From contig CAZDYP010000001.1 in NCBI GenBank assembly GCA_964509505.1, positions 1-61,108 of the forward strand: a stretch of 61,108 bases of DNA, in the 5' to 3' direction. The translations under genes and the position numbers were made by a program. The notes below the pieces were generated by a model. The model was not told where the DNA came from and did not search any database. It saw nothing but the letters and a program-made list of their open reading frames with translations. Numbering within the stretch: the first letter of the stretch is position 1; each line of letters starts with the position of its first letter. Below, one piece after another: positions 1-61,108 of this stretch. Origin of the DNA: an uncultured Anaerolineae bacterium. GTDB lineage: Bacteria; Chloroflexota; Anaerolineae; JACRMK01.

Positions 1-116
1 GCGTGCTTGGCGAATACTTTGCGTCTTGGCGTGAGCAAATCAATCGTGTAGGGGCAATGTTCTGACGGGTTGCAATCCCGCCAGCTAACCCTCCCTCATC
101 AAAAATTTGTTTCCTC

Positions 117-144
117 TTGACACCCCCCCAAGCCATTCTATAAT
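117..144 (+). promoter_or_regulatory. sigma70-type promoter (TTGACA-16 nt-TATAAT) upstream of the SET-domain gene
   Basis: TTGACA at 117-122, TATAAT at 139-144, 16-nt spacer, 36 nt upstream of the ATG at 181. Confidence 0.5.
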
Positions 145-180
145 CCGCCCACATTCAAACCACGACACCCTCGAACGCCT

Positions 181-618
181 ATGCGCCACCCTCTGCCCGA
201 CGACGCTTTGTGGTCGCCCCCTGACTTATTAGTCAAAGAATCCAACATTGCCGGCTGTGGCTTGTTCACGACAAAAGCCTGTTGCGCGGGCGAGGTGTTG
301 CTCGTCATTGCGGGCGAAGTCATTGACGAAGCCGAAGCCGAGCGCCGCGAGCGCGCAGAACACAATTGGTACATCTACTGGAACGGCGATACGTACATTG
401 ATACGACGCATACGCCTCATGCGCGTTACATCAATCACAGTTGCCATCCCAACGTCACCACCATCCCACGCGACCACGCGACGCGCTACCTCGTCGCCAT
501 GCGCGACCTTGCGCCCGACGAAGAGCTGACAATGGATTACGATTACGACGACATTTATGCGCTGTGCCAACAGTTTAATCCGCGCTGCAAGGCAACAGCG
601 TGTGAGGCGAAGCGATAG
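181..618 (+). CDS. SET-domain protein (putative lysine methyltransferase)
   Basis: 145 aa; RYINHSCHPN and EELTMDYDY motifs typical of SET domains; Cys-rich tail CQQFNPRCKATAC. Confidence 0.8.
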   Translation: MRHPLPDDALWSPPDLLVKESNIAGCGLFTTKACCAGEVLLVIAGEVIDEAEAERRERAEHNWYIYWNGDTYIDTTHTPHARYINHSCHPNVTTIPRDHATRYLVAMRDLAPDEELTMDYDYDDIYALCQQFNPRCKATACEAKR

Positions 619-719
619 AGGGATGAAGAAACATCAAAGACGGAGTGTGAACAACGCTACCCAGATTAGCCCACCAGTTAAAATGGATAGCAGAGTCCAA
701 CCAAGTATTCTTGTCATTC

Positions 720-1421
720 TCATCGAAGCCCTCCTGTGGTGAATTGGTAAGATACCAAATAGACACCCGCGACCACCAGCAACATTGCGCTTGCTCGTTC
801 AACATAGGGCAAAGCATGGCGCAGCCAACGCGTCAGCATACCCTTGAACAGCGCCGTGCTGATAGTTAATGCAATTAGCACTGTGCCCATACCTAACGCA
901 TAACTGAGGAAAAACGTCAACCCCATACCCGCGCCCTCGTAAGCCAATGCGCTGCCCACCACGACGAGAAAGACGGGCAACGTGCAACTGAGTGAGGTCA
1001 CAGCGTAAGCGAGACCGAAGAGAAAAGCGGGTATGAGTCCGCGCCCCTGTGGCGTCCTCTGTGACCTCGGTAATGAAATAGGCAAGTGCCGTCCTGTAAG
1101 CATCCACAAGCCAAGCGCGACGAGCCCTGCGCCCACCACTGCAGAAGCCCAAGGCACGAGCCGCATCAAGGCGCGCCCGCCCGCTGCGACGACGAAGCCA
1201 ACCAAGCTGAACACGACGATGAAACCCAGCGTGACCATCAGCCCAATGAGTGTGCTGCGGGTCAAGCGCTTGATGAACGTCTGTTGCGCGAATGAATCTG
1301 TATCGCTACCAAGATAGTGAGCAATGAACGAAGGCAGCATCGCAAAACCACAAGGGTTCACGCAGGCGAACATACCCACCGAAAAAGCCCACACTACGGG
1401 CAAGCCAAAGAAGTCGTTCAC
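720..1421 (-). CDS. ccdA: CcdA/DsbD-family thiol-disulfide (cytochrome c biogenesis) membrane protein
   Basis: 233 aa, GTG start, multi-TM; cysteine motifs ACVNPCGF and SLSCTLPVF; 4-nt overlap with the upstream thioredoxin-like gene. Confidence 0.8.
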   Translation of the reverse strand: MNDFFGLPVVWAFSVGMFACVNPCGFAMLPSFIAHYLGSDTDSFAQQTFIKRLTRSTLIGLMVTLGFIVVFSLVGFVVAAGGRALMRLVPWASAVVGAGLVALGLWMLTGRHLPISLPRSQRTPQGRGLIPAFLFGLAYAVTSLSCTLPVFLVVVGSALAYEGAGMGLTFFLSYALGMGTVLIALTISTALFKGMLTRWLRHALPYVERASAMLLVVAGVYLVSYQFTTGGLR

Positions 1422-2170
1422 TGAAGCACCTCAGCCACCACACGCTCCAACACGGCAAGCGACGTTGGAAATTCATCACGATATACGATACGCCCATCGC
1501 GCCCGATGATGATGGTCGTGTCTAATGAACGCACGCGAAACGCCTGAACAAGTGTGAAGTTCTTATCAATCGCCCACGCATGATCGCCGCCCTCAGCGCG
1601 CGCTTTGAAGTCTCGCAGGTCAGCTGGTTCATCGCTTTGTTCCACGTCCATGATGAGGACCTCCAAGCCTTTATCGCGATACTTCGCGTACAGCTGCCCC
1701 CACGCGTTGGCTTCGGGCAAACACGATCCGCACCAACCCGCCATGAAAAGGATGCCCACGACTTTGCCTTTTTTGTCGGCCAGCGTAAACTTAGCTTTGT
1801 CAATTGTTGTGACAGAGAAGTTAGGCGCGAGTGGCGCATTAGAGTTGCTGCTTTTGGGGATGGGGGCTTGTGGCGTTGTTTGAACTTGAGTCTGAGCGAC
1901 AGGCGTATTACTAGATGCTGGGGCGGATGACGCGGTAGATTGTGTCTGCGTCTGTGTGGTAGGCGCATTGACGTTGTTGCTTGGCGCGACAGGGGTGTTG
2001 ATGACTGAGATAGGATTCGGTGACGCTTGAGGTTGCATGAAGGCATTGCTTTGAGTTGTGCTAGTTTGCGTTTGTACGGGCGTGCGTTGAGAGGCGAACT
2101 GAGACCATAATAACGTCACAAATGCGCCCAGCACGAGGACAATGGCTAGAGAACCAAGTGAGCGAGTCAT
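1418..2170 (-). CDS. membrane-anchored TlpA/ResA-like thioredoxin-fold protein
   Basis: 250 aa; N-terminal TM helix, long T/Q/P/S/N low-complexity spacer, C-terminal thioredoxin fold with WCGSC active site; AAGGAG SD upstream. Confidence 0.75.
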   Translation of the reverse strand: MTRSLGSLAIVLVLGAFVTLLWSQFASQRTPVQTQTSTTQSNAFMQPQASPNPISVINTPVAPSNNVNAPTTQTQTQSTASSAPASSNTPVAQTQVQTTPQAPIPKSSNSNAPLAPNFSVTTIDKAKFTLADKKGKVVGILFMAGWCGSCLPEANAWGQLYAKYRDKGLEVLIMDVEQSDEPADLRDFKARAEGGDHAWAIDKNFTLVQAFRVRSLDTTIIIGRDGRIVYRDEFPTSLAVLERVVAEVLQ

Positions 2171-2187
2171 TACAGCTCCTTTCAGAC

Positions 2188-2490
2188 TTAGGTTGGGTCT
2201 TGAGTGACCAAGGGTTGTCGCACAGACGTTGGACGCGACTCATCTTGCGGGGTGGAGCGCTCGCATACGGACTGATTCTCGGTCAGCGAGCCAAAGGCCA
2301 GTGCCAAAGATGCAATGAAAATCAATGAGAACGCCGCCCCAACGTTCATGACGTTCTCTGTGATGAATGCGCCAAGCGCCGTGCCTGCCGTCAATGGCAA
2401 GAGAAGCGACAAGATCAACGGCAGGTGGCATGGGCAGGTGACGAGCGCGATCGTAAAGAAAAACCCGCTACGAATTTTTTGCCAGAGCAT
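2188..2490 (-). CDS. merE: MerE-like small metal-transport membrane protein
   Basis: 100 aa, hydrophobic; VTCPCHLPLILSLLLPLTAGTALGAF resembles (from memory) the LTCPCHLPILAAVLAGTTAGAF core of Tn21 MerE; GGAGGG SD 5 nt upstream of the ATG. Confidence 0.55.
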   Translation of the reverse strand: MLWQKIRSGFFFTIALVTCPCHLPLILSLLLPLTAGTALGAFITENVMNVGAAFSLIFIASLALAFGSLTENQSVCERSTPQDESRPTSVRQPLVTQDPT

Positions 2491-2509
2491 TTTGCCCTCC
2501 GATGTGATT

Positions 2510-3091
2510 TCAGTGCGCCACGACCTTGGCGGGTTGCGTGCGCTCGACTCGTTTGATCAGGCCGCGCACATTGCCCAAACAACAAGAGCCTTGCGGGTTA
2601 CGCAAATCGCACGCGCATTGTCCCACTTCGATGCCTGCGTTGATGTCAGCTATCATGGCCAGGCGCTGTTGCGGCGCTGTGGCGCGCACATCGCCTACGG
2701 TGTAGCGAAAGCAATAGCACACCAACACCTCGTCGGCGTCTGGCTCTTTTTGATAGACGCGCTCGCGCACATGATTCACCATGAAGGTTTGTGCGCCGTC
2801 GGGCGTGAAGTAAACGACCTCGCAGGTGGGCGTTGTGCAGAATAGATAAGTCACTTCGTCGCGCACCGCGCGCAGACTCACAGCCAACAACGCCTTGACG
2901 GTTTGGCCTTGCACTTTTTTGCCCGCTTCACCACACTCAGGGCAAAGGTTTGTAACGTGGGCTTGACGTTGTCCATTGGCGGAAGGCAGTTCGCAAGCTG
3001 CGCTGCCCGCTGCGGGAGGACAGCCACACGTATCAAAGGTTGATTCAGACACCGAGTTCCTTTCGTTCAATCGTAATTTGCCCGCTCTCAT
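2510..3091 (-). CDS. Cys-rich metal-binding protein (CopZ N-terminal Zn/[2Fe-2S]-type metallochaperone suspected)
   Basis: Track ORF runs to 3220 but that part overlaps merR. ATG at 3091 or GTG at 3052 (GTGTCTGA overlap with the merR stop) are more plausible starts. Motifs CPECG..TVKALL, FCTTPTC, CYCF, CACDLRNPQGSCCLG. Confidence 0.5.
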   Translation of the reverse strand: MRAGKLRLNERNSVSESTFDTCGCPPAAGSAACELPSANGQRQAHVTNLCPECGEAGKKVQGQTVKALLAVSLRAVRDEVTYLFCTTPTCEVVYFTPDGAQTFMVNHVRERVYQKEPDADEVLVCYCFRYTVGDVRATAPQQRLAMIADINAGIEVGQCACDLRNPQGSCCLGNVRGLIKRVERTQPAKVVAH

Positions 3092-3491
3092 GGTAAGTTT
3101 TGAGCAAGTAGCAAACACAACGTTCACCACGCACATCGTCCAATGGCAAGGCGGCGCCTTCATGGCGCAATTGACTGAGTGTGTCACGCAAAGCCACCAA
3201 CGACGCAATGCGTCGGTCAAGTTCTTGCAGCCGATGGTCGAGCGTCTCTAGCACTTGCACACACGGCGCTTGTCCGCCATCGCGCACCGTCAAAATCTCG
3301 CGTATGTCAGCTAGTGTGAATCCTAAGCTGCGCGCGCTGGCAATAAACCGTAGGCGTTCCACGTCTGTTGGAGTATAATCTCGGTAATTGTTGCCTGCGC
3401 GCTTGGGGCGAGTCATCAACCCAATGGATTCATAATAACGAATCGTTTGAGCTGAAACGCTGGTTTGTCTCGCTAACTCGCTGATGAGCAT
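3045..3491 (-). CDS. MerR-family heavy-metal-responsive transcriptional regulator
   Basis: 148 aa; N-terminal HTH LISELARQTSVSAQTIRYYESIGL, central coiled coil, Cys in QAPCVQV and a CVC pair near the C-terminus. Confidence 0.85.
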   Translation of the reverse strand: MLISELARQTSVSAQTIRYYESIGLMTRPKRAGNNYRDYTPTDVERLRFIASARSLGFTLADIREILTVRDGGQAPCVQVLETLDHRLQELDRRIASLVALRDTLSQLRHEGAALPLDDVRGERCVCYLLKTYHESGQITIERKELGV

Positions 3492-3502
3492 GGCTACCTC
3501 CC

Positions 3503-3533
3503 ACTATACACCTTCTAGTTACTAGAATGTCAA
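3503..3533 (-). promoter_or_regulatory. MerR-type promoter/operator: -35 TTGACA, 19-nt spacer carrying dyad TTCTAGT-A-ACTAGAA, -10 TATAGT
   Basis: Read on the minus strand: TTGACA (3533-3528), spacer 3527-3509 (19 nt) containing a perfect 7-1-7 inverted repeat (3513-3527), TATAGT (3508-3503), then GGGAGG SD and the merR ATG at 3491. Confidence 0.75.
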
Positions 3534-3566
3534 GACCTACTTCACTCAGGCGTCGGCGTTAGAAAG

Positions 3567-3610
3567 AGACCCTAAAGGTTTCTATTCGCCAGAAAAACCT
3601 TATAGGGTCT
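3567..3610. repeat. intergenic hairpin related to the GACCCGAAGGGTT palindrome family
   Basis: AGACCCTAAAGGTTT ... AAACCTTATAGGGTCT; imperfect arms, 13-nt loop; between the merR promoter and the SMP-30 gene. Confidence 0.5.
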
Positions 3611-3679
3611 GAATGTCAAACAATTTCTGAACATGCACGGACCTACTCTTATCTTACACCCACTCGACAAGGAGCATAT

Positions 3680-4540
3680 ATGCAACCCGAACTCATTGCT
3701 GATTACTCATGTAAGACCGGCGAAAATCCGTTGTGGCATCCAATGGAAAAACGTCTGTACTGGACGGACATTCCGAGCGGCAAGTTGTTTCGCTATGACC
3801 CCGCCACAGGTCACCACGAGCAATGTTACAGCGGCGAGGTTGTCGGCGGTTTCACGATTCAAGCCGATGGCGCGTTGTTATTGTACATGGCGCGCGGCGC
3901 GGTGGCGCAGTGGCGCGATGGCAAACTGACCCACGTCATCGCGGAAATTCCCGACGAGCGCGACAACCGCTTCAACGATGTCATCGCCGATCCAGAGGGC
4001 CGCGTTTTCTGTGGTGTGATGTCCACGCCAACGCGCGCAGGTCGTCTGTATCGGCTCGATACCGATGGCTCGTTGCATCGTCTGCTCGACGGCATTGGCA
4101 CGTCGAATGGTATGGGCTTCACGCTCGACCGCAAACAGATGTATTACACCGACTCGCGCAAACGTCACATCTATCTATTTGACTACGACCAGACGACGGG
4201 CGCGCTGACGAATCAGCGCCTCTTCATCGAAACACCCGAGGGCGCAGGCGTGCCTGATGGCATGACGGTGGATGCAGAAGGTCATATCTGGTCGGCGCGC
4301 TGGAATGGCTCGGCGCTATATCGTTATTCGCCCGACGGCAAAGAGGAAATGCGAATTGAATTCCCCGCGAAAAAAGTGTCGAGCGTCATTTTCGCAGGCG
4401 ACGATTACAGCGACCTGTACATCACGACAGCGTTGACCGAAAGTACCAAAGCCGAAGAAGGCGCAGGCGCAGGCGCGCTGTTTCGTTTGCGCTTGGGCAT
4501 CAAAGGCTTGCCAGAGTTTTATTCGCGCGTCAAACTTTAA
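3680..4540 (+). CDS. SMP-30/gluconolactonase/LRE-like beta-propeller protein
   Basis: 286 aa; GENPLWHP, LYWTDI, RFNDVIADPEGR, GMTVDAEG motifs; AAGGAG SD. Confidence 0.8.
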   Translation: MQPELIADYSCKTGENPLWHPMEKRLYWTDIPSGKLFRYDPATGHHEQCYSGEVVGGFTIQADGALLLYMARGAVAQWRDGKLTHVIAEIPDERDNRFNDVIADPEGRVFCGVMSTPTRAGRLYRLDTDGSLHRLLDGIGTSNGMGFTLDRKQMYYTDSRKRHIYLFDYDQTTGALTNQRLFIETPEGAGVPDGMTVDAEGHIWSARWNGSALYRYSPDGKEEMRIEFPAKKVSSVIFAGDDYSDLYITTALTESTKAEEGAGAGALFRLRLGIKGLPEFYSRVKL

Positions 4541-4557
4541 TTTGCTAAAATCATCGT

Positions 4558-5532
4558 ATGAAATGGCTGACGGTTGCTCCCGAACAAGCGCTGGGACATA
4601 TCTTGTGCCACAACCTCGCCGACGCGCAAGGACACAAGACGCTGCGCAAAGGCACGCCAATAGGCGAAAGCGAGCTCGCACAGTTGCGCGCATTGGACTT
4701 GCGTGAGGTGACGGTGGCGATGTTGGACGCCGGTGATGTGCATGAAGACGCAGCGGCAGAGCGCTTGACGCGCGTATGTGTGGGCGAGGGTGTGACGGTT
4801 AGCGCGGCGAGTGGTGGACGCACGAATTTGTTAGCGCAGCAAATGGGCGTGCTGAAAGTGCAGCGGGACGCCTTGCGACAAATCAACTTGATTGACGGCT
4901 TGACCATTGCAACCTTGCGCCATAACAGCTTAGTGCAGGCGAACAAAATTGTGGCGACCATCAAAATCATTCCGTATGCTGTGCCTGCGTCAGACCTTGC
5001 GCGCGCCGAAGCGCTGGGACGCGAGGGTGATGGCGTCGTGTCGGTGCGCGCCTTGCGTCCACAAAGGGTTGGCGTGATTCTCGCGGGGAGCGAAGCGGCG
5101 AAAGCGCGCGTCACCAAATCGTTTTTGCCTGCCATTCATTCACGTATCGAGGAGCTTGGCTCGACGCCGCTTGCGCTGGTGTATGTGCCGCACGAAAGCC
5201 AAGCCATCGCAGAGGCGTTGCATGAAACGCGCGAGATGGGCGCGGGCTTGTGCCTCATCGCGGGCGAGACTTCAATCATGGATCGCGAGGACGTGACGCC
5301 GCGCGGCATCGCATTAGCGGGTGGGCGCATCGAACACTATGGCGCGCCCGTCGAGCCGGGTAATTTGCTCTTGCTGGCTTACCTTGATGCAATGCCAGTG
5401 ATTGGCGCGCCGGGGTGTGTGCGTTCGCGCGACTTGAACGTGGTGGATTTGATCTTGCCGCGCTTGTTGTCTGGTGAATGGTTGAAGCGTGAGGATGTGG
5501 TCGCGTTAGCCGATGGCGGTCTGCTGCTATAA
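4558..5532 (+). CDS. molybdopterin-binding (MoeA-like/MoCF-biosynthesis domain) protein
   Basis: 324 aa; C-terminal half resembles MoaB/MogA/CinA-type MPT-binding fold (IAGETSIMDREDVTPRGI, PVEPGNLLLLA); assignment from memory, moderate. Confidence 0.45.
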   Translation: MKWLTVAPEQALGHILCHNLADAQGHKTLRKGTPIGESELAQLRALDLREVTVAMLDAGDVHEDAAAERLTRVCVGEGVTVSAASGGRTNLLAQQMGVLKVQRDALRQINLIDGLTIATLRHNSLVQANKIVATIKIIPYAVPASDLARAEALGREGDGVVSVRALRPQRVGVILAGSEAAKARVTKSFLPAIHSRIEELGSTPLALVYVPHESQAIAEALHETREMGAGLCLIAGETSIMDREDVTPRGIALAGGRIEHYGAPVEPGNLLLLAYLDAMPVIGAPGCVRSRDLNVVDLILPRLLSGEWLKREDVVALADGGLLL

Positions 5533-5686
5533 GTCTGGTCTCCATTTACGCAGTCATTACACGCTACTTACGTTGACTCCTTCACTCGAGGTAACCAATC
5601 AGAAACTTATCAGATTCTCCAGCGAGCCATCCCCCCTGAATCCCATTGCTTCTCTTGTCCATCATGCTATACTCAAGTCAAATATA

Positions 5687-5722
5687 GACAGCGACGTCGC
5701 GTAGCGTGTCGCTGTTTTTTTA
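5687..5722 (+). terminator. rho-independent terminator
   Basis: ACAGCGAC (5688-5695) / GTCGCTGT (5708-5715) stem followed by a 7-T run. Confidence 0.75.
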
Positions 5723-5745
5723 TCTTCATCATTCAGAGGTAGGAG

Positions 5746-5846
5746 TTACGCAGTTGAGACCATTTCAACGCGACGCAGCGAAGAGCGCCAAGAGAGATAA
5801 AAATAATTCTTCGCGCGCTTCGCGTCTTCATGGTGCAACTGCATAA
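5746..5846. repeat. ~100-nt AT-centred imperfect palindrome (TTACGCAGTTG ... CAACTGCATAA family)
   Basis: Outer arms TTACGCAGTTG / CAACTGCATAA, inner GCGAAGAGCGC / GCGCGCTTCGC words, AT-rich centre GATAAAAATAATTC; abuts the ATG at 5846. Confidence 0.5.
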
Positions 5847-6628
5847 TGCCTAAGAGCGTCTTTATGCAAATGACCTTCATCGGCACTGCGCCAGCGTTGG
5901 CGAGCGCCGACCAAGACCACATCTACATTTTGTTGGATGGTCCCTCAGGCTTCTGGTTGATTGATTGCGGCGGGAGCGCAGCGCATCATCTGTTGAAGTT
6001 GGGTTACGACCCGCTGAATTTGTCGGGTCTCATTCTCACGCACGGTCACGCCGACCACATCTACGGGTTGCCCGTGTTCATTCAAGATATGTGGTTGCGC
6101 GGGCGCAAGCACCCGTTGCCTATCTACGCTAACGAACCAACTATGGCGCGCAGCCGCAAGGCGTTGGAGCTGTTCATGGATAGCGCCCAGTTCAATTTTT
6201 TGGATTTCCGTCTCATACCCGAGACGCCGCAGAATCGCGCGCTAGAAACGCCCGATTTCACGTTGAGCACTGCGCCAACCATCCACTCGTTTCCATCCTT
6301 AGCGCTGCGATTTGATGCGAAACACTCCCGTCGGACGTTGGTGTATAGCGCCGATACGGCGCCATGCCCTAATGTCGTGGCGCTTGCGCGCGGCGCGCAC
6401 ATCTTGGTACATGAAGCGACGGTGCTTGAACCTGTCAGCACGGAGATTGGACACTCGACGCCAATGGAAGCGGCGACGATTGCCAGCGAAGCAGGTGTAG
6501 CGGAGCTGTGGCTCGTGCATTCTAACCCTGCGTTGCATCAAGTAGGCAATCCGCAATTGGCTGAGACGCGCAAAATTTTTGGGAACCCTGTGCATGTCGC
6601 GCGTGACGGCGACAGCGTGATTTTCTAG
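5846..6628 (+). CDS. MBL-fold metallo-hydrolase (RNase Z/beta-lactamase-like)
   Basis: 260 aa; LTHGHADH metal-binding motif; real start may be the internal MTFIGT Met. Confidence 0.8.
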   Translation: MPKSVFMQMTFIGTAPALASADQDHIYILLDGPSGFWLIDCGGSAAHHLLKLGYDPLNLSGLILTHGHADHIYGLPVFIQDMWLRGRKHPLPIYANEPTMARSRKALELFMDSAQFNFLDFRLIPETPQNRALETPDFTLSTAPTIHSFPSLALRFDAKHSRRTLVYSADTAPCPNVVALARGAHILVHEATVLEPVSTEIGHSTPMEAATIASEAGVAELWLVHSNPALHQVGNPQLAETRKIFGNPVHVARDGDSVIF

Positions 6629-6648
6629 GCGGCGTCTCCATCAAAGAG

Positions 6649-6686
6649 AAACCCGCTGCCCTATATGGGGCAGCGGGTTTTGTTTG
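6649..6686 (+). terminator. rho-independent terminator
   Basis: AAACCCGCTGCC / GGCAGCGGGTTT 12-bp stem, 8-nt loop, then TGTTTG. Confidence 0.7.
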
Positions 6687-6782
6687 TAACATAAAGCGAT
6701 GCGAACAGACTATACAAGTGATGCGAAAGTGTTGGACTTCGTTGCGCAATTCAGTTAGAATCACGACTACCAAGGAGGGAGT

Positions 6783-7463
6783 ATGTCTTTCTTCAATTTC
6801 AAGAAACCCGAACTGAGCGATGAACAAAAACGCCGTCTGCCGCCTGGACAGGTGCTGACGGAGAAATGGCCCGTGCTGCATGCGTCGTACATTCCACGTT
6901 TCGACCCGAAGACCTGGGACTTTCGCGTGTGGGGCTTAGTTGAAAAGGAAGTGCGCTGGACGTGGGAGGAATTTAATCAGCTGCCGATGACAACTGTGAA
7001 GTGCGACATCCATTGCGTGACACGCTGGAGTCGCTACGACAATATGTTTGAAGGCGTGCATATCAAAGAAATTATGAAGCACGTCAAGCCGTTGCCCGAA
7101 GCGGCCTATGTATTGCAACATGCCGACCCCGATTACACGACGAACACACCGCTGGATGAACTTGTAGATGACGATGTGATACTCGCGCTCAAATGGAATG
7201 GGCAACCATTGACGCCTGAACATGGTGGTCCCATGCGCCTCGTCCTGCCCAAGCTCTACTTCTGGAAATCATCGAAATGGCTGCGCGGCTTCGAGTTTTT
7301 GTCCGAAGACGAGCCGGGGTTTTGGGAGATGTATGGGTATCACATGCATGGCGATCCATGGCGCTCTGAACGGTTTGGTTCCCCTGCAGACACGTTGCAG
7401 TCTGTAAGAAAGGCGGCGGGCTATGACCCTGAGCCGAAAAGTAAGCGGCGCACAGAGGGTTAA
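6783..7463 (+). CDS. sulfite-oxidase-family molybdopterin-dependent oxidoreductase (YedY/MsrP-like catalytic domain)
   Basis: 226 aa; CVTRWS motif, WNGQPLTPEHGGPMRLVLP, YFWKSSKWL; AAGGAGGG SD. Confidence 0.7.
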   Translation: MSFFNFKKPELSDEQKRRLPPGQVLTEKWPVLHASYIPRFDPKTWDFRVWGLVEKEVRWTWEEFNQLPMTTVKCDIHCVTRWSRYDNMFEGVHIKEIMKHVKPLPEAAYVLQHADPDYTTNTPLDELVDDDVILALKWNGQPLTPEHGGPMRLVLPKLYFWKSSKWLRGFEFLSEDEPGFWEMYGYHMHGDPWRSERFGSPADTLQSVRKAAGYDPEPKSKRRTEG

Positions 7464-7524
7464 AGTGATAACGGACGATTAAGTGATAGTTAGGTTTCAG
7501 CTCCGCACACATTCTACCCGACTT

Positions 7525-9213
7525 TCACCCTTCAACCCTCTTCGACACCACCTGCGCCCCTGTCGGCCCGCTCACCCATCCGCCGAATATCGCAGAGAAC
7601 TTGCCCGCGTCGCCGCCGGCGACGACGAGGTGGATGTTGTTGGGCGACGCGAATTTGGGAATGCGTTGGTTTAATTGTTCGTTGGTGAGTTGGTTCGCAT
7701 GTTGCACGCCAAAGCGTTGCGGCGGGATGCCTTCGCCGCAATCGTCATCGCGCAAGAGTTCGCGCAACGGACGCGCCGTTGCCTCTTGAATACGATTGCG
7801 AATGTTGGCTTTCGTCCAGCCGTCGCGTTTCAACGTCTCGACATGCTCAGGACAAATCACGAGCATCACATCGCCGTAGTTGTGCAGCTTCGGATGCCAG
7901 CAACTTTCGAGCGCGAGCCCGAAACTCGTGGCGAGCGCGCGGGCGGTGCGCGAGAGCTGGTCGGCGATGCCGCGCGGCCCTTCAAGCGCGAACACCGTCA
8001 CAACATTCTCTTCTTTTTTGAAACCCCGCTCCACGTGCAACGGCTCCCACACACTCACTTCCTCGTTCTCGGCAAAGCACAGCCCAAACTTCGCGGGTGT
8101 GCCAAGCGCTGAACGCTCGACGCCGCCAGGCTTCGCGCCGCCGACGTTAGCCAGCGTCAGCTTGAGCGCGCGTCCAATCGTCGCGTTAGCGCGATTGCCA
8201 TGTCCCAACGCATTCAGTCCCGCATTCATGCCAATGCGCTGACGAATGGGCCCGTTGACGACGATGACGGGCGTCGCGCCCCACGTTGTCGCGTTGACGC
8301 CGTGGATGTTGAACTCGTCGGTGCAAACCGCTTCCAGCGCGGCGATGACGACGGGCAGATACTCTGGCTTACAACCCGCCATCACCGCGTTGATGGCGAC
8401 CTTCTCAACGGTGGCGGGCGCCAGGTTCGGCGGCACAATTGCCACCACATCTTGCGGATGGCGCGTTGTGCCTTGCAACATACGCAACACACGCTCAGGT
8501 GTTGGTGGCACGACGGGCAAGCCATCGGTCAAGCCTTGCGCAAACATGAACTCGAACTCGTCGTCGGCTGATGCAATCTCGATGCGGCGCGCACGCAATG
8601 GACTGTCTTCCGCTTCAGCCTGCAATCGTTCTACGATGCCGGGCTCAACAGACTTTGAGCCACAGCCCGGGCGCCAATCGGGGAGAGTGTTCCAGTCAAT
8701 ACTGATATTACGTGCTGGTGTCATTGCGAGCGTTTTTTGCGAAGCAATCTCCGTGCTGTCTGAGGGAGATGGCTTCGCTTCGCTCACCATGACTGTGTCG
8801 CGTGAGTTGATCGGAATACTGACTACTGAATACTGAATACTGGCTACTAACGATTGCCACTCGTCTTTGCGATAGCCGATGAGGCGGCGCAGCTCGTGTC
8901 CTTGTGCGTCGGCGAGGATGAGGGTCGGCACGGTTTCGATAGCGTAACGATATGACACATGCAACGCGGTGTCATCGAGTATTGGCAACGTGAGGTGATG
9001 ACGCTCGATGAGTACGTCGTTGCTTTCTTGTCCAACGCACCAGATGTTGACTGCGTCGCCATACGCGCGGTGCATGGCTTCGATGAGCGGCAGCGTGAGG
9101 TTGCACGTCTGACAATCTTCGCGGACGAAGCAGAGGAGCGTGGGGCGGGTAGTGGGGAAGGTGCATGATTGCCCTTGAAGGTCATTGAGAGTGAATGTGG
9201 GAAGTGTAGTCAT
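7525..9213 (-). CDS. fusion ORF: N-terminal thioredoxin-like domain (CQTC) + repeat-derived linker + ~370-aa conserved domain of unknown function
   Basis: 562 aa. N-terminal ~130 aa is TlpA-like (FVREDCQTCNL). The linker is encoded by heptamer repeats and a 74-nt palindrome. C-terminal domain carries DGLPVVPPTPERV and AINAVMAGCKPEYLPVV. Confidence 0.6.
   Translation of the reverse strand: MTTLPTFTLNDLQGQSCTFPTTRPTLLCFVREDCQTCNLTLPLIEAMHRAYGDAVNIWCVGQESNDVLIERHHLTLPILDDTALHVSYRYAIETVPTLILADAQGHELRRLIGYRKDEWQSLVASIQYSVVSIPINSRDTVMVSEAKPSPSDSTEIASQKTLAMTPARNISIDWNTLPDWRPGCGSKSVEPGIVERLQAEAEDSPLRARRIEIASADDEFEFMFAQGLTDGLPVVPPTPERVLRMLQGTTRHPQDVVAIVPPNLAPATVEKVAINAVMAGCKPEYLPVVIAALEAVCTDEFNIHGVNATTWGATPVIVVNGPIRQRIGMNAGLNALGHGNRANATIGRALKLTLANVGGAKPGGVERSALGTPAKFGLCFAENEEVSVWEPLHVERGFKKEENVVTVFALEGPRGIADQLSRTARALATSFGLALESCWHPKLHNYGDVMLVICPEHVETLKRDGWTKANIRNRIQEATARPLRELLRDDDCGEGIPPQRFGVQHANQLTNEQLNQRIPKFASPNNIHLVVAGGDAGKFSAIFGGWVSGPTGAQVVSKRVEG
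8720..8793. repeat. 74-nt nested palindrome (GTCATTGCGAGCG ... GCAATCTCC family), copy inside an ORF
   Basis: Arms GTCATTGCGAGCG/CGCTCACCATGAC and GCGAAGCAATCTCC/GGAGATGGCTTCGC; translated in frame as SEAKPSPSDSTEIASQKTLAMT. Confidence 0.7.
8814..8848. repeat. heptanucleotide tandem repeat (5 x NNNTACT) inside an ORF
   Basis: GAATACT GACTACT GAATACT GAATACT GGCTACT; translated as VASIQYSVVSIP. Confidence 0.7.
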
Positions 9214-9235
9214 CGTATAAAAAGCCTTGTGAGAA

Positions 9236-11755
9236 TTATTGTAATCCCTTCTCCTTCGCCCACTGTCGCACCTGTGAGCGCGCCGTGAAGCCTAACTTGT
9301 TGAAGATGTTGCTGACGTGCGTCTCAATCGTGCGTTCACCCAACACCAACTTCTCGGCGATCTCGCGGTTGCTCAGTCCTTGCCCGACGAGCGCGGCGAC
9401 TTCACGCTCGCGCGCGGTCAAGCCACCTACAGACCCGAAGGGTTTGGCAAACCCTTCGGGTCTCTCTGGAACTTGCAACAACTCCGCTTCGGCGAGTGCT
9501 TGGCGCAATGTCAACTTGCTTCCCGCTTCCCACGCGACGTTGAACGCTTCGTCGCCCAGTTGCGTTCGCAATGCCTCACGCTCGCGCTCAAATTCGGGGC
9601 GATCATCAGGTGTGATGACTCTATAAACGAATGAGTGTCGTGTGTTCACTGTACTGAGCCAGCGCGCTGCATTCTGCCCTTGTCCAACCACACGCGCCAG
9701 CGCGGCAAATCCCAACAGACAATGTGCTAATGGAAATGTAGTTTCCGACTTACGTGCTAACACCAGCGCTTCTGTGAGATGTAGGCGTGCTTCCCTGTAA
9801 TGCCCTTCAGTCGCCGCGACTCGTCCCAACGCAACGAATATATTATCGGTGCCTATGGGATTGTCCAGTTTGTCTCGGATTGCCAGTCCCTCTTCCAGCC
9901 ATTGTCGCGCCCGCGCGTAATCCCCTTGCACGCGCGCTGCTTCTCCAAGCATGTAGGACGCATTCGAGATCAGGAGATCATAACCTCCTTCCCGCGCCCG
10001 CGCCAGCAGGTCTGCAAAAATGGCTTGTCCTGCCGGATAATTTCCTGTATGGTAATCCAGTGAGCCAAGCGCCATGAGTGAGACATAGATTTGAGCAACG
10101 TCACCCGACTCGCGCGCTAAGCCAACGCTCTCATCTAAGAGGACACGCGCCGTGGCGAGGTCGCCCTGTCTCCCAACAGCAAGGGCTTGTGCAACCAAGG
10201 TGCTCGCCAAAAAGCTCTTATGCCCCGTTTGTCGCAAGAGCGACAGACTACGCTCGGTGAATGCACGTGCGTTGGGCATGTCACCTTGCATAAACATAAA
10301 ATGTGCTGCCAAACGCAAAGCACGACCATACCAGGTGCGCTCTTCGGCGGGCGCGGTAGTGTCAGTTTCAAGCTGTGGATTGAGCGCCAATGCCTGCTCA
10401 AGCCACTGTCGTCCTTCGGCAAGGTGGCTGTACACATGCCATAACACATACACCCTTACACTCAAGCGCAACGCTGCTGCTGGGTCGGGCGTGTTCATCG
10501 CCCAACCCAACGCCGCGCGCAAATTGTCCACCTCGCGCACCAGACGCTGCCACTTATCCAGTTGCACAACAGTCATACTGCTTGGCGCAACGGTTGGGGT
10601 AAACGCTAAGAAGTACGCGAGATGGCGCGAGCGCACCGCCTCACTCTCCCCCGACTCCGCCAACTTCTCCAACGCATACTCACGGATCGTCTCCAACATG
10701 CGATAGCGTGGCGCAACGCTCTCCTCATCCAACAGCACCAACGACTTGTCCACCAGATGCGTCAGCATCTCCAGAATGCCAGTCGGCAGTAGCCAGTCGT
10801 CAGTCGGCAGATGTATCTGCTGGCTACCGACGACTGAGGACTGGCTACTGCACACTGCTTCTGCCGCCTCCAACGTCCACCCGCCCGCGAACACGGACAA
10901 GCGTCGCAACAACACCCGCTCGGGTTCGGATAACAGATTGTGACTCCAATCAATCGCCGCGCGCAAGGTTTGTTGGCGGCGCAACGCGGTGCGGCTGCCG
11001 CCCGTCAGCAAGAGGAAACGACTGTGCAAGCGTTCCGCGACTTGTTCGACGCGCATGGCTTTGACGCGCGCCGCTGCCAACTCAATGGCGAGTGGGATGC
11101 CATCCAAGCGTTGACAGATTTGCGCGACCGCTGCGGTGTTGGCGTCGGTCAACTGAAACGTAGCTTGCACCGCCTGTGCGCGGTCAACAAACAACTGCAC
11201 GGATTCCAACTGCGCGAGCTCGGTAGTTGGAATTTGAGAATTGGGATTTGGGATTTCTAGCGACGGCACTTGAAAGGTGCGCTCACCTGTGATGCCGAGC
11301 GCCTCACGGCTGGTGGCTAAAATTTTCACGTGGGGACAGGCGTGCAACACGCTATCCGCGAATTGCGCGCACGCATCAATCAGATGTTCACAGTTGTCGA
11401 GCAGGAGCAACAACTGTTTGGCGCGCAACCAATCCAGGAGCGTCGCCATGATGGGGCGCCCTGGTTCTTCGCGCACACCCAAGACGGTGGCAACGGTTTG
11501 CGGGACGAGCGCGGGGTCGGCGAGCGGCGCGAGTTCGATGAACCACACGCCATCGGGGAACGCCAGACCCGAAGGGTTTTGGAAACCCTTCGGGTCTGCA
11601 ACCTGCAACGCGAGGCGTGTCTTACCCGTGCCGCCCACGCCCGTGAGCGTGAGCAGATGCGTCGTGGCGAGCAGCTGCTTGAGGTGCGTCATCGCCTGTT
11701 CGCGTCCGATGAAACTGGTCGGTTGAATGGGGAGGTTATGCGGGATCGTTGGCAT
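9236..11755 (-). CDS. large ATP-binding LuxR-family regulator (STAND NB-ARC-like NTPase + TPR + C-terminal LuxR/GerE HTH), copy 1
   Basis: 839 aa; Walker A GVGGTGKTRLA, LLLLDNCEH Walker B, TPR-like middle, C-terminal LTAREREVAALVGQGLSNREIAEKLVLGERTIETHVSNIFNKLG. Confidence 0.85.
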   Translation of the reverse strand: MPTIPHNLPIQPTSFIGREQAMTHLKQLLATTHLLTLTGVGGTGKTRLALQVADPKGFQNPSGLAFPDGVWFIELAPLADPALVPQTVATVLGVREEPGRPIMATLLDWLRAKQLLLLLDNCEHLIDACAQFADSVLHACPHVKILATSREALGITGERTFQVPSLEIPNPNSQIPTTELAQLESVQLFVDRAQAVQATFQLTDANTAAVAQICQRLDGIPLAIELAAARVKAMRVEQVAERLHSRFLLLTGGSRTALRRQQTLRAAIDWSHNLLSEPERVLLRRLSVFAGGWTLEAAEAVCSSQSSVVGSQQIHLPTDDWLLPTGILEMLTHLVDKSLVLLDEESVAPRYRMLETIREYALEKLAESGESEAVRSRHLAYFLAFTPTVAPSSMTVVQLDKWQRLVREVDNLRAALGWAMNTPDPAAALRLSVRVYVLWHVYSHLAEGRQWLEQALALNPQLETDTTAPAEERTWYGRALRLAAHFMFMQGDMPNARAFTERSLSLLRQTGHKSFLASTLVAQALAVGRQGDLATARVLLDESVGLARESGDVAQIYVSLMALGSLDYHTGNYPAGQAIFADLLARAREGGYDLLISNASYMLGEAARVQGDYARARQWLEEGLAIRDKLDNPIGTDNIFVALGRVAATEGHYREARLHLTEALVLARKSETTFPLAHCLLGFAALARVVGQGQNAARWLSTVNTRHSFVYRVITPDDRPEFEREREALRTQLGDEAFNVAWEAGSKLTLRQALAEAELLQVPERPEGFAKPFGSVGGLTAREREVAALVGQGLSNREIAEKLVLGERTIETHVSNIFNKLGFTARSQVRQWAKEKGLQ
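9432..9464. repeat. 33-nt palindrome of the GACCCGAAGGGTT family, in frame in LAL-1 linker
   Basis: AGACCCGAAGGGTTT-GGC-AAACCCTTCGGGTCT; translated ERPEGFAKPFGSV just before the LuxR HTH. Confidence 0.8.
10779..10850. repeat. heptamer-built inverted repeat (CAGTAGC/CAGTCGG words) in frame in LAL-1
   Basis: Left arm 10779-10810, right arm 10817-10850; encodes SSQSSVVGSQQIHLPTDDWLLPTG. Confidence 0.7.
11227..11257. repeat. heptamer run (TTGGRAT words) within LAL-1 coding sequence
   Basis: TTGGAAT TTGAGAA TTGGGAT TTGGGAT TTC; encodes EIPNPNSQIPT. Confidence 0.6.
11564..11598. repeat. 35-nt perfect palindrome, in frame after the P-loop of LAL-1
   Basis: CAGACCCGAAGGGTTT-TGG-AAACCCTTCGGGTCTG (16-bp arms); translated ADPKGFQNPSGLA. 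Confidence 0.85.
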
Positions 11756-11787
11756 AAGCGTATAAGCAGCTCACGTTACGCAAAGCC

Positions 11788-11860
11788 GTCATTGCGAGCG
11801 ATTGTTGCGAAGCAATCTCCACGCCGAAAGCGGGGGTTGCTTCGCTCCGCTCGCAATGAC
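11788..11860. repeat. 73-nt nested palindrome (same family as 8720-8793), intergenic copy
   Basis: GTCATTGCGAGCG...GCGAAGCAATCTCC...GTTGCTTCGC...CGCTCGCAATGAC; further flanked by GTTACGC/GCGTAAC. Confidence 0.75.
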
Positions 11861-11898
11861 CGCGTAACATGAATAAGCAGATAAAAAATGAGTGATAG

Positions 11899-12213
11899 TT
11901 AAGCTGGCACAGTGACAGCTTTCCTCGTGGTTGGAATGTGACACTCGCGGTCAAGCTCATGCACTGCCTCGTCGTAAAGCAAGGGCAAGGGTTCAATCGC
12001 CAACCATTTGAGATTACGCCCACTCCACAACGCTTCGAGCTGCTCCAGTGTCAACTGCCGTTGGCGAATCTCTGCATTGTAACGCGCGCCTAAATGCTCC
12101 CATGACAATGGGTAACGCAAGATCACGTGACCATCAGCTCTTTCGATAGCATAGGCGTCAGTGTACCATTTGCCTCGTTCATCTTTGCGTTGCAAACGTC
12201 GCACACGGGTCAT
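11899..12213 (-). CDS. hypothetical protein (104 aa)
   Basis: Only long ORF here; 3 nt downstream of the 167-aa ORF on the same strand; no recognisable motif. Confidence 0.45.
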   Translation of the reverse strand: MTRVRRLQRKDERGKWYTDAYAIERADGHVILRYPLSWEHLGARYNAEIRQRQLTLEQLEALWSGRNLKWLAIEPLPLLYDEAVHELDRECHIPTTRKAVTVPA

Positions 12214-12216
12214 GTA

Positions 12217-12720
12217 TTACCTACCTTTCAAACGCTCTAACCAGCGACGCGCTTCTGCCTCTCGCTCCGTTTCGAGCAAGAACACGCCGATGGCGCTTTC
12301 TAGCAAGTAGTCCAAATCGGTCTCGTCGTCACGATTGGCTTTGAGCAACGTCGCCACTTCAAAACGCTGTCCATACTTTCGCAGCAAGACATCTTGCAGA
12401 TACAGATGCTCCTCATATAAGGCGGCGACATGCACTTCGAGGTGTTGCGCCAGAATCTGTGAAAGTGCGCGACGCCCATAGCGTAAGGGTCTGATGCCCT
12501 GTCGCACAAGGCCGCGAATTTGCACGACCTCGTGGATGATGATGCTGGCGCCATACTCGTCGCCGAAGTGAACGGCTTCATCCCAGACATTGCTGGGCAA
12601 ATCGCCTTGCAAAATAGCGAGGTACTTTTCGACCATCTCCAAGTCTTGCGCCGTGATGCCGTAGCGGTTTATGCCCACAGGGTCAAACCGCTTAAGCAAG
12701 CGTGCATAATTGGTAGTCAT
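12217..12720 (-). CDS. hypothetical protein (167 aa)
   Basis: Clean ORF between the two LAL genes, same strand; no recognisable motif. Confidence 0.5.
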   Translation of the reverse strand: MTTNYARLLKRFDPVGINRYGITAQDLEMVEKYLAILQGDLPSNVWDEAVHFGDEYGASIIIHEVVQIRGLVRQGIRPLRYGRRALSQILAQHLEVHVAALYEEHLYLQDVLLRKYGQRFEVATLLKANRDDETDLDYLLESAIGVFLLETEREAEARRWLERLKGR

Positions 12721-12783
12721 AGTCTATCACCGATTCAAGCAGGTTGCCCAACACCATCACACTCAAGCCATTCACTACTCAGT

Positions 12784-15306
12784 CTAATCTAGTCCCTGCT
12801 CCTTCACCCACCGCCGCACCTCCGCGCGGCGCGTGAAGCCCAACTTGTTGAAGATGCTGCTGACATGCGATTCTACTGTGCGCTCGCCAATGACGAGCGA
12901 TTCTGCGATCTCGCGATTGCTCATGCCTTGTGCGACGAGTGAAGCGACTTCGCGCTCGCGCGCCGTCAACCCACCAAAATCTTGTTTGGCGGTTGGGATT
13001 TGGGGTTTGGGAGTTGGGATTTCTGTAGGTTCGGTGAGCGCGAGCGCGACTGCTTCATCCAACGTCATGCGTCGTCCTGCTTCCCACGCCGCATTGAAAT
13101 CCGCTTCGGAGAATTGCATGCGCACCGTGGCGAGGGTATGCTCTTGTTCACGTTGATTAACAGGCCAACGATACTGACTACCTCTGGCTTCAAGAAAGGC
13201 TTGGATAGCTCCACATAGTCGTGTGGCTCGTTCCAAGTGTCCTCGTGCAGCTCTCACGCTGGCGAGCGTCATCAGGCAGGCGGCCAGGTTTGGAATGTCT
13301 TCCAATTCTTTTGCCAGCACAAGGCTTTCTCTCGCCAACATTTCTGCCCGCGCAGGGTCGCCTTGCTGCACTGCTACCGCCGCCATAAACTGGAGCAATA
13401 CTGCCCGCACGTTTTTGTCTCCCGTTGCACGCTGTAGGGCCAAACCTTCCTCGCCCAACTGTTGCGCCGTGGCGTAGTCGCCCTCAGCCAAAAAAAGACT
13501 CCCTAGTCTACTGAGTGTGCGGGCGATTTGAATTTTGTCACCGAACTCCCGCGCGCGAGTCAAGCCCTGTGCATACCATGAGTGCGCGGCGGCATAATCA
13601 CCTTGAGACTCTGCTACCGACCCTAACCCGAGCAACGATACTACCGTTGTTGCTTTATCACCTAGGGTCCGACCGATAGACAGGCTTTCCTCAAGGTGTG
13701 CTTGTGCTGTTGCGTAGTCGCCGTGCATCCTAAACATATTGCCCAGGAGTCGCAGCGAAAGAGCCATGCCTCGTCTATCTCCAACGTCCCGCGAGATACT
13801 CAATCCCTCTTCACTGTATGAGCGTGCTAAGGCGAGGTCGCCTTGCCGAAAAGCTAATCTGCCAACAGCGATAAGCCCCCTTGCACGCGCGACGGTTTGT
13901 GCTTCCGCTCCGACGTGCGCTAAGGCAGCGGTTAAACGCTCACGTCCTTCACTCACAGGACCGCGTGAAAACCAGAAACTCCACAGCGCCGCTGCCAACC
14001 TCAGGCCCGCAACCGCGTCGCTGCTGTGCAACGCCCAATCCAGCGCCGCTCGGATGTTATCGTACTCCACCTCCAACCGATTGAACCATATCGCTTGCTC
14101 AGGACCTTCTAGTTTCGACTCGGCAGCTTCAGCGAACTGCACGAAAAAGGTGAGATGCCGCTCGCGCACTGGCTCGCTCTCACCTGAAGCCAACAACTTC
14201 TCGCGCGCATATTGCCGCACCGTCTCCAACATTCGGTAGCGTGTCTGTCCCTCAAACTCCTCTGTGATTACAAGCGATTTGTTGACGAGTTGGGTTAGCA
14301 AGTCCAGCACCTCATCAGTAGCCAGTAGCCAGTCGTCAGTAGTCAGATGGGGCTGGCTACTGGTTACTGACGACTGTCTACTGCATACCGCCTCCGCCGC
14401 CTCCAGTGTCCACCCACCCGCGAACACGGAGAGGCGTAACAACAGGGTGCACTCAGGCGCGGTCAACAAACTGTAACTCCAATCAATCGCCGCGCGCAGC
14501 GTTTGTTGGCGCGGCACCGCCGTGCGACTACCGCCCGTCAACAAGCGAAAGCGATCATCCAAGCGCGCTGCAATTTGCTCGACGGAGAGAGCCTTCACAC
14601 GCGCCGCCGCGAGTTCGAGCGCGAGCGGGATGCCATCCAAGCGTTGACAAATCTGCACGACGGCAGCTGCGTTGGCTTCCGTCAACTGGAAATGCGATTG
14701 CACCGCCTGTGCGCGCTCGACAAACAGTTGCACGGATTCCAGTTGCGCGAGCTCAGCCGTTGGGAGTTGGGAATTGGGAGTTGGGAGTTGCAGCGAGGGC
14801 ACTTGAAAGGTTTGTTCACCCGCGATGCCGAGTGCCTCGCGACTCGTGGCTAAAATCTTCACATCGGGGCACGCATGTAACATGGTGTCCGCGAATTGCG
14901 CGCACGCATCAATCAGATGTTCGCAGTTGTCGAGGAGGAGTAACAGAGATTTCGCACGCAACCAATCCACGAGCGTCGCCGTGATGGGACGCCCCTGTTC
15001 TTCGCGCACACCCAAGACCGAGGCGACGGTTTGCGGCACGAGCGAAGGATCAGCGAGTGGCGCGAGCTCGATGAACCACACGCCATCGGGGAACGCCAGC
15101 CCCGAAGGGTTTTGGAAACCCTTCGGGGCTGCAATTTGCAAGGCGAGGCGGGTCTTGCCCGTGCCGCCGACGCCCGTGAGGGTGAGCAGCTGCGTGGTGG
15201 CGAGCAGTTGCTTGATTTGCGCCATCACCTGTTCGCGCCCGATGAAACTCGTCGGTTGGAGGGGAAGATTATGTAAAAGCACGGACCCTCCGCTCACTCT
15301 CGACAT
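12784..15306 (-). CDS. large ATP-binding LuxR-family regulator (STAND NTPase + TPR + LuxR HTH), copy 2
   Basis: Track ORF starts at 15333 inside a heptamer array. ATG at 15306 (MSRVSGGSVLLHNLPLQPTSFIGRE) aligns with the LAL-1 N-terminus. Walker A GVGGTGKTRLA; C-terminal LTAREREVASLVAQGMSNREIAESL. Confidence 0.85.
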   Translation of the reverse strand: MSRVSGGSVLLHNLPLQPTSFIGREQVMAQIKQLLATTQLLTLTGVGGTGKTRLALQIAAPKGFQNPSGLAFPDGVWFIELAPLADPSLVPQTVASVLGVREEQGRPITATLVDWLRAKSLLLLLDNCEHLIDACAQFADTMLHACPDVKILATSREALGIAGEQTFQVPSLQLPTPNSQLPTAELAQLESVQLFVERAQAVQSHFQLTEANAAAVVQICQRLDGIPLALELAAARVKALSVEQIAARLDDRFRLLTGGSRTAVPRQQTLRAAIDWSYSLLTAPECTLLLRLSVFAGGWTLEAAEAVCSRQSSVTSSQPHLTTDDWLLATDEVLDLLTQLVNKSLVITEEFEGQTRYRMLETVRQYAREKLLASGESEPVRERHLTFFVQFAEAAESKLEGPEQAIWFNRLEVEYDNIRAALDWALHSSDAVAGLRLAAALWSFWFSRGPVSEGRERLTAALAHVGAEAQTVARARGLIAVGRLAFRQGDLALARSYSEEGLSISRDVGDRRGMALSLRLLGNMFRMHGDYATAQAHLEESLSIGRTLGDKATTVVSLLGLGSVAESQGDYAAAHSWYAQGLTRAREFGDKIQIARTLSRLGSLFLAEGDYATAQQLGEEGLALQRATGDKNVRAVLLQFMAAVAVQQGDPARAEMLARESLVLAKELEDIPNLAACLMTLASVRAARGHLERATRLCGAIQAFLEARGSQYRWPVNQREQEHTLATVRMQFSEADFNAAWEAGRRMTLDEAVALALTEPTEIPTPKPQIPTAKQDFGGLTAREREVASLVAQGMSNREIAESLVIGERTVESHVSSIFNKLGFTRRAEVRRWVKEQGLD
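12986..13023. repeat. heptamer run (TTGGGNT words) in frame in the LAL-2 pre-HTH linker
   Basis: TTGGCGG TTGGGAT TTGGGGT TTGGGAG TTGGGAT TTC; encodes EIPTPKPQIPTAKQ. Confidence 0.65.
14316..14383. repeat. heptamer-built inverted repeat (CAGTAGC words) in frame in LAL-2
   Basis: 31-nt arms 14316-14346 / 14353-14383, 23 of 31 positions complementary by hand alignment; encodes SRQSSVTSSQPHLTTDDWLLATDE. Confidence 0.7.
14760..14794. repeat. heptamer run (TTGGGAG words) within LAL-2 coding sequence
   Basis: TTGGGAG TTGGGAA TTGGGAG TTGGGAG TTGCAGC; encodes LQLPTPNSQLPT. Confidence 0.65.
15097..15131. repeat. 35-nt perfect palindrome, in frame after the P-loop of LAL-2
   Basis: CAGCCCCGAAGGGTTT-TGG-AAACCCTTCGGGGCTG; differs from the LAL-1 copy by a paired A>C / T>G change that keeps the stem. 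Confidence 0.85.
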
Positions 15307-15312
15307 CAAATC

Positions 15313-15347
15313 TGATGACTGAACACTGAACACTGATTACTGAACAC
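15313..15347. repeat. heptamer run (TGAACAC words) at the LAL-2 5' end / divergent promoter region
   Basis: TGATGAC TGAACAC TGAACAC TGATTAC TGAACAC. Confidence 0.7.
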
Positions 15348-15403
15348 GGCTTGTATGATAGTCGTTTAGGCATGGCGCGTCAAGACATTGTATAATCGTC
15401 GCC

Positions 15404-15994
15404 ATGATTTCACGATTGCGCGGTAAAACGATTGCGAAGGGCAGCGACCATTTGATGGTGGATGTGAACGGCATCGGCTTGAAGGTGCGCGCGCCGACGC
15501 CGTTGCTCGATACGGTGGCGACGCTCGGCAAAGAGGTGAACCTGTACACGCATCTGCGCCTCGCGGAGAATGGGCGCGAGATCGAAGCGATGTTGTTTGG
15601 CTTTGGTTCGCCCGAAGACTTGGCGCTGTTCGAGTTGTTGCTCACTGTATCGGGCGTGGGGCCCAAGGTGGCGCTGAGTGTGTTGTCGGCGGCGTCGGCG
15701 GATGCGGTGCGTGCGGCGATCATGCAGGGCAATGCGCAAGTGCTCACGCAATATCAAGGCATCGGCAAGAAGACTGCGGAGCGTATCGTCGTCGAATTGA
15801 AGAGCAAGATCAAGAGCATGGGCGCGGATGAGCTGATTGCCGTGTCTGCTACTGATAACGAAGCGGTTGCCGCCTTGACTGCGCTTGGTTACAGTGTGAT
15901 GGAGGCGCAGCGCGCATTGGCGTCGGTGGGGGATGAAGCGCAAACGACAGAGGACAAAGTGTTAGCGGCGTTGCGGTATTTGGGTGGGGCATAA
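15404..15994 (+). CDS. ruvA: Holliday junction DNA helicase subunit RuvA
   Basis: 196 aa; MISRLRGK..DHLMVDVNGIGLKV N-terminus, HhH region LLTVSGVGPKVAL, GIGKKTAERIV, C-terminal domain III. Confidence 0.9.
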   Translation: MISRLRGKTIAKGSDHLMVDVNGIGLKVRAPTPLLDTVATLGKEVNLYTHLRLAENGREIEAMLFGFGSPEDLALFELLLTVSGVGPKVALSVLSAASADAVRAAIMQGNAQVLTQYQGIGKKTAERIVVELKSKIKSMGADELIAVSATDNEAVAALTALGYSVMEAQRALASVGDEAQTTEDKVLAALRYLGGA

Positions 15995-15996
15995 AG

Positions 15997-16027
15997 AAGT
16001 AATCAGTAAGCAGTAGTCAGTCGCCAG
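15997..16027. repeat. heptamer run (CAGTARN words) just after the ruvA stop
   Basis: AAGTAAT CAGTAAG CAGTAGT CAGTCGC CAG. Confidence 0.65.
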
Positions 16028-16031
16028 ACAA

Positions 16032-16075
16032 AACGCAGCAACCTCGAAGTATGGGGGTTGCTGCGTTATGTTTTC
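16032..16075 (+). terminator. rho-independent terminator of ruvA
   Basis: AACGCAGCAACC / GGTTGCTGCGTT perfect 12-bp stem, 12-nt loop, then ATGTTTTC. Confidence 0.65.
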
Positions 16076-16100
16076 AATCTTCAACTTTCAACCTTAGACA

Positions 16101-16354
16101 TTACGCAGTTCAACTGCGAAGAGGCGAAGGGCGCGAAGAAAAGCAAAAGAGTTCTTAGAAGCTGTTTTAAAAGCCCTTGCGAATCGAATTCGCGGCTACT
16201 CATCACAAAGTCCGCCTACGCGGACTACAAAAAATCAGCGTAGGCTGATTTCGCCATGCGTTGCAGCGATTTGTAATCGCCCGCCCGCGCCACTTTTAAA
16301 ACAATCTCTAAGCGGTCTTCGCCTCTTCGCGGTGAAACGGGTTCAACGGCGTAA
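16101..16354. mobile_element. 254-nt nested-palindrome, non-coding MITE-like element
   Basis: Termini TTACGCAGTTCAACTGCGAAGAGGCGAAG / CTTCGCCTCTTCGCGG..GTTCAACGGCGTAA. Inner inverted pair CTTAGAAGCTGTTTTAAAAG / CTTTTAAAACAATCTCTAAG. Three small tetraloop hairpins (AGTCCGC-CTAC-GCGGACT, ATCAGC-GTAG-GCTGAT, GCGATT-TGTA-ATCGC). CTTCAACTTTCA direct repeats at 16079-16090 and 16363-16374. Confidence 0.5.
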
Positions 16355-16379
16355 CTCCTAACCTTCAACTTTCATAGCT

Positions 16380-18656
16380 TCATGGCAACCATGCCACCGG
16401 TCCCACTCCCTCCGTGTTGATTTGTTTCGTCGCGCCCGTTGTGATGTCCATGATCCACACGCCCGCTGGTACAGGCGGTTGTGATTGATCGTTGTTCGGA
16501 TAGGTGAGGTAAGTGTATGCGATGCGTTTGCCTTCGGGGGACCACGCATAGCTCGTGATGGTTTGCCCCACATCAGTTTGTTGGCGTGGAATTCTGCCAA
16601 GTGTGCGAAGCGGCGTGCCGCTCACACCGTCTCTGCCAACGGCGCTGCGGCGGTAGATGTTGATGGTTTCCCAACCGCTCAAACCGCCGCTGCCCAATGC
16701 GATGTGCGCGCCATCGGGACTGTACGAGAAACCGCGCGCGCGGTCATCGAAATAGAGCGCGATGAATTTGCCGAAGCCGCTGTTGAATGAGTCCGCTGTC
16801 ACGTAAGCGCCATGTCCATTGGCCACGCGCACGGTCAGCTCGCGTCCATCAGGCGACCATTGCGGCGAGTCGAGCAAACGCGCTTGCGCCATGCTCCATT
16901 CCATCGGCGTGAACTTGGGTGAGCTCGTGTTGGTGGAGAGTGGCGTCCACACATTGAGCCCTTGCGCGTTCATCAGGCGAATGGCGTTCTGGCGATACGA
17001 GAGCCAATCGCTGCCGCTGCCCGTTGGATTCGATGCGAAGGCGATACGCGCGCGGTTACCGCCATCGGGCGACCAGGCCGGATCATAACCGTCGTTCAAC
17101 TTGCGTGCGCCGGTGCCGTCGGCGTTCATCGTCCACACTTCGCCTTTGAGTTTGAAACGCTTGTGACTGTCCCATTGCAGATTGCGCTCGAATACAATCA
17201 GTGTGCCGTCGGCGTTCCATTGCGGCGCGTTGCCGTCGCTCAATTTTTGTATGCCATTGCTGTTGCGTTGGATCGTCCAGATTTCACCATTCTTCACGAA
17301 CACGGCGCGCGTGCCGTCGCGCGTCCAATCCCATTGCGTCGCGTTGCCATCCGTCAGCAATGTCTCGTTGGCGGTGCGTAGGTCACGAATGTAGGTTGAG
17401 CCAAAGCGGGTGAACATCAGCCCATTCGCCAATGCAGGCGTGGGCAATGCTGTGGGTGAAGCAGGAACAGGTGTGGCTGTGGGTGTGGGTTTGGGTGTGG
17501 GCGATGGAATTGGTGTGGCAGTTGGTCTGGCTGTCGGCGAGGGAATAGGCGTCGGCGGGATGGGGGTGGCGGTTGGCGTCGGCGGCAGTTGAATAAAAAT
17601 TTGTTCCGCGAACAGTGCGTTGTTCGTCGTCAAACGACCTAGCGCCAAGAGGCGTTGGCTGTTTTGCAAATCGTCCACCATCGCGGCGCGCGTGTCGCTG
17701 AAGTCAATACTCGTCGTTGGACTGAGCGCGATGATGGTATCGTTGTCGAGCGTGAGGATGCGCGTGGTGCGGTTGACATTTTTGAGTATGCCGTGGCGGG
17801 CGAGATAGCTGTCAGGCGCGACGACGCTTGCCGAGTCGCTGGCGATGAAGGGGCGTCCGCCTTGATATTGCACCGTGCCAATCACGCGCACGGGTTTGCT
17901 GATGCTCGTCGGGTCGGTGGGCTTCAACGGCAGCTCTTGGCCGGGGAAGAAGCTCGCCGCAACCCAGATGACGCCGCCGCTGGCATCTTTGAGCGTGAAC
18001 ACGGTCTTTGCAGTGGGCGCAGCATCTTTCAATTCTTTGTCGTTGTTTGCGCCGCGATATTCGCCGACGATCATCACCTCACGCCCGACGTACCGCGCAG
18101 GGTCGAGGCGAATCATGCTGAGGTTAGGCGAGTGATAGTAAGGAATACCGGTCAGCAACGCAGCCCAACGCCAGGCGTTGTTGACGCGATTGAGATAAAG
18201 GTGCGCGTATTCTTCGCGTCCGTCGCCCGTTTGCCAACGCGCCATGATAACACGCTCGCCGAATTTTTGCGCCCAGGTTGGTTCATACACGGCGCGGTTC
18301 AAATCAAGCGTGATAGTCGCGCCTTGTCGTATGGAGCGTAACGCGGCGAGGGCATCGTCCACGTTACGGTATTGTGTGCCTTCCGAGCGGTAGCGTGCGC
18401 TGATCCACACAGGCGTCAACAAATTTTTGAGTGACGCTTCATCGCTTTTCTCAATGGCGTTTTGTAAGTCGCGTAAAAACGCCGCATAAGGTTCAAGCGT
18501 CGCAGCGGGCGTAAGGGCGATAGTGGTCGTTGGGAGCAGGGTCGCTAGAGGAGGAATGGGCAGTGGCGTTGCGGGAGAAATTTCGCAGGCGATGAGGAGA
18601 GAGAACAGCAGAAAGCAGAACGAGAGTTTGGACAAGCGGACAAAGATTTTTTTCAT
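16380..18656 (-). CDS. lipoprotein with P/T-rich linker and TolB-like (PD40/WD40-like) beta-propeller
   Basis: 758 aa; signal peptide with lipobox LLIAC; linker PPTPTATPIPPTPIPSPTARPTATPIPSPTPKPTPTATP; repeated WSPDG/WNADG/WTRDG propeller motifs. Confidence 0.75.
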   Translation of the reverse strand: MKKIFVRLSKLSFCFLLFSLLIACEISPATPLPIPPLATLLPTTTIALTPAATLEPYAAFLRDLQNAIEKSDEASLKNLLTPVWISARYRSEGTQYRNVDDALAALRSIRQGATITLDLNRAVYEPTWAQKFGERVIMARWQTGDGREEYAHLYLNRVNNAWRWAALLTGIPYYHSPNLSMIRLDPARYVGREVMIVGEYRGANNDKELKDAAPTAKTVFTLKDASGGVIWVAASFFPGQELPLKPTDPTSISKPVRVIGTVQYQGGRPFIASDSASVVAPDSYLARHGILKNVNRTTRILTLDNDTIIALSPTTSIDFSDTRAAMVDDLQNSQRLLALGRLTTNNALFAEQIFIQLPPTPTATPIPPTPIPSPTARPTATPIPSPTPKPTPTATPVPASPTALPTPALANGLMFTRFGSTYIRDLRTANETLLTDGNATQWDWTRDGTRAVFVKNGEIWTIQRNSNGIQKLSDGNAPQWNADGTLIVFERNLQWDSHKRFKLKGEVWTMNADGTGARKLNDGYDPAWSPDGGNRARIAFASNPTGSGSDWLSYRQNAIRLMNAQGLNVWTPLSTNTSSPKFTPMEWSMAQARLLDSPQWSPDGRELTVRVANGHGAYVTADSFNSGFGKFIALYFDDRARGFSYSPDGAHIALGSGGLSGWETINIYRRSAVGRDGVSGTPLRTLGRIPRQQTDVGQTITSYAWSPEGKRIAYTYLTYPNNDQSQPPVPAGVWIMDITTGATKQINTEGVGPVAWLP

Positions 18657-18770
18657 GACGGCTCCTGGTGCGCGCTCGCGTGCGCGTCATGAATAGTTTA
18701 GCGGGGAGTGCTAGGCGTGTCAATGGCATCACCCTTCAGGTTTCGCGTTTCACGTGGCGCGGTTTATGTG

Positions 18771-20177
18771 TCATGGCTTCTCCTTCAGCCACACCGTAAA
18801 CGTGCTGCCCTTGCCCAGTTCGCTCTCAACCTCGATGCGACCGCCGTGCGCTTGCGCGATCCATTGAGCGATGGACAAGCCCAGTCCCGTGCCGCCTTGC
18901 GCGCGTGTGCGCGCTTTGTCCACACGATAGAAGCGCTCGAAGATGTGCGGCACATCCTCCGAGGGGATGCCGAGCCCCGTGTCGCTTACGCTAAAGCCGA
19001 CCTCGCCGCTTTGTTTACGGATTGCCAATTGAATCTCGCCGCTCGGCGTGTATTTAATCGCGTTCTCGACTAGATTCAACAGCAATTGTTTCAAGCGATC
19101 AGGATCGCCCTCGACGAGGGCTTGGTCTTCGTGTCCGAGCGTCACCCTCAAATCGCCGTTGCGTCCAGTCGTCATTACACGCGCTTGGCGATACACTTCG
19201 AGCATCAACGTATCGAGCTCAACCGTTTCCTTCTTTAACATGGTCGCGCCTGCGTCGCTTTGCGCCAACAACAACAAATCAGAGATCAGGCGCGTCATAC
19301 GTTGCGCTTCTTGCTCGATAGCGTCATACACAGCTTGCGCATCGGGGGGAGCGAGCTTTTGCAACAGGGCAAGCTGGCCGCGGATGATAGTCAAGGGCGT
19401 GCGCAGCTCGTGCGAGAGGTCAGCGATGAAGCGCTGTTGGGCGCGGAACAAATTCTCCAAGCGCCCCAACATTTCGTTAAAGGTGATGGCGAGACGATCT
19501 ACTTCATCGCCTTTGTACGTTTCGGGAACGCGTTGGGCGAGGTCGGGCGTGCGGGCGATGGCTCGCGCCGTGCGGGTGATGCGGTCAATCGGCTTGAGCG
19601 CGGAGCCTGCCAGCGCGTAGCCAATCACGGCGACGATGGCGATGGCGGAGAGTGAGCCAACGATTAACAGTAATGCTAGACGATTGAGGGTCAGCTCGTT
19701 GCGCCGCAGCGAGCTGGCAATCTGGATGACGCCGACGACATTTTGATCAATCGTCAAAGGCGCGGTCAACAGGCGGAAGCGCTCACGCTCTTCCCAGAGG
19801 AATGTCGAATAAGTAAACTGTTTGTTGCGGGCGGCGGCGAACAACGTGGCATCGCGCGGTAGCGATGCGTTGCCGAGGTTTTCCGAATGTGCTAACGCAT
19901 TGCCATCGGTGGAGGAAATTTGTACGAGTAAATCTGTCGTGGAGATGACATCGCGCGGAATGATGAGCGGCGCGCGTCCGAAAAAGCGTTGGCGAAATGA
20001 AGTGAGCAACGCCGTTTGCACTTGGTCGCGTTGCGCGTCGAGCTCGGCGTCGAGCTCATTACGCAAATTGAACGCGACAGCCCCATACAACAGCAAGCTG
20101 AAAATCGTGACGACGATGGCGAGCAGCCCACTATACCAAAGGGTAAGGCGAAGGCGGATAGACATAAAACGCGTCAT
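18771..20177 (-). CDS. sensor histidine kinase (2 TM, HAMP, HisKA, HATPase_c)
   Basis: 468 aa; H-box SHELRTPLT, N-box LLNLVENAIKYT, G-boxes DTGLGI and GGTGLGLSIA. Confidence 0.9.
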   Translation of the reverse strand: MTRFMSIRLRLTLWYSGLLAIVVTIFSLLLYGAVAFNLRNELDAELDAQRDQVQTALLTSFRQRFFGRAPLIIPRDVISTTDLLVQISSTDGNALAHSENLGNASLPRDATLFAAARNKQFTYSTFLWEERERFRLLTAPLTIDQNVVGVIQIASSLRRNELTLNRLALLLIVGSLSAIAIVAVIGYALAGSALKPIDRITRTARAIARTPDLAQRVPETYKGDEVDRLAITFNEMLGRLENLFRAQQRFIADLSHELRTPLTIIRGQLALLQKLAPPDAQAVYDAIEQEAQRMTRLISDLLLLAQSDAGATMLKKETVELDTLMLEVYRQARVMTTGRNGDLRVTLGHEDQALVEGDPDRLKQLLLNLVENAIKYTPSGEIQLAIRKQSGEVGFSVSDTGLGIPSEDVPHIFERFYRVDKARTRAQGGTGLGLSIAQWIAQAHGGRIEVESELGKGSTFTVWLKEKP

Positions 20178-20179
20178 CT

Positions 20180-20238
20180 GTCATGTGTCAAGTGTCTTGC
20201 GCCTCGCTTGCCGTGCCACATGACACTTGACACATGGC
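20180..20238. repeat. heptamer-based hairpin between response-regulator stop and kinase start
   Basis: GTCATGTGTCAAGTGTC (20180-20196) pairs with GACACTTGACACATGGC (20222-20238), 1 mismatch, 25-nt loop. Confidence 0.7.
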
Positions 20239-20242
20239 ACGG

Positions 20243-20917
20243 TCATTCTTCGCGGAGAGCATAGCCCGCGCCGCGCACGGTTTGGATGAGACGGGGTTCG
20301 CTGCCCGCTTCCAGTTTGTTGCGTAGATAGCGGATATAGACCTCGATGATGTTCGATTCGCCGCCGAAATCGTAATCCCAGATGCGCTCGTAAATGAGGT
20401 CGCGCGTCAGCACCTGACGCGGATGCAGCATGAACAATTCGAGCATGGCGAACTCTTTGTTGGTCAGCTCGATTTTGCGTTGACCCCGGTTCACTTCGCG
20501 CGTGCTTTGATCGAGCGTCAAGTCGGCGTACCGCAGCACCGTTTGTTCGGTGGGTTTACGGCGGCGCAATAAGGCGCGAATGCGCGCGTACAATTCATTG
20601 AAGGCGAACGGCTTCGTGAGATAATCGTCGGCGCCTGCGTCCAAGCCGTGCACTTTGTCGCTGACTTGATCGCGCGCCGTCAGCATTAGAATCGCCACGT
20701 CGCCTGCCGAGCGCAATCGCCGACAGACCTCGAAGCCGTCCAAGCCGGGTAGCATCACATCGAGGATGACGAGCGCGGGCGGATAATCGCGGGCTCTGGC
20801 AAGACCGTCCTCGCCATTGGCGGCGGTATCCACAGTGTAGCCCTCGTAGATTAAGCCACGCTTAATCACGTCTAAAATTTTGGGTTCGTCTTCGACGATG
20901 AGGATACGTTCGCTCAT
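20243..20917 (-). CDS. OmpR/PhoB-family response regulator
   Basis: 224 aa; receiver [20 protein letters not shown], winged-helix C-terminus [19 protein letters not shown]. Confidence 0.9.
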
Positions 20918-20983
20918 AGTTTGTGCATCCCTTTGTCAGTCAACATACACGCTTCTTCTTGAGTAACCCGATGGGGGGATGCG

Positions 20984-21649
20984 TCACTGCCCCAAAACGA
21001 TTTGGCGCACATAAGACTCACTGCGTATCGAAGTCGCAATCACTAATTCGTCGTTGGCCTCGAATACCGTGTCGGCTGGCGGCACGCGCCCTTCGCCTTT
21101 GCGAATCAACAAAGCGACGACGGCATCCTGCGGCAAATGGAGGTCGCGCAACTTTTTGCCGATGATGGGCGACTTGGTCGGCACAGTGATTTCGACGATT
21201 TCGACGTTGGTGCCGCGCATCGCTGCGATGTGAACTAACGAGGTCTTGGGCAACATCTCCTCAATTTTGGTGAGGATGGTGTCGGTGGTGCTGACCGTCG
21301 CATCCACGCTCAATTGCTTGAAAATTTTTTCGTTCTTCGGGTTGTTGATGCGCGCAATGGTGCGCGGCACTTTGAAGCGTGTCTTGGCGAGTTGGCACGC
21401 GATGAGGTTGATTTCGTCGTCACCGGTTGCGGCGACGACGACATCCGCGCGTGCGACGCCAGCCTCTTCTAGCACCGACAGCTCGCAGCCATCGCCGCGC
21501 AGCGTAACCGCGCCGAGGTCTTCGTCAATGATGCGGGCGCGTTCGGCGTCGCATTCTAGCACGGCAACCTCATGCCCGCTCTCGACCAGCTCTTTCGCCA
21601 AGTAATAGCCGACCTTGCCGCCGCCAATGATTACGGCATACATAGTCAC
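20984..21649 (-). CDS. TrkA-family RCK protein (TrkA-N + TrkA-C)
   Basis: 221 aa; MYAVIIGGGKVGYYLAKEL Rossmann motif; C-terminal TrkA-C-like region. Confidence 0.85.
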   Translation of the reverse strand: MTMYAVIIGGGKVGYYLAKELVESGHEVAVLECDAERARIIDEDLGAVTLRGDGCELSVLEEAGVARADVVVAATGDDEINLIACQLAKTRFKVPRTIARINNPKNEKIFKQLSVDATVSTTDTILTKIEEMLPKTSLVHIAAMRGTNVEIVEITVPTKSPIIGKKLRDLHLPQDAVVALLIRKGEGRVPPADTVFEANDELVIATSIRSESYVRQIVLGQ

Positions 21650-21716
21650 ATCCTGAATGAATAATTGAGCGACAACAGAAGACCAACGATGGAGAATGAT
21701 TCCCGTCGCCTGTTCA

Positions 21717-22109
21717 CTATTGCACCGACTTCATAATGTCCTTTGCTGCCAGCAGCGTCGGGCAGACGACTTCGATGAGTCCTTGCTCATGGAAAACTTG
21801 CCCGCGCCCATCGTCGCGCACGCGCGCAATGCAACGCTTGACGTTGAAGACAACTTTGGCGACTTGCGCCGCCATCAGGTTGGTGTTGTCGTCGTTGGTG
21901 GCGGCGATGAACAGGGCGGCTTTGTCCGCGCCAGCTTTACGCATGGCGTCTTGGTCAATGCCGATGCCGAGCACAGCTTCACATCCCACAGGGAGGCGGT
22001 TAAATGCTTCGGGGCGGCGGTCAATGATCGTGATGTGATGGTTTTGCTGTTTCAAGAGGCGTGCGCACTGCAAGCCAAAGCGACTCAAGCCGACAATCAC
22101 GACGTTCAT
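21717..22109 (-). CDS. TrkA-N-only RCK protein
   Basis: 130 aa; MNVVIVGLSRFGLQCARLL Rossmann motif; ATGA overlap with the upstream USP stop. Confidence 0.8.
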   Translation of the reverse strand: MNVVIVGLSRFGLQCARLLKQQNHHITIIDRRPEAFNRLPVGCEAVLGIGIDQDAMRKAGADKAALFIAATNDDNTNLMAAQVAKVVFNVKRCIARVRDDGRGQVFHEQGLIEVVCPTLLAAKDIMKSVQ

Positions 22110-22555
22110 GTGTGAGACTCCGTGTTATGCTCGAAAGGTTCACGCACCAACCAGACACGACAGGTGGCGTGATTGAGAATGTAGTTCGAATTTTTGCTGA
22201 GGTAGAATGTGCCGAAGCGCGTGCGATAGGGCAAGCCCATGATGAGGAGGTCCACGTTGCGGCGTGTGGCTTCGTCCACCACGGCGACGCCCGCGACGCG
22301 CGCTTGCAACAATTCGGCGTGAACTTCAAAACCGAAATGGTGTGCTTGTTGTTCGGCGTGTTCTAACACACGCTCGCCGTGCATCGTTTTGTCTGGCAAT
22401 TCGGCGTCGAGCGGCAGCGCGCGCGGCACCTCGACGACATGCATGACCGTCACGCGGCTCTTATTTTTCTTGGCGATGAGGCCCGCGAGCTGCAACGCTT
22501 CATCGTCGCACTGCCCGCCATTAATGGGAACTAAAATGTGCGAAATTTTTTCCAT
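22106..22555 (-). CDS. universal stress protein (UspA family)
   Basis: Track ORF extends to 22720 but overlaps the permease. ATG at 22555 gives MEKISHILVPINGG.., a typical USP N-terminus; C-terminal GSVTEHVLNHATCRV-like motif (YILNHATCRVWLV). Confidence 0.8.
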   Translation of the reverse strand: MEKISHILVPINGGQCDDEALQLAGLIAKKNKSRVTVMHVVEVPRALPLDAELPDKTMHGERVLEHAEQQAHHFGFEVHAELLQARVAGVAVVDEATRRNVDLLIMGLPYRTRFGTFYLSKNSNYILNHATCRVWLVREPFEHNTESHT

Positions 22556-22564
22556 AGGGATATT

Positions 22565-22591
22565 GTAGGGCAAATTGCCAATTTGCCCTAC
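22565..22591. repeat. perfect 12-bp hairpin GTAGGGCAAATT-GCC-AATTTGCCCTAC between permease stop and usp start
   Basis: Same word family as the 51-nt elements at 25595 and 25697. Confidence 0.75.
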
Positions 22592-22595
22592 ACCA

Positions 22596-25103
22596 TTAAC
22601 GCATGAGTTGATACGGTACGCTGGCCACGATTTGCTTGGGACGAAACAACAATAATTCGAGCTTGATGAGCTGCGCTGTTTGGTTGTGCAGCGCATGATG
22701 CCACCAGTGTTTCGGCGCAATCTCAGATAGCATCACCACCACGTCCGCGTCGGGACGCTCTTCGGTGATGGCGTCAAGATATTTGATGAGCGAGCCCGTG
22801 ACGGTGCGATACGGCGATTCGATGATTTGCAGCTCGACGCCAAGTTGCGCGGCTTGCCACGCCTGATGCAGCTGTTCCGCTTCGGCAGGGTTTTCGGTGA
22901 CGGAAACAGCGATGACTTCGGGCGCGATGGTGTGCGCGATGGCGAGCGTGCGTGCGACGGGACGATCCACCCGCGCGATGGGCACGATGACGATGTTGCA
23001 AGTTGTCGCGGGTGTGAGGCTGCCATCTGGATTGGGCGCAGCGAGCATGGGCGGTATCGTGATTTTGGCTGGGGTGTGGATCGAAGCATCTTCACCGGCA
23101 GGATGCGACATAGGCGTGATGATGGGCGTGGCGTCGGCAAAGGGGACATTGACGACGATGTGGCGTGGGCGCAACAACAACAATTGGAGTTTGATGAGCA
23201 GAGCCGTGCGATGGTTCACAAACAAATCCCGCCAGCCTTTGGGGGCGATTTCGGGCAGGACGACGATGATGTTGGCGTTGGGATGTTGCGTCGTTACCTG
23301 ATCAATGTATTGCAACAGCGCCGTCGGTACCGAACGACCGCGCGCTTCTTCTACGACGAGCGGCACACTGCTGCAACCGTCTTGCCATTCACGCTTGAGC
23401 TGTTCGCTGGCTGCGGTTGTGGGCGCGATGAAGATCGCGGTGACGTCGTGGGCGATGCGATGCGCAAAGGACAAGGCGCGTTTGGTAACCTGATTCACAT
23501 GCGCCGCAGGCACCAGCACGATGTTGGTGGAGGCTATCGGCGTTGTGGCGGGCGTCAGGCGTACGTCTTCTTGGTAATGATCGTAGTGTTTTTTGACGCG
23601 CGTGAAGAAGAGGACGATGGGGGGAATGAGGGCGATGACGATCCATGCGCCATCTGTGAAGCGTGAGGTCGCTAAGACAAGAAACACGATGAAGGTGGTC
23701 GTCATGCCGATGGAGTTGATAAGTGTGTTGCGTTGCCAACCCGTTTCACGCAGCTTGCGCCAGCGCATCACCATGCCTGCTTGTGAGAGTGTGAATGAGA
23801 TGAACACGCCCACTGCATATAAGGGCAGCAGATTGTGCGTGTTCGCTTTGAACAAAATAACCAGCAGAATGGATAAAAATGCCAGCACAAAGATGCCGGT
23901 GCTGAAGACGAGGCGATGGCCGACGCGCACGAAGAGGCGTGGCATGAAGCCAGCGCGCGCAATGATGGCGGAGAGACGCGGGAAGTCGGCAAATGCGGTA
24001 TTTGCCGCCAGCACTAAAATCAAGGTTGTGCTGATTTGCAGAAACAGATAAGCGGGATACAAAAATGGTTCTTGGAATACGATGCGCGCAATTTGGGACA
24101 AAATCGTTTCGCCATCTTCGGTCGGCACGATCGGGTAGAGTTGTGAGAGGGTGGTGATGCCTATGAACATGCTAATCAAGATAGCCGCCATGACGCCGAG
24201 AGTGCGCGCCGCATTCTGTGATTCGGGCGGCTTGAACGCAGGCACGCCATCGGCAATGGCTTCGACGCCTGTCAGCGCGGTGCAGCCTGCCGCAAAGGCC
24301 TTCAGCAAAACCCAAGCCACCAATAAATCGGTGCTATGGGGAGGGATGATTTGCTGGGGGGGCAGCTCGGGGCGCAAGATTGGCACGAAGTAACGCGTGA
24401 GTCCTGCCACAACGAGTACGGCGATTGAAACAATGAACGCATAGGTTGGCAGCGCGAATACATTTGAAGACTCGCGTAACCCGCGCCAGTTCATTACAGC
24501 GAGAATGAGCACAAAGCCTATGGCCATCAGCACATTGAAAGAGCGCATGATTGGAAAGGCTGAGACAATCGCATCCACGCCGGACGAGACGCTGACTGCA
24601 ACGGTCAATACATAGGAAATCATCAAAGCCACGCCTGCCGTGAGCCCGAAAAGGGTGCCGAGGTTTTCGCGCGCGACGATGAACGAGCCGCCGCCGGTTG
24701 GATAGGCTTTGATGGTTTGGCGATACGAAATGGCGACGATCAGCAGCAGCAACGCAATGAGAATCGCAATGGGCCCTGTGTAGATGAAGGCGACGCTGCC
24801 TAGGACGACGAGCTGCAACAAAATTTCTTGCGTCGCATACGCGACCGACGAGAGCGCGTCGGATGAGAAGACAGCCAGCGCCTTGCGTTTATCGAGTCGT
24901 TCATGCAGCGCGCGATGAGAGGCAATCGAGGAACCGCCGAGCCATTGGCGGAAGCGCCCCAGCGGCCCATGCGCCGCATAGGGAAAGCGCTCGCGCCGAA
25001 TCACTTTGTCGGCAGGATGCGCGCCCTTCACGGTCTCGCCGCGCACACGGGGGCGTGGCGTAGTAGGACTACGAGGAGATTTTTCGGAACTCATACCAAG
25101 CAC
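22596..25103 (-). CDS. APC-superfamily permease with duplicated cytoplasmic C-terminal domain
   Basis: 835 aa; ~12 TM N-terminal half typical of APC transporters; two homologous ~130-aa C-terminal modules (NIVLVPAAHV..LPEIAPKGW.. and NIVIVPIARV..LSEIAPKHW..); GTG 25103 or ATG 25094 start. Confidence 0.75.
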   Translation of the reverse strand: MLGMSSEKSPRSPTTPRPRVRGETVKGAHPADKVIRRERFPYAAHGPLGRFRQWLGGSSIASHRALHERLDKRKALAVFSSDALSSVAYATQEILLQLVVLGSVAFIYTGPIAILIALLLLIVAISYRQTIKAYPTGGGSFIVARENLGTLFGLTAGVALMISYVLTVAVSVSSGVDAIVSAFPIMRSFNVLMAIGFVLILAVMNWRGLRESSNVFALPTYAFIVSIAVLVVAGLTRYFVPILRPELPPQQIIPPHSTDLLVAWVLLKAFAAGCTALTGVEAIADGVPAFKPPESQNAARTLGVMAAILISMFIGITTLSQLYPIVPTEDGETILSQIARIVFQEPFLYPAYLFLQISTTLILVLAANTAFADFPRLSAIIARAGFMPRLFVRVGHRLVFSTGIFVLAFLSILLVILFKANTHNLLPLYAVGVFISFTLSQAGMVMRWRKLRETGWQRNTLINSIGMTTTFIVFLVLATSRFTDGAWIVIALIPPIVLFFTRVKKHYDHYQEDVRLTPATTPIASTNIVLVPAAHVNQVTKRALSFAHRIAHDVTAIFIAPTTAASEQLKREWQDGCSSVPLVVEEARGRSVPTALLQYIDQVTTQHPNANIIVVLPEIAPKGWRDLFVNHRTALLIKLQLLLLRPRHIVVNVPFADATPIITPMSHPAGEDASIHTPAKITIPPMLAAPNPDGSLTPATTCNIVIVPIARVDRPVARTLAIAHTIAPEVIAVSVTENPAEAEQLHQAWQAAQLGVELQIIESPYRTVTGSLIKYLDAITEERPDADVVVMLSEIAPKHWWHHALHNQTAQLIKLELLLFRPKQIVASVPYQLMR

Positions 25104-25186
25104 AATTCATTCGGTCTGTGAGAGACATCCAATGAGGCTGAGCACCTCAAGAGGTATCGCTCACAAATCACGGCAATAGCCCAAAC

Positions 25187-25213
25187 AAAAAAAGACCGCA
25201 AACGTGAGCGGCC
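25187..25213 (-). terminator. terminator-like hairpin + U7 inside the 5' leader of the permease operon
   Basis: Minus-strand GGCCGC-TCACGTTT-GCGGTC followed by TTTTTTT; only 6 bp with one G-U, so weak. Confidence 0.3.
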
Positions 25214-25248
25214 TCTATAAAAGGTCGGGGCAAATAAGTGACAATGCG

Positions 25249-25276
25249 ATATTAGCACCATTTCAAAGCGACGCAA
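25249..25276 (-). promoter_or_regulatory. candidate promoter of the permease-usp-trkA operon (TTGCGT-16 nt-TAATAT)
   Basis: Minus-strand -35 at 25276-25271, -10 at 25254-25249. Confidence 0.35.
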
Positions 25277-25307
25277 AATGTTTTTGGAGTAGAGGGTCTG
25301 AGGATAT

Positions 25308-25335
25308 TTGCCAAAGCAAAAAATTTCTCTATAAT
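25308..25335 (+). promoter_or_regulatory. sigma70-type promoter (TTGCCA-16 nt-TATAAT) of tRNA-Thr
   Basis: -10 ends 11 nt before the first tRNA nucleotide. Confidence 0.6.
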
Positions 25336-25346
25336 GTCGCTGGCGT

Positions 25347-25419
25347 GCCACCGTAGCTCAATCGGCAGAGCAACCGCTTCGTAAGTGGTAGGTTATCGGT
25401 TCAACTCCGATCGGTGGCT
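25347..25419 (+). tRNA. tRNA-Thr (anticodon CGU)
   Basis: 73 nt; acceptor GCCACCG/CGGTGGC, D-arm GCTC-AATCGGCA-GAGC, anticodon stem ACCGC/GTGGT with loop TTCGTAA, T-arm ATCGG-TTCAACT-CCGAT, discriminator T, no encoded CCA. Confidence 0.9.
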
Positions 25420-25432
25420 TGTCTGACAGATA

Positions 25433-25501
25433 ATGGAAGACATAATGAACGACGTCTTCACGTTTTCTTTTAACTTTTCGCACCATCATTGCCAACGGTG
25501 A
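25433..25501 (+). promoter_or_regulatory. candidate histidine-operon leader peptide (MEDIMNDVFTFSFNFSHHHCQR)
   Basis: 22-codon ORF (or 18 codons from ATG 25445, which has a GGAAG SD-like motif) with three consecutive His codons CAC CAT CAT at 25481-25489; followed by GC hairpin 25509-25531 and a terminator; lies upstream of hisZ. Confidence 0.45.
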
Positions 25502-25545
25502 GCCATCTGCGCGCGTCTTTGTGGCGCGTGTGGTCGCTCACCTGT

Positions 25546-25577
25546 AAGACTAGCCGAGTGGCTAGTCTTTTTTGTTT
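25546..25577 (+). terminator. rho-independent terminator (candidate attenuator or tRNA terminator)
   Basis: AAGACTAGCC-GAGT-GGCTAGTCTT perfect 10-bp stem followed by TTTTGTTTG. Confidence 0.75.
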
Positions 25578-25594
25578 GTGTAGCGGATGATGAT

Positions 25595-25645
25595 GTAGGA
25601 TAAGTTTGCAACTTGGCTTGTGCGCCAGTTACAAACTTGCCCTAC
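25595..25645. repeat. 51-nt palindromic element (GTAGGNNAAGTTTG ... CAAACTTGCCCTAC), copy 1
   Basis: Arms GTAGGATAAGTTTGCAAC / GTTACAAACTTGCCCTAC. Confidence 0.75.
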
Positions 25646-25648
25646 ACT

Positions 25649-25691
25649 CGCTACCTGTCGCACGGCTTGAGCGATTGGCGCTATGCGGATG
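25649..25691 (+). repeat. 43-nt pseudo-copy of hisZ codons 9-23
   Basis: 36 of 43 nt identical to 25789-25831; out of frame with hisZ and closed by stops. Confidence 0.7.
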
Positions 25692-25696
25692 ATGAT

Positions 25697-25747
25697 GTAG
25701 GACAAATTTGCAACTTGGCTTGCGGGCAAATTACAAACTTGCCCTAC
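25697..25747. repeat. 51-nt palindromic element, copy 2
   Basis: Arms GTAGGACAAATTTGCAAC / ATTACAAACTTGCCCTAC; 102-nt period with copy 1. Confidence 0.75.
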
Positions 25748-25764
25748 ACTGACTGAGCGACCCA

Positions 25765-26952
25765 GTGACTAATTCTCTTGACCACGAACGTTATCTGCCG
25801 CACGGCCTCAGCGATTGGCTGTATGCGGATGCGGCGCAACGGCGCCAACTCGAAGCGGCGCTGTCCGAGACCTTTCGGCGCTTCGGTTACACCGAAGCCA
25901 TTCCGCCGTCGTTTGAGTTTTATGAAACCATCGCTGCCGAAGCCAGCACACAAATGCGCGAAGAGCTCTATCGTTTCTTTGATCGCGATGGGCGCACCTT
26001 GGCGTTGCGCGCCGATTTCACGGTACCGATCGCGCGCATCGTCGCCACGAAGTTGTATGACCAACCGTTGCCGTTGCGCTTCTATTATATCGGCTCCGTT
26101 TTTCGCTACGAAGAGCCACGCGCGGGGCGTCGTCGTGAATTCACGCAAGCGGGTATCGAACTGATTGGCGCGCGCACGCCTGCCGCCGATGCTGAAGCCA
26201 TCGCGTTGGCGAGCGAGGCGTTACGCGCGATGGGCGTGCGCGACTTTCGTTTGAATGTTGGGCAGATGGCGTATTTCAAAGGACTCGTGTCCGATTTGTC
26301 GTTGAGCGATGACGCTGTTGCACGATTGAAAGAAGCCATCGAGCGTCGTTCGGCAGCGCAATTGCAACAGGTGTTGCGCGCGTTGCCCATTAGCGCCGAG
26401 CGCAAACAGATCTTCACACGGTTGTTGCAATGGCGTTATGCGCCTCATTGGCTCGACGACGCCCGCGCCTTATGTGTCAATTCAGAGACGCATCAAGCGA
26501 TTGACGAACTGCAAGAGGTCATAGCGCATCTGCGCGCATACAATGGGGATACACCAACGAGCGTTGATCTTGCGACGATTCGCGGCGATATGAGTTATTA
26601 TACGGGTGTCATCTTCGAAGGCTTCGCGCCGAACATTGGTTATTCGATTATCAGTGGCGGACGTTATGATGAGCTCATCGGTCATTATGGACGCGCGTTT
26701 CCTGCAGTCGGTTTTGCCATCGGCGTCGAGCGTGTGATGCTCGCGCTCTCGCACAAGCCAGCCCTGCTTGCGCCGCATCGGGTCGCGCAAGCGTGTATTC
26801 ATCCCGCTTGTTATGCGCGCATTGCCGAAGCGCGTTATGCAGGCGAGCGCGTGCTAGTAGATGTGTTGGGGCGACGCGGCGAAGCGTTACGCGAGTATGC
26901 GCGCACATTGGGAGTGACGCGCGTCTTAGAATGTTTGGAGGAAGGGAAATAG
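25765..26952 (+). CDS. hisZ: ATP phosphoribosyltransferase regulatory subunit HisZ
   Basis: 395 aa, GTG start; class-II aaRS-like motifs (FRRFGYTEAIPPSFEFYE, LALRADFTVPIARI, LRFYYIGSVFRYEEP, REFTQAGIELIG) with no anticodon-binding domain; next to short-form hisG. Confidence 0.85.
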   Translation: MTNSLDHERYLPHGLSDWLYADAAQRRQLEAALSETFRRFGYTEAIPPSFEFYETIAAEASTQMREELYRFFDRDGRTLALRADFTVPIARIVATKLYDQPLPLRFYYIGSVFRYEEPRAGRRREFTQAGIELIGARTPAADAEAIALASEALRAMGVRDFRLNVGQMAYFKGLVSDLSLSDDAVARLKEAIERRSAAQLQQVLRALPISAERKQIFTRLLQWRYAPHWLDDARALCVNSETHQAIDELQEVIAHLRAYNGDTPTSVDLATIRGDMSYYTGVIFEGFAPNIGYSIISGGRYDELIGHYGRAFPAVGFAIGVERVMLALSHKPALLAPHRVAQACIHPACYARIAEARYAGERVLVDVLGRRGEALREYARTLGVTRVLECLEEGK

Positions 26953-27046
26953 GGGGAAATGATGAGGAGATTAGAGGAAATAAGGGCGGAATGCGCGTGC
27001 GATGTCCATTTCCCCTAGTCTCCCTTATTTCCCTGCATTGTAAAAG

Positions 27047-27679
27047 ATGATGCAAGAATTGACTATTGCGTTGCCGAAAGGTCGTTTGCTCGAAAAGTCG
27101 TTGCAGACGTTAGCCGCGGCGGGCTTGTCGTTTCCTGACGCACATGCGGATTCACGTCGTTTGATGTTCAACGATACGCGCAAGTGGACGCGCGCCATTC
27201 TCGTCAAGCCTGTGGATGTGGTGACGTATGTTGAGCATGGCGCGGCGGATGTGGGCATCGTTGGCGAAGATGTGGTGCACGAATCGGCGGTGGATGTCTT
27301 GCAACCTTTGACGCTTCCTTTCGGGCAATGTAGAATCGTCGTTGCGGGACGCCCCGACCAGCGCGACCTCAACTTTCGTCTGCTGACGAATTTGCGTGTG
27401 GCGACGAAATATCCGCGTCTGACGCGCACACACTTTTTGCAACGCGGTCTCAGCGCCGAAATCATTGCGTTGAGTGGTTCGATTGAACTGGCGCCCGCCA
27501 TTGGTCTCGCCGACTTGCTGGTGGACGTGGTGGACACGGGGCGCACGCTCAAAGAAAATGGCTTGATCGAGCTTGAAACCATCATGCGCTGTTTTGCCTG
27601 CGTCATCGTCAACCGCGCCAGCCAAGTCATCAAGACCGACAGCATCAACCAATTGCTAGGAGGAATTTCTGATTTTTGA
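27047..27679 (+). CDS. hisG: ATP phosphoribosyltransferase, short form
   Basis: 210 aa; LTIALPKGRLLEKS, VKPVDVVTYVEHGAADVGIVGEDV, VATKYPRLT, LVDVVDTGRTLKENGL. Confidence 0.9.
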   Translation: MMQELTIALPKGRLLEKSLQTLAAAGLSFPDAHADSRRLMFNDTRKWTRAILVKPVDVVTYVEHGAADVGIVGEDVVHESAVDVLQPLTLPFGQCRIVVAGRPDQRDLNFRLLTNLRVATKYPRLTRTHFLQRGLSAEIIALSGSIELAPAIGLADLLVDVVDTGRTLKENGLIELETIMRCFACVIVNRASQVIKTDSINQLLGGISDF

Positions 27680-27708
27680 TTTTGACCCGTAAGCCAAAAT
27701 CAAAAATC
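27671..27708. repeat. perfect 14-bp heptamer hairpin spanning the hisG stop codon
   Basis: GATTTTTGATTTTG (27671-27684), 10-nt loop, CAAAATCAAAAATC (27695-27708); more AAAAATC units run to the next ATG at 27720. Confidence 0.85.
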
Positions 27709-27719
27709 AAAAATCAAAA

Positions 27720-28400
27720 ATGCGGATAGACCTCCATACTCATACCTTCTTTTCCGACGGCGCCTTGTTGCCCAGCGAGTTGTTGCGTCGCGCTGTCGTC
27801 AAAGGCTACAGCGTCATCGCTATCACCGACCACGCCGACGCCTCGAATCTGGAAGAGCTCATTGGTCGTTTGCAGCATTTCGCGCAGCAGCAGCATGGCG
27901 ATTTCCCGATCGAATTATTGATTGGCGTCGAGCTCACGCACGTGCCGCCCGCGCGTATTCCGTTGCTGGCGCAAGAAGCAAAACATTTTGGCGCGGACAT
28001 CGTCGTCGTGCATGGCGAGACCATGACGGAGCCAGTGGCGAAGGGGACAAATCGCGCCGCCGTCGAATGTGAGTTTGTGGACATCTTGGCGCATCCAGGT
28101 TTCGCGACGTTGGACGAAGCGCGCATCGCGGCGGCGACAGGCGTGCATCTGGAGATTACGTCCAGTCGTGGCCATGCGCTGACCAATGGGCATGTGGCGC
28201 AAGTCGTGCGCGAGGCGGGCGCAAAGCTCATCGTCAATTCCGACACACATCGCGCCGATGATTTGATGGATCAGGAGCGTGCGATTGATATTGCGTTGGG
28301 TGCAGGCTTGAGCGTGATGGAGGCAGAGATTGCGGCGGTGCAGAATCCGCGAGCATTGGTGGATCGAATTTTGCAACGACGACATGCGCGGGTGGTGTGA
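27720..28400 (+). CDS. PHP-domain phosphoesterase (candidate histidinol-phosphatase)
   Basis: 226 aa; MRIDLHTHTFFSDG, ITDHAD, VVVHGE, NSDTHRADD metal-ligand motifs; position inside the his operon. Confidence 0.7.
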   Translation: MRIDLHTHTFFSDGALLPSELLRRAVVKGYSVIAITDHADASNLEELIGRLQHFAQQQHGDFPIELLIGVELTHVPPARIPLLAQEAKHFGADIVVVHGETMTEPVAKGTNRAAVECEFVDILAHPGFATLDEARIAAATGVHLEITSSRGHALTNGHVAQVVREAGAKLIVNSDTHRADDLMDQERAIDIALGAGLSVMEAEIAAVQNPRALVDRILQRRHARVV

Positions 28401-28443
28401 AGCGTGACGCCATCAGGGAAAGTGAGGGAGTTTAGGGGAAATC

Positions 28444-29766
28444 ATGCGGGTTATTGGTGGGTTTGAGGAGGCGAAAAAATTTGTTGCGCGCAGCCGCTCG
28501 CTGACTGACCGCGAAGTATCACAAGAATTATTGGAGGGGCTAGCGAAGTTGTTTGGCGAAGCCGTCACTCCTGAAACGGTGACGGCGCGGATTGTGGCGG
28601 ATGTGCGGACGCGCGGTGATGTGGCATTGCGCACGTGGTCGCAAAAAATTGAGGGTGTTGACGTGTCGCAGTTCGCGGTGAGTGCAGCAGAGATTGAGAC
28701 GGCATACGAAGAGACGCCCAGCCAGGTGCGCGAAGCGTTGGCGCACGCCGCGCAACGCATTCGCGCCTTCCACGAAAAGCAACGGCGTCGCTCGTGGCTC
28801 GATTGGTCGGAGGATGGCAGCGCGTTAGGGCAAGTGATTCGCCCGTTGGAGCGTGTTGGTGTGTATGTGCCCGGCGGACGCGCGCCGTATCCTTCATCGT
28901 TGTTGATGGCGGTCGTGCCAGCGCAGGTCGCAGGCGTGCGCGACATCCTCGTATGCAGTCCGCCAAAGAGCGATGGTCACATCGCGCCCGTCATTCTCGC
29001 AGCGGCGCAGATCGTAGGCGTGTCGCGTGTGTTCGCGCTCGGTGGCGCGCAGGCGATTGCGGCGATGGCGCATGGCACAGAGTCAGTGCCGCGTGTGGAT
29101 AAGATCGTCGGCGCAGGCGGTTTGTTCGTCACGTTGGCGAAGCGACAGGTGTATGGCGCAGTAGGGATTGATGGGTTGTATGGTCCGACGGAGACATTGC
29201 TCATCGCCGACGATTCCGTGTCACCCGCATATATCGCCGCCGATTTATTGGCACAGGCAGAGCATGACACATTGGCTTCGTCGGTGCTCATCACGTTGAG
29301 CGATGATATAGCGCATGCTGTGAATGAGGAAGTTGCAAAGCAAATGGCGCAACTGCCGCGCCGCGCCATCATCACACAGGCTTTAGAGGGGCAGGGTGCG
29401 ATTCTGGTTGTGCGAAGTTGTGACGAGGCTATTGAATTGGCGAACTTGTATGCGCCCGAACATCTCTGCTTGTTGGTGCGCGAGGCGTGGTCGCTGGTTG
29501 GCAAAATCAAAAATGCAGGTGGGGTGTTTGTTGGTCATCATTCATCCGAAGCATTGGGCGATTACGTGATCGGTCCCAGTCACATCATGCCGACGAGCGC
29601 GACAGCGCGTTTTTCATCGCCGCTCACCGTCAACGAGTTTCAGAAAATCATCAGTATTTTTGCGTTGAACGAAACGACGGCGCGTAATGTGTCTGAAGCC
29701 GCCATCACGTTGGCTGAAGCAGAAGGTTTGCAAGCGCATGCCAACGCGATACGAGTTCGTGAGTGA
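28444..29766 (+). CDS. hisD: histidinol dehydrogenase
   Basis: 440 aa; GVYVPGGRAPYPSSLLM, GGAQAIAAMAHGTESVPRVDKIVGAG, QAEHD, GDYVIGPSHIMPT. Confidence 0.95.
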   Translation: MRVIGGFEEAKKFVARSRSLTDREVSQELLEGLAKLFGEAVTPETVTARIVADVRTRGDVALRTWSQKIEGVDVSQFAVSAAEIETAYEETPSQVREALAHAAQRIRAFHEKQRRRSWLDWSEDGSALGQVIRPLERVGVYVPGGRAPYPSSLLMAVVPAQVAGVRDILVCSPPKSDGHIAPVILAAAQIVGVSRVFALGGAQAIAAMAHGTESVPRVDKIVGAGGLFVTLAKRQVYGAVGIDGLYGPTETLLIADDSVSPAYIAADLLAQAEHDTLASSVLITLSDDIAHAVNEEVAKQMAQLPRRAIITQALEGQGAILVVRSCDEAIELANLYAPEHLCLLVREAWSLVGKIKNAGGVFVGHHSSEALGDYVIGPSHIMPTSATARFSSPLTVNEFQKIISIFALNETTARNVSEAAITLAEAEGLQAHANAIRVRE

Positions 29767-29769
29767 CCT

Positions 29770-30114
29770 ATGGCTTTGTTACTATTGCATGAACCTGCTA
29801 CATCTGAACAACTGCGAGTCATGTTGCAAGAATACGGCGACATGCTCAAGCTAGTGGTGGATGTGCGCCGCGAGTTGTTAGCGGGCGGCGGCGAAATGCA
29901 CTACGATGGCGAGCAACTCTTATTGGAAGATGGTTGTGAGCAAGATGATTTGTGGGGCGCGAATTGGTATCCTCGCGAACAACGCATCGAGTTTGAGTCA
30001 TTCATCAATATCCGCCCGCATGCGGGCAATCGGCAAATGGTTATTCAAGACCAAGCATTACGTCAAATCGTTGAACGTATCGCGCGGCATTATTTAGGAG
30101 GCGTGACACCATGA
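29770..30114 (+). CDS. small conserved hypothetical protein (114 aa) inside the his operon
   Basis: Starts 4 nt after the hisD stop; ATGA overlap with the next ORF; possibly a DUF5674-type protein (memory only). Confidence 0.5.
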   Translation: MALLLLHEPATSEQLRVMLQEYGDMLKLVVDVRRELLAGGGEMHYDGEQLLLEDGCEQDDLWGANWYPREQRIEFESFINIRPHAGNRQMVIQDQALRQIVERIARHYLGGVTP

Positions 30115-30449
30115 TTGCCGCCGACAAATTCAAGCGTCAACCCTTGCCTCGCCAATTCGGTGCGCTGGCGGCGAACCTTGCGCGCATTTCTTCCATTGCA
30201 CGCTGGCCCCAGCCATCCGATACATTGCTGCCGATGTTGACGGAGAGCATTTATTTTGCCGAATGGATTATGCCGCAAACTGAGCCAGAAGTAGCAGCTG
30301 ATTTGGCAGACTTGCAGGTGATGCTCGGTTTGTGGCGCAAGAGCTGGCAACACGCTAAAGAAGATCGCACGCAACGCACATTGCTTTCGTTTCAAACGAA
30401 AAAATGGTCTAATCAGATGTTGGCTTATGCAGGGTTGTTACCAGCGTAA
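30111..30449 (+). CDS. hypothetical protein (112 aa) inside the his operon
   Basis: Translationally coupled (ATGA) to the preceding ORF; no recognisable motif. Confidence 0.45.
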   Translation: MIAADKFKRQPLPRQFGALAANLARISSIARWPQPSDTLLPMLTESIYFAEWIMPQTEPEVAADLADLQVMLGLWRKSWQHAKEDRTQRTLLSFQTKKWSNQMLAYAGLLPA

Positions 30450-30470
30450 ATTTTTATTCTGAGGAGTCTC

Positions 30471-31577
30471 ATGTCTTTCGATTATAGCACGCTCATTCGT
30501 CCTGACATCTTGGCGCAACCGCTTGAGCAATGGACGAACTCGCTCGAAGCGGCTTCCAAACGCCTAGGCATTCCGATTGAGAAGCTTGCCAAGCTCGGCA
30601 CCAACGAAAACTTGTACGGGCCCTCGCCCAAAGTGAAAGAAACCATTGCCAACTTTAACGAGCTCTATTACTATCCTGACCCACTATACATCAATCTGCG
30701 GAATACCTTAGCGCGACACACAGGCGCAGCAGCCGACCGCATCATCGTCGGCAATGGTCTCGATGAAGTGATTCAGTTGGTGACGCGCGTGCTGTTGCGA
30801 CCCAACGACGCGATTCTCGTTTGCCCCCCCAACTTCGAGGTCTATAATGCCGAAGCGGAGACTGCACATGGGCGCGTCGTCTCTGTGCCGCGCCGTGTTG
30901 ACCTGTCGCTTGATTGGGATGCGATTGAGCGCGCATGGGCTGAACATGAGAACATCAAGCTGATTTGGCTCACGTCGCCGAACAATCCCGATGGCGCGTT
31001 GCTCCCGCGCGAGGATTTGCTCCATATTCTGAAGCTGCCTGCCTTTGTGATGGTGGATGAAGCCTACATTGATTTTGCGCCCGCCTCGGCTTCACATCTC
31101 GAATTGACGGCGACGCATCCAAACATCGCCGTGTTGCGCACTTTCAGCAAGGGCCCCGCGTTGGCGGGCGTGCGTGTGGGTTATGGTGTGTTTCCCAAAA
31201 TTCTCGCGGATAATCTCTGGAAAATTATCCAGCCGTTCAATGTGAATGTATTAGGGGCGGTGGCAGCGCAAGCGGCGCTGGACGATTGGGATTACACACG
31301 CCAGATTGCCGCCAAGATCATTGACGAGCGCGAGAAACTATTCGAGGAACTGGCGCAGTTTCCATTCCTGCAACCTTATCGCAGCCATGCGAATTTTCTC
31401 CTGTGCAAAGTTGTCGGACGGTCGGCGGCGGATTTGCGGAATGATTTGGCGAAGCAGGGTATCTTGATTCGCGCGATTGACAGTCCACAGTTGCCCAATC
31501 ACCTCCGCATCACGATTGGCACACCGCGCGAGACGAAGATGTTGTTGGACGCATTGAAAGTAGTCAGTAGTCAGTAA
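30471..31577 (+). CDS. hisC: histidinol-phosphate aminotransferase
   Basis: 368 aa; class-II aminotransferase motifs, NPNNPDG, VMVDEAYIDF, RTFSKGPALAGVRVGYG (PLP lysine). Confidence 0.9.
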   Translation: MSFDYSTLIRPDILAQPLEQWTNSLEAASKRLGIPIEKLAKLGTNENLYGPSPKVKETIANFNELYYYPDPLYINLRNTLARHTGAAADRIIVGNGLDEVIQLVTRVLLRPNDAILVCPPNFEVYNAEAETAHGRVVSVPRRVDLSLDWDAIERAWAEHENIKLIWLTSPNNPDGALLPREDLLHILKLPAFVMVDEAYIDFAPASASHLELTATHPNIAVLRTFSKGPALAGVRVGYGVFPKILADNLWKIIQPFNVNVLGAVAAQAALDDWDYTRQIAAKIIDEREKLFEELAQFPFLQPYRSHANFLLCKVVGRSAADLRNDLAKQGILIRAIDSPQLPNHLRITIGTPRETKMLLDALKVVSSQ

Positions 31578-31588
31578 CCAGTAGTCAG
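31561..31588. repeat. heptamer run (TAGTCAG words) spanning the hisC stop
   Basis: TAGTCAG TAGTCAG TAACCAG TAGTCAG; supplies the C-terminal residues VVSSQ*. Confidence 0.7.
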
Positions 31589-31610
31589 ATGAACTGGAAC
31601 TGGAACGATT

Positions 31611-32198
31611 ATGGCACGCACCTCGACCATCACTCGCAAAACGAATGAGACCGCCGTCACGCTGACGCTTGACCTTGATGGCGTGGGCAAGCATGACATC
31701 GTGACAGGTGTGCCATTCCTCGATCATCTCTTGACACATGTCTCGTTGCATGGCGTGATAGATCTGAGCGTGAATGCGCAAGGCGATTTGCACATTGACG
31801 AGCATCACACCGTCGAGGATGTGGCGATTGCGCTGGGGCAAGCCATTGCGGAAGCGCTTGGCCAACGCGCAAGTATTCGGCGCATGGGGCATGCGTACGT
31901 GCCGATGGATGAAGCGCTCGCCTTCGTCGCGATTGATTTGAGCGGGCGACCTTACACAGTGATTGATGCGACATTCGACACGCCAAAGATCGGCGCGCTC
32001 GGCACAAGCCTCATTCCGCATTTTCTTGAATCGTTGGCGACGCACGCCAAAATGAATCTTCATGCGCGCGTGTTGTATGGGCGCGATGACCATCACAAAG
32101 CCGAAGCGTTGTTCAAGGCGTTGGGGCGCGCGTTACGTGAAGCGGTGGAACTTGACCCGCGACGGAGTGGTGTGCCATCAACGAAGGGCGTTCTATAA
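31611..32198 (+). CDS. hisB: imidazoleglycerol-phosphate dehydratase
   Basis: 195 aa; [47 protein letters not shown]. Confidence 0.95.
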
Positions 32199-32199
32199 A

Positions 32200-32244
32200 A
32201 ATCCCCAATCCCCAATTCCAACCCCCCAATTGGGATTGGGGATT
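32200..32244. repeat. heptamer hairpin (CCCCAAT words) between hisB and hisH
   Basis: AATCCCCAATCCCCAATT ... AATTGGGATTGGGGATT, one-base bulge. Confidence 0.8.
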
Positions 32245-32260
32245 GGGGGGGATTGTTACG

Positions 32261-32884
32261 ATGATTGCGATCATTGATTATGGTTTGTCCAACCTCCGCA
32301 GCGTGCAGCGCGCATTCGCGCAGTGTGGCGTGGAGGCTGAGATCATCACGACGCCAGAGAAGTTGGCGGCGGCGCGAGGCGCGGTGATTCCAGGCGTCGG
32401 CGCGTTTGGGCAGGCGATGGTGAACTTGCGCGCGGCGGGTTTCGTGGACGCGATTCACGAATTTGTCGCGCGCGGCAGACCGTTCGGCGGCATTTGTTTG
32501 GGTATGCAATTGTTGTTCGAGGCAAGCGAAGAATTAGGACAGCATCAAGGACTTGGCTTGCTCAAAGGCAGCGTCAAAAAGTTTGCGGGCGGCGTGAAGG
32601 TGCCGCATATTGGCTGGAATCAGGTCAATATCGTGCATGACACGCCGTTGCTCGCGCGCATTCGCAGCGGCAGCTATGCTTACTTCGTGCACTCGTATTA
32701 CGTCGTGCCAAGTGACCAGTCGCTTGTATGCGCGACGACGGACTACGGCGAGCCGTTTGCGTCGGTCGTCGCGCGCGACAATTTGTATGCGTTTCAATTC
32801 CATCCGGAGAAAAGCCAGCAGGTAGGTTTGCAGATGTTACGCAACTTCGCGCAGCTGGCGGATGAAGTGGTTAGTGTGACGTGA
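32261..32884 (+). CDS. hisH: imidazole glycerol phosphate synthase, glutamine amidotransferase subunit
   Basis: Track ORF starts at 32243 within the hairpin; ATG 32261 gives MIAIIDYGLSNLRSV; GVGAFG, GICLGMQLL, PHIGWN, FQFHPEKS. Confidence 0.9.
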   Translation: MIAIIDYGLSNLRSVQRAFAQCGVEAEIITTPEKLAAARGAVIPGVGAFGQAMVNLRAAGFVDAIHEFVARGRPFGGICLGMQLLFEASEELGQHQGLGLLKGSVKKFAGGVKVPHIGWNQVNIVHDTPLLARIRSGSYAYFVHSYYVVPSDQSLVCATTDYGEPFASVVARDNLYAFQFHPEKSQQVGLQMLRNFAQLADEVVSVT

Positions 32885-32892
32885 GTTACTCC

Positions 32893-32973
32893 ATTCAACA
32901 CCAAGGCACAAAAGCTCACACGGGCCAAATTTTTCTTTGTGCCTTCGCGCTTTCTTCGTGTCCGAGTGTTGGA
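32893..32973. repeat. ~80-nt imperfect palindrome (ATTCAACACCAAGGCAC family)
   Basis: ATTCAACACCAAGGCACAAA ... TTTGTGCCTTCGCG ... GTGTTGGAA; related to 59048-59139. Confidence 0.5.
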
Positions 32974-33134
32974 ACACTGATTCGCTCATGGATAGAAAGC
33001 GTGCAACCGTCCCTGGCTCGCGCGCGACTCGCGTGAGTCGCAAATCCCGCGCCCTTGGCGGTGGCGGTGACTATCCACCGCGAGCGTAGCGCTATTGCTA
33101 AACATGAGCGCAATGATTTTTATTTCGATAGACC

Positions 33135-34184
33135 ATGACCAATACAACTAAGACCTATTTGATTACAGGCGGCGCCGGCTTTTTAGGCATCAACCTGATT
33201 CGCTATCTGCTGAACAAGGGACACACGATTGTCTCGCTTGACATCGCCGCGTTCGACTATCCGGAGCGTGACCGTGTGAAGATTATCAAGGGCGACATCC
33301 GCAAAAAAGAGGATGTGGATCGCGCGCTAGAAGGCGTGGACATCGTCGTGCATACGGCGGCGGCCTTGCCCCTTTACAAAAAAGAAGACATCATCTCAAC
33401 GGATATTGACGGCATTCGGATTGTGCTGCAAGCGGCGTATGCGCACAAGGTCGAGCGCATGATTCACATTTCTTCGACGGCGGTGTATGGCATTCCCGAC
33501 CACCATCCATTGCTGGAGGATGACAAACTGGATGGCGTGGGACCGTATGGTCACGCCAAAGTCGAAGCGGAGCGGATTTGCGAGGAATATCGGCAAAAAG
33601 GTTTCTGTGTGCCAATCATCCGCCCTAAGTCATTTGTCGGACCCGAACGACTCGGCGTGTTCGCATTGTTTTATGACTGGGCGAAAGACGGCAAAGGCTT
33701 CCCGATGTTGGGCAGCGGCGCCAATCGTTATCAGCTGCTCGATGTCGAAGACTTGTGCGACGCGATTTACTTGACGGCGACGCTCGAGCCGAAAATCGTT
33801 AATGACACCTTCAACATTGGCGCGAAAGAATTTGCGACGATGAAGGAAGATTATCAGGCTGTGTTGGATTATGCGGGCTTCGGCAAAAAGATCGTTCCGT
33901 TACCAGCCGCCCCCGCGATTTGGACGTTGCGCGTGTTGGAGTTCTTTCGTCTCTCGCCGCTTTACAAGTGGGTGTATGAGACGGCGTCGAAAGATTCGTT
34001 CGTCTCGATTGAAAAAGCCGAGCGTGTGCTTGGCTTCAAGCCGAAGTATTCCAACCAGCAGGCGCTCGTTCGCAACTATCAATGGTATCTGGAACATCTC
34101 TCGCAGTTCGAGCACACCTCAGGCGTGTCGCATCGCGTGCCGTGGAAGCAAGGCGCGTTGGCGTTGGCGAAGCTGTTTTTCTAA
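33135..34184 (+). CDS. NAD-dependent epimerase/dehydratase (extended SDR)
   Basis: 349 aa; [35 protein letters not shown] (YxxxK). Confidence 0.85.
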
Positions 34185-34193
34185 ACCGCTCTT

Positions 34194-34955
34194 ATGGAAA
34201 TTTTTCCTGCGATTGATTTGCGCGGCGGTCAGGTCGTGCGTTTGAAACAGGGCGATCCCAACGCGCAGACGACGTTCTCCGATAGCCCTACGGCGATGGC
34301 GCAACAGTGGGTGCGGCAAGGCGCGCGGTGGTTACACATCGTCAATCTAGATGGCGCGTTCACGGGCGATACCCCCTTCGTGCAATTGGGCAGACCTCAC
34401 GCCAATCTTGATGCGTTGCGCGACATCTTGCAAACCGTGGATGTGCCTGTGCAGTTTGGCGGCGGCTTGCGCGATTTGCCCAGCATCGCTTATGTGATTG
34501 GCTTAGGGGCGGCGCGGGTGATTATCGGCACGGCGGCAGTGAAAAAGCCTCAGCTTGTGAGCGAAGCCATCGCCACATTCGGCGCGGAGAAAATCGTCGT
34601 CGGTCTTGATGCAAAAGAGGGCGCAGTCGCTACGCATGGTTGGCAAGAAATGTCGGCGTTGCGCGTGGGTGAAGTTGCGCTACGGATGAAAACGCTGGGG
34701 GTGCAGCGTGTCGTTTTCACTGATATTTCGCGTGATGGGATGTTGCAAGGTGTGAATGCTGCAGCCACATACCAATTAGCCAAAGATAGCGATTTGAAAA
34801 TCATCGCATCAGGCGGCGTTGCATCATTAGGTGATATTCGCCAATTGAAAGCCGCTGAGTGTGAGGGCGTCGAAGGCGTGATCGTAGGTCAAGCGTTGTA
34901 CACAGGCGCAATCAATTTACCAGAAGCAATTAAAATTGCAGATGGCAAATTGTAG
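34194..34955 (+). CDS. hisA: 1-(5-phosphoribosyl)-5-[(5-phosphoribosylamino)methylideneamino]imidazole-4-carboxamide isomerase
   Basis: 253 aa; [45 protein letters not shown]. Confidence 0.95.
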
Positions 34956-34998
34956 ATTGAAAAATAATTCGCAATCTGCCATTTGCCATGTGCCAGCT
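34939..34998. repeat. heptamer hairpin (GCCATYT words) whose left arm is the last hisA codons
   Basis: GCAGATGGCAAAT (coding IADGKL*) opposed to ATTCGCA ATCTGCC ATTTGCC ATGTGCC. Confidence 0.6.
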
Positions 34999-35004
34999 GC
35001 ACTT

Positions 35005-35778
35005 ATGTTAGCGAAGCGTATCATTCCTTGTTTAGATGTGAAAGACGGGCGCGTCGTAAAGGGCGTGAGCTTCGTCAATCTGCGCGACGCGGGCGACCCC
35101 GTGGAGCAGGGCGTCGTCTATGACCGTGAAGGCGCAGACGAGTTGGTGTTTCTCGACATCACGGCGTCCTACGAGAAGCGCGCGACGACGTTGGCGATGG
35201 TGCGCGCGGTGGCGGATGCGGTATTTATTCCGTTCACCGTTGGCGGCGGGGTGCGCGCAGTGGACGATGTGCGCGCCATCTTGCGCGCGGGCGCGGACAA
35301 GGTCGCTATCAACACAGCCGCCGTGCAGCATCCGCAGCTCATCGCCGACGCCGCGAATCAATTTGGGGTGCAGTGCATCGTCGTTGCCATTGACGCAAAA
35401 CGTGAAGCCAATCGTCGCTGGCAAGTCTATACGCATGGCGGACGCAGACCCAGTGAGCGCGATGTGATAGAATGGGCGCGTGAAGTGGAGCAACGTGGCG
35501 CGGGTGAAATTTTGTTGACGAGCATGGATGAAGATGGACAACTGAATGGTTACGACATTGCGTTGACGCGCGCGGTTGCCGCAGCGGTGACGATTCCTGT
35601 GATCGCTTCGGGCGGCGCGGGCCGGCTCGCAGATTTTCATGCAGCGTTGACCGCTGGCCATGCAAGCGCGGCGTTGGCGGCGTCGTTGTTCCACGATCGC
35701 AAGCTCTCCCTCTCCGAGGTGAAGCGATATTTGGTGGAGCATGGCGTGCCGGTGAGACCTGTTGAGCTGAATGGGTAA
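35005..35778 (+). CDS. hisF: imidazole glycerol phosphate synthase, cyclase subunit
   Basis: Track ORF starts at 34936 in the hairpin; ATG 35005 gives [20 protein letters not shown]; [19 protein letters not shown] motifs. Confidence 0.95.
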
Positions 35779-35816
35779 ATGGGTAAACGAGGCAACGAGA
35801 GGTTGACTCGGCGACA

Positions 35817-36140
35817 ATGATCATGCAACTCAAATTTGATGCAAATGGTTTGGTGCCTGCCATCGTGCAAGACGCGCAGACCAAAGAAGTCTTGATGATG
35901 GCGTACATGACTCGTGAATCAGTGCAGCGCACGCTCGCGTTGGGCGAGACGGTGTTCTGGAGCCGCAGTCGTAACGAACTTTGGCGCAAGGGCGAGACGT
36001 CAGGCAACACGCAGCGCGTCGTCGCCATGCGCGCGGATTGTGATGGCGATACATTGCTCATTCTAGTCGAACCGCGCGGGCCCGCTTGTCACACGGGAGC
36101 CGTGAGCTGTTTCTTCAACGAGCTAGAGCTGGGAGATTAG
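35817..36140 (+). CDS. hisI: phosphoribosyl-AMP cyclohydrolase
   Basis: 107 aa; [45 protein letters not shown]. Confidence 0.9.
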
Positions 36141-36195
36141 CGACCGGATGCCAAGCGTTAATCTCTAAGCTCTAATTTGCTAATCTCTCATCTCC
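36120..36195. repeat. heptamer hairpin whose left arm is the last hisI codons
   Basis: GAGCTAGAGCTGGGAGATTAG (ELELGD*) opposed to TTAATCT CTAAGCT CTAATTT GCTAATC TCTCATC. Confidence 0.6.
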
Positions 36196-36210
36196 ACAGA
36201 AGGAGAACTC

Positions 36211-37839
36211 ATGCGTTATTTGTTAGATCAACAATCCTATGATGAAATGAAAGGGCGCAAGGACCATACGACTGATTGTTACGTGCGCCCGAATGAGTAC
36301 TTGCATCACATGTACACCAATGGCGTGAAATGTGTTGTCGCGCGCGCGTTGATGGAAGCCTTGAAGGAGGCGATTGCCAAGCGCGACGTGGAAGCGGTGC
36401 GCCATTTGCAACTGCACAAAGAGCAGCTCGACAGTTTGGTGGCGCAAGCGCAAAAAGCAGGCTCGTTGGCGGCGGCGAAGATGTTGGGTGAGCCATTTCC
36501 TACCGAAGAAGATAGCGCCGTCCCACAAAACAACTTTGTGCCGTTGCCGCCGAAGAGCTGGGAGGAAACGGGGCTAAACCGTTCGATTTTATTCGAGAGC
36601 ATTCTGCGCGTCATCTACAATCAGGGTCGTCCTACGGGTCAAGAGATTTCGCGCACGTTGGGCTTATCGTATCGCGTGGTCGGTCCGTTGTTGGTCGAGA
36701 TGCGGAATGCGGAGGATGTGGACATTGCGGGACAGCGCGGCATCGGCGATTCAGGCTATGAATACATCTTGACGCCGCGCGGCGCACGCAACGTCGAGGA
36801 CGCGCTCAAGAAAAATGCATACAGCGGTCCCGTGCCTGTGCCGTTCGAAGTGTACAAGAAAGCCGTCAAAGCGCAGACGATGAAAAATGTCGTCGTCACA
36901 CGCCAGAACATCCGCAAAGCATTCAGCGATTTGATCCTCAGCGATTCGGCGCTCAGCGAAATCGGCCCCGCCGTCAATTCGGGCGCGTCGGTGTTCTTCT
37001 TTGGCTTCCCCGGCAATGGCAAGACCAGCATTGCCGAGCGCATCACGCGCTTGATGGGCGATTATATTTTTATCCCGTATGCCGTCGAAGCGGAAGGACA
37101 GATCATCAAAATTTATGATTCCATCGTGCATGAGCTCGCGCCCGAATATCAAGGGAACGCGGAACACCAAACAGGCACTGAGTTGCTCTTCGACCAACGC
37201 TGGGTGCGTATCAAACGTCCTGTCGTCATCGTCGGCGGCGAGTTAATCTTGTCCATGCTCGACCTGACATACAACGATTATGGCAAGTTTTACGAAGCGC
37301 CGTTCCAGATGAAAGCCAACGGCGGCATCTTCATGATTGACGATTTCGGGCGTCAGCAAGTGCGCCCGATGGATTTGCTCAATCGTTGGATTGTGCCGCT
37401 CGAAAAACGCTACGACTATTTGACAACCGTCACCGGCAAGAAGATGGAAGTGCCCTTCGACGAATTGCTGATTTTCTCGACGAACCTCGACCCGCATCAG
37501 CTCGCTGACGAAGCGTTCTTGCGGCGCATCAAATTCAAAATCGAAGTGCGTGACCCCGACGAGGCGCAGTGGCGCAAAATTTGGGAGCTGGTGTGCCGAG
37601 GGCGCAAAATCGAATTGGATCAGAAAGGTGTAGATTATCTCATCGAGAAGTGGTACAAGCCGACGAATCGCCCGTTCCGCATGTGCCAACCGCGTGACAT
37701 CCTCGACCAGATGATCAGCATCGCCAAGTACAACATGGAGCAGCCGACTTTCACGCCTGATTTGATTGACGCCGCCTGCTCGACGTACTTCATCAGCGAA
37801 CAGAAAAAAGATTTCGGCGCGAAGGTTCGGTTGGAGTAA
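36211..37839 (+). CDS. AAA+ ATPase with N-terminal coiled-coil and winged-helix-like region
   Basis: 542 aa; Walker A GFPGNGKTS, Walker B IFMIDDFGRQ, sensor region STNLDP; GAAGGAG SD; inserted between hisI and hisE. Confidence 0.7.
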   Translation: MRYLLDQQSYDEMKGRKDHTTDCYVRPNEYLHHMYTNGVKCVVARALMEALKEAIAKRDVEAVRHLQLHKEQLDSLVAQAQKAGSLAAAKMLGEPFPTEEDSAVPQNNFVPLPPKSWEETGLNRSILFESILRVIYNQGRPTGQEISRTLGLSYRVVGPLLVEMRNAEDVDIAGQRGIGDSGYEYILTPRGARNVEDALKKNAYSGPVPVPFEVYKKAVKAQTMKNVVVTRQNIRKAFSDLILSDSALSEIGPAVNSGASVFFFGFPGNGKTSIAERITRLMGDYIFIPYAVEAEGQIIKIYDSIVHELAPEYQGNAEHQTGTELLFDQRWVRIKRPVVIVGGELILSMLDLTYNDYGKFYEAPFQMKANGGIFMIDDFGRQQVRPMDLLNRWIVPLEKRYDYLTTVTGKKMEVPFDELLIFSTNLDPHQLADEAFLRRIKFKIEVRDPDEAQWRKIWELVCRGRKIELDQKGVDYLIEKWYKPTNRPFRMCQPRDILDQMISIAKYNMEQPTFTPDLIDAACSTYFISEQKKDFGAKVRLE

Positions 37840-37874
37840 AAGCCTTCGCAAGGTTTTGGTGGTGGAGGTGTGTT

Positions 37875-38438
37875 ATGAGTGTGTTGACTGCTCCGCCTTC
37901 TGCGAAACTCATCACAGGCGAAGAGCTTTTGAAGATGGGCAACATCGGACCATGCGAATTGATTGATGGGAGGATCGTGATGGGTGAACCCACGGGTTTT
38001 GAACATGGACGCTTGGAAACTCGACTGGGCGGGAAGCTCGACGTGTTTGTGTCGCTACGCAAACTCGGTTGGGTGACGAGCGGTGAGGCAGGTGTTTACA
38101 CGCACCGCAATCCTGATTGGGTGCGCGGCGTGGATGTAGCGTTCATTTCACGAGCCCGTTTGCCGAGTGGTCCCACCTACAAATTTTTGGAGGTTGCGCC
38201 TGAGCTCATCGTAGAGGTGATGTCGCCCGATGACACCTGGACAGAAGTGCGCGCCAAACTCGCGGAGTATTTTGCGATTGGCGTGTTGTGGGTGTGGGTG
38301 GTCGCGCCGAAAGAGCGCGCCCTCATCGCGCATTATCCTAGCGGAGAGACCAAACGATTCGGTGAAGCCGATACGCTGCGCGGTGAAGGCATCCTGAATG
38401 GTTTCGTCCTGCCCATCGCCGAGTTGTTCGAGAGCTAA
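37875..38438 (+). CDS. Uma2-family (DUF820) PD-(D/E)xK endonuclease-like protein
   Basis: 187 aa; CELIDGRIVM..PTGFEHG, VRGVDVAFI, APELIVEVMSP, KLAEYFAIGVLWVWVV: the pattern typical of Uma2 proteins. Confidence 0.8.
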   Translation: MSVLTAPPSAKLITGEELLKMGNIGPCELIDGRIVMGEPTGFEHGRLETRLGGKLDVFVSLRKLGWVTSGEAGVYTHRNPDWVRGVDVAFISRARLPSGPTYKFLEVAPELIVEVMSPDDTWTEVRAKLAEYFAIGVLWVWVVAPKERALIAHYPSGETKRFGEADTLRGEGILNGFVLPIAELFES

Positions 38439-38440
38439 AC

Positions 38441-38731
38441 ATGAGTGACCCCGTGAACATCGTCCATGAATTGTCGCGCGTGATCCGCGCGCGCAAAGCG
38501 AATGCGCCCACAGGTTCATACACGGCGTCATTGTTTGCAAAGGGCGAGGATGAAATCGTGAAGAAGGTGGGTGAGGAAGCCATCGAGGTCATCGTCGCCG
38601 CGAAAGGGCAGGGGCGCGAGCGCATCGTTTCTGAGTCGGCGGACTTGATTTATCACTTGTTGGTGTTGCTGGCGGAGAAAGCGGTTGCTTGGGAGGAAGT
38701 GGAGGCGGAGTTGCGGCAGCGGATGCAGTGA
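38441..38731 (+). CDS. hisE: phosphoribosyl-ATP pyrophosphatase
   Basis: 96 aa; SYTASLFAKGEDEIVKKVGEEAIEVIVAAK, ESADLIYHLLVLL; starts 3 nt after the Uma2 stop. Confidence 0.9.
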   Translation: MSDPVNIVHELSRVIRARKANAPTGSYTASLFAKGEDEIVKKVGEEAIEVIVAAKGQGRERIVSESADLIYHLLVLLAEKAVAWEEVEAELRQRMQ

Positions 38732-38757
38732 AGGCTAAAAAGTAATGAGTGAAAAGT

Positions 38758-38800
38758 AAACGAGCGATGCATAGAAGAAGCGCATCGCTCGTTTGTGTTT
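38758..38800 (+). terminator. rho-independent terminator of the his operon
   Basis: AAACGAGCGATGC / GCATCGCTCGTTT 13-bp stem, 11-nt loop, then GTGTTTG. Confidence 0.7.
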
Positions 38801-38844
38801 GCCGTAAGGCATTTTGCTCACGCGCAGAAACAGTGCGACTGAAA

Positions 38845-38904
38845 CCGCGCAGAAACGAAGTGCGCGAAGAAAAAGACCCCTTCGCGCGCTTCGCTTCTTT
38901 GCGG
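38845..38904. repeat. imperfect palindrome (CCGCGCAGAAACGAAG...CTTCGCTTCTTTGCGG)
   Basis: GCGAAGAA-word family, AT/GA-rich centre; between convergent hisE and the delta-60 gene. Confidence 0.5.
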
Positions 38905-38921
38905 TTACTGAAGCGAGCATT

Positions 38922-39660
38922 TTACCTGCGGATGAGGGGCAGATAGATGAATCGCTTGTTAGCGGCTAACGTGGTGAGGGTAACGGAGTTCAGTTCGCGC
39001 ACTACCACAAAATCGTCGTCGCTGCCGTTGTTGCCGTAACCCACAATGGTCATGCGGTTGTTGGCGTCAATCGCCAACCCGCGCGCGACGCTGTGCGAGC
39101 CAACGGCGATGACCTCTTTGCCTTGATTGCCGAATGAGGCGTCGAGACGGTAGCCCGGCAGCGTGCCCGCGCTGTTGTCAAACTTGTAGCGCGCGAGGTA
39201 AATTTGCGAGGGCGTCGTGCGTTTGCCGCCAGCCACAACCAGCTTGCCATCGGGTTGCACTGCCAACGCATACGCGATGTCGTCGCCGCCAAAGTCCGTG
39301 AGGATGCGCGGCTCGCTGAACGTCTGACCACAGCCGCACACGCTGCCGTTGGCATTCAAGAACATCAGCGCGAAGTCGCCATTCGAATAGCCTGCAAGCG
39401 CGAGCTGGCCATCTTTCAGCACGGCGATGCTGTACGCTTCGTCGTTGCGCGGCAGATTGATTTCTTTGATGCCGTTCACGCCGAAGCTCGTGTCGAGCGC
39501 GCCGTTGGGTAAGTAGCGCACGACGACGAAATCTCCAGAGTGTCCACCCGCCACGACAATCTTGCCATCGGGTTGCAACGCCGCAGCGCGAGCTCATCGC
39601 AACGATCAAACCGCAAACGCCGAACACGAGCCGTTTTTTAGCCATTTTGCCTCTTTGCAT
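38922..39660 (-). pseudogene. delta-60-repeat secreted protein, apparently frameshifted between signal peptide and repeat domain
   Basis: Repeat domain ORF 38922-39578 (TTG start; LQPDGKIVVAGG..DFVVVRYLPNGALDTSFG). Signal peptide MQRGKMAKKRLVFGVCGLIVAMSS is read from ATG 39660 in another frame. TGA at 39594-39596 closes the repeat frame upstream. Confidence 0.5.
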
Positions 39661-39834
39661 CTGATCACGTTGTTACCGACCGTGGTTGATCAGCCTGAAG
39701 TGCACGCGGTAATGGCCTTTTAAAATTGGAGATGGTGATGCCAGCTTCCACATGGCGAGACCAGGACTGTCCAGCCGCGAGGGTGATGCGGTCATTGTCT
39801 ACCGGTCTCCTTTTGTTGAACGAACGACAGTTGT

Positions 39835-40086
39835 CTATGACCGCTCGACGACCTCGTGAATCTCGTCAGCGGCGAGGCCATGCGCCTCGCGGTGCACGCG
39901 CTCGGCGGCTTCTTTGTTCGGCGCCTCGACCAGACAGAAGATCGTCCCATTCTGCTCGTCAAACCAATACTTCAGATATTTGACGCCGTACTTGCTTTGC
40001 ACCTCAAGGTCTTTGAGGTGCGCGCCCGCGACCGCCGTTTCCGTCACGCCGGGCACGTGCTTGTGAACGTCCAGATACAGTGGCAT
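39835..40086 (-). CDS. DUF4242-like small protein
   Basis: ATG 40086 gives MPLYLDVHKHVPGVT..HLKDLEVQSKYGVKYLKYWFDE..GTIFCLVEAPNKEAAERVH; family assignment from memory. Confidence 0.6.
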   Translation of the reverse strand: MPLYLDVHKHVPGVTETAVAGAHLKDLEVQSKYGVKYLKYWFDEQNGTIFCLVEAPNKEAAERVHREAHGLAADEIHEVVERS

Positions 40087-40317
40087 TGTCCCTCCTTTAC
40101 TTCCCGCCAATGAGTTTTCCGAGTGGAAAATCCTAAAAGATCTCTGAGACTTTTTAGGGTTTCACGGATGTCACCATTAAAACACATTGCGTGCAGGTTG
40201 TCATCGGCTGAATTAGCTATTTTTTAGCTATTTTTATAGGCGTTACGCAGTGGGGAACATGTCACCGCGAAGATATGAAGCACGTGAAGAATTCTTAGGG
40301 TGATAGTGTGGAGATAG

Positions 40318-42867
40318 TTACTTGAGGGCTGTTTTGACCAAGCCTCTTTCCAGCGCCCACGAGGCGATTTGTGTGCGCGAATTGAAGCCCAGCTTATTGA
40401 GGATGTGCGCGACGTGCGCCATTACCGTATATTCGCTGAGGACGAGCGTCTCGGCGATCTCGCGGTTAGTTTGGCCCTGTGCGATGAGCGCTGCCACCTC
40501 GTGTTGGCGGGCGGTGAGGCCGTCGAAATGTTGTGGCTTGCTCTGTGACGTAGGGGGTGCAGGTGAGGCGTCGGCGGCTTGGGGTGTTTGAGGTTCACTG
40601 AGCGCGTAAGCCACGACTTGCTCCAGTGTCAGTGCTTGACCTTCGGCGTAATACCGCGCAAACGTCGTCGGCGTCAGTGCGGCGCGCGCAGCGGCGAGGT
40701 GGCGGTCGTAGCTGGAACGGAAGTGATCCTGAGGCGGCAAGACCTCATCCAACGGTAAGCCTACGACCTCGATTGCGCCGATGAGCTGCGCGGCGCGGCG
40801 TGCATCCTTGTATGTCAGCGCAACGCTACACAGGCTAGTGAGAATTAAGACGATGCCGACTTTTTCCCCTAGCTCATACCGCAAACGGAGACCCTCTCTT
40901 AGAAACGTGAGAGCCTGCTCAGGCTGTCGCTGTAACAGCGCGATGAAACCCAAATTTTGCAGCGCTTCGGCGACGCCGTCGTTGTAACCAATGGCGCGGT
41001 AGAGCGCAAGGCACTCTGTAAAATGGCGTTCAGCCTGTTCGTATAAGCCCTGCATCCAATAGATGTCGCCCAGCGAGCTGTGCGCGTCGGCTATCCCTTC
41101 GCGATCACCTGCCGCGCGCCGCAATGCCAAGGCTTCTTGCAAATATGTCGTCGCCGTCGGGTAATCGCGTGCGCTCATCGCCAAACGCCCCAAATCGCGC
41201 AAGGGACGACTGATGCCCCACGTGTCATCGAGTGCGCGGAAGATGACGAGGCTCTGCTCATAAAGCGTGCGGGCGCGGGTCAGGTCGCCTTGCCGCGCAC
41301 ACACGCGCCCCAAACGGTCAAGCGCGTAAGCATAGGTCCAGCGGTCGCCTACCTGCTCCGCTTTGACGATACATTGCTCGAATGAGCTGCGCGCTGCCTC
41401 GAGATCTCCCTGAGTCCACGTGATTGTGCCAAGTCCCAACAATGCCTGCGCATAAGCGCGTTGCCAGCCTGGGCCCCTGTTGGAGGCTGGTGTTTGATTG
41501 GCTCGTTGCACCATGCGTTCAAGCCAATGGCGACTATGCTGGAAGTCGCCGCGCAGCTCCCAATACCACCAAAGTACCGCCACCAGTCGCAGGCCGGCTT
41601 CGATGTTGTTTGAATCCAGCGCCCATGCCAGCGCCGCGTTGAAATTGCTGTCGTCGGAGCTGAACCGACCAACCCACACCTCTTTATCTGCCCCACGCAA
41701 ATGCGGCGCGGCTACTTCTATCGCCGTCACGCAATAATCCAGCTGGCGCGTACGCCAGGCGGTTTCCTCACCTGCCGCACGCAGCTGCTCCCACCCATAC
41801 TGCCGAATGGGTTCGAGCAACCGATAGCGCGCCTGTCCAAATTTTTCTCGCTCAACTACCAAGATCAACGACTTGTCAATCAGACGAGCGAGCAAATCGA
41901 GCACGTTTGTTTGGGTGACACTTTCATACGTGCAGCTGGCTTCGACGGCCTCTAGCGTGAAACTACCCACGAACACCGACAACCGTCGTAACAACACGCG
42001 CTCAGGTTCGGAGAGCAGCTCGTAGCTCCAATCCAGCGCCGCCCGCAACGTCTGATGACGGGGCACGGCGGCGCGTTGTCCATTGGTCAACAGATAGAAG
42101 ATGTCATCCAACCGCGCCGCAATTTGCTCAACCGCGAGCAACTTGGCGCGCGCCGCCGCCAACTCAATTGCCAACGGTAAGCCATCGAGCCGTTGGCAAA
42201 TCTGCGCTGCGGCCTGCGCGTTATGGGCATGCAATGTGAAGCTGGGCACAACCTCTTTGATGCGCGCCGCCAACAATTGGATGGTCTCGCATTGCGCTAA
42301 TTGCTCAAGGGAAAATTGAGTGGTGGGTGTGGGGAGTTGCAGCGGTGGAACTGACCAAACCGTTTCGCCTTGAATCATCAGAGCCTCGCGGCTGGTCGCC
42401 AGAATCCGCAGCCAAGGACAAGCGCGCAATAGAGCGTCAGTCAATGCCGCGCACGCGGCGATGACGTGTTCGCAGTTGTCCAACACCAACAACACTTCTT
42501 TGTGGCGCAGCGTGTGTGCCAACGTTTCGCGCAAGGGGCGCTCAGGTTGTTCGCGCACGGACAACACGGAGGCAATCGCTTGGGGTAGCAACGCGGGGTC
42601 GGAGAGGGCGGCGAGCTCGACCCACCACACGCCATCGGAGAAAGCGTCGAGCATGTCACTGGCGACGCGCAAGGCGAGGCGGGTCTTACCGATGCCGCCC
42701 GCGCCGGTCAGCGTCAAGAGGCGCGTTTGCGCGAGCAACTGCTTGACCTCGTGGATGGCTTGGGTACGGCCTATGAAGCTGGTGAGCTCGCTAGGGAGGC
42801 TGTGGGGTGGAGTGGCGTCTGCATGAAGTGTGTCCTCAGCGCGCGTATGAGTAAACTGTGTAACCAC
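40318..42867 (-). CDS. large ATP-binding LuxR-family regulator (STAND NTPase + TPR + LuxR HTH), copy 3, lacking the repeat insertions
   Basis: 849 aa; Walker A GAGGIGKTRLA, VLLVLDNCEH, TPR region, C-terminal LTARQHEVAALIAQGQTNREIAETLVLSEYTVMAHVAHILNKLG. Confidence 0.85.
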   Translation of the reverse strand: MVTQFTHTRAEDTLHADATPPHSLPSELTSFIGRTQAIHEVKQLLAQTRLLTLTGAGGIGKTRLALRVASDMLDAFSDGVWWVELAALSDPALLPQAIASVLSVREQPERPLRETLAHTLRHKEVLLVLDNCEHVIAACAALTDALLRACPWLRILATSREALMIQGETVWSVPPLQLPTPTTQFSLEQLAQCETIQLLAARIKEVVPSFTLHAHNAQAAAQICQRLDGLPLAIELAAARAKLLAVEQIAARLDDIFYLLTNGQRAAVPRHQTLRAALDWSYELLSEPERVLLRRLSVFVGSFTLEAVEASCTYESVTQTNVLDLLARLIDKSLILVVEREKFGQARYRLLEPIRQYGWEQLRAAGEETAWRTRQLDYCVTAIEVAAPHLRGADKEVWVGRFSSDDSNFNAALAWALDSNNIEAGLRLVAVLWWYWELRGDFQHSRHWLERMVQRANQTPASNRGPGWQRAYAQALLGLGTITWTQGDLEAARSSFEQCIVKAEQVGDRWTYAYALDRLGRVCARQGDLTRARTLYEQSLVIFRALDDTWGISRPLRDLGRLAMSARDYPTATTYLQEALALRRAAGDREGIADAHSSLGDIYWMQGLYEQAERHFTECLALYRAIGYNDGVAEALQNLGFIALLQRQPEQALTFLREGLRLRYELGEKVGIVLILTSLCSVALTYKDARRAAQLIGAIEVVGLPLDEVLPPQDHFRSSYDRHLAAARAALTPTTFARYYAEGQALTLEQVVAYALSEPQTPQAADASPAPPTSQSKPQHFDGLTARQHEVAALIAQGQTNREIAETLVLSEYTVMAHVAHILNKLGFNSRTQIASWALERGLVKTALK

Positions 42868-43120
42868 GTCACTCCTGAGGATTGACGCAAGTGTTGAGAA
42901 GTAAGCCGATACACGAACGATAACCGAATTGAGGTTGAGAAATTTTACTACAACTGCGCGTTAGAGCAATAGTGTCCAACGAACTTTTATGATACGCTCT
43001 CAAATTTGTGCGGCAACGCGCGACGCGAGCTGCGTTTTGCCCGCGCCGTCTGTGCCGCCTATGGCGATTTTCAGAGGCGTGCTATGATTAGGCATATTCG
43101 TAGCAGAGGATTCCTGTCCG

Positions 43121-46100
43121 ATGCGTCCTTTCATCCCTCATTTTATCCACCGCCAATTTGTCGCGCGGCGTCTGCAAGGTCGCTTCCACGCCGTCGCGCT
43201 CTTCGTTGATCTCTCTGGCTTCATGCCACTCACCGAAGCGCTGATGCAGCACGCAAAGGATGGCGCGGAAATTTTGACCGACGCGCTCAATCACATTTTC
43301 ACTCAGCTCGTGCATGAAGTCTATGCGCGCGGCGGCTTCATCTCCAATTTCGCGGGCGATGCGTTCACGGCGTTGTTTCCCTTGAATGCCAAGCAAGCGG
43401 CGCCACACGCGACACGCACTGCGTTCTTCGTGCAAGCGTTCTTTGCAAAGCATCATACCCTACATACGAAGTATGGCGCTTTCGAGTTGGGTGCGAAGTG
43501 CGGCCTCGCAGTGGGCGATGTTCAGTGGGGCATTCTCGGCGAGCAAGACCGCTACACCTATTTCTTTCGCGGCGAGGCAATAGATGCTTGCGCGACGGCG
43601 GAGCATCACGCAGAGCGCGGCGAGATTGTCGTAGAGCAAGCAGTGTGGTCACGGTTGGGCGACGCAGCGCAAACTGAACCGATACCCAACACGCCTTATC
43701 ACAAACTCGTCGCGGATCAAAACGCGTTGCCAACCAAGCGTATTCGCCCCCCAGTACTCAACCATGATACCCTCGCGCGCTTCGTCTTGCCCGAAATCAT
43801 TGACCTGACTGCGCCTGCGGAGTTCCGTGAGGTGTGCAGTATTTTTATCTCCATTGAACAAACCGCGAACCATGAGGACTTTCATGCGTTCATCATCATG
43901 CTCAGGGCGTTGGTTGCGCAACATGGCGGCTATTTCAATCGCTTGGACTTCGGCGATAAGGGTGCAGTGGTGTTGGTGTTGTTTGGCGCGCCCATCGCGC
44001 ATGAGAATGACATAGAACGTGCAGTGAATTTCTTGTTGGCTTTGCAACAGTCACCGATTGCGGTGCGTTGGCGTGCAGGCTTGACAGTCGGCGCGGCGTA
44101 TGCAGGCATCATGGGTGGCAGGGAGCGTTGTGAATATACGGCGATGGGCGATGTGGTGAACTTGGCAGCCCGTTTTATGACACAAGCGTCGTGGAGTGAT
44201 GTGTGGGTCAGTGAAGCCGTGCAGGAACGCTTGCGCCACACACATCACTGGGCGGCGATAGGCAGCTTCTCTTTCAAAGGCGTGAGCAAGCCGATACCCG
44301 TCTATCGCCTAACGGGACAACAGGAGCATGTCGCGCGCGAGTTTTACACAGGCGAGTTGGTGGGGCGCGAAGCAGAGCTCGTGCAGTTGGAAACATTTGT
44401 CCAACCGATCCTAGACCCGAAGGGTTTTGGAAACCCTTCGGGTCTCGCGCGGTTCGCCGGCATCTTGTACCTTTACGGCGAAGCGGGCATGGGCAAGGGC
44501 CGCCTCGCGCATGAGTTTCGGCAACGCCTGACGCGCGCTTATGCGGTCAGTTGGTTCGTCTGCCCCGCCGAAGAAATTTTGCGTCAATCGCTCAACCCCT
44601 TCAAGTATTTTCTCCGCAACTACTTCGGGCAATCGGTCACGCACACACCCGCCGAGAATCGTAAGCGCTTCGACGCGCAATTGCAAAGCGTCATCGCGCG
44701 CTTGCCCGCGGCTCATCCTGACACACCTATGCTGCGTCACGAGCTGGAGCGCACCCGCTCGTTCTTGGGCGCGTTGGTCAATTTGCATTGGGACGATTCG
44801 CTCTACGCGCAAGTCGAGCCGCAACTGCGCTTTGAGAACACGCTCGATGCGGTCAAGCAGTTGTTGAAGGCGGAGAGTTTGCTGCAACCCGTCGTTCTCG
44901 TCGTAGAAGACACGCACTGGCTCGACGCCGATTCGCAGGCGTTGCTCACCATGTTGACGCGCAACATCGCCGCGTATCCCATCGCCATCCTGTGCCTCAG
45001 TCGCTATCAAGACGATGGGCGTCCCTTCGCGTTGCCCGTCGCGCCAGAGACGCCGCAGCAAACGCTCGACTTGAATCGCCTATCGCCCGATGGCTTGCGT
45101 GCGTTGGCGTCGCAAACGCTACGAGGCGCGGTGAGCGCGGCGCTGGTGGATTTTCTGGCGGAGAAGACCAACGGCAACCCGTTCTTGGTCGAGCAATTGT
45201 GTCAGCATTTGCGCGAGCGCACGTGGCTCACAACTGATGCGACAGGCGCGTACACCTTGTTGGGAACTCACACCGCCGAAGTGCCAGTCACCATCGGCGC
45301 GGTGTTGATTGCGCGTCTCGACCGCTTGACGATGGAGGTCAAAGCGGTGGTGCAAACGGCGGCGGTGTTGGGGCGTGAGTTCGAAGCGCAAATTCTCTCG
45401 AGGATGTTGAGCGATGACGTGCGGGTGACGGAGAAAATCAAACAAGCAGAAACAGAGGCAATCTGGTCGGCGCTGAACGAGATTCGCTACATCTTCCGAC
45501 ATGCGCTGTTGCGTGATGCCGCTTATGATATGCAGCTGCGCGCCCGTTTGCGCGACTTGCATCGGCTGGCGGGCGAAGCGTTTGAGCAAGTGTATGCTGA
45601 TGACTTAGATAGCCATTACGCGGACTTGGCGTATCACTTTGAGCAAGCGCAAGTGACCATGAAGGCGTTGGTCTATTTGGGGCAAGCAGGCGACAGCGCG
45701 AAAGCGGATTACCATAATCAAGCGGCGTTGGATTTCTACGCGCGTCGGATGACGTTGATGGTTGAGACGGAACAACCGATGGGGTGGCGCATCGCCACAC
45801 GCCTGAAGCAAGGCGAGGTGTTGGAGCTCATCGGCAAATGGAACGAGGCAGATGCGACGTACCATGAAGCGTTGCAGTGGGCGGTGCAAGCTAATGAGCG
45901 TGAATGGCAAGCGCGGGCGCATTACGCGCTCTGCGAATTGTTGCGGCGTAGAGGCAAATACGTCGAGTCACTCGTCTCCGCTGAGCAAGCATTGGTCTTG
46001 TTTGCAGCAATAGGCAACTCACAAGGCTTAGCACAAACATTTGGCACATTCGGTACGATTGCACGACAGCAGGGTAATTATGCGCAGGCAATGCAATGGT

Positions 46101-47011
46101 ATGAGCGACAACTGAAACTCGGTGAAGCGTTGAACGATCAAGCGGGGATTGCGGCAGCGATGGGGAGCATGGGCAACGCCTATCAAGAGCAAGAGCAACA
46201 TACGCAAGCGCTGACTTGCCATGCGCATCGCCTGCGCTTCTGTGAAGGACTCGGTGACAAACGGGGTATCGCTTCGGTCTTGAGCAATTTGGGGAATGTG
46301 CATGTCAGTGCGGGCGATTACGCACAGGCACTGGCGTGCTATACGCGTGGTTTACAACTCAGCGAAGAACTTGGCGACAAGCGCGTGATAGCTGTGACCG
46401 TCGGTAATTTGGGTGTTGTGTCTGAGGACTTAGGCGATTACGAGCAAGCCATGACGTATTACACGCGCAGTTTGCAAATTGGCGAGGAACTTGGTAATCA
46501 ACGCACCATCTCGATTGCCATCGGCAATCAAGGGAACATCCATCAGTTCAAAGGCAATTATCCACAAGCGCTCGTTTGTTACGATCAGGCGTTGGCTATC
46601 GCCCAGACCATTGGACTGAGATATTATGTGGCTGGCTATTTAATTGAAAAGGCTAGAGTCTTATTCAAACTGAACCAGCTGTCCGAAGCGCAGCGGATGG
46701 CTCAAGAGGGACTGACGCTTGCCAGAGCAGTCAATTTTCCTGACTACATTTTCAAAGGGCAGGTCTTGGCGACGAGCATTGCGTGGGCGCAAGGACAACG
46801 CATCGAAGCCACGCAACAATTGAGCGAACTCTTGGCGCAAACGCAAGCAAGTGGTGAGCAAGCGGACCTGCATTATGAGTTGTGGCACATGGCAGGCACA
46901 GAGGCGCATCGCGCGCAGGCGCTGGCTCTGTATCAGGCGTTGTTGCAACGCACGCCGAAGTTTGAGTGGAAGCAAAGGGTAGAGGAGTTGCAAGTGGCGA
47001 ATAGCGAATAG
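43121..47011 (+). CDS. adenylate/guanylate cyclase (two class III cyclase-homology domains) fused to a STAND AAA ATPase and TPR repeats
   Basis: 1296 aa; FVDLSGFMPLTE and IFISIEQ cyclase cores, GDVVNLAARF, Walker A GEAGMGKGRLA, VVLVVEDTHWLD, long TPR array (GNxxxxxGDYxxAL repeats). Confidence 0.85.
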   Translation: MRPFIPHFIHRQFVARRLQGRFHAVALFVDLSGFMPLTEALMQHAKDGAEILTDALNHIFTQLVHEVYARGGFISNFAGDAFTALFPLNAKQAAPHATRTAFFVQAFFAKHHTLHTKYGAFELGAKCGLAVGDVQWGILGEQDRYTYFFRGEAIDACATAEHHAERGEIVVEQAVWSRLGDAAQTEPIPNTPYHKLVADQNALPTKRIRPPVLNHDTLARFVLPEIIDLTAPAEFREVCSIFISIEQTANHEDFHAFIIMLRALVAQHGGYFNRLDFGDKGAVVLVLFGAPIAHENDIERAVNFLLALQQSPIAVRWRAGLTVGAAYAGIMGGRERCEYTAMGDVVNLAARFMTQASWSDVWVSEAVQERLRHTHHWAAIGSFSFKGVSKPIPVYRLTGQQEHVAREFYTGELVGREAELVQLETFVQPILDPKGFGNPSGLARFAGILYLYGEAGMGKGRLAHEFRQRLTRAYAVSWFVCPAEEILRQSLNPFKYFLRNYFGQSVTHTPAENRKRFDAQLQSVIARLPAAHPDTPMLRHELERTRSFLGALVNLHWDDSLYAQVEPQLRFENTLDAVKQLLKAESLLQPVVLVVEDTHWLDADSQALLTMLTRNIAAYPIAILCLSRYQDDGRPFALPVAPETPQQTLDLNRLSPDGLRALASQTLRGAVSAALVDFLAEKTNGNPFLVEQLCQHLRERTWLTTDATGAYTLLGTHTAEVPVTIGAVLIARLDRLTMEVKAVVQTAAVLGREFEAQILSRMLSDDVRVTEKIKQAETEAIWSALNEIRYIFRHALLRDAAYDMQLRARLRDLHRLAGEAFEQVYADDLDSHYADLAYHFEQAQVTMKALVYLGQAGDSAKADYHNQAALDFYARRMTLMVETEQPMGWRIATRLKQGEVLELIGKWNEADATYHEALQWAVQANEREWQARAHYALCELLRRRGKYVESLVSAEQALVLFAAIGNSQGLAQTFGTFGTIARQQGNYAQAMQWYERQLKLGEALNDQAGIAAAMGSMGNAYQEQEQHTQALTCHAHRLRFCEGLGDKRGIASVLSNLGNVHVSAGDYAQALACYTRGLQLSEELGDKRVIAVTVGNLGVVSEDLGDYEQAMTYYTRSLQIGEELGNQRTISIAIGNQGNIHQFKGNYPQALVCYDQALAIAQTIGLRYYVAGYLIEKARVLFKLNQLSEAQRMAQEGLTLARAVNFPDYIFKGQVLATSIAWAQGQRIEATQQLSELLAQTQASGEQADLHYELWHMAGTEAHRAQALALYQALLQRTPKFEWKQRVEELQVANSE
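44413..44445. repeat. 33-nt palindrome of the GACCCGAAGGGTT family, in frame in the cyclase-STAND gene
   Basis: AGACCCGAAGGGTTT-TGG-AAACCCTTCGGGTCT; translated LDPKGFGNPSGLA just upstream of the Walker A motif. Confidence 0.85.
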
Positions 47012-47049
47012 CGAATGGCCAATGGCCATCTGCCATCCGCCATCACCAG
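46994..47049. repeat. heptamer array (GCGAATA / GCCATCY words) spanning the cyclase stop
   Basis: GTGGCGA ATAGCGA ATAGCGA ATGGCCA ATGGCCA TCTGCCA TCCGCCA TCACCAG; supplies the C-terminal VANSE*. Confidence 0.75.
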
Positions 47050-47056
47050 TGGAGTA

Positions 47057-47065
47057 TGATATAAT
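47057..47065 (+). promoter_or_regulatory. extended -10 element TGATATAAT for the toxin-antitoxin pair
   Basis: TGnTATAAT at 47057-47065, GGAGG SD at 47073-47077, ATG at 47084. Confidence 0.45.
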
Positions 47066-47083
47066 TCTGTGCGGAGGTGTCGG

Positions 47084-47389
47084 ATGAGTAACTTGACTAT
47101 GACCATCACGCTGCGCGAGCCTGTGTACCGTGCGTTGACAGCGCAAGCAGCGCAACAACACCGCGCGCTTGACGAGCTCATCAACGAGCTGTTGGAGCAG
47201 GTGCTAGGCGCAGAGCGCGACGAATCGCAGGCATGGTATTGGACGGAGCGCTGGCAGGCGGGCGCGCGCGTAGCGGAGGCTGATTTGCAGGCTGGGCGTT
47301 ACAAAGATTTCGCGACGATGGACGAGTTCATCGCAGCGCTCGACGAACCATTGGAGGATGAGGCTGTGGACGAGAGCGCAAAGGTATGA
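47084..47389 (+). CDS. putative type II antitoxin
   Basis: Track ORF begins at GTG 47069; ATG 47084 has a proper SD; acidic C-terminus; ATGA overlap with the toxin gene. Confidence 0.6.
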   Translation: MSNLTMTITLREPVYRALTAQAAQQHRALDELINELLEQVLGAERDESQAWYWTERWQAGARVAEADLQAGRYKDFATMDEFIAALDEPLEDEAVDESAKV

Positions 47390-47655
47390 AGTATCGGCGC
47401 GCACGTCAATTTCACCGCGCTTATCATGCGTTGCCTGCGCCGATTCAGGAGAAGGTGAAGAAAGCTTTCAAGCTGTTTCAAGCCAATCCGCGCCATTCAT
47501 CGCTGGGTGTGAAGAAGATGCAGGGCAAAGCTGGTGTGTGGGAAGGTCGCATTGACCAGTTTTATCGTTTCGTCTTTCACTTCGACACGGATGAGCAAGG
47601 CGAGACGGTGTGCGTGTTCGACGACATCGGCCCGCATAGCATTTTGGACAAATAG
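47386..47655 (+). CDS. RelE/ParE-family type II toxin
   Basis: 89 aa; F..AY..LP..IQEKVKKAFKLFQANPRH.SL..KKMQG...VWEGRID..YRFVF pattern typical of RelE/ParE toxins. Confidence 0.7.
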   Translation: MKYRRARQFHRAYHALPAPIQEKVKKAFKLFQANPRHSSLGVKKMQGKAGVWEGRIDQFYRFVFHFDTDEQGETVCVFDDIGPHSILDK

Positions 47656-47668
47656 CGCAATAACAGTA

Positions 47669-47733
47669 GCGAATGGCGAATAGCGAATGGCGGATGGTTT
47701 TCAACTATCCGCCATCGGCTATCTGCCATCGGC
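47669..47733. repeat. heptamer hairpin between convergent toxin and giant genes (bidirectional terminator candidate)
   Basis: GCGAATGGCGAATAGCGAATGGCGGATGG, loop TTTTCAACT, ATCCGCCATCGGCTATCTGCCATCGGC; about 21 of 27 arm positions pair, one of them a G-U; right arm reaches the giant gene stop. Confidence 0.7.
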
Positions 47734-50700
47734 TATCTCGCCACGAGCGGCAGATAGACATTTTGTTGACTCGCTTGGGGCGTCAGGTTCACGTTCCACA
47801 GTTGCCGATCATCCCACACCGCCACTTGTGACGGCGTCATCATGCGCCCGCCGACTTGGAAGGTCACGGTGCGTCCCAACACGCCGCAACCGATTGTGTC
47901 TGCGCCTTCCGCAGAGACATGCACCACGTACACGATTTGTCCCCCATAACTTTGAGTTTGCCCCTGCCCACAGACCACAGCCTGTCCTGAGCTTGTCGAA
48001 GGATTGATGCGTGCAATCACGCTCATCCCTACGGTGGGCGTGAAGCTCGCGCCCGCTTGGGTGATGCCGTAATAGGTGCTGGGCGGCAGTTGTGCGTTTT
48101 GTGGAGATTCGATGCGCCCTGTGGGTGTCGCACCCTTCAAGAACCACGTGATAGGTTGCGTCACGCTCAACCAGTAGCCTTGCCCAAACTCAAAGGCCGA
48201 CAACGACACCACATAGGGCGGCACATTCGGCGCGTACACTTGCCAGCCATGCGGACCCGCATAGTGATAGACCATGCGCGCTGTTGGGCTAATCGAGGAC
48301 AATGCCTCCGTGACGCTCCGATTCTCCTGAATAGGATAAGCCACGTTGTTCCAGCCTGCATAGGTCAATGGCACAGGATAGGACGACATTAGCGCATAGA
48401 TGCCTTCGCCTTGCGTCGGCGCAATCGCTTCGTTATGATAAACATCCAACGTCGTCGGCAACCGTTGCCACCCCGTACCGTTCCAAAAATAGAGGGACAG
48501 CAAATTTTCTTCGCCTGGCGGCACCTCGCTGCCAGCATAACGGAAGTCTATGCTTGTGTTCGCCAAACTGGCATTGGCGGTCTTCACTAAGCGATAGGCT
48601 GAACCAACCAACGTCGTCCAAGCAGGCGGCGTTGGTACGGTGGAAACGGCTTGTAGCGCGTAGAAGGCACCAACGTTGAACGTCAGGTTCTTGCCGTAGA
48701 TGATGACACGTCCATCACCTGACAACACAGGCGCATCGTCGTTTTGCAAGAAACCAGGGTCGTCATTTTGGAGGAAACCATCATCGTTCTGCAAGAAGCC
48801 GGGGTTGCCGCCTAGCGAGTAATCGCTGATGGCTTCGCGGCGCGGGTCGGCTTCGTTCACCCACACTTGGATGTAACCTTGCGGCGCAGTTTGCGTCAAC
48901 ACGAAGGTCGTCGCCCATTGGTTGCCACCTACGCTGGTCAAGGTCCGCGTTGGCATGGCGTTGGCATTCGCGGGATACAAGCGTGCCCGCAAATTTGGCA
49001 CACTGCTTGCGGTGACGGTCAACACAATGGTGCGCGAGGTGATAGGCGTCACGAGGATGTCGGGTTGCCAACCTGTCTTTTGATAGACTGTGAGTTGTTC
49101 GTTACCCGCGCTGATCGTCTGGCAGCCTACCATTTGCGCCGTGAGGTCATACAGGCACAAGCGGTCGCCTGCACGCGCGCCATAAGCCGTGACCTGATCT
49201 AACTTCGCGCGGCCCGCGTCAAGCAAGCGATTGCCTTGAAAGAGGAACGCACGCGCGCTGCTGCTTGGTTGATAGCGGCTGCCGTCTTGTTGTGTCAGAT
49301 AGAAGATGGGCACGGCGATGGTTTGCGCGGGCGAGAGCGGCGCGACGAAGGCGAGGCTTGGCAGATTCAACGGCAACACGCTGGGCCCCGTGTTGTTCAA
49401 ATTGGGATTCACCCATGGATAGAACGTCTTGATGGTCGCCCATTCAGAGCGGCCCGTGCTTTGTTGGGCAAGCGAAGTTGCGCAGCCCGGCAGCCACGTC
49501 GCTGTGCGTTTGAACTCGCTATAATCATCACGATAGGGGTCAGCCATCGCCGTGTTTGTGCAGGTATCGAGTGGCCGGACGAGGCCATTGGCATTCACAC
49601 TCAAATAGGCATCATCCAAATACAACAAGTAATGACCCAGCTCATGTGCGAGTGTGCGGGGCCAGTCTTCACCAAGTGTGCCGCTCGCCTTGCCATAGCG
49701 ATTCCACGTCGAACCGATGCGAACTTGACCCGGCCCGTATTGCACGGTCGTCGTCACGGGGTCGGTAAGTGTGCGCGTGGCGATGCCGCCTTGCGTTGCG
49801 TTGGGGCGCATGGCGTTGGTGGCATAGAGGCGAATGTCGGCGCTGCTCCAATTCACCTTGTCGTGATAGACGTTGAAGTTGCCAATGGTCGCTTGCCCAT
49901 TCGACCAGTCGTAGAGGAGTTCAGCAGTGCGCTGCAAATCGTATTGGAGTTGGTTAAGGAACGCAGTGTCGTTACGCGCATCCCATTCAAGCGACACGGA
50001 CAAATTGAAGAGGAGGAGTGGCTTGGCGGCGGAGACGGTCAACGTTTGTACGCCCGCTTGTGTCACCGTGTAAGCGTCGAGTCCGTTGACGATAGGCGTC
50101 GCGCTCGTCGCATAGACGGTGTAACTGTTCGTCGCGGAAATGGGATAGAGCGCAATCAAGCGGTCGCCGATGTCGAGTTGTCCACGTCCTTGTAGGTAGC
50201 CTTGCCCATCGGTGCGGAACGGTGTGCCATCTCCGCGTGTGAATGGATTGGCGTCGCGTGTTTGGTTTACAGGTAGGCGATAGACGATAGCATTCGAGAT
50301 CGGTGTGGTGCCCGTGAGGACGCGCACTTGAGTGCCGCGCACGCGGAAGGGGAAAGTGGTGGATGAAGCGTAAGGGCGTTGGAAGAGGGGGACGCTGTTG
50401 GTAAGTGGCTTTAAACTGGGATAGGCTTCGAGGCGGAAGACGACATTGTCGGATGCGCCGAAGAAGCCACTAGCGAACATATCCCATTCATATACATAAG
50501 GTAAGGCTGCAACCATCCACGCGGCACTGCTGAGCGCGAGGTCGTGATTGTTCGCGGTCAAGTCGTAAGCCGTGGAGCCTTTCCCTTCGTTAAAACGCCA
50601 ATAGCCAATCAGTCCAGAGGCATTACTGTGCGAGGGCGCTTGCATCTCTGTCTGAATTTGTGCCTGTGTGCGGACGACGTTCCACAAGCGTACTTCATCC

Positions 50701-53700
50701 AGCGAGCCTTTGAATGCTTGTGCCGGACTAAAACTGCCACCCACTGCATCTTGTTCCTGTCCTAACACGAGCGCGCCACCCGAAGTCAACATTAGTCCAG
50801 TAGCGATGGTACCGGTATAAACAGGCATGCCATCTTTATAGAGCTTGACTTGCCCATCGGAGTTGCGCCACGTCACGGCGATGTGATGCCATTGCCCATC
50901 GTTAGCCGAGACACCTGTGTTGCCTGTCGTTTGGCCTGCAATATAGATGACAAAGTTTCGATAGTTGTAGAGGGTGAGGTGATTATCTGAACCCGTCACC
51001 GCGTACGAAAACGGCGTGCCATTATTGGCGGTATCGTCGGATTTCATCCAGAAAGACACGGTGGCTGCGGTGTTGGGGAAGCCTGTGAAGGGATTTTCAA
51101 TCGCATAATCATTCCCGCCTCCAAACAGCAGTCCATAGCCCAAGTGGTTGGTGGTCAGGTTGCTCGTTAACGTACCGCTCGCCGCCGTTGCCGTATACCA
51201 CTTACCGCCGCCATCGGGCGAGTAATAGGCGCGGATATTGATCGCGTCCCCGTCAAGGTCAGACAGTGTATAAGTAATGGGGATGATGAGCGAACGCACG
51301 AGGGTATTGCTATAAGCAAAATTGGCGTTCGCGAGCAGATCAGGTCGGTTGAGTGCAACGCGCGGTGGGTTATTGGGTAGCTTACGCGCATGTGCCAGTC
51401 CGTTCAAATAGACCACACTCTGCGCTCCTGATGTTGACGAGCAACTGGGATCGGTGGTGGCGTTGCCCGTCACAATATCCAAATCACCATCGCCATCTAC
51501 ATCACCCAGCGCTACACTAACCGTCGCATCGGTGCCTGCGCCAAAATTGTGTGCGCTGCCAGACTCGGTAAAGTTGCCTGCGCCATCATTCAGGTAAACC
51601 GCGTTTTGCTCGCCTTGGTAGCAATCCGTAGAGCCTCTGGATGCGCCTGAATTGCCGACGACGATATCGAGATCGCCGTCCCCATCTACGTCACCCACTG
51701 CGATGTCCATTGTGTAATCCCAGCCTGTGCCGAAATTACGCACACCTCCAGGCCAGTTGAAGTGGCCCGCGCCATCGTTCAAATAAACAAGGTTCTGTTG
51801 GTTGTAATAGCCCACCACCATATCGTAGTCGCCGTCACCGTCTACGTCAGCTAGCGTGGTGTCGCCTAAGTTGCTGCCGAAACTCAGCACACCTCCAGGC
51901 CAGTTGAAGTTGCCTGCGCCATCATTCAAATAAACTGCACCAGAGCTATTCACATCGGCGATTACGTCAAGGTCCCCATCGCCATCCACATCGCCAATCG
52001 CTCTTACACCTGTGCCTGTGGTGCGTGTGGTAGGGAAGCTGCCAGTGCCATCGTTGAATGCGATCATGCCATTGTAGCTGACGGCGTCTAATGCGCCGTC
52101 GCTGTTCATGTCACCGACAGCAATAATGGCGCCTATGCCAACGGTGCGCGTTATAGAGAAATTCGCTGTGCCATCGTTCAGATAGATCGTGTTGCCACTG
52201 ACAATATCCAACTTGCTGTCGCCGTTCATGTCGGCGACGAGGCCGCCTGCGGTCAAGGTGCGAGTGACGGAAAAATTCCCCGCTCCATCGTTCAGATAGA
52301 GCACGTTTGGTCCATAGGCAGCTGTGGTCACGATGTCCAAAGTGCCATCGCCATCCATGTCTCCCAAAGTGGTACGCACAAGGTTGTTTGTGCTGGGACC
52401 GAAGTTGCGCGCCACTGGGAATTGGCTCGCGCCGTTGTTCAGATACACCGCGCCATACTCCAGTGGATTCGTGATGAAATCATTCCCGACGATAAGGTCG
52501 AGACTGCCATTGCTATCCATGTCGCCAGCTACGAGTGCGTAAGTTTGATTCGAGCTGTCAACACAGATGGCATTCGTCGTAACGCCGCAAGTGACCACAC
52601 CTAGCCAGAAGTTTCCAGAGCCATTATTCAAGTACACCACATTCTGTCCGGGATCGTAGAAGGGATCACCGAAGAATCCATTTTTGACATTGCCCACCCC
52701 GATGTCCAAGTCCCCGTCATTGTCCACATCACCTAAAACCACGCTCTTGGTATTATCATATCCCGTGCCGAAAGTGCGTGTATAGCCAACGGTATTGGGA
52801 AAGTTGCCCGTGCCGTCATTCAAGTAGATGATGTTGGGGGCACCACAGCTAGAAAAACATAAGGCGCTATACTGTGGACCATTGCCCGTCACAATATCCA
52901 GATCGCTATCGCCGTCTATGTCTCCGATGGCGACGCTGTACGTTGTGTCTGACCCCGTGCCAAAATTACGCGCGGTGAAGTTTGCGGTGCCGTCGTTGAT
53001 ATAGACGACATTTTGTCCACCTGTGCATGGGCCAAAGCACGACTCCACATCTCCTGTGACGATGTCCAAATCACCATCGCCATCTACATCCCCTATGACG
53101 ATGGTTTGCGAGTTCGAGCCAAAGGTGCGCGTGAGTGGGAAGTTGCCTGTGCCGTCGTTCAGATAAACGATGTTTTGGCCACTGCTCACCGCAGCAATAT
53201 CTAAGTGTCCATCACCGTTCAAGTCGCCTACAGCTGCACTCACTGCGCTCGCGCTGAAGGTGCGCGTGATGAGGAAATTGCCTGCCCCGTCATTCAAGTA
53301 CGCAATGCGATGAGCGATGAGGTCAAGGTCACCATCTCGATCCAGATCGCCTACTACGATACTTAGCGCATTCGTGCCAAAGGTGCGTGTGAGCGGGAAA
53401 TTGCCCGTGCCATCGTTCAGATAAACGACATTAGGCTGACCACTATTGCCTACTGCAAAGTCGAGGCCTCCATCGCCATCGAGGTCACCAACGGCAATGC
53501 TGCGGGTATTCTCTGTGCCATTACCAAATAAGCGTTTGATCGTGAAGGTATTCGCATCGGCTTGAGGTAATTGCAGCGGCACCGCCGCAACTGGCACGGG
53601 TGCGAGCGCGCGCACCAACAGCAATAAACATGCGAGGGGCAATAGATGTGCGGCAGCGAGGCGCGTCTGCACATTGAAGAAGCGTGCGGTCATCCTAGTA

Positions 53701-53717
53701 CGATTGAAGTGTGTCAT
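47733..53717 (-). CDS. giant secreted protein: ~20 FG-GAP/VCBS repeats + LamG (concanavalin-like) domain + HEXXH zincin-like region + C-terminal beta-rich domains
   Basis: Track ORF to 53771; Met at 53717 or 53693 precedes signal peptide RLAAAHLLPLACLLLLVRALA. Repeated GDLDGDGDLD..VYLNDGTGNF units; LamG motif SLDEVRLWNVVRTQAQIQ; LAHELGHYLLY (HELGH at 49632-49646). Confidence 0.8.
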   Translation of the reverse strand: MTHFNRTRMTARFFNVQTRLAAAHLLPLACLLLLVRALAPVPVAAVPLQLPQADANTFTIKRLFGNGTENTRSIAVGDLDGDGGLDFAVGNSGQPNVVYLNDGTGNFPLTRTFGTNALSIVVGDLDRDGDLDLIAHRIAYLNDGAGNFLITRTFSASAVSAAVGDLNGDGHLDIAAVSSGQNIVYLNDGTGNFPLTRTFGSNSQTIVIGDVDGDGDLDIVTGDVESCFGPCTGGQNVVYINDGTANFTARNFGTGSDTTYSVAIGDIDGDSDLDIVTGNGPQYSALCFSSCGAPNIIYLNDGTGNFPNTVGYTRTFGTGYDNTKSVVLGDVDNDGDLDIGVGNVKNGFFGDPFYDPGQNVVYLNNGSGNFWLGVVTCGVTTNAICVDSSNQTYALVAGDMDSNGSLDLIVGNDFITNPLEYGAVYLNNGASQFPVARNFGPSTNNLVRTTLGDMDGDGTLDIVTTAAYGPNVLYLNDGAGNFSVTRTLTAGGLVADMNGDSKLDIVSGNTIYLNDGTANFSITRTVGIGAIIAVGDMNSDGALDAVSYNGMIAFNDGTGSFPTTRTTGTGVRAIGDVDGDGDLDVIADVNSSGAVYLNDGAGNFNWPGGVLSFGSNLGDTTLADVDGDGDYDMVVGYYNQQNLVYLNDGAGHFNWPGGVRNFGTGWDYTMDIAVGDVDGDGDLDIVVGNSGASRGSTDCYQGEQNAVYLNDGAGNFTESGSAHNFGAGTDATVSVALGDVDGDGDLDIVTGNATTDPSCSSTSGAQSVVYLNGLAHARKLPNNPPRVALNRPDLLANANFAYSNTLVRSLIIPITYTLSDLDGDAINIRAYYSPDGGGKWYTATAASGTLTSNLTTNHLGYGLLFGGGNDYAIENPFTGFPNTAATVSFWMKSDDTANNGTPFSYAVTGSDNHLTLYNYRNFVIYIAGQTTGNTGVSANDGQWHHIAVTWRNSDGQVKLYKDGMPVYTGTIATGLMLTSGGALVLGQEQDAVGGSFSPAQAFKGSLDEVRLWNVVRTQAQIQTEMQAPSHSNASGLIGYWRFNEGKGSTAYDLTANNHDLALSSAAWMVAALPYVYEWDMFASGFFGASDNVVFRLEAYPSLKPLTNSVPLFQRPYASSTTFPFRVRGTQVRVLTGTTPISNAIVYRLPVNQTRDANPFTRGDGTPFRTDGQGYLQGRGQLDIGDRLIALYPISATNSYTVYATSATPIVNGLDAYTVTQAGVQTLTVSAAKPLLLFNLSVSLEWDARNDTAFLNQLQYDLQRTAELLYDWSNGQATIGNFNVYHDKVNWSSADIRLYATNAMRPNATQGGIATRTLTDPVTTTVQYGPGQVRIGSTWNRYGKASGTLGEDWPRTLAHELGHYLLYLDDAYLSVNANGLVRPLDTCTNTAMADPYRDDYSEFKRTATWLPGCATSLAQQSTGRSEWATIKTFYPWVNPNLNNTGPSVLPLNLPSLAFVAPLSPAQTIAVPIFYLTQQDGSRYQPSSSARAFLFQGNRLLDAGRAKLDQVTAYGARAGDRLCLYDLTAQMVGCQTISAGNEQLTVYQKTGWQPDILVTPITSRTIVLTVTASSVPNLRARLYPANANAMPTRTLTSVGGNQWATTFVLTQTAPQGYIQVWVNEADPRREAISDYSLGGNPGFLQNDDGFLQNDDPGFLQNDDAPVLSGDGRVIIYGKNLTFNVGAFYALQAVSTVPTPPAWTTLVGSAYRLVKTANASLANTSIDFRYAGSEVPPGEENLLSLYFWNGTGWQRLPTTLDVYHNEAIAPTQGEGIYALMSSYPVPLTYAGWNNVAYPIQENRSVTEALSSISPTARMVYHYAGPHGWQVYAPNVPPYVVSLSAFEFGQGYWLSVTQPITWFLKGATPTGRIESPQNAQLPPSTYYGITQAGASFTPTVGMSVIARINPSTSSGQAVVCGQGQTQSYGGQIVYVVHVSAEGADTIGCGVLGRTVTFQVGGRMMTPSQVAVWDDRQLWNVNLTPQASQQNVYLPLVAR
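48733..48806 (-). repeat. in-frame triple tandem repeat encoding (P)GFLQNDD x3
   Basis: NPGFLQNDD GFLQNDD PGFLQNDD; three 21-27-nt DNA units. Confidence 0.8.
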
Positions 53718-54018
53718 TGGTGAACTCCTATTGGGACGTACTGAGGCAACCACGTCTTGAGACAGCCACAAAACTCGTTACCGCACTGCGTTTGTTTCTC
53801 AAGGTGTGGTTGTATGGATTGGTGTCGGGAAAGTAGGGGTGAAGCATTTGCGCCAAAGTAGCTTGAAAAACAAGGCATCCCCACGCAAAGGCTTCGCCTC
53901 TACGCTAAACTTGGTGACAGTATAGCCGATTTGCGGCGCGTTGTCTGTGCGCTAGTTCACATTTGGCGAGGCAAATTATACAGTTCATAAATTCCTCAAT
54001 GGAGTGGTCTACGCAAAG

Positions 54019-54048
54019 TTTGCCCCCACCCTATCCGTTGGCTATAAT
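54019..54048 (+). promoter_or_regulatory. candidate promoter TTGCCC-18 nt-TATAAT for the Crp-family gene
   Basis: -35 54019-54024, -10 54043-54048; would place the heptamer array in the 5' UTR. Confidence 0.35.
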
Positions 54049-54053
54049 CTCCT

Positions 54054-54116
54054 CATCGCCATCTACTATCCGCTATTCGCCGTCTGCCATTCGCCATTCG
54101 CCATCTACCATTTACA
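54054..54116. repeat. nine-unit heptamer array (ATTCGCC words)
   Basis: CATCGCC ATCTACT ATCCGCT ATTCGCC GTCTGCC ATTCGCC ATTCGCC ATCTACC ATTTACA. Confidence 0.8.
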
Positions 54117-54188
54117 TCCTGACAGCGTTGTTTGCGGTGTCGAAGGACACCATGCTAAAGCACCGCTTCGCTGTCCGCCATCTGCCTT

Positions 54189-54917
54189 ATGAACCCCTCT
54201 GAAAAAATTCTCCCTTTCTTGAAACAGCTCCCCCTCTTCGCCACGCTGAACGACGACGCACTGCAAACCATCAGTCACGACTTCTCTTTGCGCGCCTACA
54301 CTCAAGGCCAGCTCATTGTGCATCAAGCGGACACGAGCCGCGCCTTGTACATCGTGCAGAAAGGCAAAGCGCGGATTTTCAAGACCTCGCCTGAAGGTCA
54401 CGAGATGACCATCAACATCCTCACAGTAGGTGACATCTTCGGTGAGTTTGCGGTGTTTGACCGTCAGCCACGCTCCGCCTCGGTCGAGGCACTCACGCGT
54501 TGCGCGCTGTTACACATGAATGGTGAGCAATTTGTGTGGCATTTTCGTGCCGTACCTGAACTCGCGTTTCAGACGGCGTGCCTGCTTGCCACCAAAGCGC
54601 GTTGGACAACAACCTATGCGGAATTGATGGGACAATACGATGCGGCTGGTCGCTTATTGCATTTGTTCCTGTTGTACAAAGAGCATTTCGGCGAGGAGCT
54701 CGAAGCGGGGAAACGCTATACAGTGGATTTGTCGCTGAACCAAGCAGGGCTGGCATCGTTGGTTGGCGTGCGGCGCGAGTGGGTCAGTCGCCTGCTGAAG
54801 CAGTGGCACGCGCGAGGCCTCCTCGCATATCAGCACGGAAAGATCATCATCCTCGACTTGCCGCAGGTCGTGGCAGAACGCGATCGGCACATCGAGGCGA
54901 ACGTCAGCCTCAGTTAG
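54189..54917 (+). CDS. Crp/Fnr-family transcriptional regulator
   Basis: 242 aa; cNMP-binding domain (LYIVQKGKARIF..GDIFGE) and C-terminal HTH (LNQAGLASLVGVRREWVSRLLKQW). Confidence 0.85.
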   Translation: MNPSEKILPFLKQLPLFATLNDDALQTISHDFSLRAYTQGQLIVHQADTSRALYIVQKGKARIFKTSPEGHEMTINILTVGDIFGEFAVFDRQPRSASVEALTRCALLHMNGEQFVWHFRAVPELAFQTACLLATKARWTTTYAELMGQYDAAGRLLHLFLLYKEHFGEELEAGKRYTVDLSLNQAGLASLVGVRREWVSRLLKQWHARGLLAYQHGKIIILDLPQVVAERDRHIEANVSLS

Positions 54918-55776
54918 TTTTTCGCGCCACGATCACACACAAATTGCTTTGGCTCTCATCCACCGTGCCGATGAGCGAGAGGAAAAATGTGGTGTTGGCA
55001 AAGCCGCACTCTTGCAACAGCGTGCGATAATCGTCGGAGGTGTATGCTTGAAAGGTGTTGGTGTATGAGGTGACGTTGCCGTTGCCCAGTGTGACAATGA
55101 AGTAGCGGTTGGTGGTGGCGCGTTCCGCCTCGTGCCAGAAATGCTCGGTCAAGCAGAGATAAGGTTCTTCGGAAAATAAACCTCGCTCGCGCATGTACCA
55201 TGTTGGCGCTTGTTGCCCCATGGGTTGAATCGCCGCGAAGGTGTGCGGCTCAAGCAACAAAATACCATCATCAACCAGTGCAGCGTGCGCTTGTTTGAGG
55301 ATGTGTTCGGCAGCGGGACGACGAAACACATTCAGCTCACCATAAATCAACATCACCAAGCCATAGCCTGCGCCATAGTCGGCGGCACGCACATCCGTGA
55401 GCTCATAGCGACAGGCCAGCGCATGAGTTTGTGCTTGCTCTCTCGCATACGCAATGGAAGCAGGTGAGTAGTCAATGCCGACGCACGTGTGACCCAACGC
55501 GGCGAGGCGACTCGTGTATAGACCTGGTCCGCAACCGAGGTCAAGGATTTTTGTGGGTTGCTCATGCAAGATGATCTGATGAATCCACGCCACCTGTTCA
55601 TCTATTTTTGCGAAGCGCCGACTCGCGGCGTCGTGCGCTTGTGACAGGTGCTCCTTGAGCATTCGTGCGCTGAAGGCAGGTTCGTGCCATGGGATGTTGT
55701 CGCCTTCGCTCCAGGGGATGGGGGGAATCGTGCGAGTGAGAATAATGGGGAGGGTGAGAGGGTTTAAGGCGGACAT
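54910..55776 (-). CDS. class I SAM-dependent methyltransferase
   Basis: Track ORF to 55806 overlaps the upstream gene; ATG 55776 (MSALNPL..) starts 8 nt after its stop; motif I ILDLGCGPGLYTSRLA. Confidence 0.8.
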   Translation of the reverse strand: MSALNPLTLPIILTRTIPPIPWSEGDNIPWHEPAFSARMLKEHLSQAHDAASRRFAKIDEQVAWIHQIILHEQPTKILDLGCGPGLYTSRLAALGHTCVGIDYSPASIAYAREQAQTHALACRYELTDVRAADYGAGYGLVMLIYGELNVFRRPAAEHILKQAHAALVDDGILLLEPHTFAAIQPMGQQAPTWYMRERGLFSEEPYLCLTEHFWHEAERATTNRYFIVTLGNGNVTSYTNTFQAYTSDDYRTLLQECGFANTTFFLSLIGTVDESQSNLCVIVARKTN

Positions 55777-55784
55777 GAATATGT

Positions 55785-57758
55785 CTATTCTGTCTCCACA
55801 AACCAATCTTCACTGGACAAACCGATTGATTCAATTGCCTGTGTGCAGAAGCGATAAATGGCTTCTGCTGAGAGATTCATTTCAATATAAACCCCATTAC
55901 TGAGCTGGCGTATGTGACGAAACTTTCCAGCATCCGTGCCAATGAAACGAGGATACTCTTTCGTGAGTGCAGAAAAGGAATCCGGCTCAAGTTCAGCGAT
56001 CGTATTCAAAGTATGAGCTTGAACATCTCGCCATGACTTGATTGAGAATCTTTGCCCTAGAATAGTTACAGCTTTAGGAGTTTTGCCTTTTACACTATCA
56101 ACAGTGGCAGGGGGGGATTGCTCTTCACCAAAGTAAGACCATGCTTTTAGAGCTAGCTCAGCCAAAACTTTGGACCGCTTTTCAATGGTCTCTCGATTCC
56201 AAGAGCTCTGGTCTTGAAAATACCGATTGAGTTCAAGATGACTGTTGGCAAGCCGCTGTTTCTTTTTGGGAAATGGGTCATTAGAAAGTTCGGAGTTATA
56301 AGCTGTGAATGTCAGATTACCTAACGTGTTTAAGCACAACTCATGGTCAGCTTGCCAATCTTCGCCTAGATGACCTTGCCACCAACTTGTAAGCGTTTGT
56401 GGCATGATGTGTTCTATGGTTAGGTTATCAAATGATGACTGTTCTTTGTGTTGATGGGCTGACTCTAATGTTTCCAGAATCAGTCTGGTCTTAATCAACC
56501 TTTCACCAGCGCCATAGAGCTTTGAGTCGGTTAGTCGGGTATAAAACTCAGTGTCTTTAGGGTAGCCACGCGACTGTAGAATTGAGCGAACACCATCAGC
56601 CAAGCTGGAGGAATTCTTTAGCTGGGCTTGCCCATGTAGCAGGGGAAAGATTTTATTGAGCTGGCTAGTTGGAATGTTGCAGACAAAACGCCGTATCACG
56701 AAGTTCTCAAGCGTTTGGAGTATCTTGAGAAATTCGTTAGCTGAAATTTGGTGTTGAGCGTAATCGTGGTAGCAGTTCAGTAAAAAGGGATAGGCTGTTG
56801 TGATTTCAAGCCGATTGAGACGAGTTAAAGCGTTCCTGAGGTGAACATCAAGTTCATTTTCAGGCGCAAGAAGCTTTTTGTAATACTCGGCAAAAATTGC
56901 GATATCTTTCAGAGCCTTTAAGGCATCACTCTGCCCTACACGATCTTTAAGTGTGAAGTAAACATCACTCTGCTTGACAATCGCGCCGTTGCGCATCAGG
57001 TAGTGGCGAATGCACTCTGTTAGATTTTCACCCAATGCTGTTTGCATTGGCTCCCAGTATGTAGCGTGAATGGTTTCTTGCTCGTCCACATGGATTCGCA
57101 TAAAGAAATAGTTGCGAATCAAATCCGATTGTGTGAGCGGCCGCCCTTTGGCATTGAGGCTTTCAAAAACCAAATGAGGGTTATCGTCGTATTCGAGTAC
57201 GATGCTGACTACAGACAATCGGGTGGAGATAATTTTGTTGAGGGCCTTGATTATTTCTAAGCCACTTTGCTTGAGCTTGCGCTCAAAAAATTGATAACAC
57301 TGTGAAATCCGACTGTCTGCCCTTATCTCTTTTCCCTGCACTAGATTTTTGAAGCTATCTCGGTCAACTTGTGTAGGCAGCAGCTTGAAATAATCCCCGC
57401 CTTTCTTGAAGGGGTTTACCAGCATCATCTGTTCAATTTCCTCTGCCAAGTCGCCGCTGTCATTCTTCTTTGCTGCGTCGCGGAGCAGCGTCAGCAGGAT
57501 GAAAATGGTAGTGAGTCTCTGTTGCCCATCTATCAACAAGAACTTTGAGACTCCCTCTGGCACTGAAACTGTGGGCATCGTGACGATTGAGCCAATGAAG
57601 TGGCTTTTAGGCTCTTCGTTCTCACATAGCCACACCAAATCCTCCCACAATACATCCCATTCCTTTTTCTCCCAGCTATAAGGTCGCTGGAACAATGGGA
57701 CAACATATTGTTTTGTGCCTTCGATGATGGGTTGAAATTTTGTCTCTGATGCTTTCAT
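55785..57758 (-). CDS. GmrSD-type DUF262/DUF1524 protein (putative type IV modification-dependent restriction nuclease)
   Basis: 657 aa; DUF262 motifs YVVPLFQRPYSWEKKEW and LIDGQQRLTT; DUF1524 His-Me motif LTIEHIMPQ and LGNLTFTAYNSELSN; visibly AT-richer than its flanks. Confidence 0.8.
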   Translation of the reverse strand: MKASETKFQPIIEGTKQYVVPLFQRPYSWEKKEWDVLWEDLVWLCENEEPKSHFIGSIVTMPTVSVPEGVSKFLLIDGQQRLTTIFILLTLLRDAAKKNDSGDLAEEIEQMMLVNPFKKGGDYFKLLPTQVDRDSFKNLVQGKEIRADSRISQCYQFFERKLKQSGLEIIKALNKIISTRLSVVSIVLEYDDNPHLVFESLNAKGRPLTQSDLIRNYFFMRIHVDEQETIHATYWEPMQTALGENLTECIRHYLMRNGAIVKQSDVYFTLKDRVGQSDALKALKDIAIFAEYYKKLLAPENELDVHLRNALTRLNRLEITTAYPFLLNCYHDYAQHQISANEFLKILQTLENFVIRRFVCNIPTSQLNKIFPLLHGQAQLKNSSSLADGVRSILQSRGYPKDTEFYTRLTDSKLYGAGERLIKTRLILETLESAHQHKEQSSFDNLTIEHIMPQTLTSWWQGHLGEDWQADHELCLNTLGNLTFTAYNSELSNDPFPKKKQRLANSHLELNRYFQDQSSWNRETIEKRSKVLAELALKAWSYFGEEQSPPATVDSVKGKTPKAVTILGQRFSIKSWRDVQAHTLNTIAELEPDSFSALTKEYPRFIGTDAGKFRHIRQLSNGVYIEMNLSAEAIYRFCTQAIESIGLSSEDWFVETE

Positions 57759-57826
57759 GGGCTGTCTTCACCAACGCAGATTTCTTAGACAAGCGGCGCA
57801 CCATCTCTGATGCGCCGCGCTAATCT

Positions 57827-57868
57827 GGTTACTGGCTACTGGCTACTGCCCACTACCTACTGTTTACA
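57827..57868. repeat. heptamer run (GGCTACT words) spanning the thiolase stop
   Basis: GGTTACT GGCTACT GGCTACT GCCCACT ACCTACT GTTTACA. Confidence 0.75.
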
Positions 57869-59003
57869 TCCGCTCGATCACCGTCGCCGTCGCCATGCCC
57901 CAACCGATGCACATCGTCTGCAAGCCATAGCGTCCGCCGCCTTGTTCCAGGCGATTGAGCAACGTCGTCATAATGCGCGCGCCGCTCGCGCCGAGTGGAT
58001 GCCCCAACGCAATCGCGCCGCCGTGCGCGTTGACGCGCGACATATCAGGCTCGATTTCTTGTGCCCATGACATTACCACTGAGGCAAACGCTTCGTTGAT
58101 CTCGATGGCGTCCATGTCGTCAATCGTCAAGCCCGCGCGTTGCAATACCTTGCGCGTCGCGGGAATCACGCCCGTCAGCATCATAATCGGGTCGCTGCCG
58201 ACGGCGACGCGCGAGATGAGGCGCGCACGTGGCTTCAAGCCCAGCTCTTTTGCCTTATCCGCCGACATCAACAGAATCGCCGCCGCGCCGTCGCTGATCT
58301 GGCTCGCGTTGCCTGCGGTCACGGTGCCGTTCTCTTTGAAGACGGTCTTGAGCGAGGCCATCTTCGCCAGGTCGGGGTTCATGCGAATGCCCTCGTCAAC
58401 GGTCAGCGTTTTCGATTCGCCGTTGATCTTGACGTCGAGCGGCATGATTTCGTTTTTGAATTTGCCCTCTTTCGTGGCCGTCGCCGCTTTGACATGCGAC
58501 TCATACGCGAACTGGTCGAGCGCGGCGCGTGTGATGCCCCACTTCTCTGCAATCATTTCGGCGGAGATGCCTTGTGGCACAAGCTGATAGGGGAACTCGC
58601 CGGGCAGCGCGCCCCAGTTGAAATCGGAGCCCATCGGCACCCGCGTCATGCTCTCGACGCCCGCGGCGATAACCACATCGGCGTCGCCCGCGAGAATCGC
58701 TTGCGCGCCTTGATGCACGGCTTGCTGACTGCTGCCGCACATGCGATTCACAGACACCGACGCAACCTCGACGGGAAAGCCCGCATCCAATACGGCGAGG
58801 CGTCCGACGTTGCCGCCTTGTTGGTCGGTCTGCGTCACGCAACCCATCACGACATCTTCGACGTCGCTGGGTTGAATGCCCGCGCGCTTCACGACTTCTT
58901 TCAACACCGTTGCGCCAAGCGCAACGGGATGCTCGTCCTTCAGCATTCCGCCGAAGCGCCCCACGGGTGTCCGCACCGCTTCGACAATCACTACATCTCT
59001 CAT
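57864..59003 (-). CDS. acetyl-CoA C-acetyltransferase (thiolase)
   Basis: 379 aa; VNRMCGSSQQAV (active-site Cys), NEAFASV, NAHGGAIALGHPLGASG, CIGWGMA. Confidence 0.9.
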   Translation of the reverse strand: MRDVVIVEAVRTPVGRFGGMLKDEHPVALGATVLKEVVKRAGIQPSDVEDVVMGCVTQTDQQGGNVGRLAVLDAGFPVEVASVSVNRMCGSSQQAVHQGAQAILAGDADVVIAAGVESMTRVPMGSDFNWGALPGEFPYQLVPQGISAEMIAEKWGITRAALDQFAYESHVKAATATKEGKFKNEIMPLDVKINGESKTLTVDEGIRMNPDLAKMASLKTVFKENGTVTAGNASQISDGAAAILLMSADKAKELGLKPRARLISRVAVGSDPIMMLTGVIPATRKVLQRAGLTIDDMDAIEINEAFASVVMSWAQEIEPDMSRVNAHGGAIALGHPLGASGARIMTTLLNRLEQGGGRYGLQTMCIGWGMATATVIERM

Positions 59004-59047
59004 AATAATCTCCTTGTGAGGAATAACTCACGTTAGCCAATTGGGTA

Positions 59048-59139
59048 AATTCAACACCAAGACACGATGACTCACAAAGAACACGAAGAAAATTTTCTTT
59101 TGTGTTTGCTTGGTGTTTGCTTGGTGTCTTGGGGTGAAT
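59048..59139. repeat. ~90-nt imperfect palindrome (AATTCAACACCAAGACAC family)
   Basis: AATTCAACACCAAGACAC ... GAAGAAAATTTTCTTTTG ... GTGTCTTGGGGTGAAT. Confidence 0.55.
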
Positions 59140-59195
59140 GTCTTTTCACGTTAGCGCGTGCATCTTAGGCGATTGTAGCGCGTGCGTCAAGACGC

Positions 59196-60377
59196 TCAAA
59201 TCAATAACCATAACCCCAACGCCGCCAGCAATCCCATCGCGCCGCCAAAGTAAAATGGCGCGGGCGCACCGAACGCGCCCCATAGCCAACCTGCGAGCGC
59301 CGACGCGGGCAACAAACCAATGCCCAGCATCGTCGCGTGCAAGCCGATGAGCGTTGCGCGCAAATCGGGCGGCGCGATGTCGCTGACTAATGCTTTCTCC
59401 ACGCCTTCGGTCAGCGCGATGTAAAAACCATACGCGGCAAAGAGCGACCAAATCCAGGCGACATCGCCTATGAGCGCGAAACCCAGATACACGCCGCTAT
59501 AAAACAGATAGCCAATGACCAACAAGGTCTTGCGCCCGATGCGATCCGATAAGCGTCCGAAGGGATACGACAGCGCCGCATAGACGACGTTGAACAGCAG
59601 ATACGCGAGGATGACGAGACTTGGCGTGAGTCCAAGATGATCCGCGCGCAACAACAAAAATTGATTGGACGAATTGCCGAGCGTGAAGACCAACGCGATG
59701 AGCAAGAACGCTTTCAACTTGCGCGGCAAGGTGCGCCACGCGGCGACCATGCGCGCGGGCGAAAGGAGCAATGGTTGTGCGCTTGCGAGGGCGGGTTTGG
59801 GCGTTGCGCGTTGCTCCTTTACACCGAGCAAGACGAGCGTGCCGAGCAACGCAGGCGCGATAGACCAAAGGAAAACATTGGCGTAATCGTTCTGGTCGGC
59901 GGTGAGAAACAGATAAGCGATGACGACGCCGACGGCTGCGCCTGCTGTGTCGAGCGCGCGATGAAAACCGAACGCTGCGCCGCGCGCTTCCGGTATGGTA
60001 CTGTCAGCAATGAGCGCGTCACGCGGCGCGGTGCGAATGCCTTTGCCGATGCGGTCCAGCACGCGCGATACCAAGACGAGGGGCCAGCTCACCGCGAGAT
60101 ACAAGATGATGCGGCTGAGCGGAGCTGTGGCGTAACCGAAGAATGCGAATGGTTTGCGCGCCCCAACGCGATCCGACCAATAGCCGCCGACCACTTTCAG
60201 CAAACTCGCCGTGCTTTCCGCGATGCCTTCAATTACGCCGATGATGGCGGGCGCAGCGCCGAGTTTGCTTGTGAGGAATAATGGCAGGAGCGGATACATC
60301 ATCTCGGTGGCGACATCGTTAAGGAACGAGGTCATACCCAACAAGAAGACGTTGCGCGAGAAGCCTTTGAATAGCAC
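59196..60377 (-). CDS. MFS transporter
   Basis: Track ORF to 60440 overlaps the upstream gene; GTG 60377 (VLFKGFSRNVFLLGMTSFLND) follows its stop; 12 predicted TM segments, RxGRK-like SDRIGRK loop. Confidence 0.8.
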   Translation of the reverse strand: MLFKGFSRNVFLLGMTSFLNDVATEMMYPLLPLFLTSKLGAAPAIIGVIEGIAESTASLLKVVGGYWSDRVGARKPFAFFGYATAPLSRIILYLAVSWPLVLVSRVLDRIGKGIRTAPRDALIADSTIPEARGAAFGFHRALDTAGAAVGVVIAYLFLTADQNDYANVFLWSIAPALLGTLVLLGVKEQRATPKPALASAQPLLLSPARMVAAWRTLPRKLKAFLLIALVFTLGNSSNQFLLLRADHLGLTPSLVILAYLLFNVVYAALSYPFGRLSDRIGRKTLLVIGYLFYSGVYLGFALIGDVAWIWSLFAAYGFYIALTEGVEKALVSDIAPPDLRATLIGLHATMLGIGLLPASALAGWLWGAFGAPAPFYFGGAMGLLAALGLWLLI

Positions 60378-60391
60378 GAGGGAATCCTGAG

Positions 60392-61108
60392 CTAGGGTTT
60401 GACGCTCGTCGCATACGTGCCATTGCCGATGACGACCCACACGAGCGTGGTTGGCCCCGTGCGCGTCGTGCCTGCGACAATGGACTCGTTTACGACGACG
60501 ACTTTTTTCGTTTGCCAGTCCACCCCTTGATGCGTGATGGTGGCTGCGAAAGTGTATGCCGTTTGCGTGGCAGATTTCTGCGCGAGGGCGACGTTCTTCA
60601 GCGCTGGGTAGTAATCACGAATGAGCTGTAACGCAGCAGTCGCATTGGTTGGCGCGGTGCGACTCGTGACGCTGTACGCGCCCAACGACGCGCCTGAAAT
60701 GTCGGCGTTCAGATCGCCGCTGATGGCGCCGCTGCCGACTGCGACTTGCGCCACTCCCGGTGAATCTTTAAGTGTGATGACGCCGAAAGCCGCTTGCCCT
60801 GCAACTTTCACACTGGCCTCAACTTGCGCTTGTTGCGTCGAAGGCACATTCACGTTACCCGTTGCGCCGCCCGCACGCGTCACGTTCACGCTCGCGCCAA
60901 GATACTGCGTCGCAAATGTCGTAATCATCTGCGTTGCATCGTATTGTGGAATGCGTGTGACGTTTGTGACAGTGGCAGGAGGTGGGGAGAGGGTGCGCGC
61001 GGGCGTGGGGAGATTGAGAGGGGGCGTGCCTTGCGGTTGCAAGGTTGGGAAATTGGCGGGGGGTGTGATGGCAAGCGGTGTGCGCTCGCCGCTTGGGGTG
61101 ATGGCAAG
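60392..61108 (-). CDS. hypothetical secreted/Pro-Thr-rich protein, 5' end probably outside the window
   Basis: Frame stays open upstream of the listed TTG start (61042) to the window edge (..LAITPSGERTPLAITPPANFPT..). Confidence 0.5.
   Translation of the reverse strand, partial: LAITPSGERTPLAITPPANFPTLQPQGTPPLNLPTPARTLSPPPATVTNVTRIPQYDATQMITTFATQYLGASVNVTRAGGATGNVNVPSTQQAQVEASVKVAGQAAFGVITLKDSPGVAQVAVGSGAISGDLNADISGASLGAYSVTSRTAPTNATAALQLIRDYYPALKNVALAQKSATQTAYTFAATITHQGVDWQTKKVVVVNESIVAGTTRTGPTTLVWVVIGNGTYATSVKP

Follow-up and report, generated by a model that had tools for sequence, protein, structure and literature searches.

How a perfect DNA palindrome could come to be translated as part of a signalling protein, directly beside the P-loop of its NTPase domain, is the question raised by one locus in the window, the whole stretch of 61,108 nucleotides from an uncultured Anaerolineae bacterium that was analysed here. 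The palindrome, CAGACCCGAAGGGTTT-TGG-AAACCCTTCGGGTCTG at positions 11564–11598, has two 16-nt arms that are 100% complementary around a loop of 3 nt. Its in-frame minus-strand translation is ADPKGFQNPSGLA, flanked by GVGGTGKTRLALQV on one side and FPDGVWFIELA on the other, within an open reading frame of 839 residues (ORF A, 9236–11755, minus strand) that encodes a STAND NTPase (AAA_22/NB-ARC-like) with TPR repeats and a GerE regulator domain (residues 779–832). Sequence and translation thus confirm the starting observation of an earlier note on this DNA, namely a perfect 35-nt palindrome with 16-nt arms that is translated in frame after a P-loop.

Exactly four copies with up to three mismatches are present in the window (9430–9464, 11564–11598, 15097–15131 and 44412–44446), against a chance expectation of 0, as none appeared in 100 dinucleotide-preserving shuffles. 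The near-identical copies share a 33-nt perfect palindrome, AGACCCGAAGGGTTT-NNN-AAACCCTTCGGGTCT, and it is this 15-3-15 unit that is conserved across the family, the outermost base pair of the 35-mer being variable; copies of 34 nt are also common. All four window copies are translated, in two different reading frames, within long genes for STAND/TPR signalling proteins that carry NB-ARC/AAA_22 or AAA_16 domains together with TPR domains. ORF A holds two of them: a copy of the canonical GAA variant with the loop TGG (11565–11597), read as DPKGFQNPSGL (residues 54–64) directly after the Walker A helix, and a second copy with the loop GGC (9431–9463), read in the other frame as RPEGFAKPFGS in a variable linker just before the GerE/LuxR HTH. 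One copy (15098–15130, read as APKGFQNPSGL) lies at the site homologous to 11565–11597 in ORF B (12784–15333, minus strand), an 849-residue paralogue of ORF A with NB-ARC, TPR and GerE domains. The remaining copy (44413–44445, loop TGG, plus-strand reading DPKGFGNPSGL) is located in ORF D (43121–47011, plus strand), an adenylate/guanylate cyclase of 1296 residues with AAA_16 and TPR domains, where the GRExEL helix is followed by the strand that runs into the AAA_16 P-loop. As the copies in ORFs A and B occupy the same site in adjacent paralogues whose DNA is 94% identical there, they are counted as one event. The proposed four-copy family therefore stands with respect to its number and its STAND/TPR-type hosts, although two copies share one ORF and those of ORFs A and B represent a single event.

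Comparison with homologues revealed that the translated segment is an insertion. ORF C (40318–42867, minus strand), an 849-residue paralogue without the element, provides an 'empty' comparison and has ASDMLDA at the alignment point of the ORF A insert, which bears out the SDMLDA and the net six extra codons that had been noticed at the outset. A further 118 of 120 ORF A homologues are without the element and read QVAADLLDEFPDGVW at this site, contrary to the expectation, under an ancestral motif, that all orthologues would carry the segment. Similarly, the consensus of the ORF D family at the site is QPIF-EGR-FAG with no inserted segment, and the peptide is absent from 148 of 150 homologues. 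Net gains relative to homologues amount to +6, about +10, +6 and +13 residues, with no clean +11, and these homologue comparisons yielded no close orthologue with an exact empty site. In the AF2 model, the ORF A insert forms a coil between the helix at 45–53 and the strand at 70–74, and alignment to solved structures shows the copies within IPMDH and Fpg of other genomes to be insertions. Frame use across the family is biased and comprises 12 copies in F1 (DPKGFxNPSGL), four in F2 (RPEGFxKPFGS) and two in F3 (TRRVxxTLRV). Judged from its sequence, the palindrome is a DNA-level element and not an ancestral peptide, as indicated by the three frames, the homologues lacking it and the unrelated host genes elsewhere, and its in-frame copies occupy tolerated surface loops or linkers. 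A profile search with the 11-residue peptide, padded with random flanks, gave 13 candidates, none of which scored. The absence of stops from every frame was considered as a special trait and rejected, since we roughly estimate the same openness for about 40% of random palindromes matched in size and G+C content, and many copies are 34 nt long.

The bias towards P-loop-adjacent sites, previously regarded as unexplained, has an ordinary explanation, because both sites are length-variable loops in which homologues hold unrelated insertions or other variants of the palindrome family. For example, variants of differing sequence are found at these loops in two further proteins, P0080 and P0249. The bias is thus a reflection of permissive, length-variable loops.

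The distribution of the family in public genomes is quite different from that in the window. The core palindrome matched more than 117 stretches of genome contigs, almost all of them from Chloroflexota MAGs, with at least 11 loci from a single MAG (JACRPR01). The outer 4+4 nt are more than 90% conserved although they were left free by the search pattern; the loop takes 33 different triplets, the flanks are without conservation, and half-sites outside full palindromes are virtually absent. According to our own greedy ORF calls, made with no trained gene finder, 85 of the 119 copies outside the window (71%) are intergenic, though ORFs take up 87.5% of the DNA; the distance to a gene 3′ end has a median of 9 nt, no more than 3 of 65 copies lie between divergent genes, and about 12% are found deep inside unrelated genes. 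The hosts of such intragenic copies include IPMDH, Fpg, RsmF, GH2, VWA, PPDK-like, FliK and histidine kinase genes. Hence neither a mainly intragenic family nor a specificity for NTPase genes, both suggested by the earlier note, holds across genomes, where copies lie just 3′ of genes. The extragenic 3′-end bias and the rarity between divergent genes are general, whereas inside the window 4/4 canonical copies are in ORFs, an excess over the wider sample that tolerance alone does not fully explain.

Database and literature searches placed the sequence in no known family. Viral contigs scanned for the core pattern yielded no match and no sign of a phage vector. Rfam returned no family at the gathering threshold, save one tRNA elsewhere in the window, and relaxing the cut-off to E ≤ 1 added nothing but chance matches to hairpins of the miRNA type. 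A full-text literature search with the arm sequences retrieved unrelated primer matches only. The available parts of the REP surveys that cover Anaerolinea and Ardenticatena give counts, with no description of the present family. The initial impression that such an element had not been described for this kind of genome is in agreement with these results, as no earlier description of the present sequence was found in the literature searched. When the ORFs around the copies were clustered all against all, no gene recurred as a neighbour save in orthologous sets, e.g., rpoD.

A transposase partner was identified only through a direct search with E. coli RayT, which matched ORFs in the loci L113 and L098. 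Both ORFs are matched over their full length by the NCBIfam model NF047646 (REP_Tyr_transpos; E = 4.8e-13 and 7.9e-11), their HUH motif (NHFHLLV) and tyrosine motif (YIHQNP) are recognisable, and many homologues of these RAYT-like proteins are named RayT by JGI. The scores of the RAYT-like proteins are below the curated cut-offs, at 49 bits for the NF047646 match with E = 4.8e-13, against a cut-off of 80, and at 14.7 with Pfam Y1_Tnp, against a cut-off of 23, and the clade appears to be a divergent one, below curated family cut-offs. In all eight RAYT-like loci (L113, L098 and L126–L131), palindromes of the family lie 3–45 nt from a gene end, and in six of them on both sides. In addition, seven of the eight genes contain an in-frame palindrome just after the HUH motif, and in five of these seven the internal variant is the same as the flanking one. 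A palindrome-derived peptide follows the HUH motif in at least 92 of the 113 scorable top homologues, from a total of 3,255 homologues found. Many of the homologues sit on contigs of only 1–2 kb. Genomes with REP copies typically have their cognate RAYT gene in single copy; no RAYT gene was found in the window or in neighbouring contigs. The window does contain a relative of the palindrome at 3567–3610, previously taken for a degenerate one; it is intergenic, as stated, with a loop of 13 nt and imperfect pairing, and is more accurately a sister variant (AGACCCTAAAGGTTT...AAACCTTATAGGGTCT), since in L126 and L131 this TAAAGG variant is found both beside and within RAYT genes. Besides TAAAGG, CTGACAGG is a further variant in the family. 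This REPtron association contradicts the idea of an orphan hairpin. In our assessment, the palindrome is quite probably one copy of a mobile element of the REP type, which is widespread in Chloroflexota and partnered with a divergent RAYT clade (HUH-Y1). On this reading the repeat and its partner constitute a previously undescribed REP/RAYT family, of a kind that is already known.

The unit of dispersal would be a hairpin of 33–34 nt, with a fixed 15-bp stem and a free loop, that a RAYT encoded elsewhere in the genome may recognise in single-stranded DNA and thereby disperse. Most of the copies that survive are found a few bases after a stop codon, a position in which they are presumably harmless, and about a fifth of these are followed by a T-run, which might make them terminators. 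Copies that enter genes would survive only under three conditions, i.e., a total length that keeps the frame, a frame free of stops, and a site in a surface loop or linker. Three events that would have passed such a selective filter are left in the window, one of which was duplicated later, and all are in large, fast-evolving STAND/TPR signalling genes, at two loops adjoining a P-loop and one interdomain linker.

Several known repeats resemble this element in part. Rickettsia palindromic elements (RPEs), which are cited in PMC3733652, are selfish palindromic repeats that lie in frame in functional proteins and are tolerated at surface positions. The resemblance to them, which had been suggested from the window, is genuine in that the present palindrome also occurs in frame in the ORFs of functional proteins and is tolerated in their loops and linkers. 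However, RPEs are roughly 100–150 bp in length and confined to Rickettsia, and we know of no cognate transposase for them, whereas the present element is 33 nt long, has hosts across the phylum Chloroflexota and is linked to RAYT, which assigns it to a different known kind. Uptake sequences are likewise fixed sequences that form inverted pairs downstream of genes and are also translated in preferred frames inside genes; Kingsford et al. (2007, cited in PMC12306157) reportedly described that the DUS of Neisseria and the USS of Haemophilus form inverted pairs in terminator stems. These sequences are mostly single, whereas the present half-sites are never alone and a transposase partner exists. 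A MITE, which would have 70–300 bp, terminal inverted repeats and target-site duplications, was rejected for an element of 33 nt whose flanking direct repeats are no commoner than chance.

Members of IS200/IS605 and their hairpin-ended derivatives share with the present system the HUH-Y1 superfamily, hairpin recognition and the lack of target-site duplication (PMC6006769), but here the transposase is outside the mobile unit, and no conserved target or target tetranucleotide was seen beside the family copies. The REP/REPIN-RAYT systems, represented by TnpA_REP/RayT of E. coli and the REPINs of Pseudomonas, agree with the present one in a short palindrome of many copies, mostly 3′ of genes and kept at orthologous sites, and in a partner gene for an HUH-Y1 transposase with the repeat at its flanks (PMC3116915, PMC5581495, PMC3733652). 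A conserved GTAG or CGTC tag at one end marks two REP superfamilies (PMC3733652), whereas the present palindrome is a perfect 15-3-15 structure with no unpaired tag of either type and is unconserved outside AGAC...GTCT. It also differs from REPINs as a single hairpin with no long REP doublet, and from REP/RAYT systems in general by its RAYT clade below the family cut-offs and by the in-gene copy after the HUH motif of nearly every clade member, which is undescribed in the papers searched. Intragenic GTAG/CGTC REPs are similarly located wholly inside ORFs of known proteins and translated, in varied hosts, with some genes hit twice (Di Nocera et al., 2013; PMC3733652); in comparison, the present family differs in sequence, is tag-less, stems from another phylum context and has hit the same two STAND NTPase loops repeatedly with different variants in different genomes. 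The distinctive traits of the family are thus its perfect tag-less palindrome, the copy inside its own transposase gene and the recurrent in-frame colonisation of the same loops.

It could alternatively be proposed that the hairpin serves the host and is under selection at each of its sites, genes included, either as an RNA stem with a role in transcript stabilisation, transcript termination or ribosome pausing, or as a dyad-symmetric binding site for a conserved protein, with the RAYT association being secondary. We consider this unlikely, although several observations on the stem are in its favour. At three orthologous intergenic sites, 30/30 stem bases are kept while loops and flanks differ, and the element follows rpoD in genomes that share just 54% identity between their RpoD proteins. 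The DNA of ORFs A and B differs at 18 of 281 nt around the element; only two of these differences are within it, and they are a mirrored complementary pair, AGACCC/GGGTCT to AGCCCC/GGGGCT. Very high stability is predicted for the RNA hairpin, at about −31 kcal/mol with a z of about −5 to −6, and a T-run follows the stem in 27 of 123 copies, for instance after rpoD, compared with a background of 3.4%, which is an enrichment of about sixfold. However, the window copies have no T-run, lie inside ORFs and were not called in a terminator scan, and they were rejected as intrinsic terminators. Selection on structure only predicts free co-variation of the stem, whereas its sequence is fixed across classes, as would be expected for recognition by a transposase. 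Avoidance of promoter-type (divergent) intergenic regions argues against an operator role, the intragenic host proteins are unrelated and carry their copies in loops or linkers that most homologues lack, and the element is present at a gene end in every RAYT locus examined. Within the REP-type reading, the stem may be kept perfectly paired after insertion either by selection or by hairpin-templated correction, and the perfect stem at orthologous sites across species could reflect a host-level function and not selfish spread.

Another possibility, which we regard as very unlikely, is that recombination or gene conversion between STAND paralogues, and not independent insertion, distributed the copies within genes, so that the P-loop association would be a by-product of this exchange. 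ORFs A and B are adjacent, and the contrast between 94% DNA identity around the element and 57% protein identity overall is suggestive of an exchange of the N-terminal module; moreover, a third close copy (P0001) is present in the same metagenome. Such an exchange covers only the site shared by these three, whereas the C-terminal copy of ORF A is in another frame, the copy of ORF D is in a different domain family, and P0080 and P0249, whose variants differ at the same loops, are not those proteins that are most closely related to ORF A or ORF D. Two further readings are refuted and retain practically no probability: that PKGFxNPSGL is an ancestral functional NTPase peptide with incidental DNA palindromy, as its recurrence after or before P-loops in three window ORFs might suggest, is contradicted by the homologues without it, by the other peptides read from the same DNA elsewhere and by the intergenic position of most copies, and that the palindrome is an assembly or sequencing artefact (adapter or chimeric junction), as hairpin adapters can yield perfect short palindromes, is contradicted by its occurrence in many independent assemblies from different projects, in long ORFs that always stay open, in identical host proteins from three separate metagenome assemblies and almost entirely in one phylum.

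With a REP-type element as the preferred reading, Chloroflexota, a large and mostly uncultured phylum, gains a defined REP/RAYT system, whose easily recognised repeat has consequences for assembly as well as for gene calling and protein alignment. What might be taken for motifs in these proteomes, short odd peptides such as DPKGFxNPSGL, are instead repeat scars, and they represent a natural form of 'insertion scanning' that shows which loops of STAND NTPases and of enzymes tolerate about 11 extra residues. In addition, the in-frame presence of a REP within the gene of its own transposase, throughout a large clade, provides a new handle on the question of long-term matching between RAYT and repeat. 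We tentatively propose, as a possibility that we ourselves find rather doubtful, that the in-frame copy inside nearly every RAYT gene is the persistent master or control copy of the family. The transposase might bind the hairpin in its own gene or mRNA, which would result in autoregulation, or the copy might be a template that matches the specificity of the transposase to the repeat sequence; if so, the internal hairpin would keep the two matched or autoregulate. As the founding copy would always be translated, the family might have been shaped as 'codable' DNA, with a 33-nt version open in every frame and a glycine/proline-rich turn peptide, pre-adapted to host loops beside the P-loops of STAND NTPases.

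A minor structural observation concerns the arms themselves, each of which contains a mini-palindrome, ACCC-GAA-GGGT, so that the 33-mer is readable as a minimal doublet. Long-spacer doublets were not seen among the copies of the family, and 'inside-out' versions of the palindrome do exist.

A search of the window allowing up to three mismatches returned four copies of the palindrome (9430-9464, 11564-11598, 15097-15131 and 44412-44446), against none in 100 shuffles, and domain matches place every one of them within an ORF for an NTPase signalling protein, as the earlier note had proposed. Two are in ORF A (9236-11755, minus strand), which encodes AAA_22/NB-ARC-like, TPR and GerE domains; one is in ORF B (12784-15333, minus strand), which has the same architecture; and one is in ORF D (43121-47011, plus strand; cyclase, AAA_16 and TPR). 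The copy at 11564-11598 is indeed a perfect palindrome, with 16-nt arms and a 3-nt loop, that is translated in frame in ORF A, and the paralogue at 40318-42867, said in that note to lack the element, reads ASDMLDA at this first site. The elements in ORFs A, B and D are translated as ADPKGFQNPSGLA, AAPKGFQNPSGLA and LDPKGFGNPSGLA, and the second ORF A copy is read in another frame as RPEGFAKPFGS. Folded as RNA, as had been suggested, the element forms a very stable hairpin (about -31 kcal/mol, z about -5 to -6). Of the 281 bases aligned around the element, 18 are not the same in ORF A and ORF B; the only two differences within the element form a mirrored complementary pair, which by our estimate would arise by chance in about 1% of cases. 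The pairing of the stem is evidently maintained even inside coding sequence. These adjacent genes share about 90% identity in the N-terminal NTPase module and only 57% overall, which suggests module exchange or gene conversion.

The element also occurs elsewhere: the core pattern CCGAAGGGTTTNNNAAACCCTTCGG, scanned over one genome per species, was found in at least 117 stretches, nearly all of which, among the matches listed, come from Chloroflexota MAGs (Anaerolineae, Ardenticatenaceae, Caldilineaceae and Thermoflexia), with a few from other bins. Viral contigs gave no hits. Alignment of 123 copies defined a 33-nt unit, AGACCCGAAGGGTTT-NNN-AAACCCTTCGGGTCT, in which the four outermost bases of either arm are more than 90% conserved though the search pattern left them free, and the loop takes 33 different triplets; no conserved bases, including a GTAG or CGTC tag, were found outside the unit in these copies. 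Single arms without a partner were not found in the window or the fetched loci. Variants in the same loci have 4-5-nt loops, stems altered on both sides (CCCTAAGGG/CCCTTAGGG or GGATTT/AAATCC, for example) or an 'inside-out' arm order, which is possible because each arm holds the mini-palindrome ACCC-GAA-GGGT. All three frames are used for reading the unit, at different places. The palindrome is a DNA element and not a peptide motif. Three loci (L015, L080 and L101) have another palindrome, AGACATCGGATTTTT-TGA-AAAATCCGATGTCT, with the same ends as the element (AGAC...GTCT), in the stretch that separates rpoD from the element; it lies about 50 nt upstream of the latter and hints at further related families.

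The element is best regarded as a repeat of the REP type that belongs to a RAYT system of Chloroflexota. When all fetched loci were queried with E. coli RayT, matches were obtained at L113 3745-4266 and L098 3507-4148, both directly adjoining copies. The NCBIfam model for REP-associated tyrosine transposases matched both over its full length (E = 4.8e-13 and 7.9e-11, respectively) with scores under the curated cut-off, Pfam Y1_Tnp gave weak matches only, and the HUH motif NHFHLLV and tyrosine motif YIHQNPxKHG are readable in the ORF sequence. A homologue search returned 3,255 relatives, many named RayT by JGI and many on 1-2-kb contigs. Among the eight RAYT loci examined as DNA (L113, L098 and L126-L131), family palindromes lie 3-45 nt from a gene end in all eight, on both sides in six, and seven have an in-frame palindrome inside the gene, directly after the HUH strand (L113 3957-3989, L098 3736-3768, L126 10213-10246, L127 404-436, L128 10216-10248, L129 5213-5245, and L131 5207-5240 and 5462-5498). 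The internal variant is the same as the flanking one in five of these seven, with TAAAGG throughout L126 and L131 and CTGACAGG throughout L129. At least 92 of the 113 top homologues carry a palindrome-derived two-part peptide after HUH, such as DPKGFQKPLGS, DLTGLQDLSGL, ETLRVSETLRV or NPKGLGDPSGL, and two or three lack it altogether. No transposase gene was found in the window or on overlapping contigs, and no RAYT for the source organism. The REPtron arrangement, a RAYT gene flanked by its own REP repeats, is known for REP/RAYT systems (PMC3733652, PMC5581495); the RAYT genes here share the flanking repeats, whereas the extra internal copy is a feature of this family. An intergenic variant copy in the window (3567-3610) and one beside the RAYT gene of L130 (5617-5668) both have long loops with the string ATTCGCCAGA, which may mark a long-loop subfamily.

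The genes that contain copies in other genomes include those for a GH2 glycosidase, a VIT-VWA protein, a PPDK-like enzyme, a 3HCDH-AcnX fusion, a histidine kinase, Fpg, FliK, IPMDH, an AhpC-domain protein and RsmF, in which two genomes share the site. When aligned with solved structures, the element appears as extra residues (net +6 in IPMDH, +13 in MutM/Fpg). The 18 deep copies are read as DPKGFxNPSGL (12), RPEGFxKPFGS (4) or TRRVxxTLRV (2), a bias that fits a filter for a hydrophilic, turn-forming reading. Homologue comparisons gave no exact empty site for the in-gene copies, which are best explained as insertions into unrelated proteins.

That PKGFQNPSGL is an ancestral motif of all orthologues, an alternative raised in the earlier note, is contradicted by a set of 120 homologues (58-85% identical) of the N-terminal module of ORF A, 118 of which lack the segment and read ...GKTRLxLQVAADLLDEFPDGVW... 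at the site. P0001 (85% identical, from the same metagenome) is the sole homologue of the 120 with the element itself, with one wobble change; P0080 (61% identical) has the variant AGACCTGACGGGTTT-TGA-AAACCCGTCAAGTCT at this site, and P0002, P0011, P0041, P0052 and P0099 have unrelated insertions in the same post-Walker-A loop. Inserts of these homologues, for example HLCVRPTGADTQVSPY and SPPLPSQWETSEAQRAGWPGGEG, resemble translated repeats from other families. For ORF D, a set of 150 representatives gave the consensus QPIF-EGR-FAG...GEAGMGKSRL; only P0249 has a relative at the site, the 34-nt TAA variant, and length varies there in many others. Neither ORF A nor ORF D has P0080 or P0249 as its closest relative, which makes recurrent hits on the same loops more likely than a single ancient gain. 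Residues 1-330 of ORF A were modelled with AlphaFold2 (mean pLDDT 84), and the structural mapping that had been proposed placed the insert in a coil (residues 54-69) between the post-P-loop helix (45-53) and the next strand (70-74), with confidence below that of the flanking blocks; the C-terminal copy lies in a variable linker ahead of the GerE HTH. The ORF A/B N-terminal site and the ORF D site do lie beside P-loops, but the bias need not stay unexplained: it is best read as a sign of loops that tolerate inserts and vary in length, in large, fast-evolving paralogous genes. In a close ORF A relative from the same metagenome (L120 232-2613), the NTPase, TPR and GerE parts are spread over three consecutive ORFs, so that it is either a pseudogene or carries assembly frameshifts; a single G-T wobble change is present in its element.

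Genes at the 117 loci were delimited by our own greedy ORF calling and not by a trained gene finder, with 87.5% of the DNA assigned to ORFs; this placed 85 of the 119 copies outside the window in intergenic DNA, 14 deep within ORFs of at least 150 aa and 20 ambiguously near ORF ends; the location of all four window copies in genes is unusual for the family. For intergenic copies the median distance to the nearest gene 3' end is 9 nt, and only 3 of 65 are between divergent genes. A T-run comes after the stem in 27 of the 123 copies (background, 3.4%), for example in those behind rpoD. No target-site duplication was found in the flanks at the 117 loci. The strongest rival explanation is that the hairpin has a function for the host, be it in RNA stability, in termination or as a protein-binding site, and strict sequence conservation at orthologous sites speaks for it. 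Three orthologous copies after one gene (products 82-86% identical) keep 30/30 stem bases, with differing loops (TGG, CAA and TAG) and flanks, and copies of the form ...GGGTCTTTTTTG follow rpoD in genomes with 54-98% identity between their RpoD proteins. As an account of the in-gene copies, however, host function is opposed by the diversity of their hosts and the systematic link to RAYT genes. In GCA_041738395.1 (L131), palindromes at 6569-6601, 7126-7158 and 9385-9417 lie within the span of a type I restriction HsdR gene (6453-9419), and another (6408-6440) is at the end of a HEPN gene; genomes seem to differ strongly in their intragenic load.

Rickettsia palindromic elements are the classic case of in-frame palindromic elements. 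For the REP-type reading, there are precedents for REP/RAYT systems, for REPtrons and for intragenic translated REPs alike (PMC3116915, PMC3733652). The literature searched yielded no exact match to the arm sequences, and the Chloroflexi mentions found in REP surveys concern GTAG-tagged repeats or bare counts. What appear to be new are a tag-less, perfect 15-3-15 family conserved across the phylum, a divergent RAYT clade almost always with an in-frame copy in its own gene, and the way in which different variants have repeatedly colonised the same two NTPase loops.

The window also holds a second, unrelated in-frame palindromic insert, at 10780-10857 in ORF A, where it reads SSQSSVVGSQQIHLPTDDWLLPT, and at about 14317-14383 in ORF B; the paralogue at 40318-42867 lacks it, with a 16-aa gap at this point. 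It is made of AGTAGCCAGTC-like words in inverted order, with 27-nt arms that are 89% complementary, and the window has 10 occurrences of the word where 0.41 would be expected, including some at 8838, 16012 and 57830-57847. Intergenic inverted repeats at 47667-47735, 32210-32249 and 27665-27714 consist of heptamer-like units of the GCGAATG/GCGAATA, CCCCAAT and GATTTTT types.

Follow-up and report, generated by a model that had tools for sequence, protein, structure and literature searches.

A 33-bp REP/REPIN-like palindromic repeat carries a compensated base pair in duplicated regulator genes of a Chloroflexota bacterium

The window is the whole stretch of DNA that was analysed, 61,108 nt from an uncultured Anaerolineae bacterium. 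It contains four copies of a 33-bp repeat with the pattern AGACCCGAAGGGTTT-NNN-AAACCCTTCGGGTCT, versus 0.00 copies in 100 shuffles. All four copies are intragenic and in frame. They lie in two paralogous regulator genes (LAL-1 and LAL-2) and in an adenylate-cyclase/AAA/TPR ORF. The LAL-1 and LAL-2 genes have 81% DNA identity over their first 957 nt and approximately 88% identity around the element. The features discussed below are as follows.

9236..11755, minus strand: LAL-1 host gene, a paralogue of LAL-2
9431..9463, no strand assigned: second LAL-1 copy of the repeat, loop GGC, other reading frame, peptide RPEGFAKPFGS
11565..11597, no strand assigned: LAL-1 N-terminal copy, consensus sequence, A-T at 11567/11595, peptide DPKGFQNPSGL, at a codon position identical to that of the LAL-2 copy
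12784..15333, minus strand: LAL-2 host gene, P-loop STAND ATPase with TPR and LuxR-type HTH
15098..15130, no strand assigned: LAL-2 copy of the 33-bp palindromic repeat, AGCCCCGAAGGGTTT TGG AAACCCTTCGGGGCT
40318..42867, minus strand: LAL-3, a more distantly related paralogue that lacks the element (RVASDMLDAFSDGVWW) and shows the site unoccupied
44413..44445, no strand assigned: cyclase-ORF copy, in frame, peptide DPKGFGNPSGL

In the LAL-2 gene, positions 15097-15131 read CAGCCCCGAAGGGTTT TGG AAACCCTTCGGGGCTG, and the corresponding positions of LAL-1, 11564-11598, read CAGACCCGAAGGGTTT TGG AAACCCTTCGGGTCTG. The 16-nt arms are perfectly paired in each copy. The two copies differ at two positions that are stem partners (15100, C, versus 11567, A; 15128, G, versus 11595, T), and the C-G pair of LAL-2 at 15100/15128 is the derived one. 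On the coding (minus) strand, the changes from LAL-1 to LAL-2 are GAC to GCC, which replaces D with A, and GGT to GGG, which is silent at Gly. The minus-strand peptide of the LAL-2 copy is APKGFQNPSGL, and the element peptides of the LAL copies are ADPKGFQNPSGL and AAPKGFQNPSGL. The probability that two random substitutions in 30 stem positions give a compensated pair is P = 0.011. An earlier, sequence-only reading of this DNA had described two perfect 16-bp stems in which an A>C change is matched by a T>G change, with D to A as the sole change in the peptide, and the sequences bear this out. Its 16-bp stem is correct as to pairing but not as to the extent of the repeat. The 16th C-G pair of the LAL copies is host flank, common by descent, and the repeat proper has 15-bp arms and spans 33 bp (15098-15130).

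The LAL-2 element follows the Walker A helix and precedes the next strand, approximately 65 codons into the ORF. The second LAL-1 copy sits in the linker ahead of the LuxR/GerE HTH. Since this copy is missing from LAL-2 and from the closest homologue (L118), it is read as a later, lineage-specific insertion, and its absence from the closest homologue indicates that new insertions occur. The cyclase-ORF copy lies just upstream of the Walker A motif of a 1296-aa ORF. This element is missing in all 24 homologues where the motif could be located, and a clean 33-bp insertion between PIL and ARFAG is plausible; the closest empty-site match to this gene in the protein homologue search is only 53% identical.

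Scans of public data recovered at least 117 genome stretches and at least 120 metagenome stretches, which together hold at least approximately 210 distinct copies. Among the matches listed, the genome loci are nearly all from Chloroflexota, and one MAG (JACRPR01) has at least 11 loci. The core pattern has no matches in viral contigs. Copies are dispersed singly. The unit consists of two 15-nt mini-hairpins (AGACCC-GAA-GGGT[T/C]T) in inverted orientation with 3 nt between them. A single arm, AGACCCGAAGGGTCT, folds as a mini-hairpin (-4.2 kcal/mol), and the two arms can jointly fold as one 15-bp hairpin. Because each 15-nt arm is itself a mini-hairpin, the element is described here as a compact REPIN-like doublet. 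Free single arms are also found, as are related doublets with the same 15+3+15 design. The edges of the element are sharp, with pairing above 90% at arm position 15 and 18-22% one base outward (approximately 120 copies). Across copies, more than 30 different triplets occur as the 3-nt loop. The ends are AGAC...GTCT in 210 of approximately 250 palindromes of the 15+3+15 design, and the flanks are unconserved. Apparent cases of identical flanks around different elements in L152, L218, and L003 are an artefact of overlapping flank windows. The element spans 11 codons and leaves all six frames open, except that a few loop triplets give a stop in the TRRV frame. No target-site duplication was found among the family copies. 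With open frames and without duplication of the target, the element can thus be tolerated where it inserts into permissive loops of proteins. An exact-string literature search with GACCCGAAGGGTTT returned no paper containing the sequence.

A transposase-like ORF, L218, is associated with the repeat. Its only family matches are NF047646, the REP-associated tyrosine transposase model (E 5e-14; 52.3 bits, with a curated cut-off of 80), and Pfam Y1_Tnp, against which L218-type proteins score 20.4 with a cut-off of 23. Its best PDB match is E. coli TnpA-REP (4ER8). Upstream of the L218 ATG, at a distance of 11 nt, there is a full element, a single arm overlaps the stop codon of the ORF, and a variant copy is present in frame inside the ORF. 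The L218 homologue L230 has the same arrangement of element and arm. The 1.42 Mb of DNA that was fetched contains five single arms, four of them flanking the L218 and L230 genes; both of these RAYT-like genes are in related contigs. Within the 61-kb window, tblastn found no RAYT-like gene. The ORF clusters around the genome loci (at least 117) comprise only kinases, ABC transporters, STAND regulators, and the like, with no transposase. By analogy with REP/RAYT and IS200/IS605 systems, we infer transposition of the repeat, probably by way of single-stranded DNA and a RAYT-like Y1 (HUH) transposase.

REP/REPIN elements mobilised by RAYT are known from, for example, Pseudomonas fluorescens and E. 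coli (PMC3116915; PMC5581495; PDB 4ER8). Among the RAYTs, group 4 has members in Caldilineae, which is a class of Chloroflexota. Like these elements, the Chloroflexota repeat is a short, multi-copy palindrome found mostly just downstream of genes. It is likewise a doublet of inverted single hairpins that folds as one long hairpin or two small ones, its single units flank a Y1/HUH transposase gene whose sole family match beside Y1_Tnp is the RAYT model, and compensatory hairpin changes occur in both (PMC3116915). The sequence-only reading saw the palindrome but missed its identity as a REP/REPIN-type mobile repeat. Several features are different. Described REP superfamilies have a GTAG or CGTC tag at one end of the hairpin (PMC3733652), whereas the Chloroflexota repeat ends in AGAC...GTCT. 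The spacer is 3 nt, compared with 71 bp between the invariant 16-mers of the P. fluorescens GI REPIN (PMC3116915), and because it is only 3 nt the whole unit is a 33-bp perfect palindrome. Each Chloroflexota arm is nearly a perfect palindrome itself. Approximately one sixth of the copies are inside genes and in frame, including the RAYT-like genes themselves, and the L218-type transposase falls below the curated RAYT cut-off.

Intragenic GTAG/CGTC REPs and Rickettsia palindromic elements (RPEs; PMC3733652, which cites the RPE work) are similar to this repeat in that they insert in frame into unrelated proteins that are functional and add short peptide segments in loops or linkers. Intrinsic (Rho-independent) terminators are similar in having a GC-rich hairpin, and 20% of the copies have a T-run and 58% are 40 nt or less from a stop codon. 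The LAL copies differ from intrinsic terminators in that they are without a T-run and lie inside ORFs, and ordinary terminators do not have a single stem sequence common to hundreds of loci in many genomes. The RPE-1 elements of Rickettsia are approximately 100-150 bp long and are not known to have a transposase. Set against this general description of RPEs, the present repeat is different in its length of 33 bp, its occurrence in Chloroflexota, and its link to RAYT-like genes.

The same codon is occupied by the element in LAL-1, LAL-2, L118/L119, and L120, the last two being homologues from other contigs. The loop and orientation are identical in LAL-1, LAL-2, and L118, where the sense-strand loop triplet is CCA. 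When the 33 bp are removed, the proteins of LAL-1, LAL-2, L118, and L120 are five codons short of the host consensus LQVAADLLEEFPDG, which is present in 118 of 120 homologues. L120 thus shares the codon, orientation, and five-codon loss of the other three, but not the loop. The flanks in LAL-1 and LAL-2 have 88% identity, and the 30 bases that directly follow the element are the same in both. The LAL-1 and LAL-2 copies represent one insertion that predates the gene duplication. Independent insertion of two element variants, one of the two explanations offered by the sequence-only reading, fails because the codon, loop, orientation, and host-side loss of five codons are common to both genes. 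The A-T pair is ancestral, since it is present in LAL-1, L118, L120, and the family consensus.

Across the family, 58% of copies follow the stop codon of an ORF of at least 100 codons, on at least one strand, by no more than 40 nt, versus 14% of random positions. Only 17% of copies (34 of 196 public copies, in frame in unrelated proteins) are inside long ORFs, versus 65% of random positions; the remaining 83%, versus 35% of random positions, are not, and the four copies of the window are exceptions. A T-run follows 20% of family copies on one strand, versus 4% of controls. The LAL RNA hairpin has a predicted energy of -29 to -31 kcal/mol (z approximately -6). On the sense strand, the LAL-2 copy is followed by GGCGTTCC, without a T-run or U-tract, and it does not have the combination of hairpin and U-tract at the end of a transcription unit that defines an intrinsic terminator. 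At the gathering score, the only Rfam match in the window is a tRNA away from the element, and around the element there are only sub-threshold matches to microRNA-like hairpins. A protein search with a 64-aa query around the insertion matched only short proteins, none with the insertion. At orthologous sites, copies are retained between flanks that have diverged by 10-18%.

Covariation was assessed in an unbiased sample of family copies at six outer pairs that were free on both arms, with shuffles as the null. Changes on both sides occur in 17 cells, versus 0.8 +/- 0.8 in shuffles, and none of 500 shuffles reached 17. The sample contains 17 compensated, 6 wobble, and 7 unpaired cells. An excess of uncompensated arm substitutions in a larger copy set, which the sequence-only reading had named as evidence against its proposal, is not found. 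At the pair position changed in LAL-2, the sample has 93 A-U, 2 C-G, 1 G-C, and 0 unpaired. Among the 17 compensated cells, 5 are transversion pairs (A-T to C-G), as is the swap in LAL-2. Within the LAL clade, one compensated pair is present in LAL-2 and one G.T wobble in L118, and L120 combines two compensated pairs (P = 0.002) with one C.A mismatch. All three compensated pairs of the clade combine a non-synonymous second-position change with a synonymous third-position change.

In orthologous copies downstream of groEL, the same base pair is C.A in L134 and T-A in L174, a two-step compensation. The orthologous copies L219 and L237 have identical stems and an exact inversion of the loop (CCC versus GGG). 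In 6 of 20 orthologous pairs, the loops differ by 2-3 nt at once, and the loops are 28% diverged versus 10% for the flanks. The apparent stem conservation across the orthologous pairs is inflated because both search patterns required an intact core. Of the 10 transition mismatches that could be assigned in the wobble-strand test, 7 give G.U on the transcribed strand and 3 do not, a trend without statistical significance. Arm pairing is kept at the nucleic-acid level, with no such restraint on the peptide that the arms encode. In REPINs, compensatory hairpin changes are reported to be common (PMC3116915). The other explanation in the sequence-only reading, selection on nucleic-acid structure, is upheld in that pairing is kept above chance and at the peptide's cost. 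Selection need not be the cause, since template switching or conversion within a palindrome also preserves pairs.

A purely mutational explanation is a tentative alternative. In replication, the nascent strand would fold back in the palindrome and one arm would be copied from the other (template switching, or quasi-palindrome correction), so that a single mutation is either erased or duplicated at the partner position. Selection on structure would then not be required. Template switching is a mutational process and not an element family (PMC8794818). It accounts for pairs compensated in a single step, for changes of several bases, and for the inversion of loops within perfect hairpins, and is documented for rRNA and microRNA genes and E. 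coli reporters but not for REP-type repeats in coding sequence (PMC8794818). Compensated pairs, multi-base changes, and inverted loops are all seen here. The loop inversion with identical stems in L219/L237 is a classic footprint of the process (PMC8794818), the multi-base loop changes and the faster divergence of loops than flanks point the same way, and the transversion pairs, including the LAL-2 swap, are impossible via a G.U intermediate. However, uncorrected mismatches persist (L118 G.T, L134 C.A, and L120 C.A), the phylum-wide dominance of one arm sequence is left unexplained, and the rapid loop changes might instead reflect ectopic conversion by other copies. Classical compensatory selection is somewhat doubtful as the whole explanation. 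In that case the hairpin, as mRNA or as single-stranded or cruciform DNA, would have a host-level role at this locus and elsewhere (for example, as a 3'-end or terminator hairpin, an mRNA stabiliser, or a translational pause in the LAL genes), and mismatched intermediates would be selected against. The strength of the RNA hairpin, the persistence of copies at orthologous sites despite diverged flanks, their enrichment right after stop codons and beside T-runs, and the acceptance of amino-acid changes while pairs are kept are consistent with such a role, as is the G.U state of most assignable transition mismatches. The 7:3 wobble trend is not significant, however, and the transversion swap needs a non-wobble intermediate. 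The LAL copies are also without a U-tract, no function is known for a hairpin 150-200 nt into an ORF, and the element is missing from most homologues of the host proteins.

It is very unlikely that AGAC../AGCC.. variants inserted independently at one site, or that LAL-2 was overwritten by ectopic conversion from an AGCCCC...GGGGCT donor. The AGCCCC...GGGGCT form does occur in other genomes (L004, L052, L178, and L234), and the rapid change of several loop bases at a time suggests that overwriting is possible. Other AGCC copies, however, have different loops, and the codon, orientation, CCA loop, and five-codon loss common to LAL-1, LAL-2, and L118, the shared features of L120, and the similarity of the flanks argue against both forms of this explanation. 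Two unrelated neutral substitutions that fell by chance on partner positions with complementary bases are an almost negligible prospect. Nearby paralogue divergence of approximately 12% predicts a few differences in 33 bp, but the probabilities for the LAL-2 pair and for the two pairs of L120 are low, no shuffle reached the family covariation, and one of the two LAL changes is a non-synonymous second-position change. A model of a dimeric, dsDNA-binding operator was rejected because selection on symmetric half-sites would not favour joint departures from the consensus.

Taken together, the LAL-2 feature is likely to be a REP/REPIN-type 33-bp repeat that derives from one insertion before the duplication and whose pairing is kept by hairpin selection, by template switching within the palindrome, or by both. 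The element inserted, with loss of five host codons, in the loop that follows the Walker A helix in a LAL/STAND regulator, and the regulator gene with its element was then duplicated to give LAL-1 and LAL-2. On the LAL-2 branch, a single A-T pair of the long hairpin was replaced in situ by C-G. The pairing may be upheld by selection on the hairpin, by template switching in which one arm serves as template for the other, or by both. The 33-bp repeat is common in Chloroflexota, and pair-keeping is the expected behaviour of a known repeat class. A more far-reaching proposal, speculative and rather unlikely, is that these elements form an undescribed 'AGAC-tagged' superfamily of ultra-compact Chloroflexota REPINs (15+3+15 nt, each arm palindromic, 11 codons, open in every frame for most loop triplets) that routinely colonise coding sequences, including that of their own RAYT-like transposase. 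Inside genes, the hairpin would be kept by host-level selection, and the LAL copies would be co-opted regulatory hairpins rather than tolerated passengers.

The LAL clade offers a natural example of a pairing constraint that overrides the protein code, in that all three compensated pairs cost amino-acid changes. REP/REPIN-RAYT biology would be extended to Chloroflexota, in an unusually compact form of 11 codons that enters genes in frame in approximately one sixth of cases. For annotation, the segments DPKGFxNPSGL, RPEGFxKPFGS, and TRRVxETLRV in Chloroflexota proteins correspond to repeat-derived insertions. The orthologues with flipped loops, and those caught in the middle of compensation, provide material with which selection may be told from template switching as the source of compensatory substitutions.

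The elements in the LAL-1 and LAL-2 genes, two paralogues that encode STAND/LuxR-type regulators, read as follows.

15097-15131, copy in LAL-2: CAGCCCCGAAGGGTTT TGG AAACCCTTCGGGGCTG
11564-11598, copy in LAL-1: CAGACCCGAAGGGTTT TGG AAACCCTTCGGGTCTG

The copies differ at two positions only, with C at 15100 versus A at 11567 and G at 15128 versus T at 11595. These two positions are mutual stem partners in each copy and the 16-nt arms are perfect in both, which bears out the compensatory double substitution proposed in the sequence-only reading. Both host ORFs lie on the minus strand (849 aa for LAL-2, 839 aa for LAL-1) and contain the element in frame, encoding AAPKGFQNPSGL in LAL-2 and ADPKGFQNPSGL in LAL-1. 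From LAL-1 to LAL-2, GAC becomes GCC (D to A) and GGT becomes GGG (silent), so that the peptide does change only from D to A, as had been claimed. For two random substitutions among 30 stem positions, the probability of a compensated pair is P = 0.011. The window contains the core pattern four times, compared with 0.00 in shuffles, and the element is predicted by folding to form RNA hairpins of -26 to -31 kcal/mol (z of about -6).

A genome-collection scan for CCCGAAGGGTTTNNNAAACCC returned at least 117 loci, nearly all in Chloroflexota MAGs. Among the genome matches listed, the element is carried by Anaerolineae, Ardenticatenaceae, Caldilineaceae and Thermoflexia, and one MAG contains at least 11 loci. 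A metagenome scan, in which the inner nine pairs alone were fixed, added at least 120 further loci. The consensus is AGACCCGAAGGGTTT NNN AAACCCTTCGGGTCT, and the loop triplets are of more than 30 kinds with a Y-N-R bias. Arm pairing exceeds 90% up to position 15 and is 18–22% at the next base outward. The 16-bp stems of the sequence-only reading are thus correct in their perfect arms, but their sixteenth pair is host sequence and not part of the element.

In 96 distinct copies, for which the search left the six outer pairs free, 99.5% of cells are paired. Uncompensated arm changes above chance, the result that had been named as contrary to the claim, do not emerge from this larger set. Instead, changes on both sides occupy 17 cells across five pairs, compared with 0.8 ± 0.8 in shuffles (matched by 0 of 500); a further six cells are wobble and seven are unpaired. 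The pair altered in LAL-2 is A-U in 93 copies, C-G in two, G-C in one and unpaired in none. Palindromes of identical design (AGAC-N7-GT(C/T)T NNN A(G/A)AC-N7-GTCT, 15+3+15, the arms themselves palindromic) are abundant in the same fetched loci, including L004, L007, L066, L073, L117, L200, L003, L032 and L082 among others; one example is AGACCTGACAGGTTT TGG AAACCTGTCAGGTCT. Their sequences suggest a diversified superfamily in which the AGAC/GTCT ends are conserved and the interior co-varies.

LAL-1 and LAL-2 can be aligned gap-free over their N-terminal halves, with approximately 88% DNA identity around the element, whose codon, loop and orientation are the same in both. Among the 120 best homologues of the LAL ATPase domain, 118 have the insertion-free ...LQVAADLLEEFPDGVW... 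and two proteins, P0001 and P0048, contain the insertion; their DNA is that of public loci L118/L119 and L120. Removal of the 33 bp from LAL-1, LAL-2, L118 and L120 leaves the junction LQVAA/FPDG (HVAS/AFADG in L120), and all four genes are then five codons short of the family consensus. This identical shortfall indicates that the insertion and the host deletion were a single ancestral event. Independent insertion of two variants, which had been offered as an alternative, does not hold for LAL-1 and LAL-2, given their shared codon, loop, orientation and five-codon loss.

Element states in the four genes
LAL-1: consensus sequence
L118: single G.T wobble, GGGTCT to GGGTTT, silent
LAL-2: A-T to C-G
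L120: AGACCTGACGGGTTT TGA AAACCCGTCAAGTCT, two compensated pairs (C-G to T-A and A-T to C-G) and one C.A mismatch

A-T is the ancestral state of the LAL-2 pair. The L120 gene is approximately 69% identical to the window genes in DNA, and at least two compensated pairs from five random stem substitutions, as in its element, have P = 0.002. Each compensated pair in the LAL clade couples a non-synonymous second-position change (D>A, P>L, K>T) with a synonymous third-position change. As every pair includes a non-synonymous change, pairing has been maintained at the peptide's expense. The C-terminal copy in LAL-1 (9431-9463) is missing in LAL-2 and in the closest homologue, L118; insertions therefore went on after those lineages split. 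None of the 24 homologues with a locatable motif has the copy of the cyclase/AAA/TPR ORF (44413-44445).

A different palindrome, GTAG-tagged and about 60 nt long, is in frame in the gene for P0002, a LAL paralogue found in a sister metagenome (L243:1501-2970, JGI 3300037479): GTAGGGGCGCACCTGTGTGTGCGCCC AACG GGGGCAGACACACAGGTCAGCCCCTAC (peptide HLCVRPTGADTQVSPY). It lies about 80 nt past the Walker A codons, in the same post-Walker-A-helix loop as the LAL element, and the homologues P0034, P0037 and P0056 have odd additional segments at this loop. Given this palindrome and these segments, the loop looks like a hotspot or permissive site for palindrome insertion.

Among 196 public copies, 34 lie well within long ORFs, compared with 65% of random positions. 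Copies are found up to 40 nt past the stop of an ORF of at least 100 codons, on at least one strand, in 58% of cases (14% of random positions) and between convergent ORFs in 11% (0.8%); a T-run is present within 8 nt of 20% of copies and 4% of controls. No target-site duplication was found at the family copies. The window is atypical, all four of its copies being intragenic. At 33 nt, the element spans 11 codons with no fixed stop codon in any frame; stops arise from certain loop triplets only, and only in the TRRV frame. The intragenic hosts are unrelated (an isopropylmalate-dehydrogenase-like enzyme, a histidine kinase, an Fpg-like glycosylase and a glycosidase among them), and Gly/Pro-rich frames are favoured.

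Frame peptides of intragenic copies
DPKGFxNPSGL: 19 copies
RPEGFxKPFGS: 11 copies
TRRVxETLRV: 4 copies

Orthologous genes from two Ardenticatenaceae MAGs (L061:5110-5142 and L065:4142-4174) contain an AAACCC...GGGTTT variant in frame (KPEGFWKPFGF). Across their 1100 aligned columns, which are approximately 85% identical, 33-nt windows of 100% identity occur only over the element and about 12 nt per side. One of these orthologues has an extra in-frame TGGTCAA array.

Tandem heptamer arrays (e.g., CAGTAGC, TTGGGAT, CCCCAAT and TGGCGAA) are numerous in the window, often as inverted repeats, and several are within the LAL-1 and LAL-2 coding sequences. They resemble the cyanobacterial STRR heptamers.

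8814, 10780, 12993, 14316, 14759, 15318, 27696, 31559, 46995, 47669, 54071, 57825: heptamer arrays
14312-14373, 27665-27721, 32200-32249, 47667-47735: inverted heptamer sets

A GTAG-type palindrome, GTAGGGCAAATTG c CAATTTGCCCTAC (22564-22592), is directly downstream of the stop of an 835-aa ORF (22596-25103, minus strand) and is probably a copy of another, classical REP family of this genome.

Each arm of the element is itself a mini-hairpin, AGACCC-GAA-GGGT(T/C)T, and two metagenome loci connect the element with transposase genes.

129-728, minus strand: RAYT-like gene of L218
917-1135, plus strand: RAYT-like gene of L230

The 200-aa L218 ORF has a sole NCBIfam match, NF047646 (REP-associated tyrosine transposase; E 5e-14, full model, 52 bits and so below the 80-bit cut-off), and matches Pfam Y1_Tnp at E 6e-4. 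The best solved relative of its protein is E. coli TnpA-REP (4ER8), with an alignment that spans the catalytic YIxxNP region. The ATG is preceded by a full element at a distance of 11 nt, a variant that is itself compensated (AGACCCCAAGGG..CCCTTGGGGTCT) is in frame directly past the HUH motif, and a single arm, AGACCCCAAGGGTCT, overlaps the stop codon. The L230 homologue is 66% identical to the L218 protein; a full element, a single arm and a doublet of single arms are upstream of its gene, and a further full element is at the matching internal position. Four of the five single arms in 1.42 Mb of fetched DNA flank these two genes. As a REPIN-like doublet, the element is linked to RAYT-like transposases and, by analogy with the IS200/IS605 and RAYT literature (PMC3116915), would be mobilised as single-stranded DNA by the transposase. 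No RAYT-like gene was found in the 61-kb window.

A second hairpin family, ATGAAGGGTTT-(CGT/ACG)-AAACCCTTCAT, has an inner core in common with the element. At metagenome loci L159, L181, L194, L158 and L239, it flanks distant RAYT-like genes (E 2e-8 to NF047646, below the cut-off) on both sides, which is the classic REP-RAYT-REP arrangement. Inside the genes of L159, L181 and L194, the hairpin that flanks them recurs in frame (as peptide GMRDFVNPSF in L194); such internal copies, like those in the L218 and L230 genes, could reflect autoregulation or mere self-targeting.

Established knowledge includes REPINs and their RAYTs, as well as compensatory changes across the REPIN hairpin, which are described as "common" (PMC3116915). 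Caldilineae commonly carry RAYTs of group 4 (PMC5581495), and both GTAG REPs in Chloroflexi and REPs within genes, akin to Rickettsia RPEs, are documented (PMC3733652). The element works like a REPIN. Four features set it apart from the described families: neither a GTAG nor a CGTC tag is present, the spacer is only 3 nt, giving a perfect 33-bp palindrome, the in-frame intragenic fraction is high, and copies occur inside the transposase genes themselves. A search of the accessible literature found no paper containing GACCCGAAGGGTTT and none tying REPs to Anaerolineae.

Three lines of evidence place pair-preserving change within resident copies: the LAL clade, L134/L174 and L062/L122. In L134 and L174, orthologous copies downstream of groEL, a derived A on one arm is common to both and the matching T is present in L174 only, making the pair C.A in L134 and T-A in L174. 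In L062/L122, C-G became T-A. Across 20 orthologous pairs, flanks are 10% diverged and loops differ at 28% of positions, compared with 0.8% for stems, a value biased low because both scans demanded an intact core. Stems differ by 3–17% in the LAL clade, whose members were found via protein, against approximately 10–30% divergence in flanking gene DNA.

Template switching within the hairpin fits this preservation. Loops in the 20 pairs frequently differ by 2–3 nt simultaneously, and one is an exact inversion (L219:1107-1139 and L237:1126-1158, with identical stems, flanks 82% identical on both sides and reverse-complemented loops, CCC vs GGG). Template switching within hairpins leaves loop inversions and multi-base changes as its signature and also gives one-step compensated pairs (PMC8794818); the A-T to C-G swap, a transversion pair without a wobble intermediate, suits this route. 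Other observations agree equally well with selection on the hairpin: mismatches persist, copies adjoin stop codons and T-runs, and there is a weak G.U excess on the transcribed strand (7:3). Of the proposal of selection on structure rather than peptide, the preserved pairing is borne out, but selection is not the sole candidate process, template switching being another.

With the LAL-2 change, the long hairpin stays intact, but both mini-hairpins lose their 3-13 pair and the conserved AGAC/GTCT ends are altered. Because of these last two effects, the LAL-2 copy may no longer be a transposase substrate. Compensation is what a REP specialist would expect; what merits follow-up is that the element sits in coding sequence, that its 11-codon design is compact and that these copies offer material for testing template switching against selection.

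What the first reader, a model, noticed from the sequence alone, without database searches (positions are those of the whole stretch)
27671..27708. Period-7 (heptanucleotide) hairpins occupy almost every gene junction
The cleanest example has a perfect 14-bp stem, GATTTTTGATTTTG / CAAAATCAAAAATC, that includes the hisG stop codon.

Comparable heptamer tracts or hairpins occur at 8814, 15313, 15997, 16071, 20180, 31561, 32200, 34939, 36120, 46994, 47669, 54054 and 57827. A few word families are reused: CAGTAGY, GCGAATR/GCCATYY, TTGGGAK/CCCCAAT, AAAATCA, TGTCAAG, TTCAACY.

This resembles the STRR heptamer repeats known from heterocystous cyanobacteria. Here, though, the repeats are organised as stem-loops placed between cistrons of operons (his operon, RR-HK pair) and at convergent gene ends. 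Possible roles are terminators, mRNA-stability or processing sites, or translational decoupling. None is established.
Basis: partly seen in the sequence, partly recalled or inferred. Interest (0 to 1): 0.7.

Follow-up and report, generated by a model that had tools for sequence, protein, structure and literature searches.

The report
Seven-base tandem repeats at gene ends
This uncultured Chloroflexota genome is peppered with short tandem repeats of 7-base units, often paired into hairpins between genes; this is a real but already known kind of bacterial repeat (as in cyanobacteria, Xanthomonas and Chloroflexus) whose function is still unproven.

Summary
The hisG hairpin (27671-27684 / 27695-27708, 14 perfect pairs, TGA inside the left arm) is exactly as described. 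Period-7 tracts are about 11-fold commoner than in shuffles (19 vs 1.75) and about 12-fold denser in non-coding than coding DNA.

They occupy only 10-12 of 51 gene junctions, not "almost every" one. About half are hairpins (mirror-image tracts); the rest are unstructured single tracts.

The window is a metagenome contig of an uncultured Chloroflexota; its nearest genomes are Caldilineaceae. Related contigs carry the same kind of tracts.

None of the hairpins looks like an intrinsic terminator. Canonical GC-stem plus U-run terminators sit separately at operon ends.

The class is known: cyanobacterial STRR (including hairpins between hupS and hupL), Xanthomonas GGGAATC inverted pairs, TAACTGA repeats, and (GATAGRA)n in Chloroflexus.

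Best reading: slippage-born heptanucleotide satellites plus inverted duplication, kept where tolerated. Stop-to-start hairpins may couple or damp translation, but this is unproven. Verdict: new member of a known kind, modest interest.

The parts
27664..27721 (.). hisG/PHP junction: (ATTTTTG)2.7, a 10-nt loop, then (AAAATCA)3.7. The hairpin is about 20 bp (14 perfect pairs). The hisG TGA is in the 5' arm and the 3' arm ends 4 nt before the PHP-gene ATG (27720). No SD sequence.
   Evidence: (-15.9 kcal/mol, z -3.6)
20173..20240 (.). Response-regulator/histidine-kinase junction (genes on the - strand): (GTCATGT)n / (CACATGA)n hairpin with 15 contiguous pairs that mirror the order of unit variants. 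It fills the 65-nt spacer from the RR stop to the HK ATG.
   Evidence: -37.7 kcal/mol, z -4.7
32199..32250 (.). hisB/hisH junction: (AATCCCC)n / (GGGATTG)n hairpin of 20 pairs, 2 of them G.U on the sense strand. The unit is the same as Nostoc GGGGATT.
   Evidence: (-36.7, z -3.6)
34942..34995 (.). hisA/hisF junction: GCAGATGGCAAAT... / ...ATTTGCCATGTGC hairpin of the GCRRATR family. The hisA TAG (34953-34955) is inside the 5' arm.
   Evidence: -29.4 for 34925-35010, z -4.4
36124..36174 (.). End of hisI: quasi-heptamer hairpin (TAGAGCT GGGAGAT / TAATCTC TAAGCTC) that includes the hisI TAG (36138-36140).
   Evidence: z -2.4
46993..47045 (.). End of the 1296-aa cyclase-STAND gene: (GCGAATA)n followed by (GCCATCY)n. 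The arms differ from perfect complementarity only by A/G transitions, so the hairpin is weak on the + strand (-21.7) and strong on the - strand (-36.3, via G.U pairs).
47667..47743 (.). Convergent gene ends: (GCGAATR)n / (CYATCNGC)n hairpin. It is the strongest in the window.
   Evidence: -47.7, z -7.5
31556..31588 (+). hisC/hisB junction: single tract (AGTAGTC)4.3 that contains the hisC TAA. No significant structure.
   Evidence: z -1.3
15312..15347 (.). Single tract (ACTGAAC)n between the divergent STAND-LuxR gene (start 15282 by the JGI call) and ruvA. It probably lies in the 5' UTR of the STAND gene. Unstructured.
   Evidence: (z +0.7)
15994..16021 (+). Single tract (AGTAATC/AGTAGTC)n straight after the ruvA stop. 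A separate canonical terminator follows at 16032-16067.
54056..54112 (.). Single tract (CGCCATT)n, the complement of the GCGAATG family, upstream of the Crp-like gene. Unstructured.
   Evidence: z +1.2
57824..57854 (.). Single tract (CTGGCTA)n, which reads CAGTAGC on the sense (-) strand, straight after the thiolase stop. Unstructured.
   Evidence: z +0.35
14316..14383 (-). In-frame (CAGTNNN)n / (NNNACTG)n hairpin inside STAND-LuxR gene 12784-15282. It encodes ...SRQSSVTSSQPHLTTDDWLLATD... at a loop that is 10 aa long in most homologs.
   Evidence: (-38.2, z -2.8)
10778..10855 (-). The same in-frame hairpin in the paralog 9236-11755. It keeps its pairing through a compensatory TA to CG change.
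   Evidence: -53.7
14758..14791 (-). In-ORF (TCCCAAC)n tract encoding QLPTPNSQLPT. Sister tracts lie at 11227-11256 (paralog) and 12985-13022 (linker before the LuxR HTH). The first site has the same length in homologs, so it is not an insertion.
8814..8848 (-). In-ORF (CAGTATT)n tract encoding ASIQYSVVSIP, after the thioredoxin-like part of the 562-aa ORF 7525-9213.

Best explanation
These are heptanucleotide simple-sequence repeats of the STRR / 'long SSR' class, a property of this lineage's genome as a whole.

Origin (inferred):
1. Tandem tracts arise in place by replication slippage of whatever 7-mer is present. The length is fixed and the sequence is almost free.
2. Some tracts are then copied in inverted orientation by fold-back or template switching. 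This gives hairpins whose two arms mirror each other unit by unit.
3. Selection removes copies that break genes. Survivors therefore pile up in spacers, over the last codons of genes (units carrying TAG, TGA or TAA end any ORF within 21 nt), and in tolerant protein loops or linkers when the length is a multiple of 3.

They are not transcription terminators.

Likely effect (inferred):
- The hairpin subset is transcribed inside operons and bridges the upstream stop codon (5' arm) to the downstream ribosome-binding region (3' arm).
- The most likely consequence is translational coupling or damping of the downstream cistron, plus some protection of the upstream RNA.
- This is a side effect that may have been co-opted at some junctions.

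What is shown and what is inferred:
- Shown: the enrichment, the anatomy, the distribution, the in-frame copies, the mirror arms and the absence of terminator features.
- Inferred: slippage and inverted duplication as the origin, and the effect on translation.
For: Enrichment and lineage distribution:
- Period 7 alone is enriched: 19 tracts vs 1.75 in shuffles; 10 vs 0.09 in non-coding DNA.
- Density is 3.1 tracts per 10 kb in the window and 3.4 in the related contig L166. It is 0.2 in 69 loci from diverse phyla, where period 7 shows no excess over other periods.

Unit diversity:
- 110 tracts across all loci give 89 distinct units. This fits a length-specific, sequence-blind process. It matches Mrazek's polymerase-slippage proposal as cited in PMC4679880 and PMC4692102.

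Mirror-image arms:
- The arms mirror the order of unit variants at 20173-20240, at 27664-27715 (including the 6-nt unit next to the loop) and at 47667-47743 (read from the sequences).

Copies inside genes:
- Most homologs have 10 aa at the site of the STAND hairpin, while the window paralogs have about 25 aa.
- The consensus in-frame TAG is replaced by TCG, and the change is mirrored in the other arm.

No sign of selection on the sense RNA:
- There is no consistent sense-strand advantage in folding. The hisG hairpin is -15.9 sense and -26.4 antisense; 46985-47060 is -21.7 and -36.3.

Turnover at the hisG/PHP junction:
- Relatives with 77% PHP identity carry CAGTAGC-type tracts, one at 63% carries an AATTCGC palindrome, and one at 71% carries nothing.

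Not terminators:
- No heptamer hairpin is terminator-like. Real GC-stem plus U-run terminators lie at 16032-16067, 25546-25569 and 38757-38800.

Geometry:
- Upstream stops lie in or within 3 nt of the 5' arm. The 3' arms end 3-15 nt before the start codon at four junctions, three of which have no SD.
Against: Points against purely non-adaptive repeats:
- In another clade of PHP-gene relatives, the (AGTGTTT)n tract just upstream of the gene is 75-78% identical between contigs whose fourfold-degenerate sites are saturated (26-30% identical). This points to constraint, or to targeted re-acquisition.
- L118 and L130 share the same tract and the same PHP gene behind different upstream genes.
- The two STAND paralogs (82% DNA identity) keep their hairpins through a compensatory change.
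- Heptamer tracts recur at the same his junction in several distant relatives: 5 of 80 at lag 7, against 0-2 at other lags.
- The right arm of the L166 intergenic CAGTAGC hairpin differs at only 3 of 31 positions from the window's in-ORF copy. This hints at dispersal rather than purely local birth.

Gaps in the evidence:
- No copy-number variation was seen, but the available strain contigs are 99.2-100% identical, so this says little.
- The stop-to-start geometry would arise for anything that fills a 40-65 nt spacer, so it is not independent evidence for coupling.
Confidence: 0.55

Rival explanations
1. Selected cis-acting RNA elements. The heptamer tracts and hairpins would be maintained because they regulate expression within operons. 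Possible modes are translational coupling or masking of the downstream start, binding of an RNA-binding protein (S1, Csp or CsrA-like, as proposed for TAACTGA repeats), or protection of the upstream cistron from 3' exonucleases, as REP elements do.
For: - (AGTGTTT)n upstream of the PHP gene is conserved 75-78% where fourfold sites are saturated, and it travels with the downstream gene.
- Tracts recur at the same his junction in distant relatives.
- The hairpins bridge stop to start, and no SD is present before the PHP, HK and hisF genes.
- The paralogous hairpins show a compensatory change.
- In Xanthomonas the repeat type (single or inverted pair) is preserved between species.
- MacGregor 2015 proposes translational regulation for TAACTGA repeats.
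Against: - The unit at the hisG/PHP junction differs completely among the nearest relatives and is absent in one.
- Folding is no better on the sense strand.
- Half the tracts have no structure.
- The same elements sit inside coding sequence.
- About half of the genes without tracts also lack an SD, so a missing SD is not specific to tract-preceded genes.
- 89 different units make a single binding protein unlikely.
Confidence: 0.25
2. Small non-autonomous mobile elements (REP/BIME-, MITE- or RPE-like). Whole hairpin units would be copied to new sites by a transposase encoded elsewhere in the genome, including in-frame insertion into genes.
For: - The same families recur at several sites: ACTGGCT at 4 sites, plus the GCGAATG family.
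- The right arm of the L166 intergenic hairpin nearly matches the window's in-ORF hairpin.
- An in-frame hairpin lies at a variable loop in STAND genes of several Chloroflexota.
- The genome also carries a 33-nt perfect palindrome in four in-frame copies, two of them 100% identical in different genes.
Against: - The window holds no transposase or RAYT gene.
- No target-site duplications or conserved loops and flanks are seen, and loops differ between copies.
- Unit diversity is very high.
- Many tracts are single-armed.
Confidence: 0.1
3. DNA-level sites. The periodic tracts or cruciforms would bind a nucleoid protein, gyrase or a regulator, or form non-B DNA (G-quadruplex or i-motif for the GGGGATT family). 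They would act on supercoiling or transcription at gene ends.
For: - Folding is symmetric between strands.
- Tracts occur between convergent and divergent genes as well as inside operons.
- GGGGATT and GGGAATC repeats form G4 structures in vitro (PMC4692102).
Against: - Only one family is G-rich, and the units are too diverse for one binding protein.
- Nothing in the window links the tracts to a binding factor.
Confidence: 0.06
4. Rho-independent terminators or attenuators, or phase-variable contingency loci.
For: - They are stable hairpins at gene ends.
- Tandem repeats can in principle slip.
Against: - None has a U-run or is flagged by the terminator scan, and they sit inside the his operon and an RR-HK pair. 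Canonical terminators exist elsewhere.
- No length polymorphism is seen among contigs from at least 8 samples, although these are 99.2-100% identical.
- Most tracts are not positioned to switch an ORF or a promoter.
Confidence: 0.04

Closest known systems
Cyanobacterial STRR (short tandemly repeated repetitive) heptamers, e.g. GGGGA(T/C)T / CCCCAAT in Nostoc PCC 7120, including the hupS-hupL intercistronic hairpins
   Same: - Tandem 7-nt units in several families, dispersed and mostly intergenic.
- Some form hairpins between cistrons.
- Some lie inside genes.
- The unit AATCCCC/GGGGATT is identical.
- Function is unknown, with the same speculations about stability and coupling.
   Different: - The host is an uncultured Chloroflexota with 55.7% GC, not a heterocystous cyanobacterium.
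- Most units differ from the STRR consensus sequences (consensus recalled from memory: CCCCA(A/G)T, TT(G/T)GTCA, CAACAGT).
- Arrays are short (2.5-5 units), whereas Nostoc has arrays of up to 26 units.
Xanthomonas GGGAATC heptamer repeats (Rehm et al. 2015, PMC4692102)
   Same: - 89-93% are intergenic and lie close to the 3' end of the upstream ORF.
- There are 70-75 inverted pairs per genome that can form stem-loops.
- They are located between co-directional genes.
- Lengths vary between species while the type (single or pair) is kept.
   Different: - Xanthomonas has a single G-rich unit; this window has at least five unrelated families.
- G-quadruplex potential applies only to the GGGGATT/TTGGGAT family here.
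TAACTGA direct repeats of Beggiatoaceae, Cyanobacteria and Bacteroidetes (MacGregor 2015, PMC4679880)
   Same: - Short sets of 2-6 units.
- They are intergenic and often overlap the upstream stop codon, because the unit gives stops in all three frames.
- Copies inside ORFs occur only in the stop-free orientation.
- SD sequences are rare downstream.
- The ACTG core is shared with the window's CAGTNNY / ACTGAAC family.
   Different: - TAACTGA repeats are one dominant unit and almost never inverted (one indirect repeat in 170 sets).
- They are strongly oriented just upstream of start codons.
- Here there are many units, frequent inverted pairs, and the CAGT-type single tracts lie just after stop codons.
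Heptamer-derived satellites of Chloroflexus aurantiacus, (GATAGRA)n (Subirana & Messeguer 2019, PMC6749651), and heptanucleotide long SSRs in general (Mrazek et al. 2007, as cited)
   Same: - The phylum is the same.
- The repeats are scattered and heptamer-based.
- Slippage is the proposed origin, and 7 nt is the favoured unit length across many bacteria.
   Different: - Chloroflexus has a single family of longer arrays.
- Hairpin pairing, placement at junctions and in-frame copies were not described there, as far as the passages I read show.
REP/BIME elements of enterobacteria and Rickettsia palindromic elements (from general knowledge)
   Same: - REP: intergenic palindromes inside operons that can stabilise upstream mRNA.
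- RPE: palindromic repeats inserted in frame into protein genes.
   Different: - Those are fixed-sequence palindromes, not tandem heptamers.
- REPs are mobilised by RAYT transposases, and no such gene is in the window.

Membership tests
Heptanucleotide long SSR / STRR-type repeats | Head-to-tail copies of a 7-nt unit, longer than chance allows | tested here: met
   TRF gives 26 rows with period 7. There are 19 tracts vs 1.75 in shuffles and 10 vs 0.09 in non-coding DNA.
Heptanucleotide long SSR / STRR-type repeats | Many dispersed copies, predominantly intergenic | tested here: met
   Tracts are spread over 8.8-57.9 kb of the window. Density is 40.5 tract-bp/kb in non-coding DNA and 3.5 in coding DNA, and 11 of 19 tract midpoints are non-coding (binomial P = 1.5e-7). 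Whole-genome scale could not be tested.
Cyanobacterial STRR sensu stricto | Unit matches an STRR consensus (STRR1 CCCCA(A/G)T, STRR2 TT(G/T)GTCA, STRR3 CAACAGT; recalled from memory) | tested here: inconclusive
   One junction (32199-32250) uses CCCCAAT/GGGGATT, the Nostoc unit. The other families (CAGTAGY, GCGAATR, AAAATCA, TGTCAWG) do not match.
Cyanobacterial STRR sensu stricto | Host is a (heterocystous) cyanobacterium | tested here: not met
   The nearest genomes by HisD are Caldilineaceae and other Chloroflexota at 55-57% identity. STAND homologs are annotated as Chloroflexota.
Intrinsic (Rho-independent) terminator | GC-rich stem directly followed by a U-run, at the end of a transcription unit | tested here: not met
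   No heptamer hairpin is in the terminator-like lists. The hairpins lie inside the his operon and an RR-HK pair. Canonical terminators lie at 16032-16067, 25546-25569 and 38757-38800.
Phase-variable contingency SSR | Copy number differs among closely related strains and switches an ORF or promoter | tested here: inconclusive
   No indel was found in any tract among contigs from at least 8 samples. These contigs are 99.2-100% identical, so the test is weak.
REP/BIME (RAYT-mobilised palindromes) | Conserved 20-40 nt imperfect palindrome family plus a RAYT (IS200/IS605-like) gene in the genome | tested here: not met
   The arms are tandem heptamers of many sequences. No transposase domain was found in any of the 50 window proteins scanned. 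The rest of the genome was not available.
MITE | Terminal inverted repeats, target-site duplication, and copies sharing an internal sequence | tested here: not met
   Loops and flanks differ between copies of the same family, and no target-site duplication is evident.
TAACTGA repeat system (MacGregor 2015) | Unit TAACTGA, direct repeats in forward orientation within a few nt upstream of start codons | tested here: not met
   No TAACTGA array appears in the TRF output. The related ACTGAAC tract at 15312-15347 lies 60 nt from the ruvA start, and CAGT-type tracts follow stop codons.

The most novel reading that the evidence does not exclude
The heptamer hairpins would not be mere slippage debris. 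They would be products of an active, hairpin-templated repeat-forming process shared by parts of the Chloroflexota (and perhaps by cyanobacteria and Xanthomonas).
- This process would seed at short motifs such as CAGT and keep the arms complementary by intrastrand correction.
- It would be able to colonise protein loops in frame, much as Rickettsia palindromic elements do.
- A subset, such as the tract upstream of the PHP-hisD genes, would have been recruited as conserved cis-regulatory RNA for his-operon expression.
Probability: 0.15. Interest if true: 0.6.

Novelty: new member of a known kind. Interest (0 to 1): 0.3.

Why it matters
Heptanucleotide repeats have been known since 1990, and neither their function nor the reason for the 7-nt unit has been settled.

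This window adds a well-documented case in an uncultured Chloroflexota lineage, with three useful features:
- Several unrelated unit families share the same period. This argues for a length-specific, sequence-blind origin.
- Hairpins have mirror-image arms that bridge stop and start codons inside a his operon. This is a convenient system for testing translational coupling.
- In-frame hairpin copies lie in paralogous STAND genes and carry a compensatory change.

The conserved (AGTGTTT)n tract upstream of the PHP gene in a related clade, despite saturated synonymous sites, is the best lead found here that some of these tracts are under selection.

None of this changes the current picture. It is mainly of practical value for annotation: ORF ends, spurious small ORFs such as 53963-54202, and over-called gene starts such as 15333 and 34936.

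Tried and rejected
- **Terminators:** rejected. No U-runs, no hits in the terminator scan, and canonical terminators lie elsewhere.
- **Sense-RNA selection via G.U asymmetry:** sense and antisense folds were compared and show no consistent bias.
- **Phase variation:** strain contigs from at least 8 metagenome samples were compared and show no tract variation. Divergence is too low (99.2-100% identity) for this to be decisive.
- **SD replacement:** genes preceded by tracts often lack an SD, but so do about half of all genes here. Not discriminating.
- **A universal core motif:** CAGT/ACTG occurs in 15 of 110 tracts against 5.5% expected. This is only a modest enrichment, and there are 89 distinct units.
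- **Site 1 of the STAND genes (LPTPNSQLPT) as an insertion:** rejected, because homologs have the same length there.
- **Known RNA families:** Rfam at gathering threshold finds only tRNA-Thr.
- **Source genome:** it is not in the species-representative collection (best HisD identity 57%), so no genome-wide scan was possible.
- **Literature:** several searches timed out. Mazel 1990, Vioque 1997, Mrazek 2007 and Elhai 2008 could not be read, so statements about them rest on memory or on citing papers.
Full report
**1. What the window is**

The window is a 61.1-kb stretch with 55.7% GC. Exact-protein look-ups place it on JGI metagenome contigs, for example Ga0394876_0007870 and Ga0484860_0006736, and on one Logan assembly.

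No species-representative genome holds it. The best HisD matches are Caldilineaceae and other Chloroflexota at 55-57% identity. It is therefore an uncultured Chloroflexota.

The gene map comes, with JGI gene calls. It includes:
- A his operon: hisZ, hisG, a PHP-domain protein, hisD, DUF5674, an unknown ORF, hisC, hisB, hisH, an epimerase, hisA, hisF, hisI, a 542-aa unknown, a Uma2 nuclease and hisE.
- A response-regulator/histidine-kinase pair.
- ruvA.
- Four STAND NTPase regulators.
- A 2012-aa FG-GAP protein.
- A GmrSD restriction gene.

**2. The observation**

The flagship hairpin is exactly as described.
- Positions 27671-27684 (GATTTTTGATTTTG) and 27695-27708 (CAAAATCAAAAATC) form 14 perfect pairs around a 10-nt loop.
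- The hisG TGA at 27677-27679 lies in the left arm.
- With one mismatch the stem reaches about 20 bp. The right-hand tract runs on to the ATG of the next gene at 27720. The RNA fold is -15.9 kcal/mol with z -3.6.

Period 7 is the dominant repeat period in the window.
- TRF gives period 7 for 26 of its 62 rows, and several period-14 and period-21 rows are harmonics of it.
- A lag-7 scan gives 19 tracts against 1.75 +/- 1.4 in Markov shuffles.
- In non-coding DNA alone there are 10 tracts against 0.09 expected. Tract density is 40.5 bp/kb in non-coding DNA and 3.5 bp/kb in coding DNA.

"Almost every gene junction" is not right.
- Of 51 junctions, 10-12 carry a period-7 tract.
- That is 8-9 of the 22 junctions with a 20-120 nt spacer, 2-3 of the 15 with longer spacers, and none of the 14 with spacers under 20 nt.
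- In the his operon it is 4-5 of 14 junctions.

**3. Anatomy: two forms**

Form (a) is an inverted pair of tracts that folds into a strong hairpin:

| Position | Junction | Energy (kcal/mol) | z |
|---|---|---|---|
| 20173-20240 | RR/HK | -37.7 | -4.7 |
| 27664-27715 | hisG/PHP | -15.9 | -3.6 |
| 32199-32250 | hisB/hisH | -36.7 | -3.6 |
| 34942-34989 | hisA/hisF | -29.4 | -4.4 |
| 47667-47743 | convergent gene ends | -47.7 | -7.5 |
| 36124-36174 | end of hisI | -35.4 (for 36105-36215) | -2.4 |
| 46993-47045 | end of the cyclase-STAND gene | -21.7 | -0.95 |

Form (b) is a single tract with no structure, with z between -1.3 and +1.2. These lie at 8814, 15312, 15994, 31556, 54056 and 57824.

In the hairpins the two arms mirror each other unit by unit.
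- They mirror the order of variant units: CATG/CAAG at 20173, the alternating ATGG/ATAG at 47667, and the 6-nt unit next to the loop at 27680.
- The arms are therefore inverted copies of an already heterogeneous tract. They are not two tracts that grew independently.

At 46993-47045 the arms differ from perfect complementarity only by A/G transitions.
- The hairpin is consequently weak on the + strand (-21.7) and strong on the - strand through G.U pairs (-36.3).
- Across all hairpins there is no consistent advantage for the sense strand.

**4. Not terminators**

- No heptamer hairpin is followed by a U-run, and none appears in the terminator-like lists.
- The organism does have canonical terminators (a GC stem plus a U-run) at operon ends: 16032-16067 after ruvA, 25546-25569, and 38757-38800 after hisE.
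- After ruvA the heptamer tract (15994-21) and the real terminator sit side by side as separate elements.

**5.

The paralogous STAND-LuxR genes 9236-11755 and 12784-15282 are 57% identical as proteins and 82% identical as DNA over the N-terminal kilobase. Both carry heptamer tracts at homologous positions.

Site 1, (TCCCAAC)n encoding QLPTPNSQLPT, has the same length in all homologs. It is not an insertion.

Site 2 is a (CAGTNNN)n / (NNNACTG)n hairpin.
- It folds at -38.2 in one paralog and -53.7 in the other.
- It lies in a loop that is 10 aa long in 34 of 63 homologs but about 25 aa long here.
- Homologs from other Chloroflexota (P0008, P0014, P0015) have their own CAGT-type, hairpin-encoded insert at the same loop. 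For P0014 the DNA confirms (CAGTNNN)n followed by its complement.
- The consensus unit CAGTAGC would give an in-frame TAG. The copy has TCG instead, and the other arm carries the matching CGA.
- Between the paralogs a TA to CG change is compensated.

Because 7 and 3 are coprime, every frame of a heptamer tract encodes the same cyclic 7-aa repeat. Any unit with a stop triplet ends an ORF within 21 nt.
- This explains why stop codons so often lie inside the tracts (hisG, hisC, hisA, hisI and the gene ending at 47011).
- The stop codon in the stem is a consequence, not a design feature. MacGregor made the same point for TAACTGA.

**6. Relatives**

Strain-level contigs from at least 8 samples are 99.2-100% identical to the window and show no change in any tract. 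This argues against hypermutability, but only weakly.

L166 comes from the same sample series (56% GC; its STAND protein is 71% identical).
- It has 6 tracts in 17.8 kb, all at gene junctions.
- One is a CAGTAGC hairpin whose right arm differs at 3 of 31 positions from the window's in-ORF copy.

Two of the Caldilineaceae-labelled loci, L001 and L003, have heptamer tracts. L001 also has hairpin pairs, one of which has arms flanking a palindrome of roughly 110 nt.

As background, 69 loci from diverse phyla have 0.2 tracts per 10 kb and no excess of period 7 over other periods. The window has 3.1.

At the orthologous hisG/PHP junction the content turns over:
- Contigs with 77% PHP identity carry AGTAGCC-type tracts.
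- One at 63% carries an AATTCGC palindrome.
- One at 71% carries nothing.

In a more distant clade the picture differs.
- L118, L126, L144 and L154 carry a tract (AGTGTTT)n immediately upstream of the PHP gene.
- It is 75-78% identical between contigs whose fourfold sites are only 26-30% identical.
- L118 and L130 share the same tract and the same PHP gene behind different upstream genes.
- This is the strongest hint of constraint that I found.

Across all loci, 110 tracts give 89 distinct units. The CAGT/ACTG core is only about 2.5-fold enriched.

**7. Explanation**

I commit to the following, with about 0.55 confidence. These are heptanucleotide simple-sequence repeats of the STRR / long-SSR class.
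- They are born by slippage. The process is length-specific and sequence-blind, which fits the diversity of units.
- Some are then duplicated in inverted orientation, which fits the mirror-image arms.
- They are retained where they do no harm: in spacers, over the last codons of genes, and in protein loops when in frame.

Slippage and inverted duplication are inferences. The distribution, the anatomy and the in-frame copies are shown.

The hairpin subset bridges the upstream stop (in or within 3 nt of the 5' arm) to the downstream start region. The 3' arms end 3-15 nt before the ATG at four junctions, and the PHP, HK and hisF genes have no SD.
- The most likely molecular effect is translational coupling or damping, with some 3'-end protection.
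- This geometry is expected for anything that fills a 40-65 nt spacer, so it remains an inference.

The main rival (0.25) is that the tracts are selected cis-regulatory RNA elements. It is supported and by the compensatory changes. It is weakened by the turnover in the nearest relatives, the lack of strand bias and the in-ORF copies.

The other rivals rank lower:
- Mobile elements: 0.1.
- DNA-level protein-binding or non-B DNA sites: 0.06.
- Terminators or phase variation: 0.04.

**8. Comparison with what is known**

- Hairpins made of 7-bp STRR units between hupS and hupL in Nostoc, Anabaena and Lyngbya are described, with proposed roles in transcript stability or translational coupling (PMC2670836).
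- Rehm et al. 2015 describe GGGAATC repeats in Xanthomonas. They are 89-93% intergenic, lie on average 28 nt from the upstream ORF, and form 70-75 inverted pairs per genome. The same paper describes GGGGA(T/C)T in Nostoc.
- MacGregor 2015 describes TAACTGA repeats that overlap stop codons, lie inside ORFs in the stop-free orientation, and have few SDs downstream.
- Geobacter metallireducens has GGGACCG x4 at 49 sites.
- Chloroflexus aurantiacus has 22 satellites derived from (GATAGRA)n (PMC6749651).
- Mrazek et al. 2007 (as cited) found heptanucleotides to be the most abundant long-SSR class and proposed polymerase slippage.

The kind, the hairpin arrangement, the junction placement, the in-ORF copies and even the phylum all have precedents. 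No paper in the searchable library combines 'heptanucleotide' with 'Chloroflexi'. Apart from the Chloroflexus satellite note, this lineage's repertoire appears undescribed.

**9. Verdict**

- The feature is real and highly significant, and partly mis-described.
- The STRR-like reading is supported, the supposed difference from STRR is not a difference, and the terminator role is rejected.
- It is a new member of a known kind.
- Interest is about 0.3.
- The most useful leads are the conserved tract upstream of the PHP gene in a related clade and the in-frame hairpins in the STAND genes.

Noticed in passing
window 9431-9463, 11565-11597, 15098-15130, 44413-44445: There are four copies of a 33-nt perfect palindrome, AGACCCGAAGGGTTTTGGAAACCCTTCGGGTCT. 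All lie in frame inside STAND NTPase genes and encode e.g. (A/D)PKGFQNPSGLA or RPEGFGKPFGS. Two copies in different genes are 100% identical. One paralog carries a compensated variant (AGCCCC...GGGGCT). Homologs from other organisms have a similar 'GFENPSSLA' insert, and a variant lies intergenically in L166 at 9067. It looks like an RPE-like in-frame palindromic element.
   Followed up: partly
L118, L126, L130, L144, L154 (junction just upstream of the PHP gene): A tract (AGTGTTT)n followed by a second heptamer tract sits upstream of the PHP gene. It is 75-78% identical between contigs whose fourfold-degenerate sites are saturated (26-30% identical). L118 and L130 have identical PHP genes and tracts but different upstream genes, so a rearrangement breakpoint lies at the tract edge.
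   Followed up: partly
window 26953-27035: A long imperfect hairpin that is not heptamer-based (about 38 pairs, -42 kcal/mol, z -5.2) fills the hisZ/hisG spacer. It folds much better on the sense strand than on the antisense strand (-42.0 vs -30.9, with 7 G.U pairs).
   Followed up: partly
window 25583-25648 and 25685-25750; also 22560-22592: Two 66-nt direct copies (91% identical) lie between tRNA-Thr and hisZ. Each contains a palindrome, GTAGGAYAARTTTGCAA...TTACAAACTTGCCCTAC. A related palindrome, GTAGGGCAAATTGCCAATTTGCCCTAC, lies near 22570.
   Followed up: no
window 5766-5796, 16112-16142, 38843-38873, 40263-40293 (and about 59060-59190): A dispersed intergenic repeat family carries CGCGAAGAA / TTCTTCGCG motifs within larger, roughly 100-nt, MITE-like blocks that start with TTACGCAGT.
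   Followed up: no
window 29770-30449, 33135-34184, 36211-38438: The his operon is interrupted by genes unrelated to histidine synthesis: DUF5674, a 112-aa unknown, an NAD-dependent epimerase, a 542-aa protein with no Pfam match, and a Uma2-family nuclease. hisI and hisE are separate genes 2.3 kb apart.
   Followed up: no
window 54910-57758: A GmrSD-type restriction endonuclease gene with low GC3 (0.47, against about 0.65 elsewhere) lies next to a methyltransferase. It is probably a horizontally acquired defence island.
   Followed up: no
L001 8070-8310: In a MAG labelled Caldilinea aerophila, heptamer arms (GTAGGAA)n and (TACTTCC)n flank a near-perfect palindrome of roughly 110 nt (whole fold -121 kcal/mol). 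It looks as if a second palindromic element sits in the loop of a heptamer hairpin.
   Followed up: no
window 53963-54202, 15283-15333, 34936-35004: The heptamer tracts create or extend spurious ORFs. One is a 79-aa ORF encoding SPSTIRYSPSAIRHSPSTI. The mechanical ORF listing also places two gene starts too far upstream (GTG at 15333, TTG at 34936) compared with the JGI calls.
   Followed up: partly
window 46993-47045: The two hairpin arms differ from perfect complementarity only by A/G transitions, all of which are compatible with G.U pairing on the - strand. This could reflect directional deamination-type mutation or an antisense transcript.
   Followed up: no
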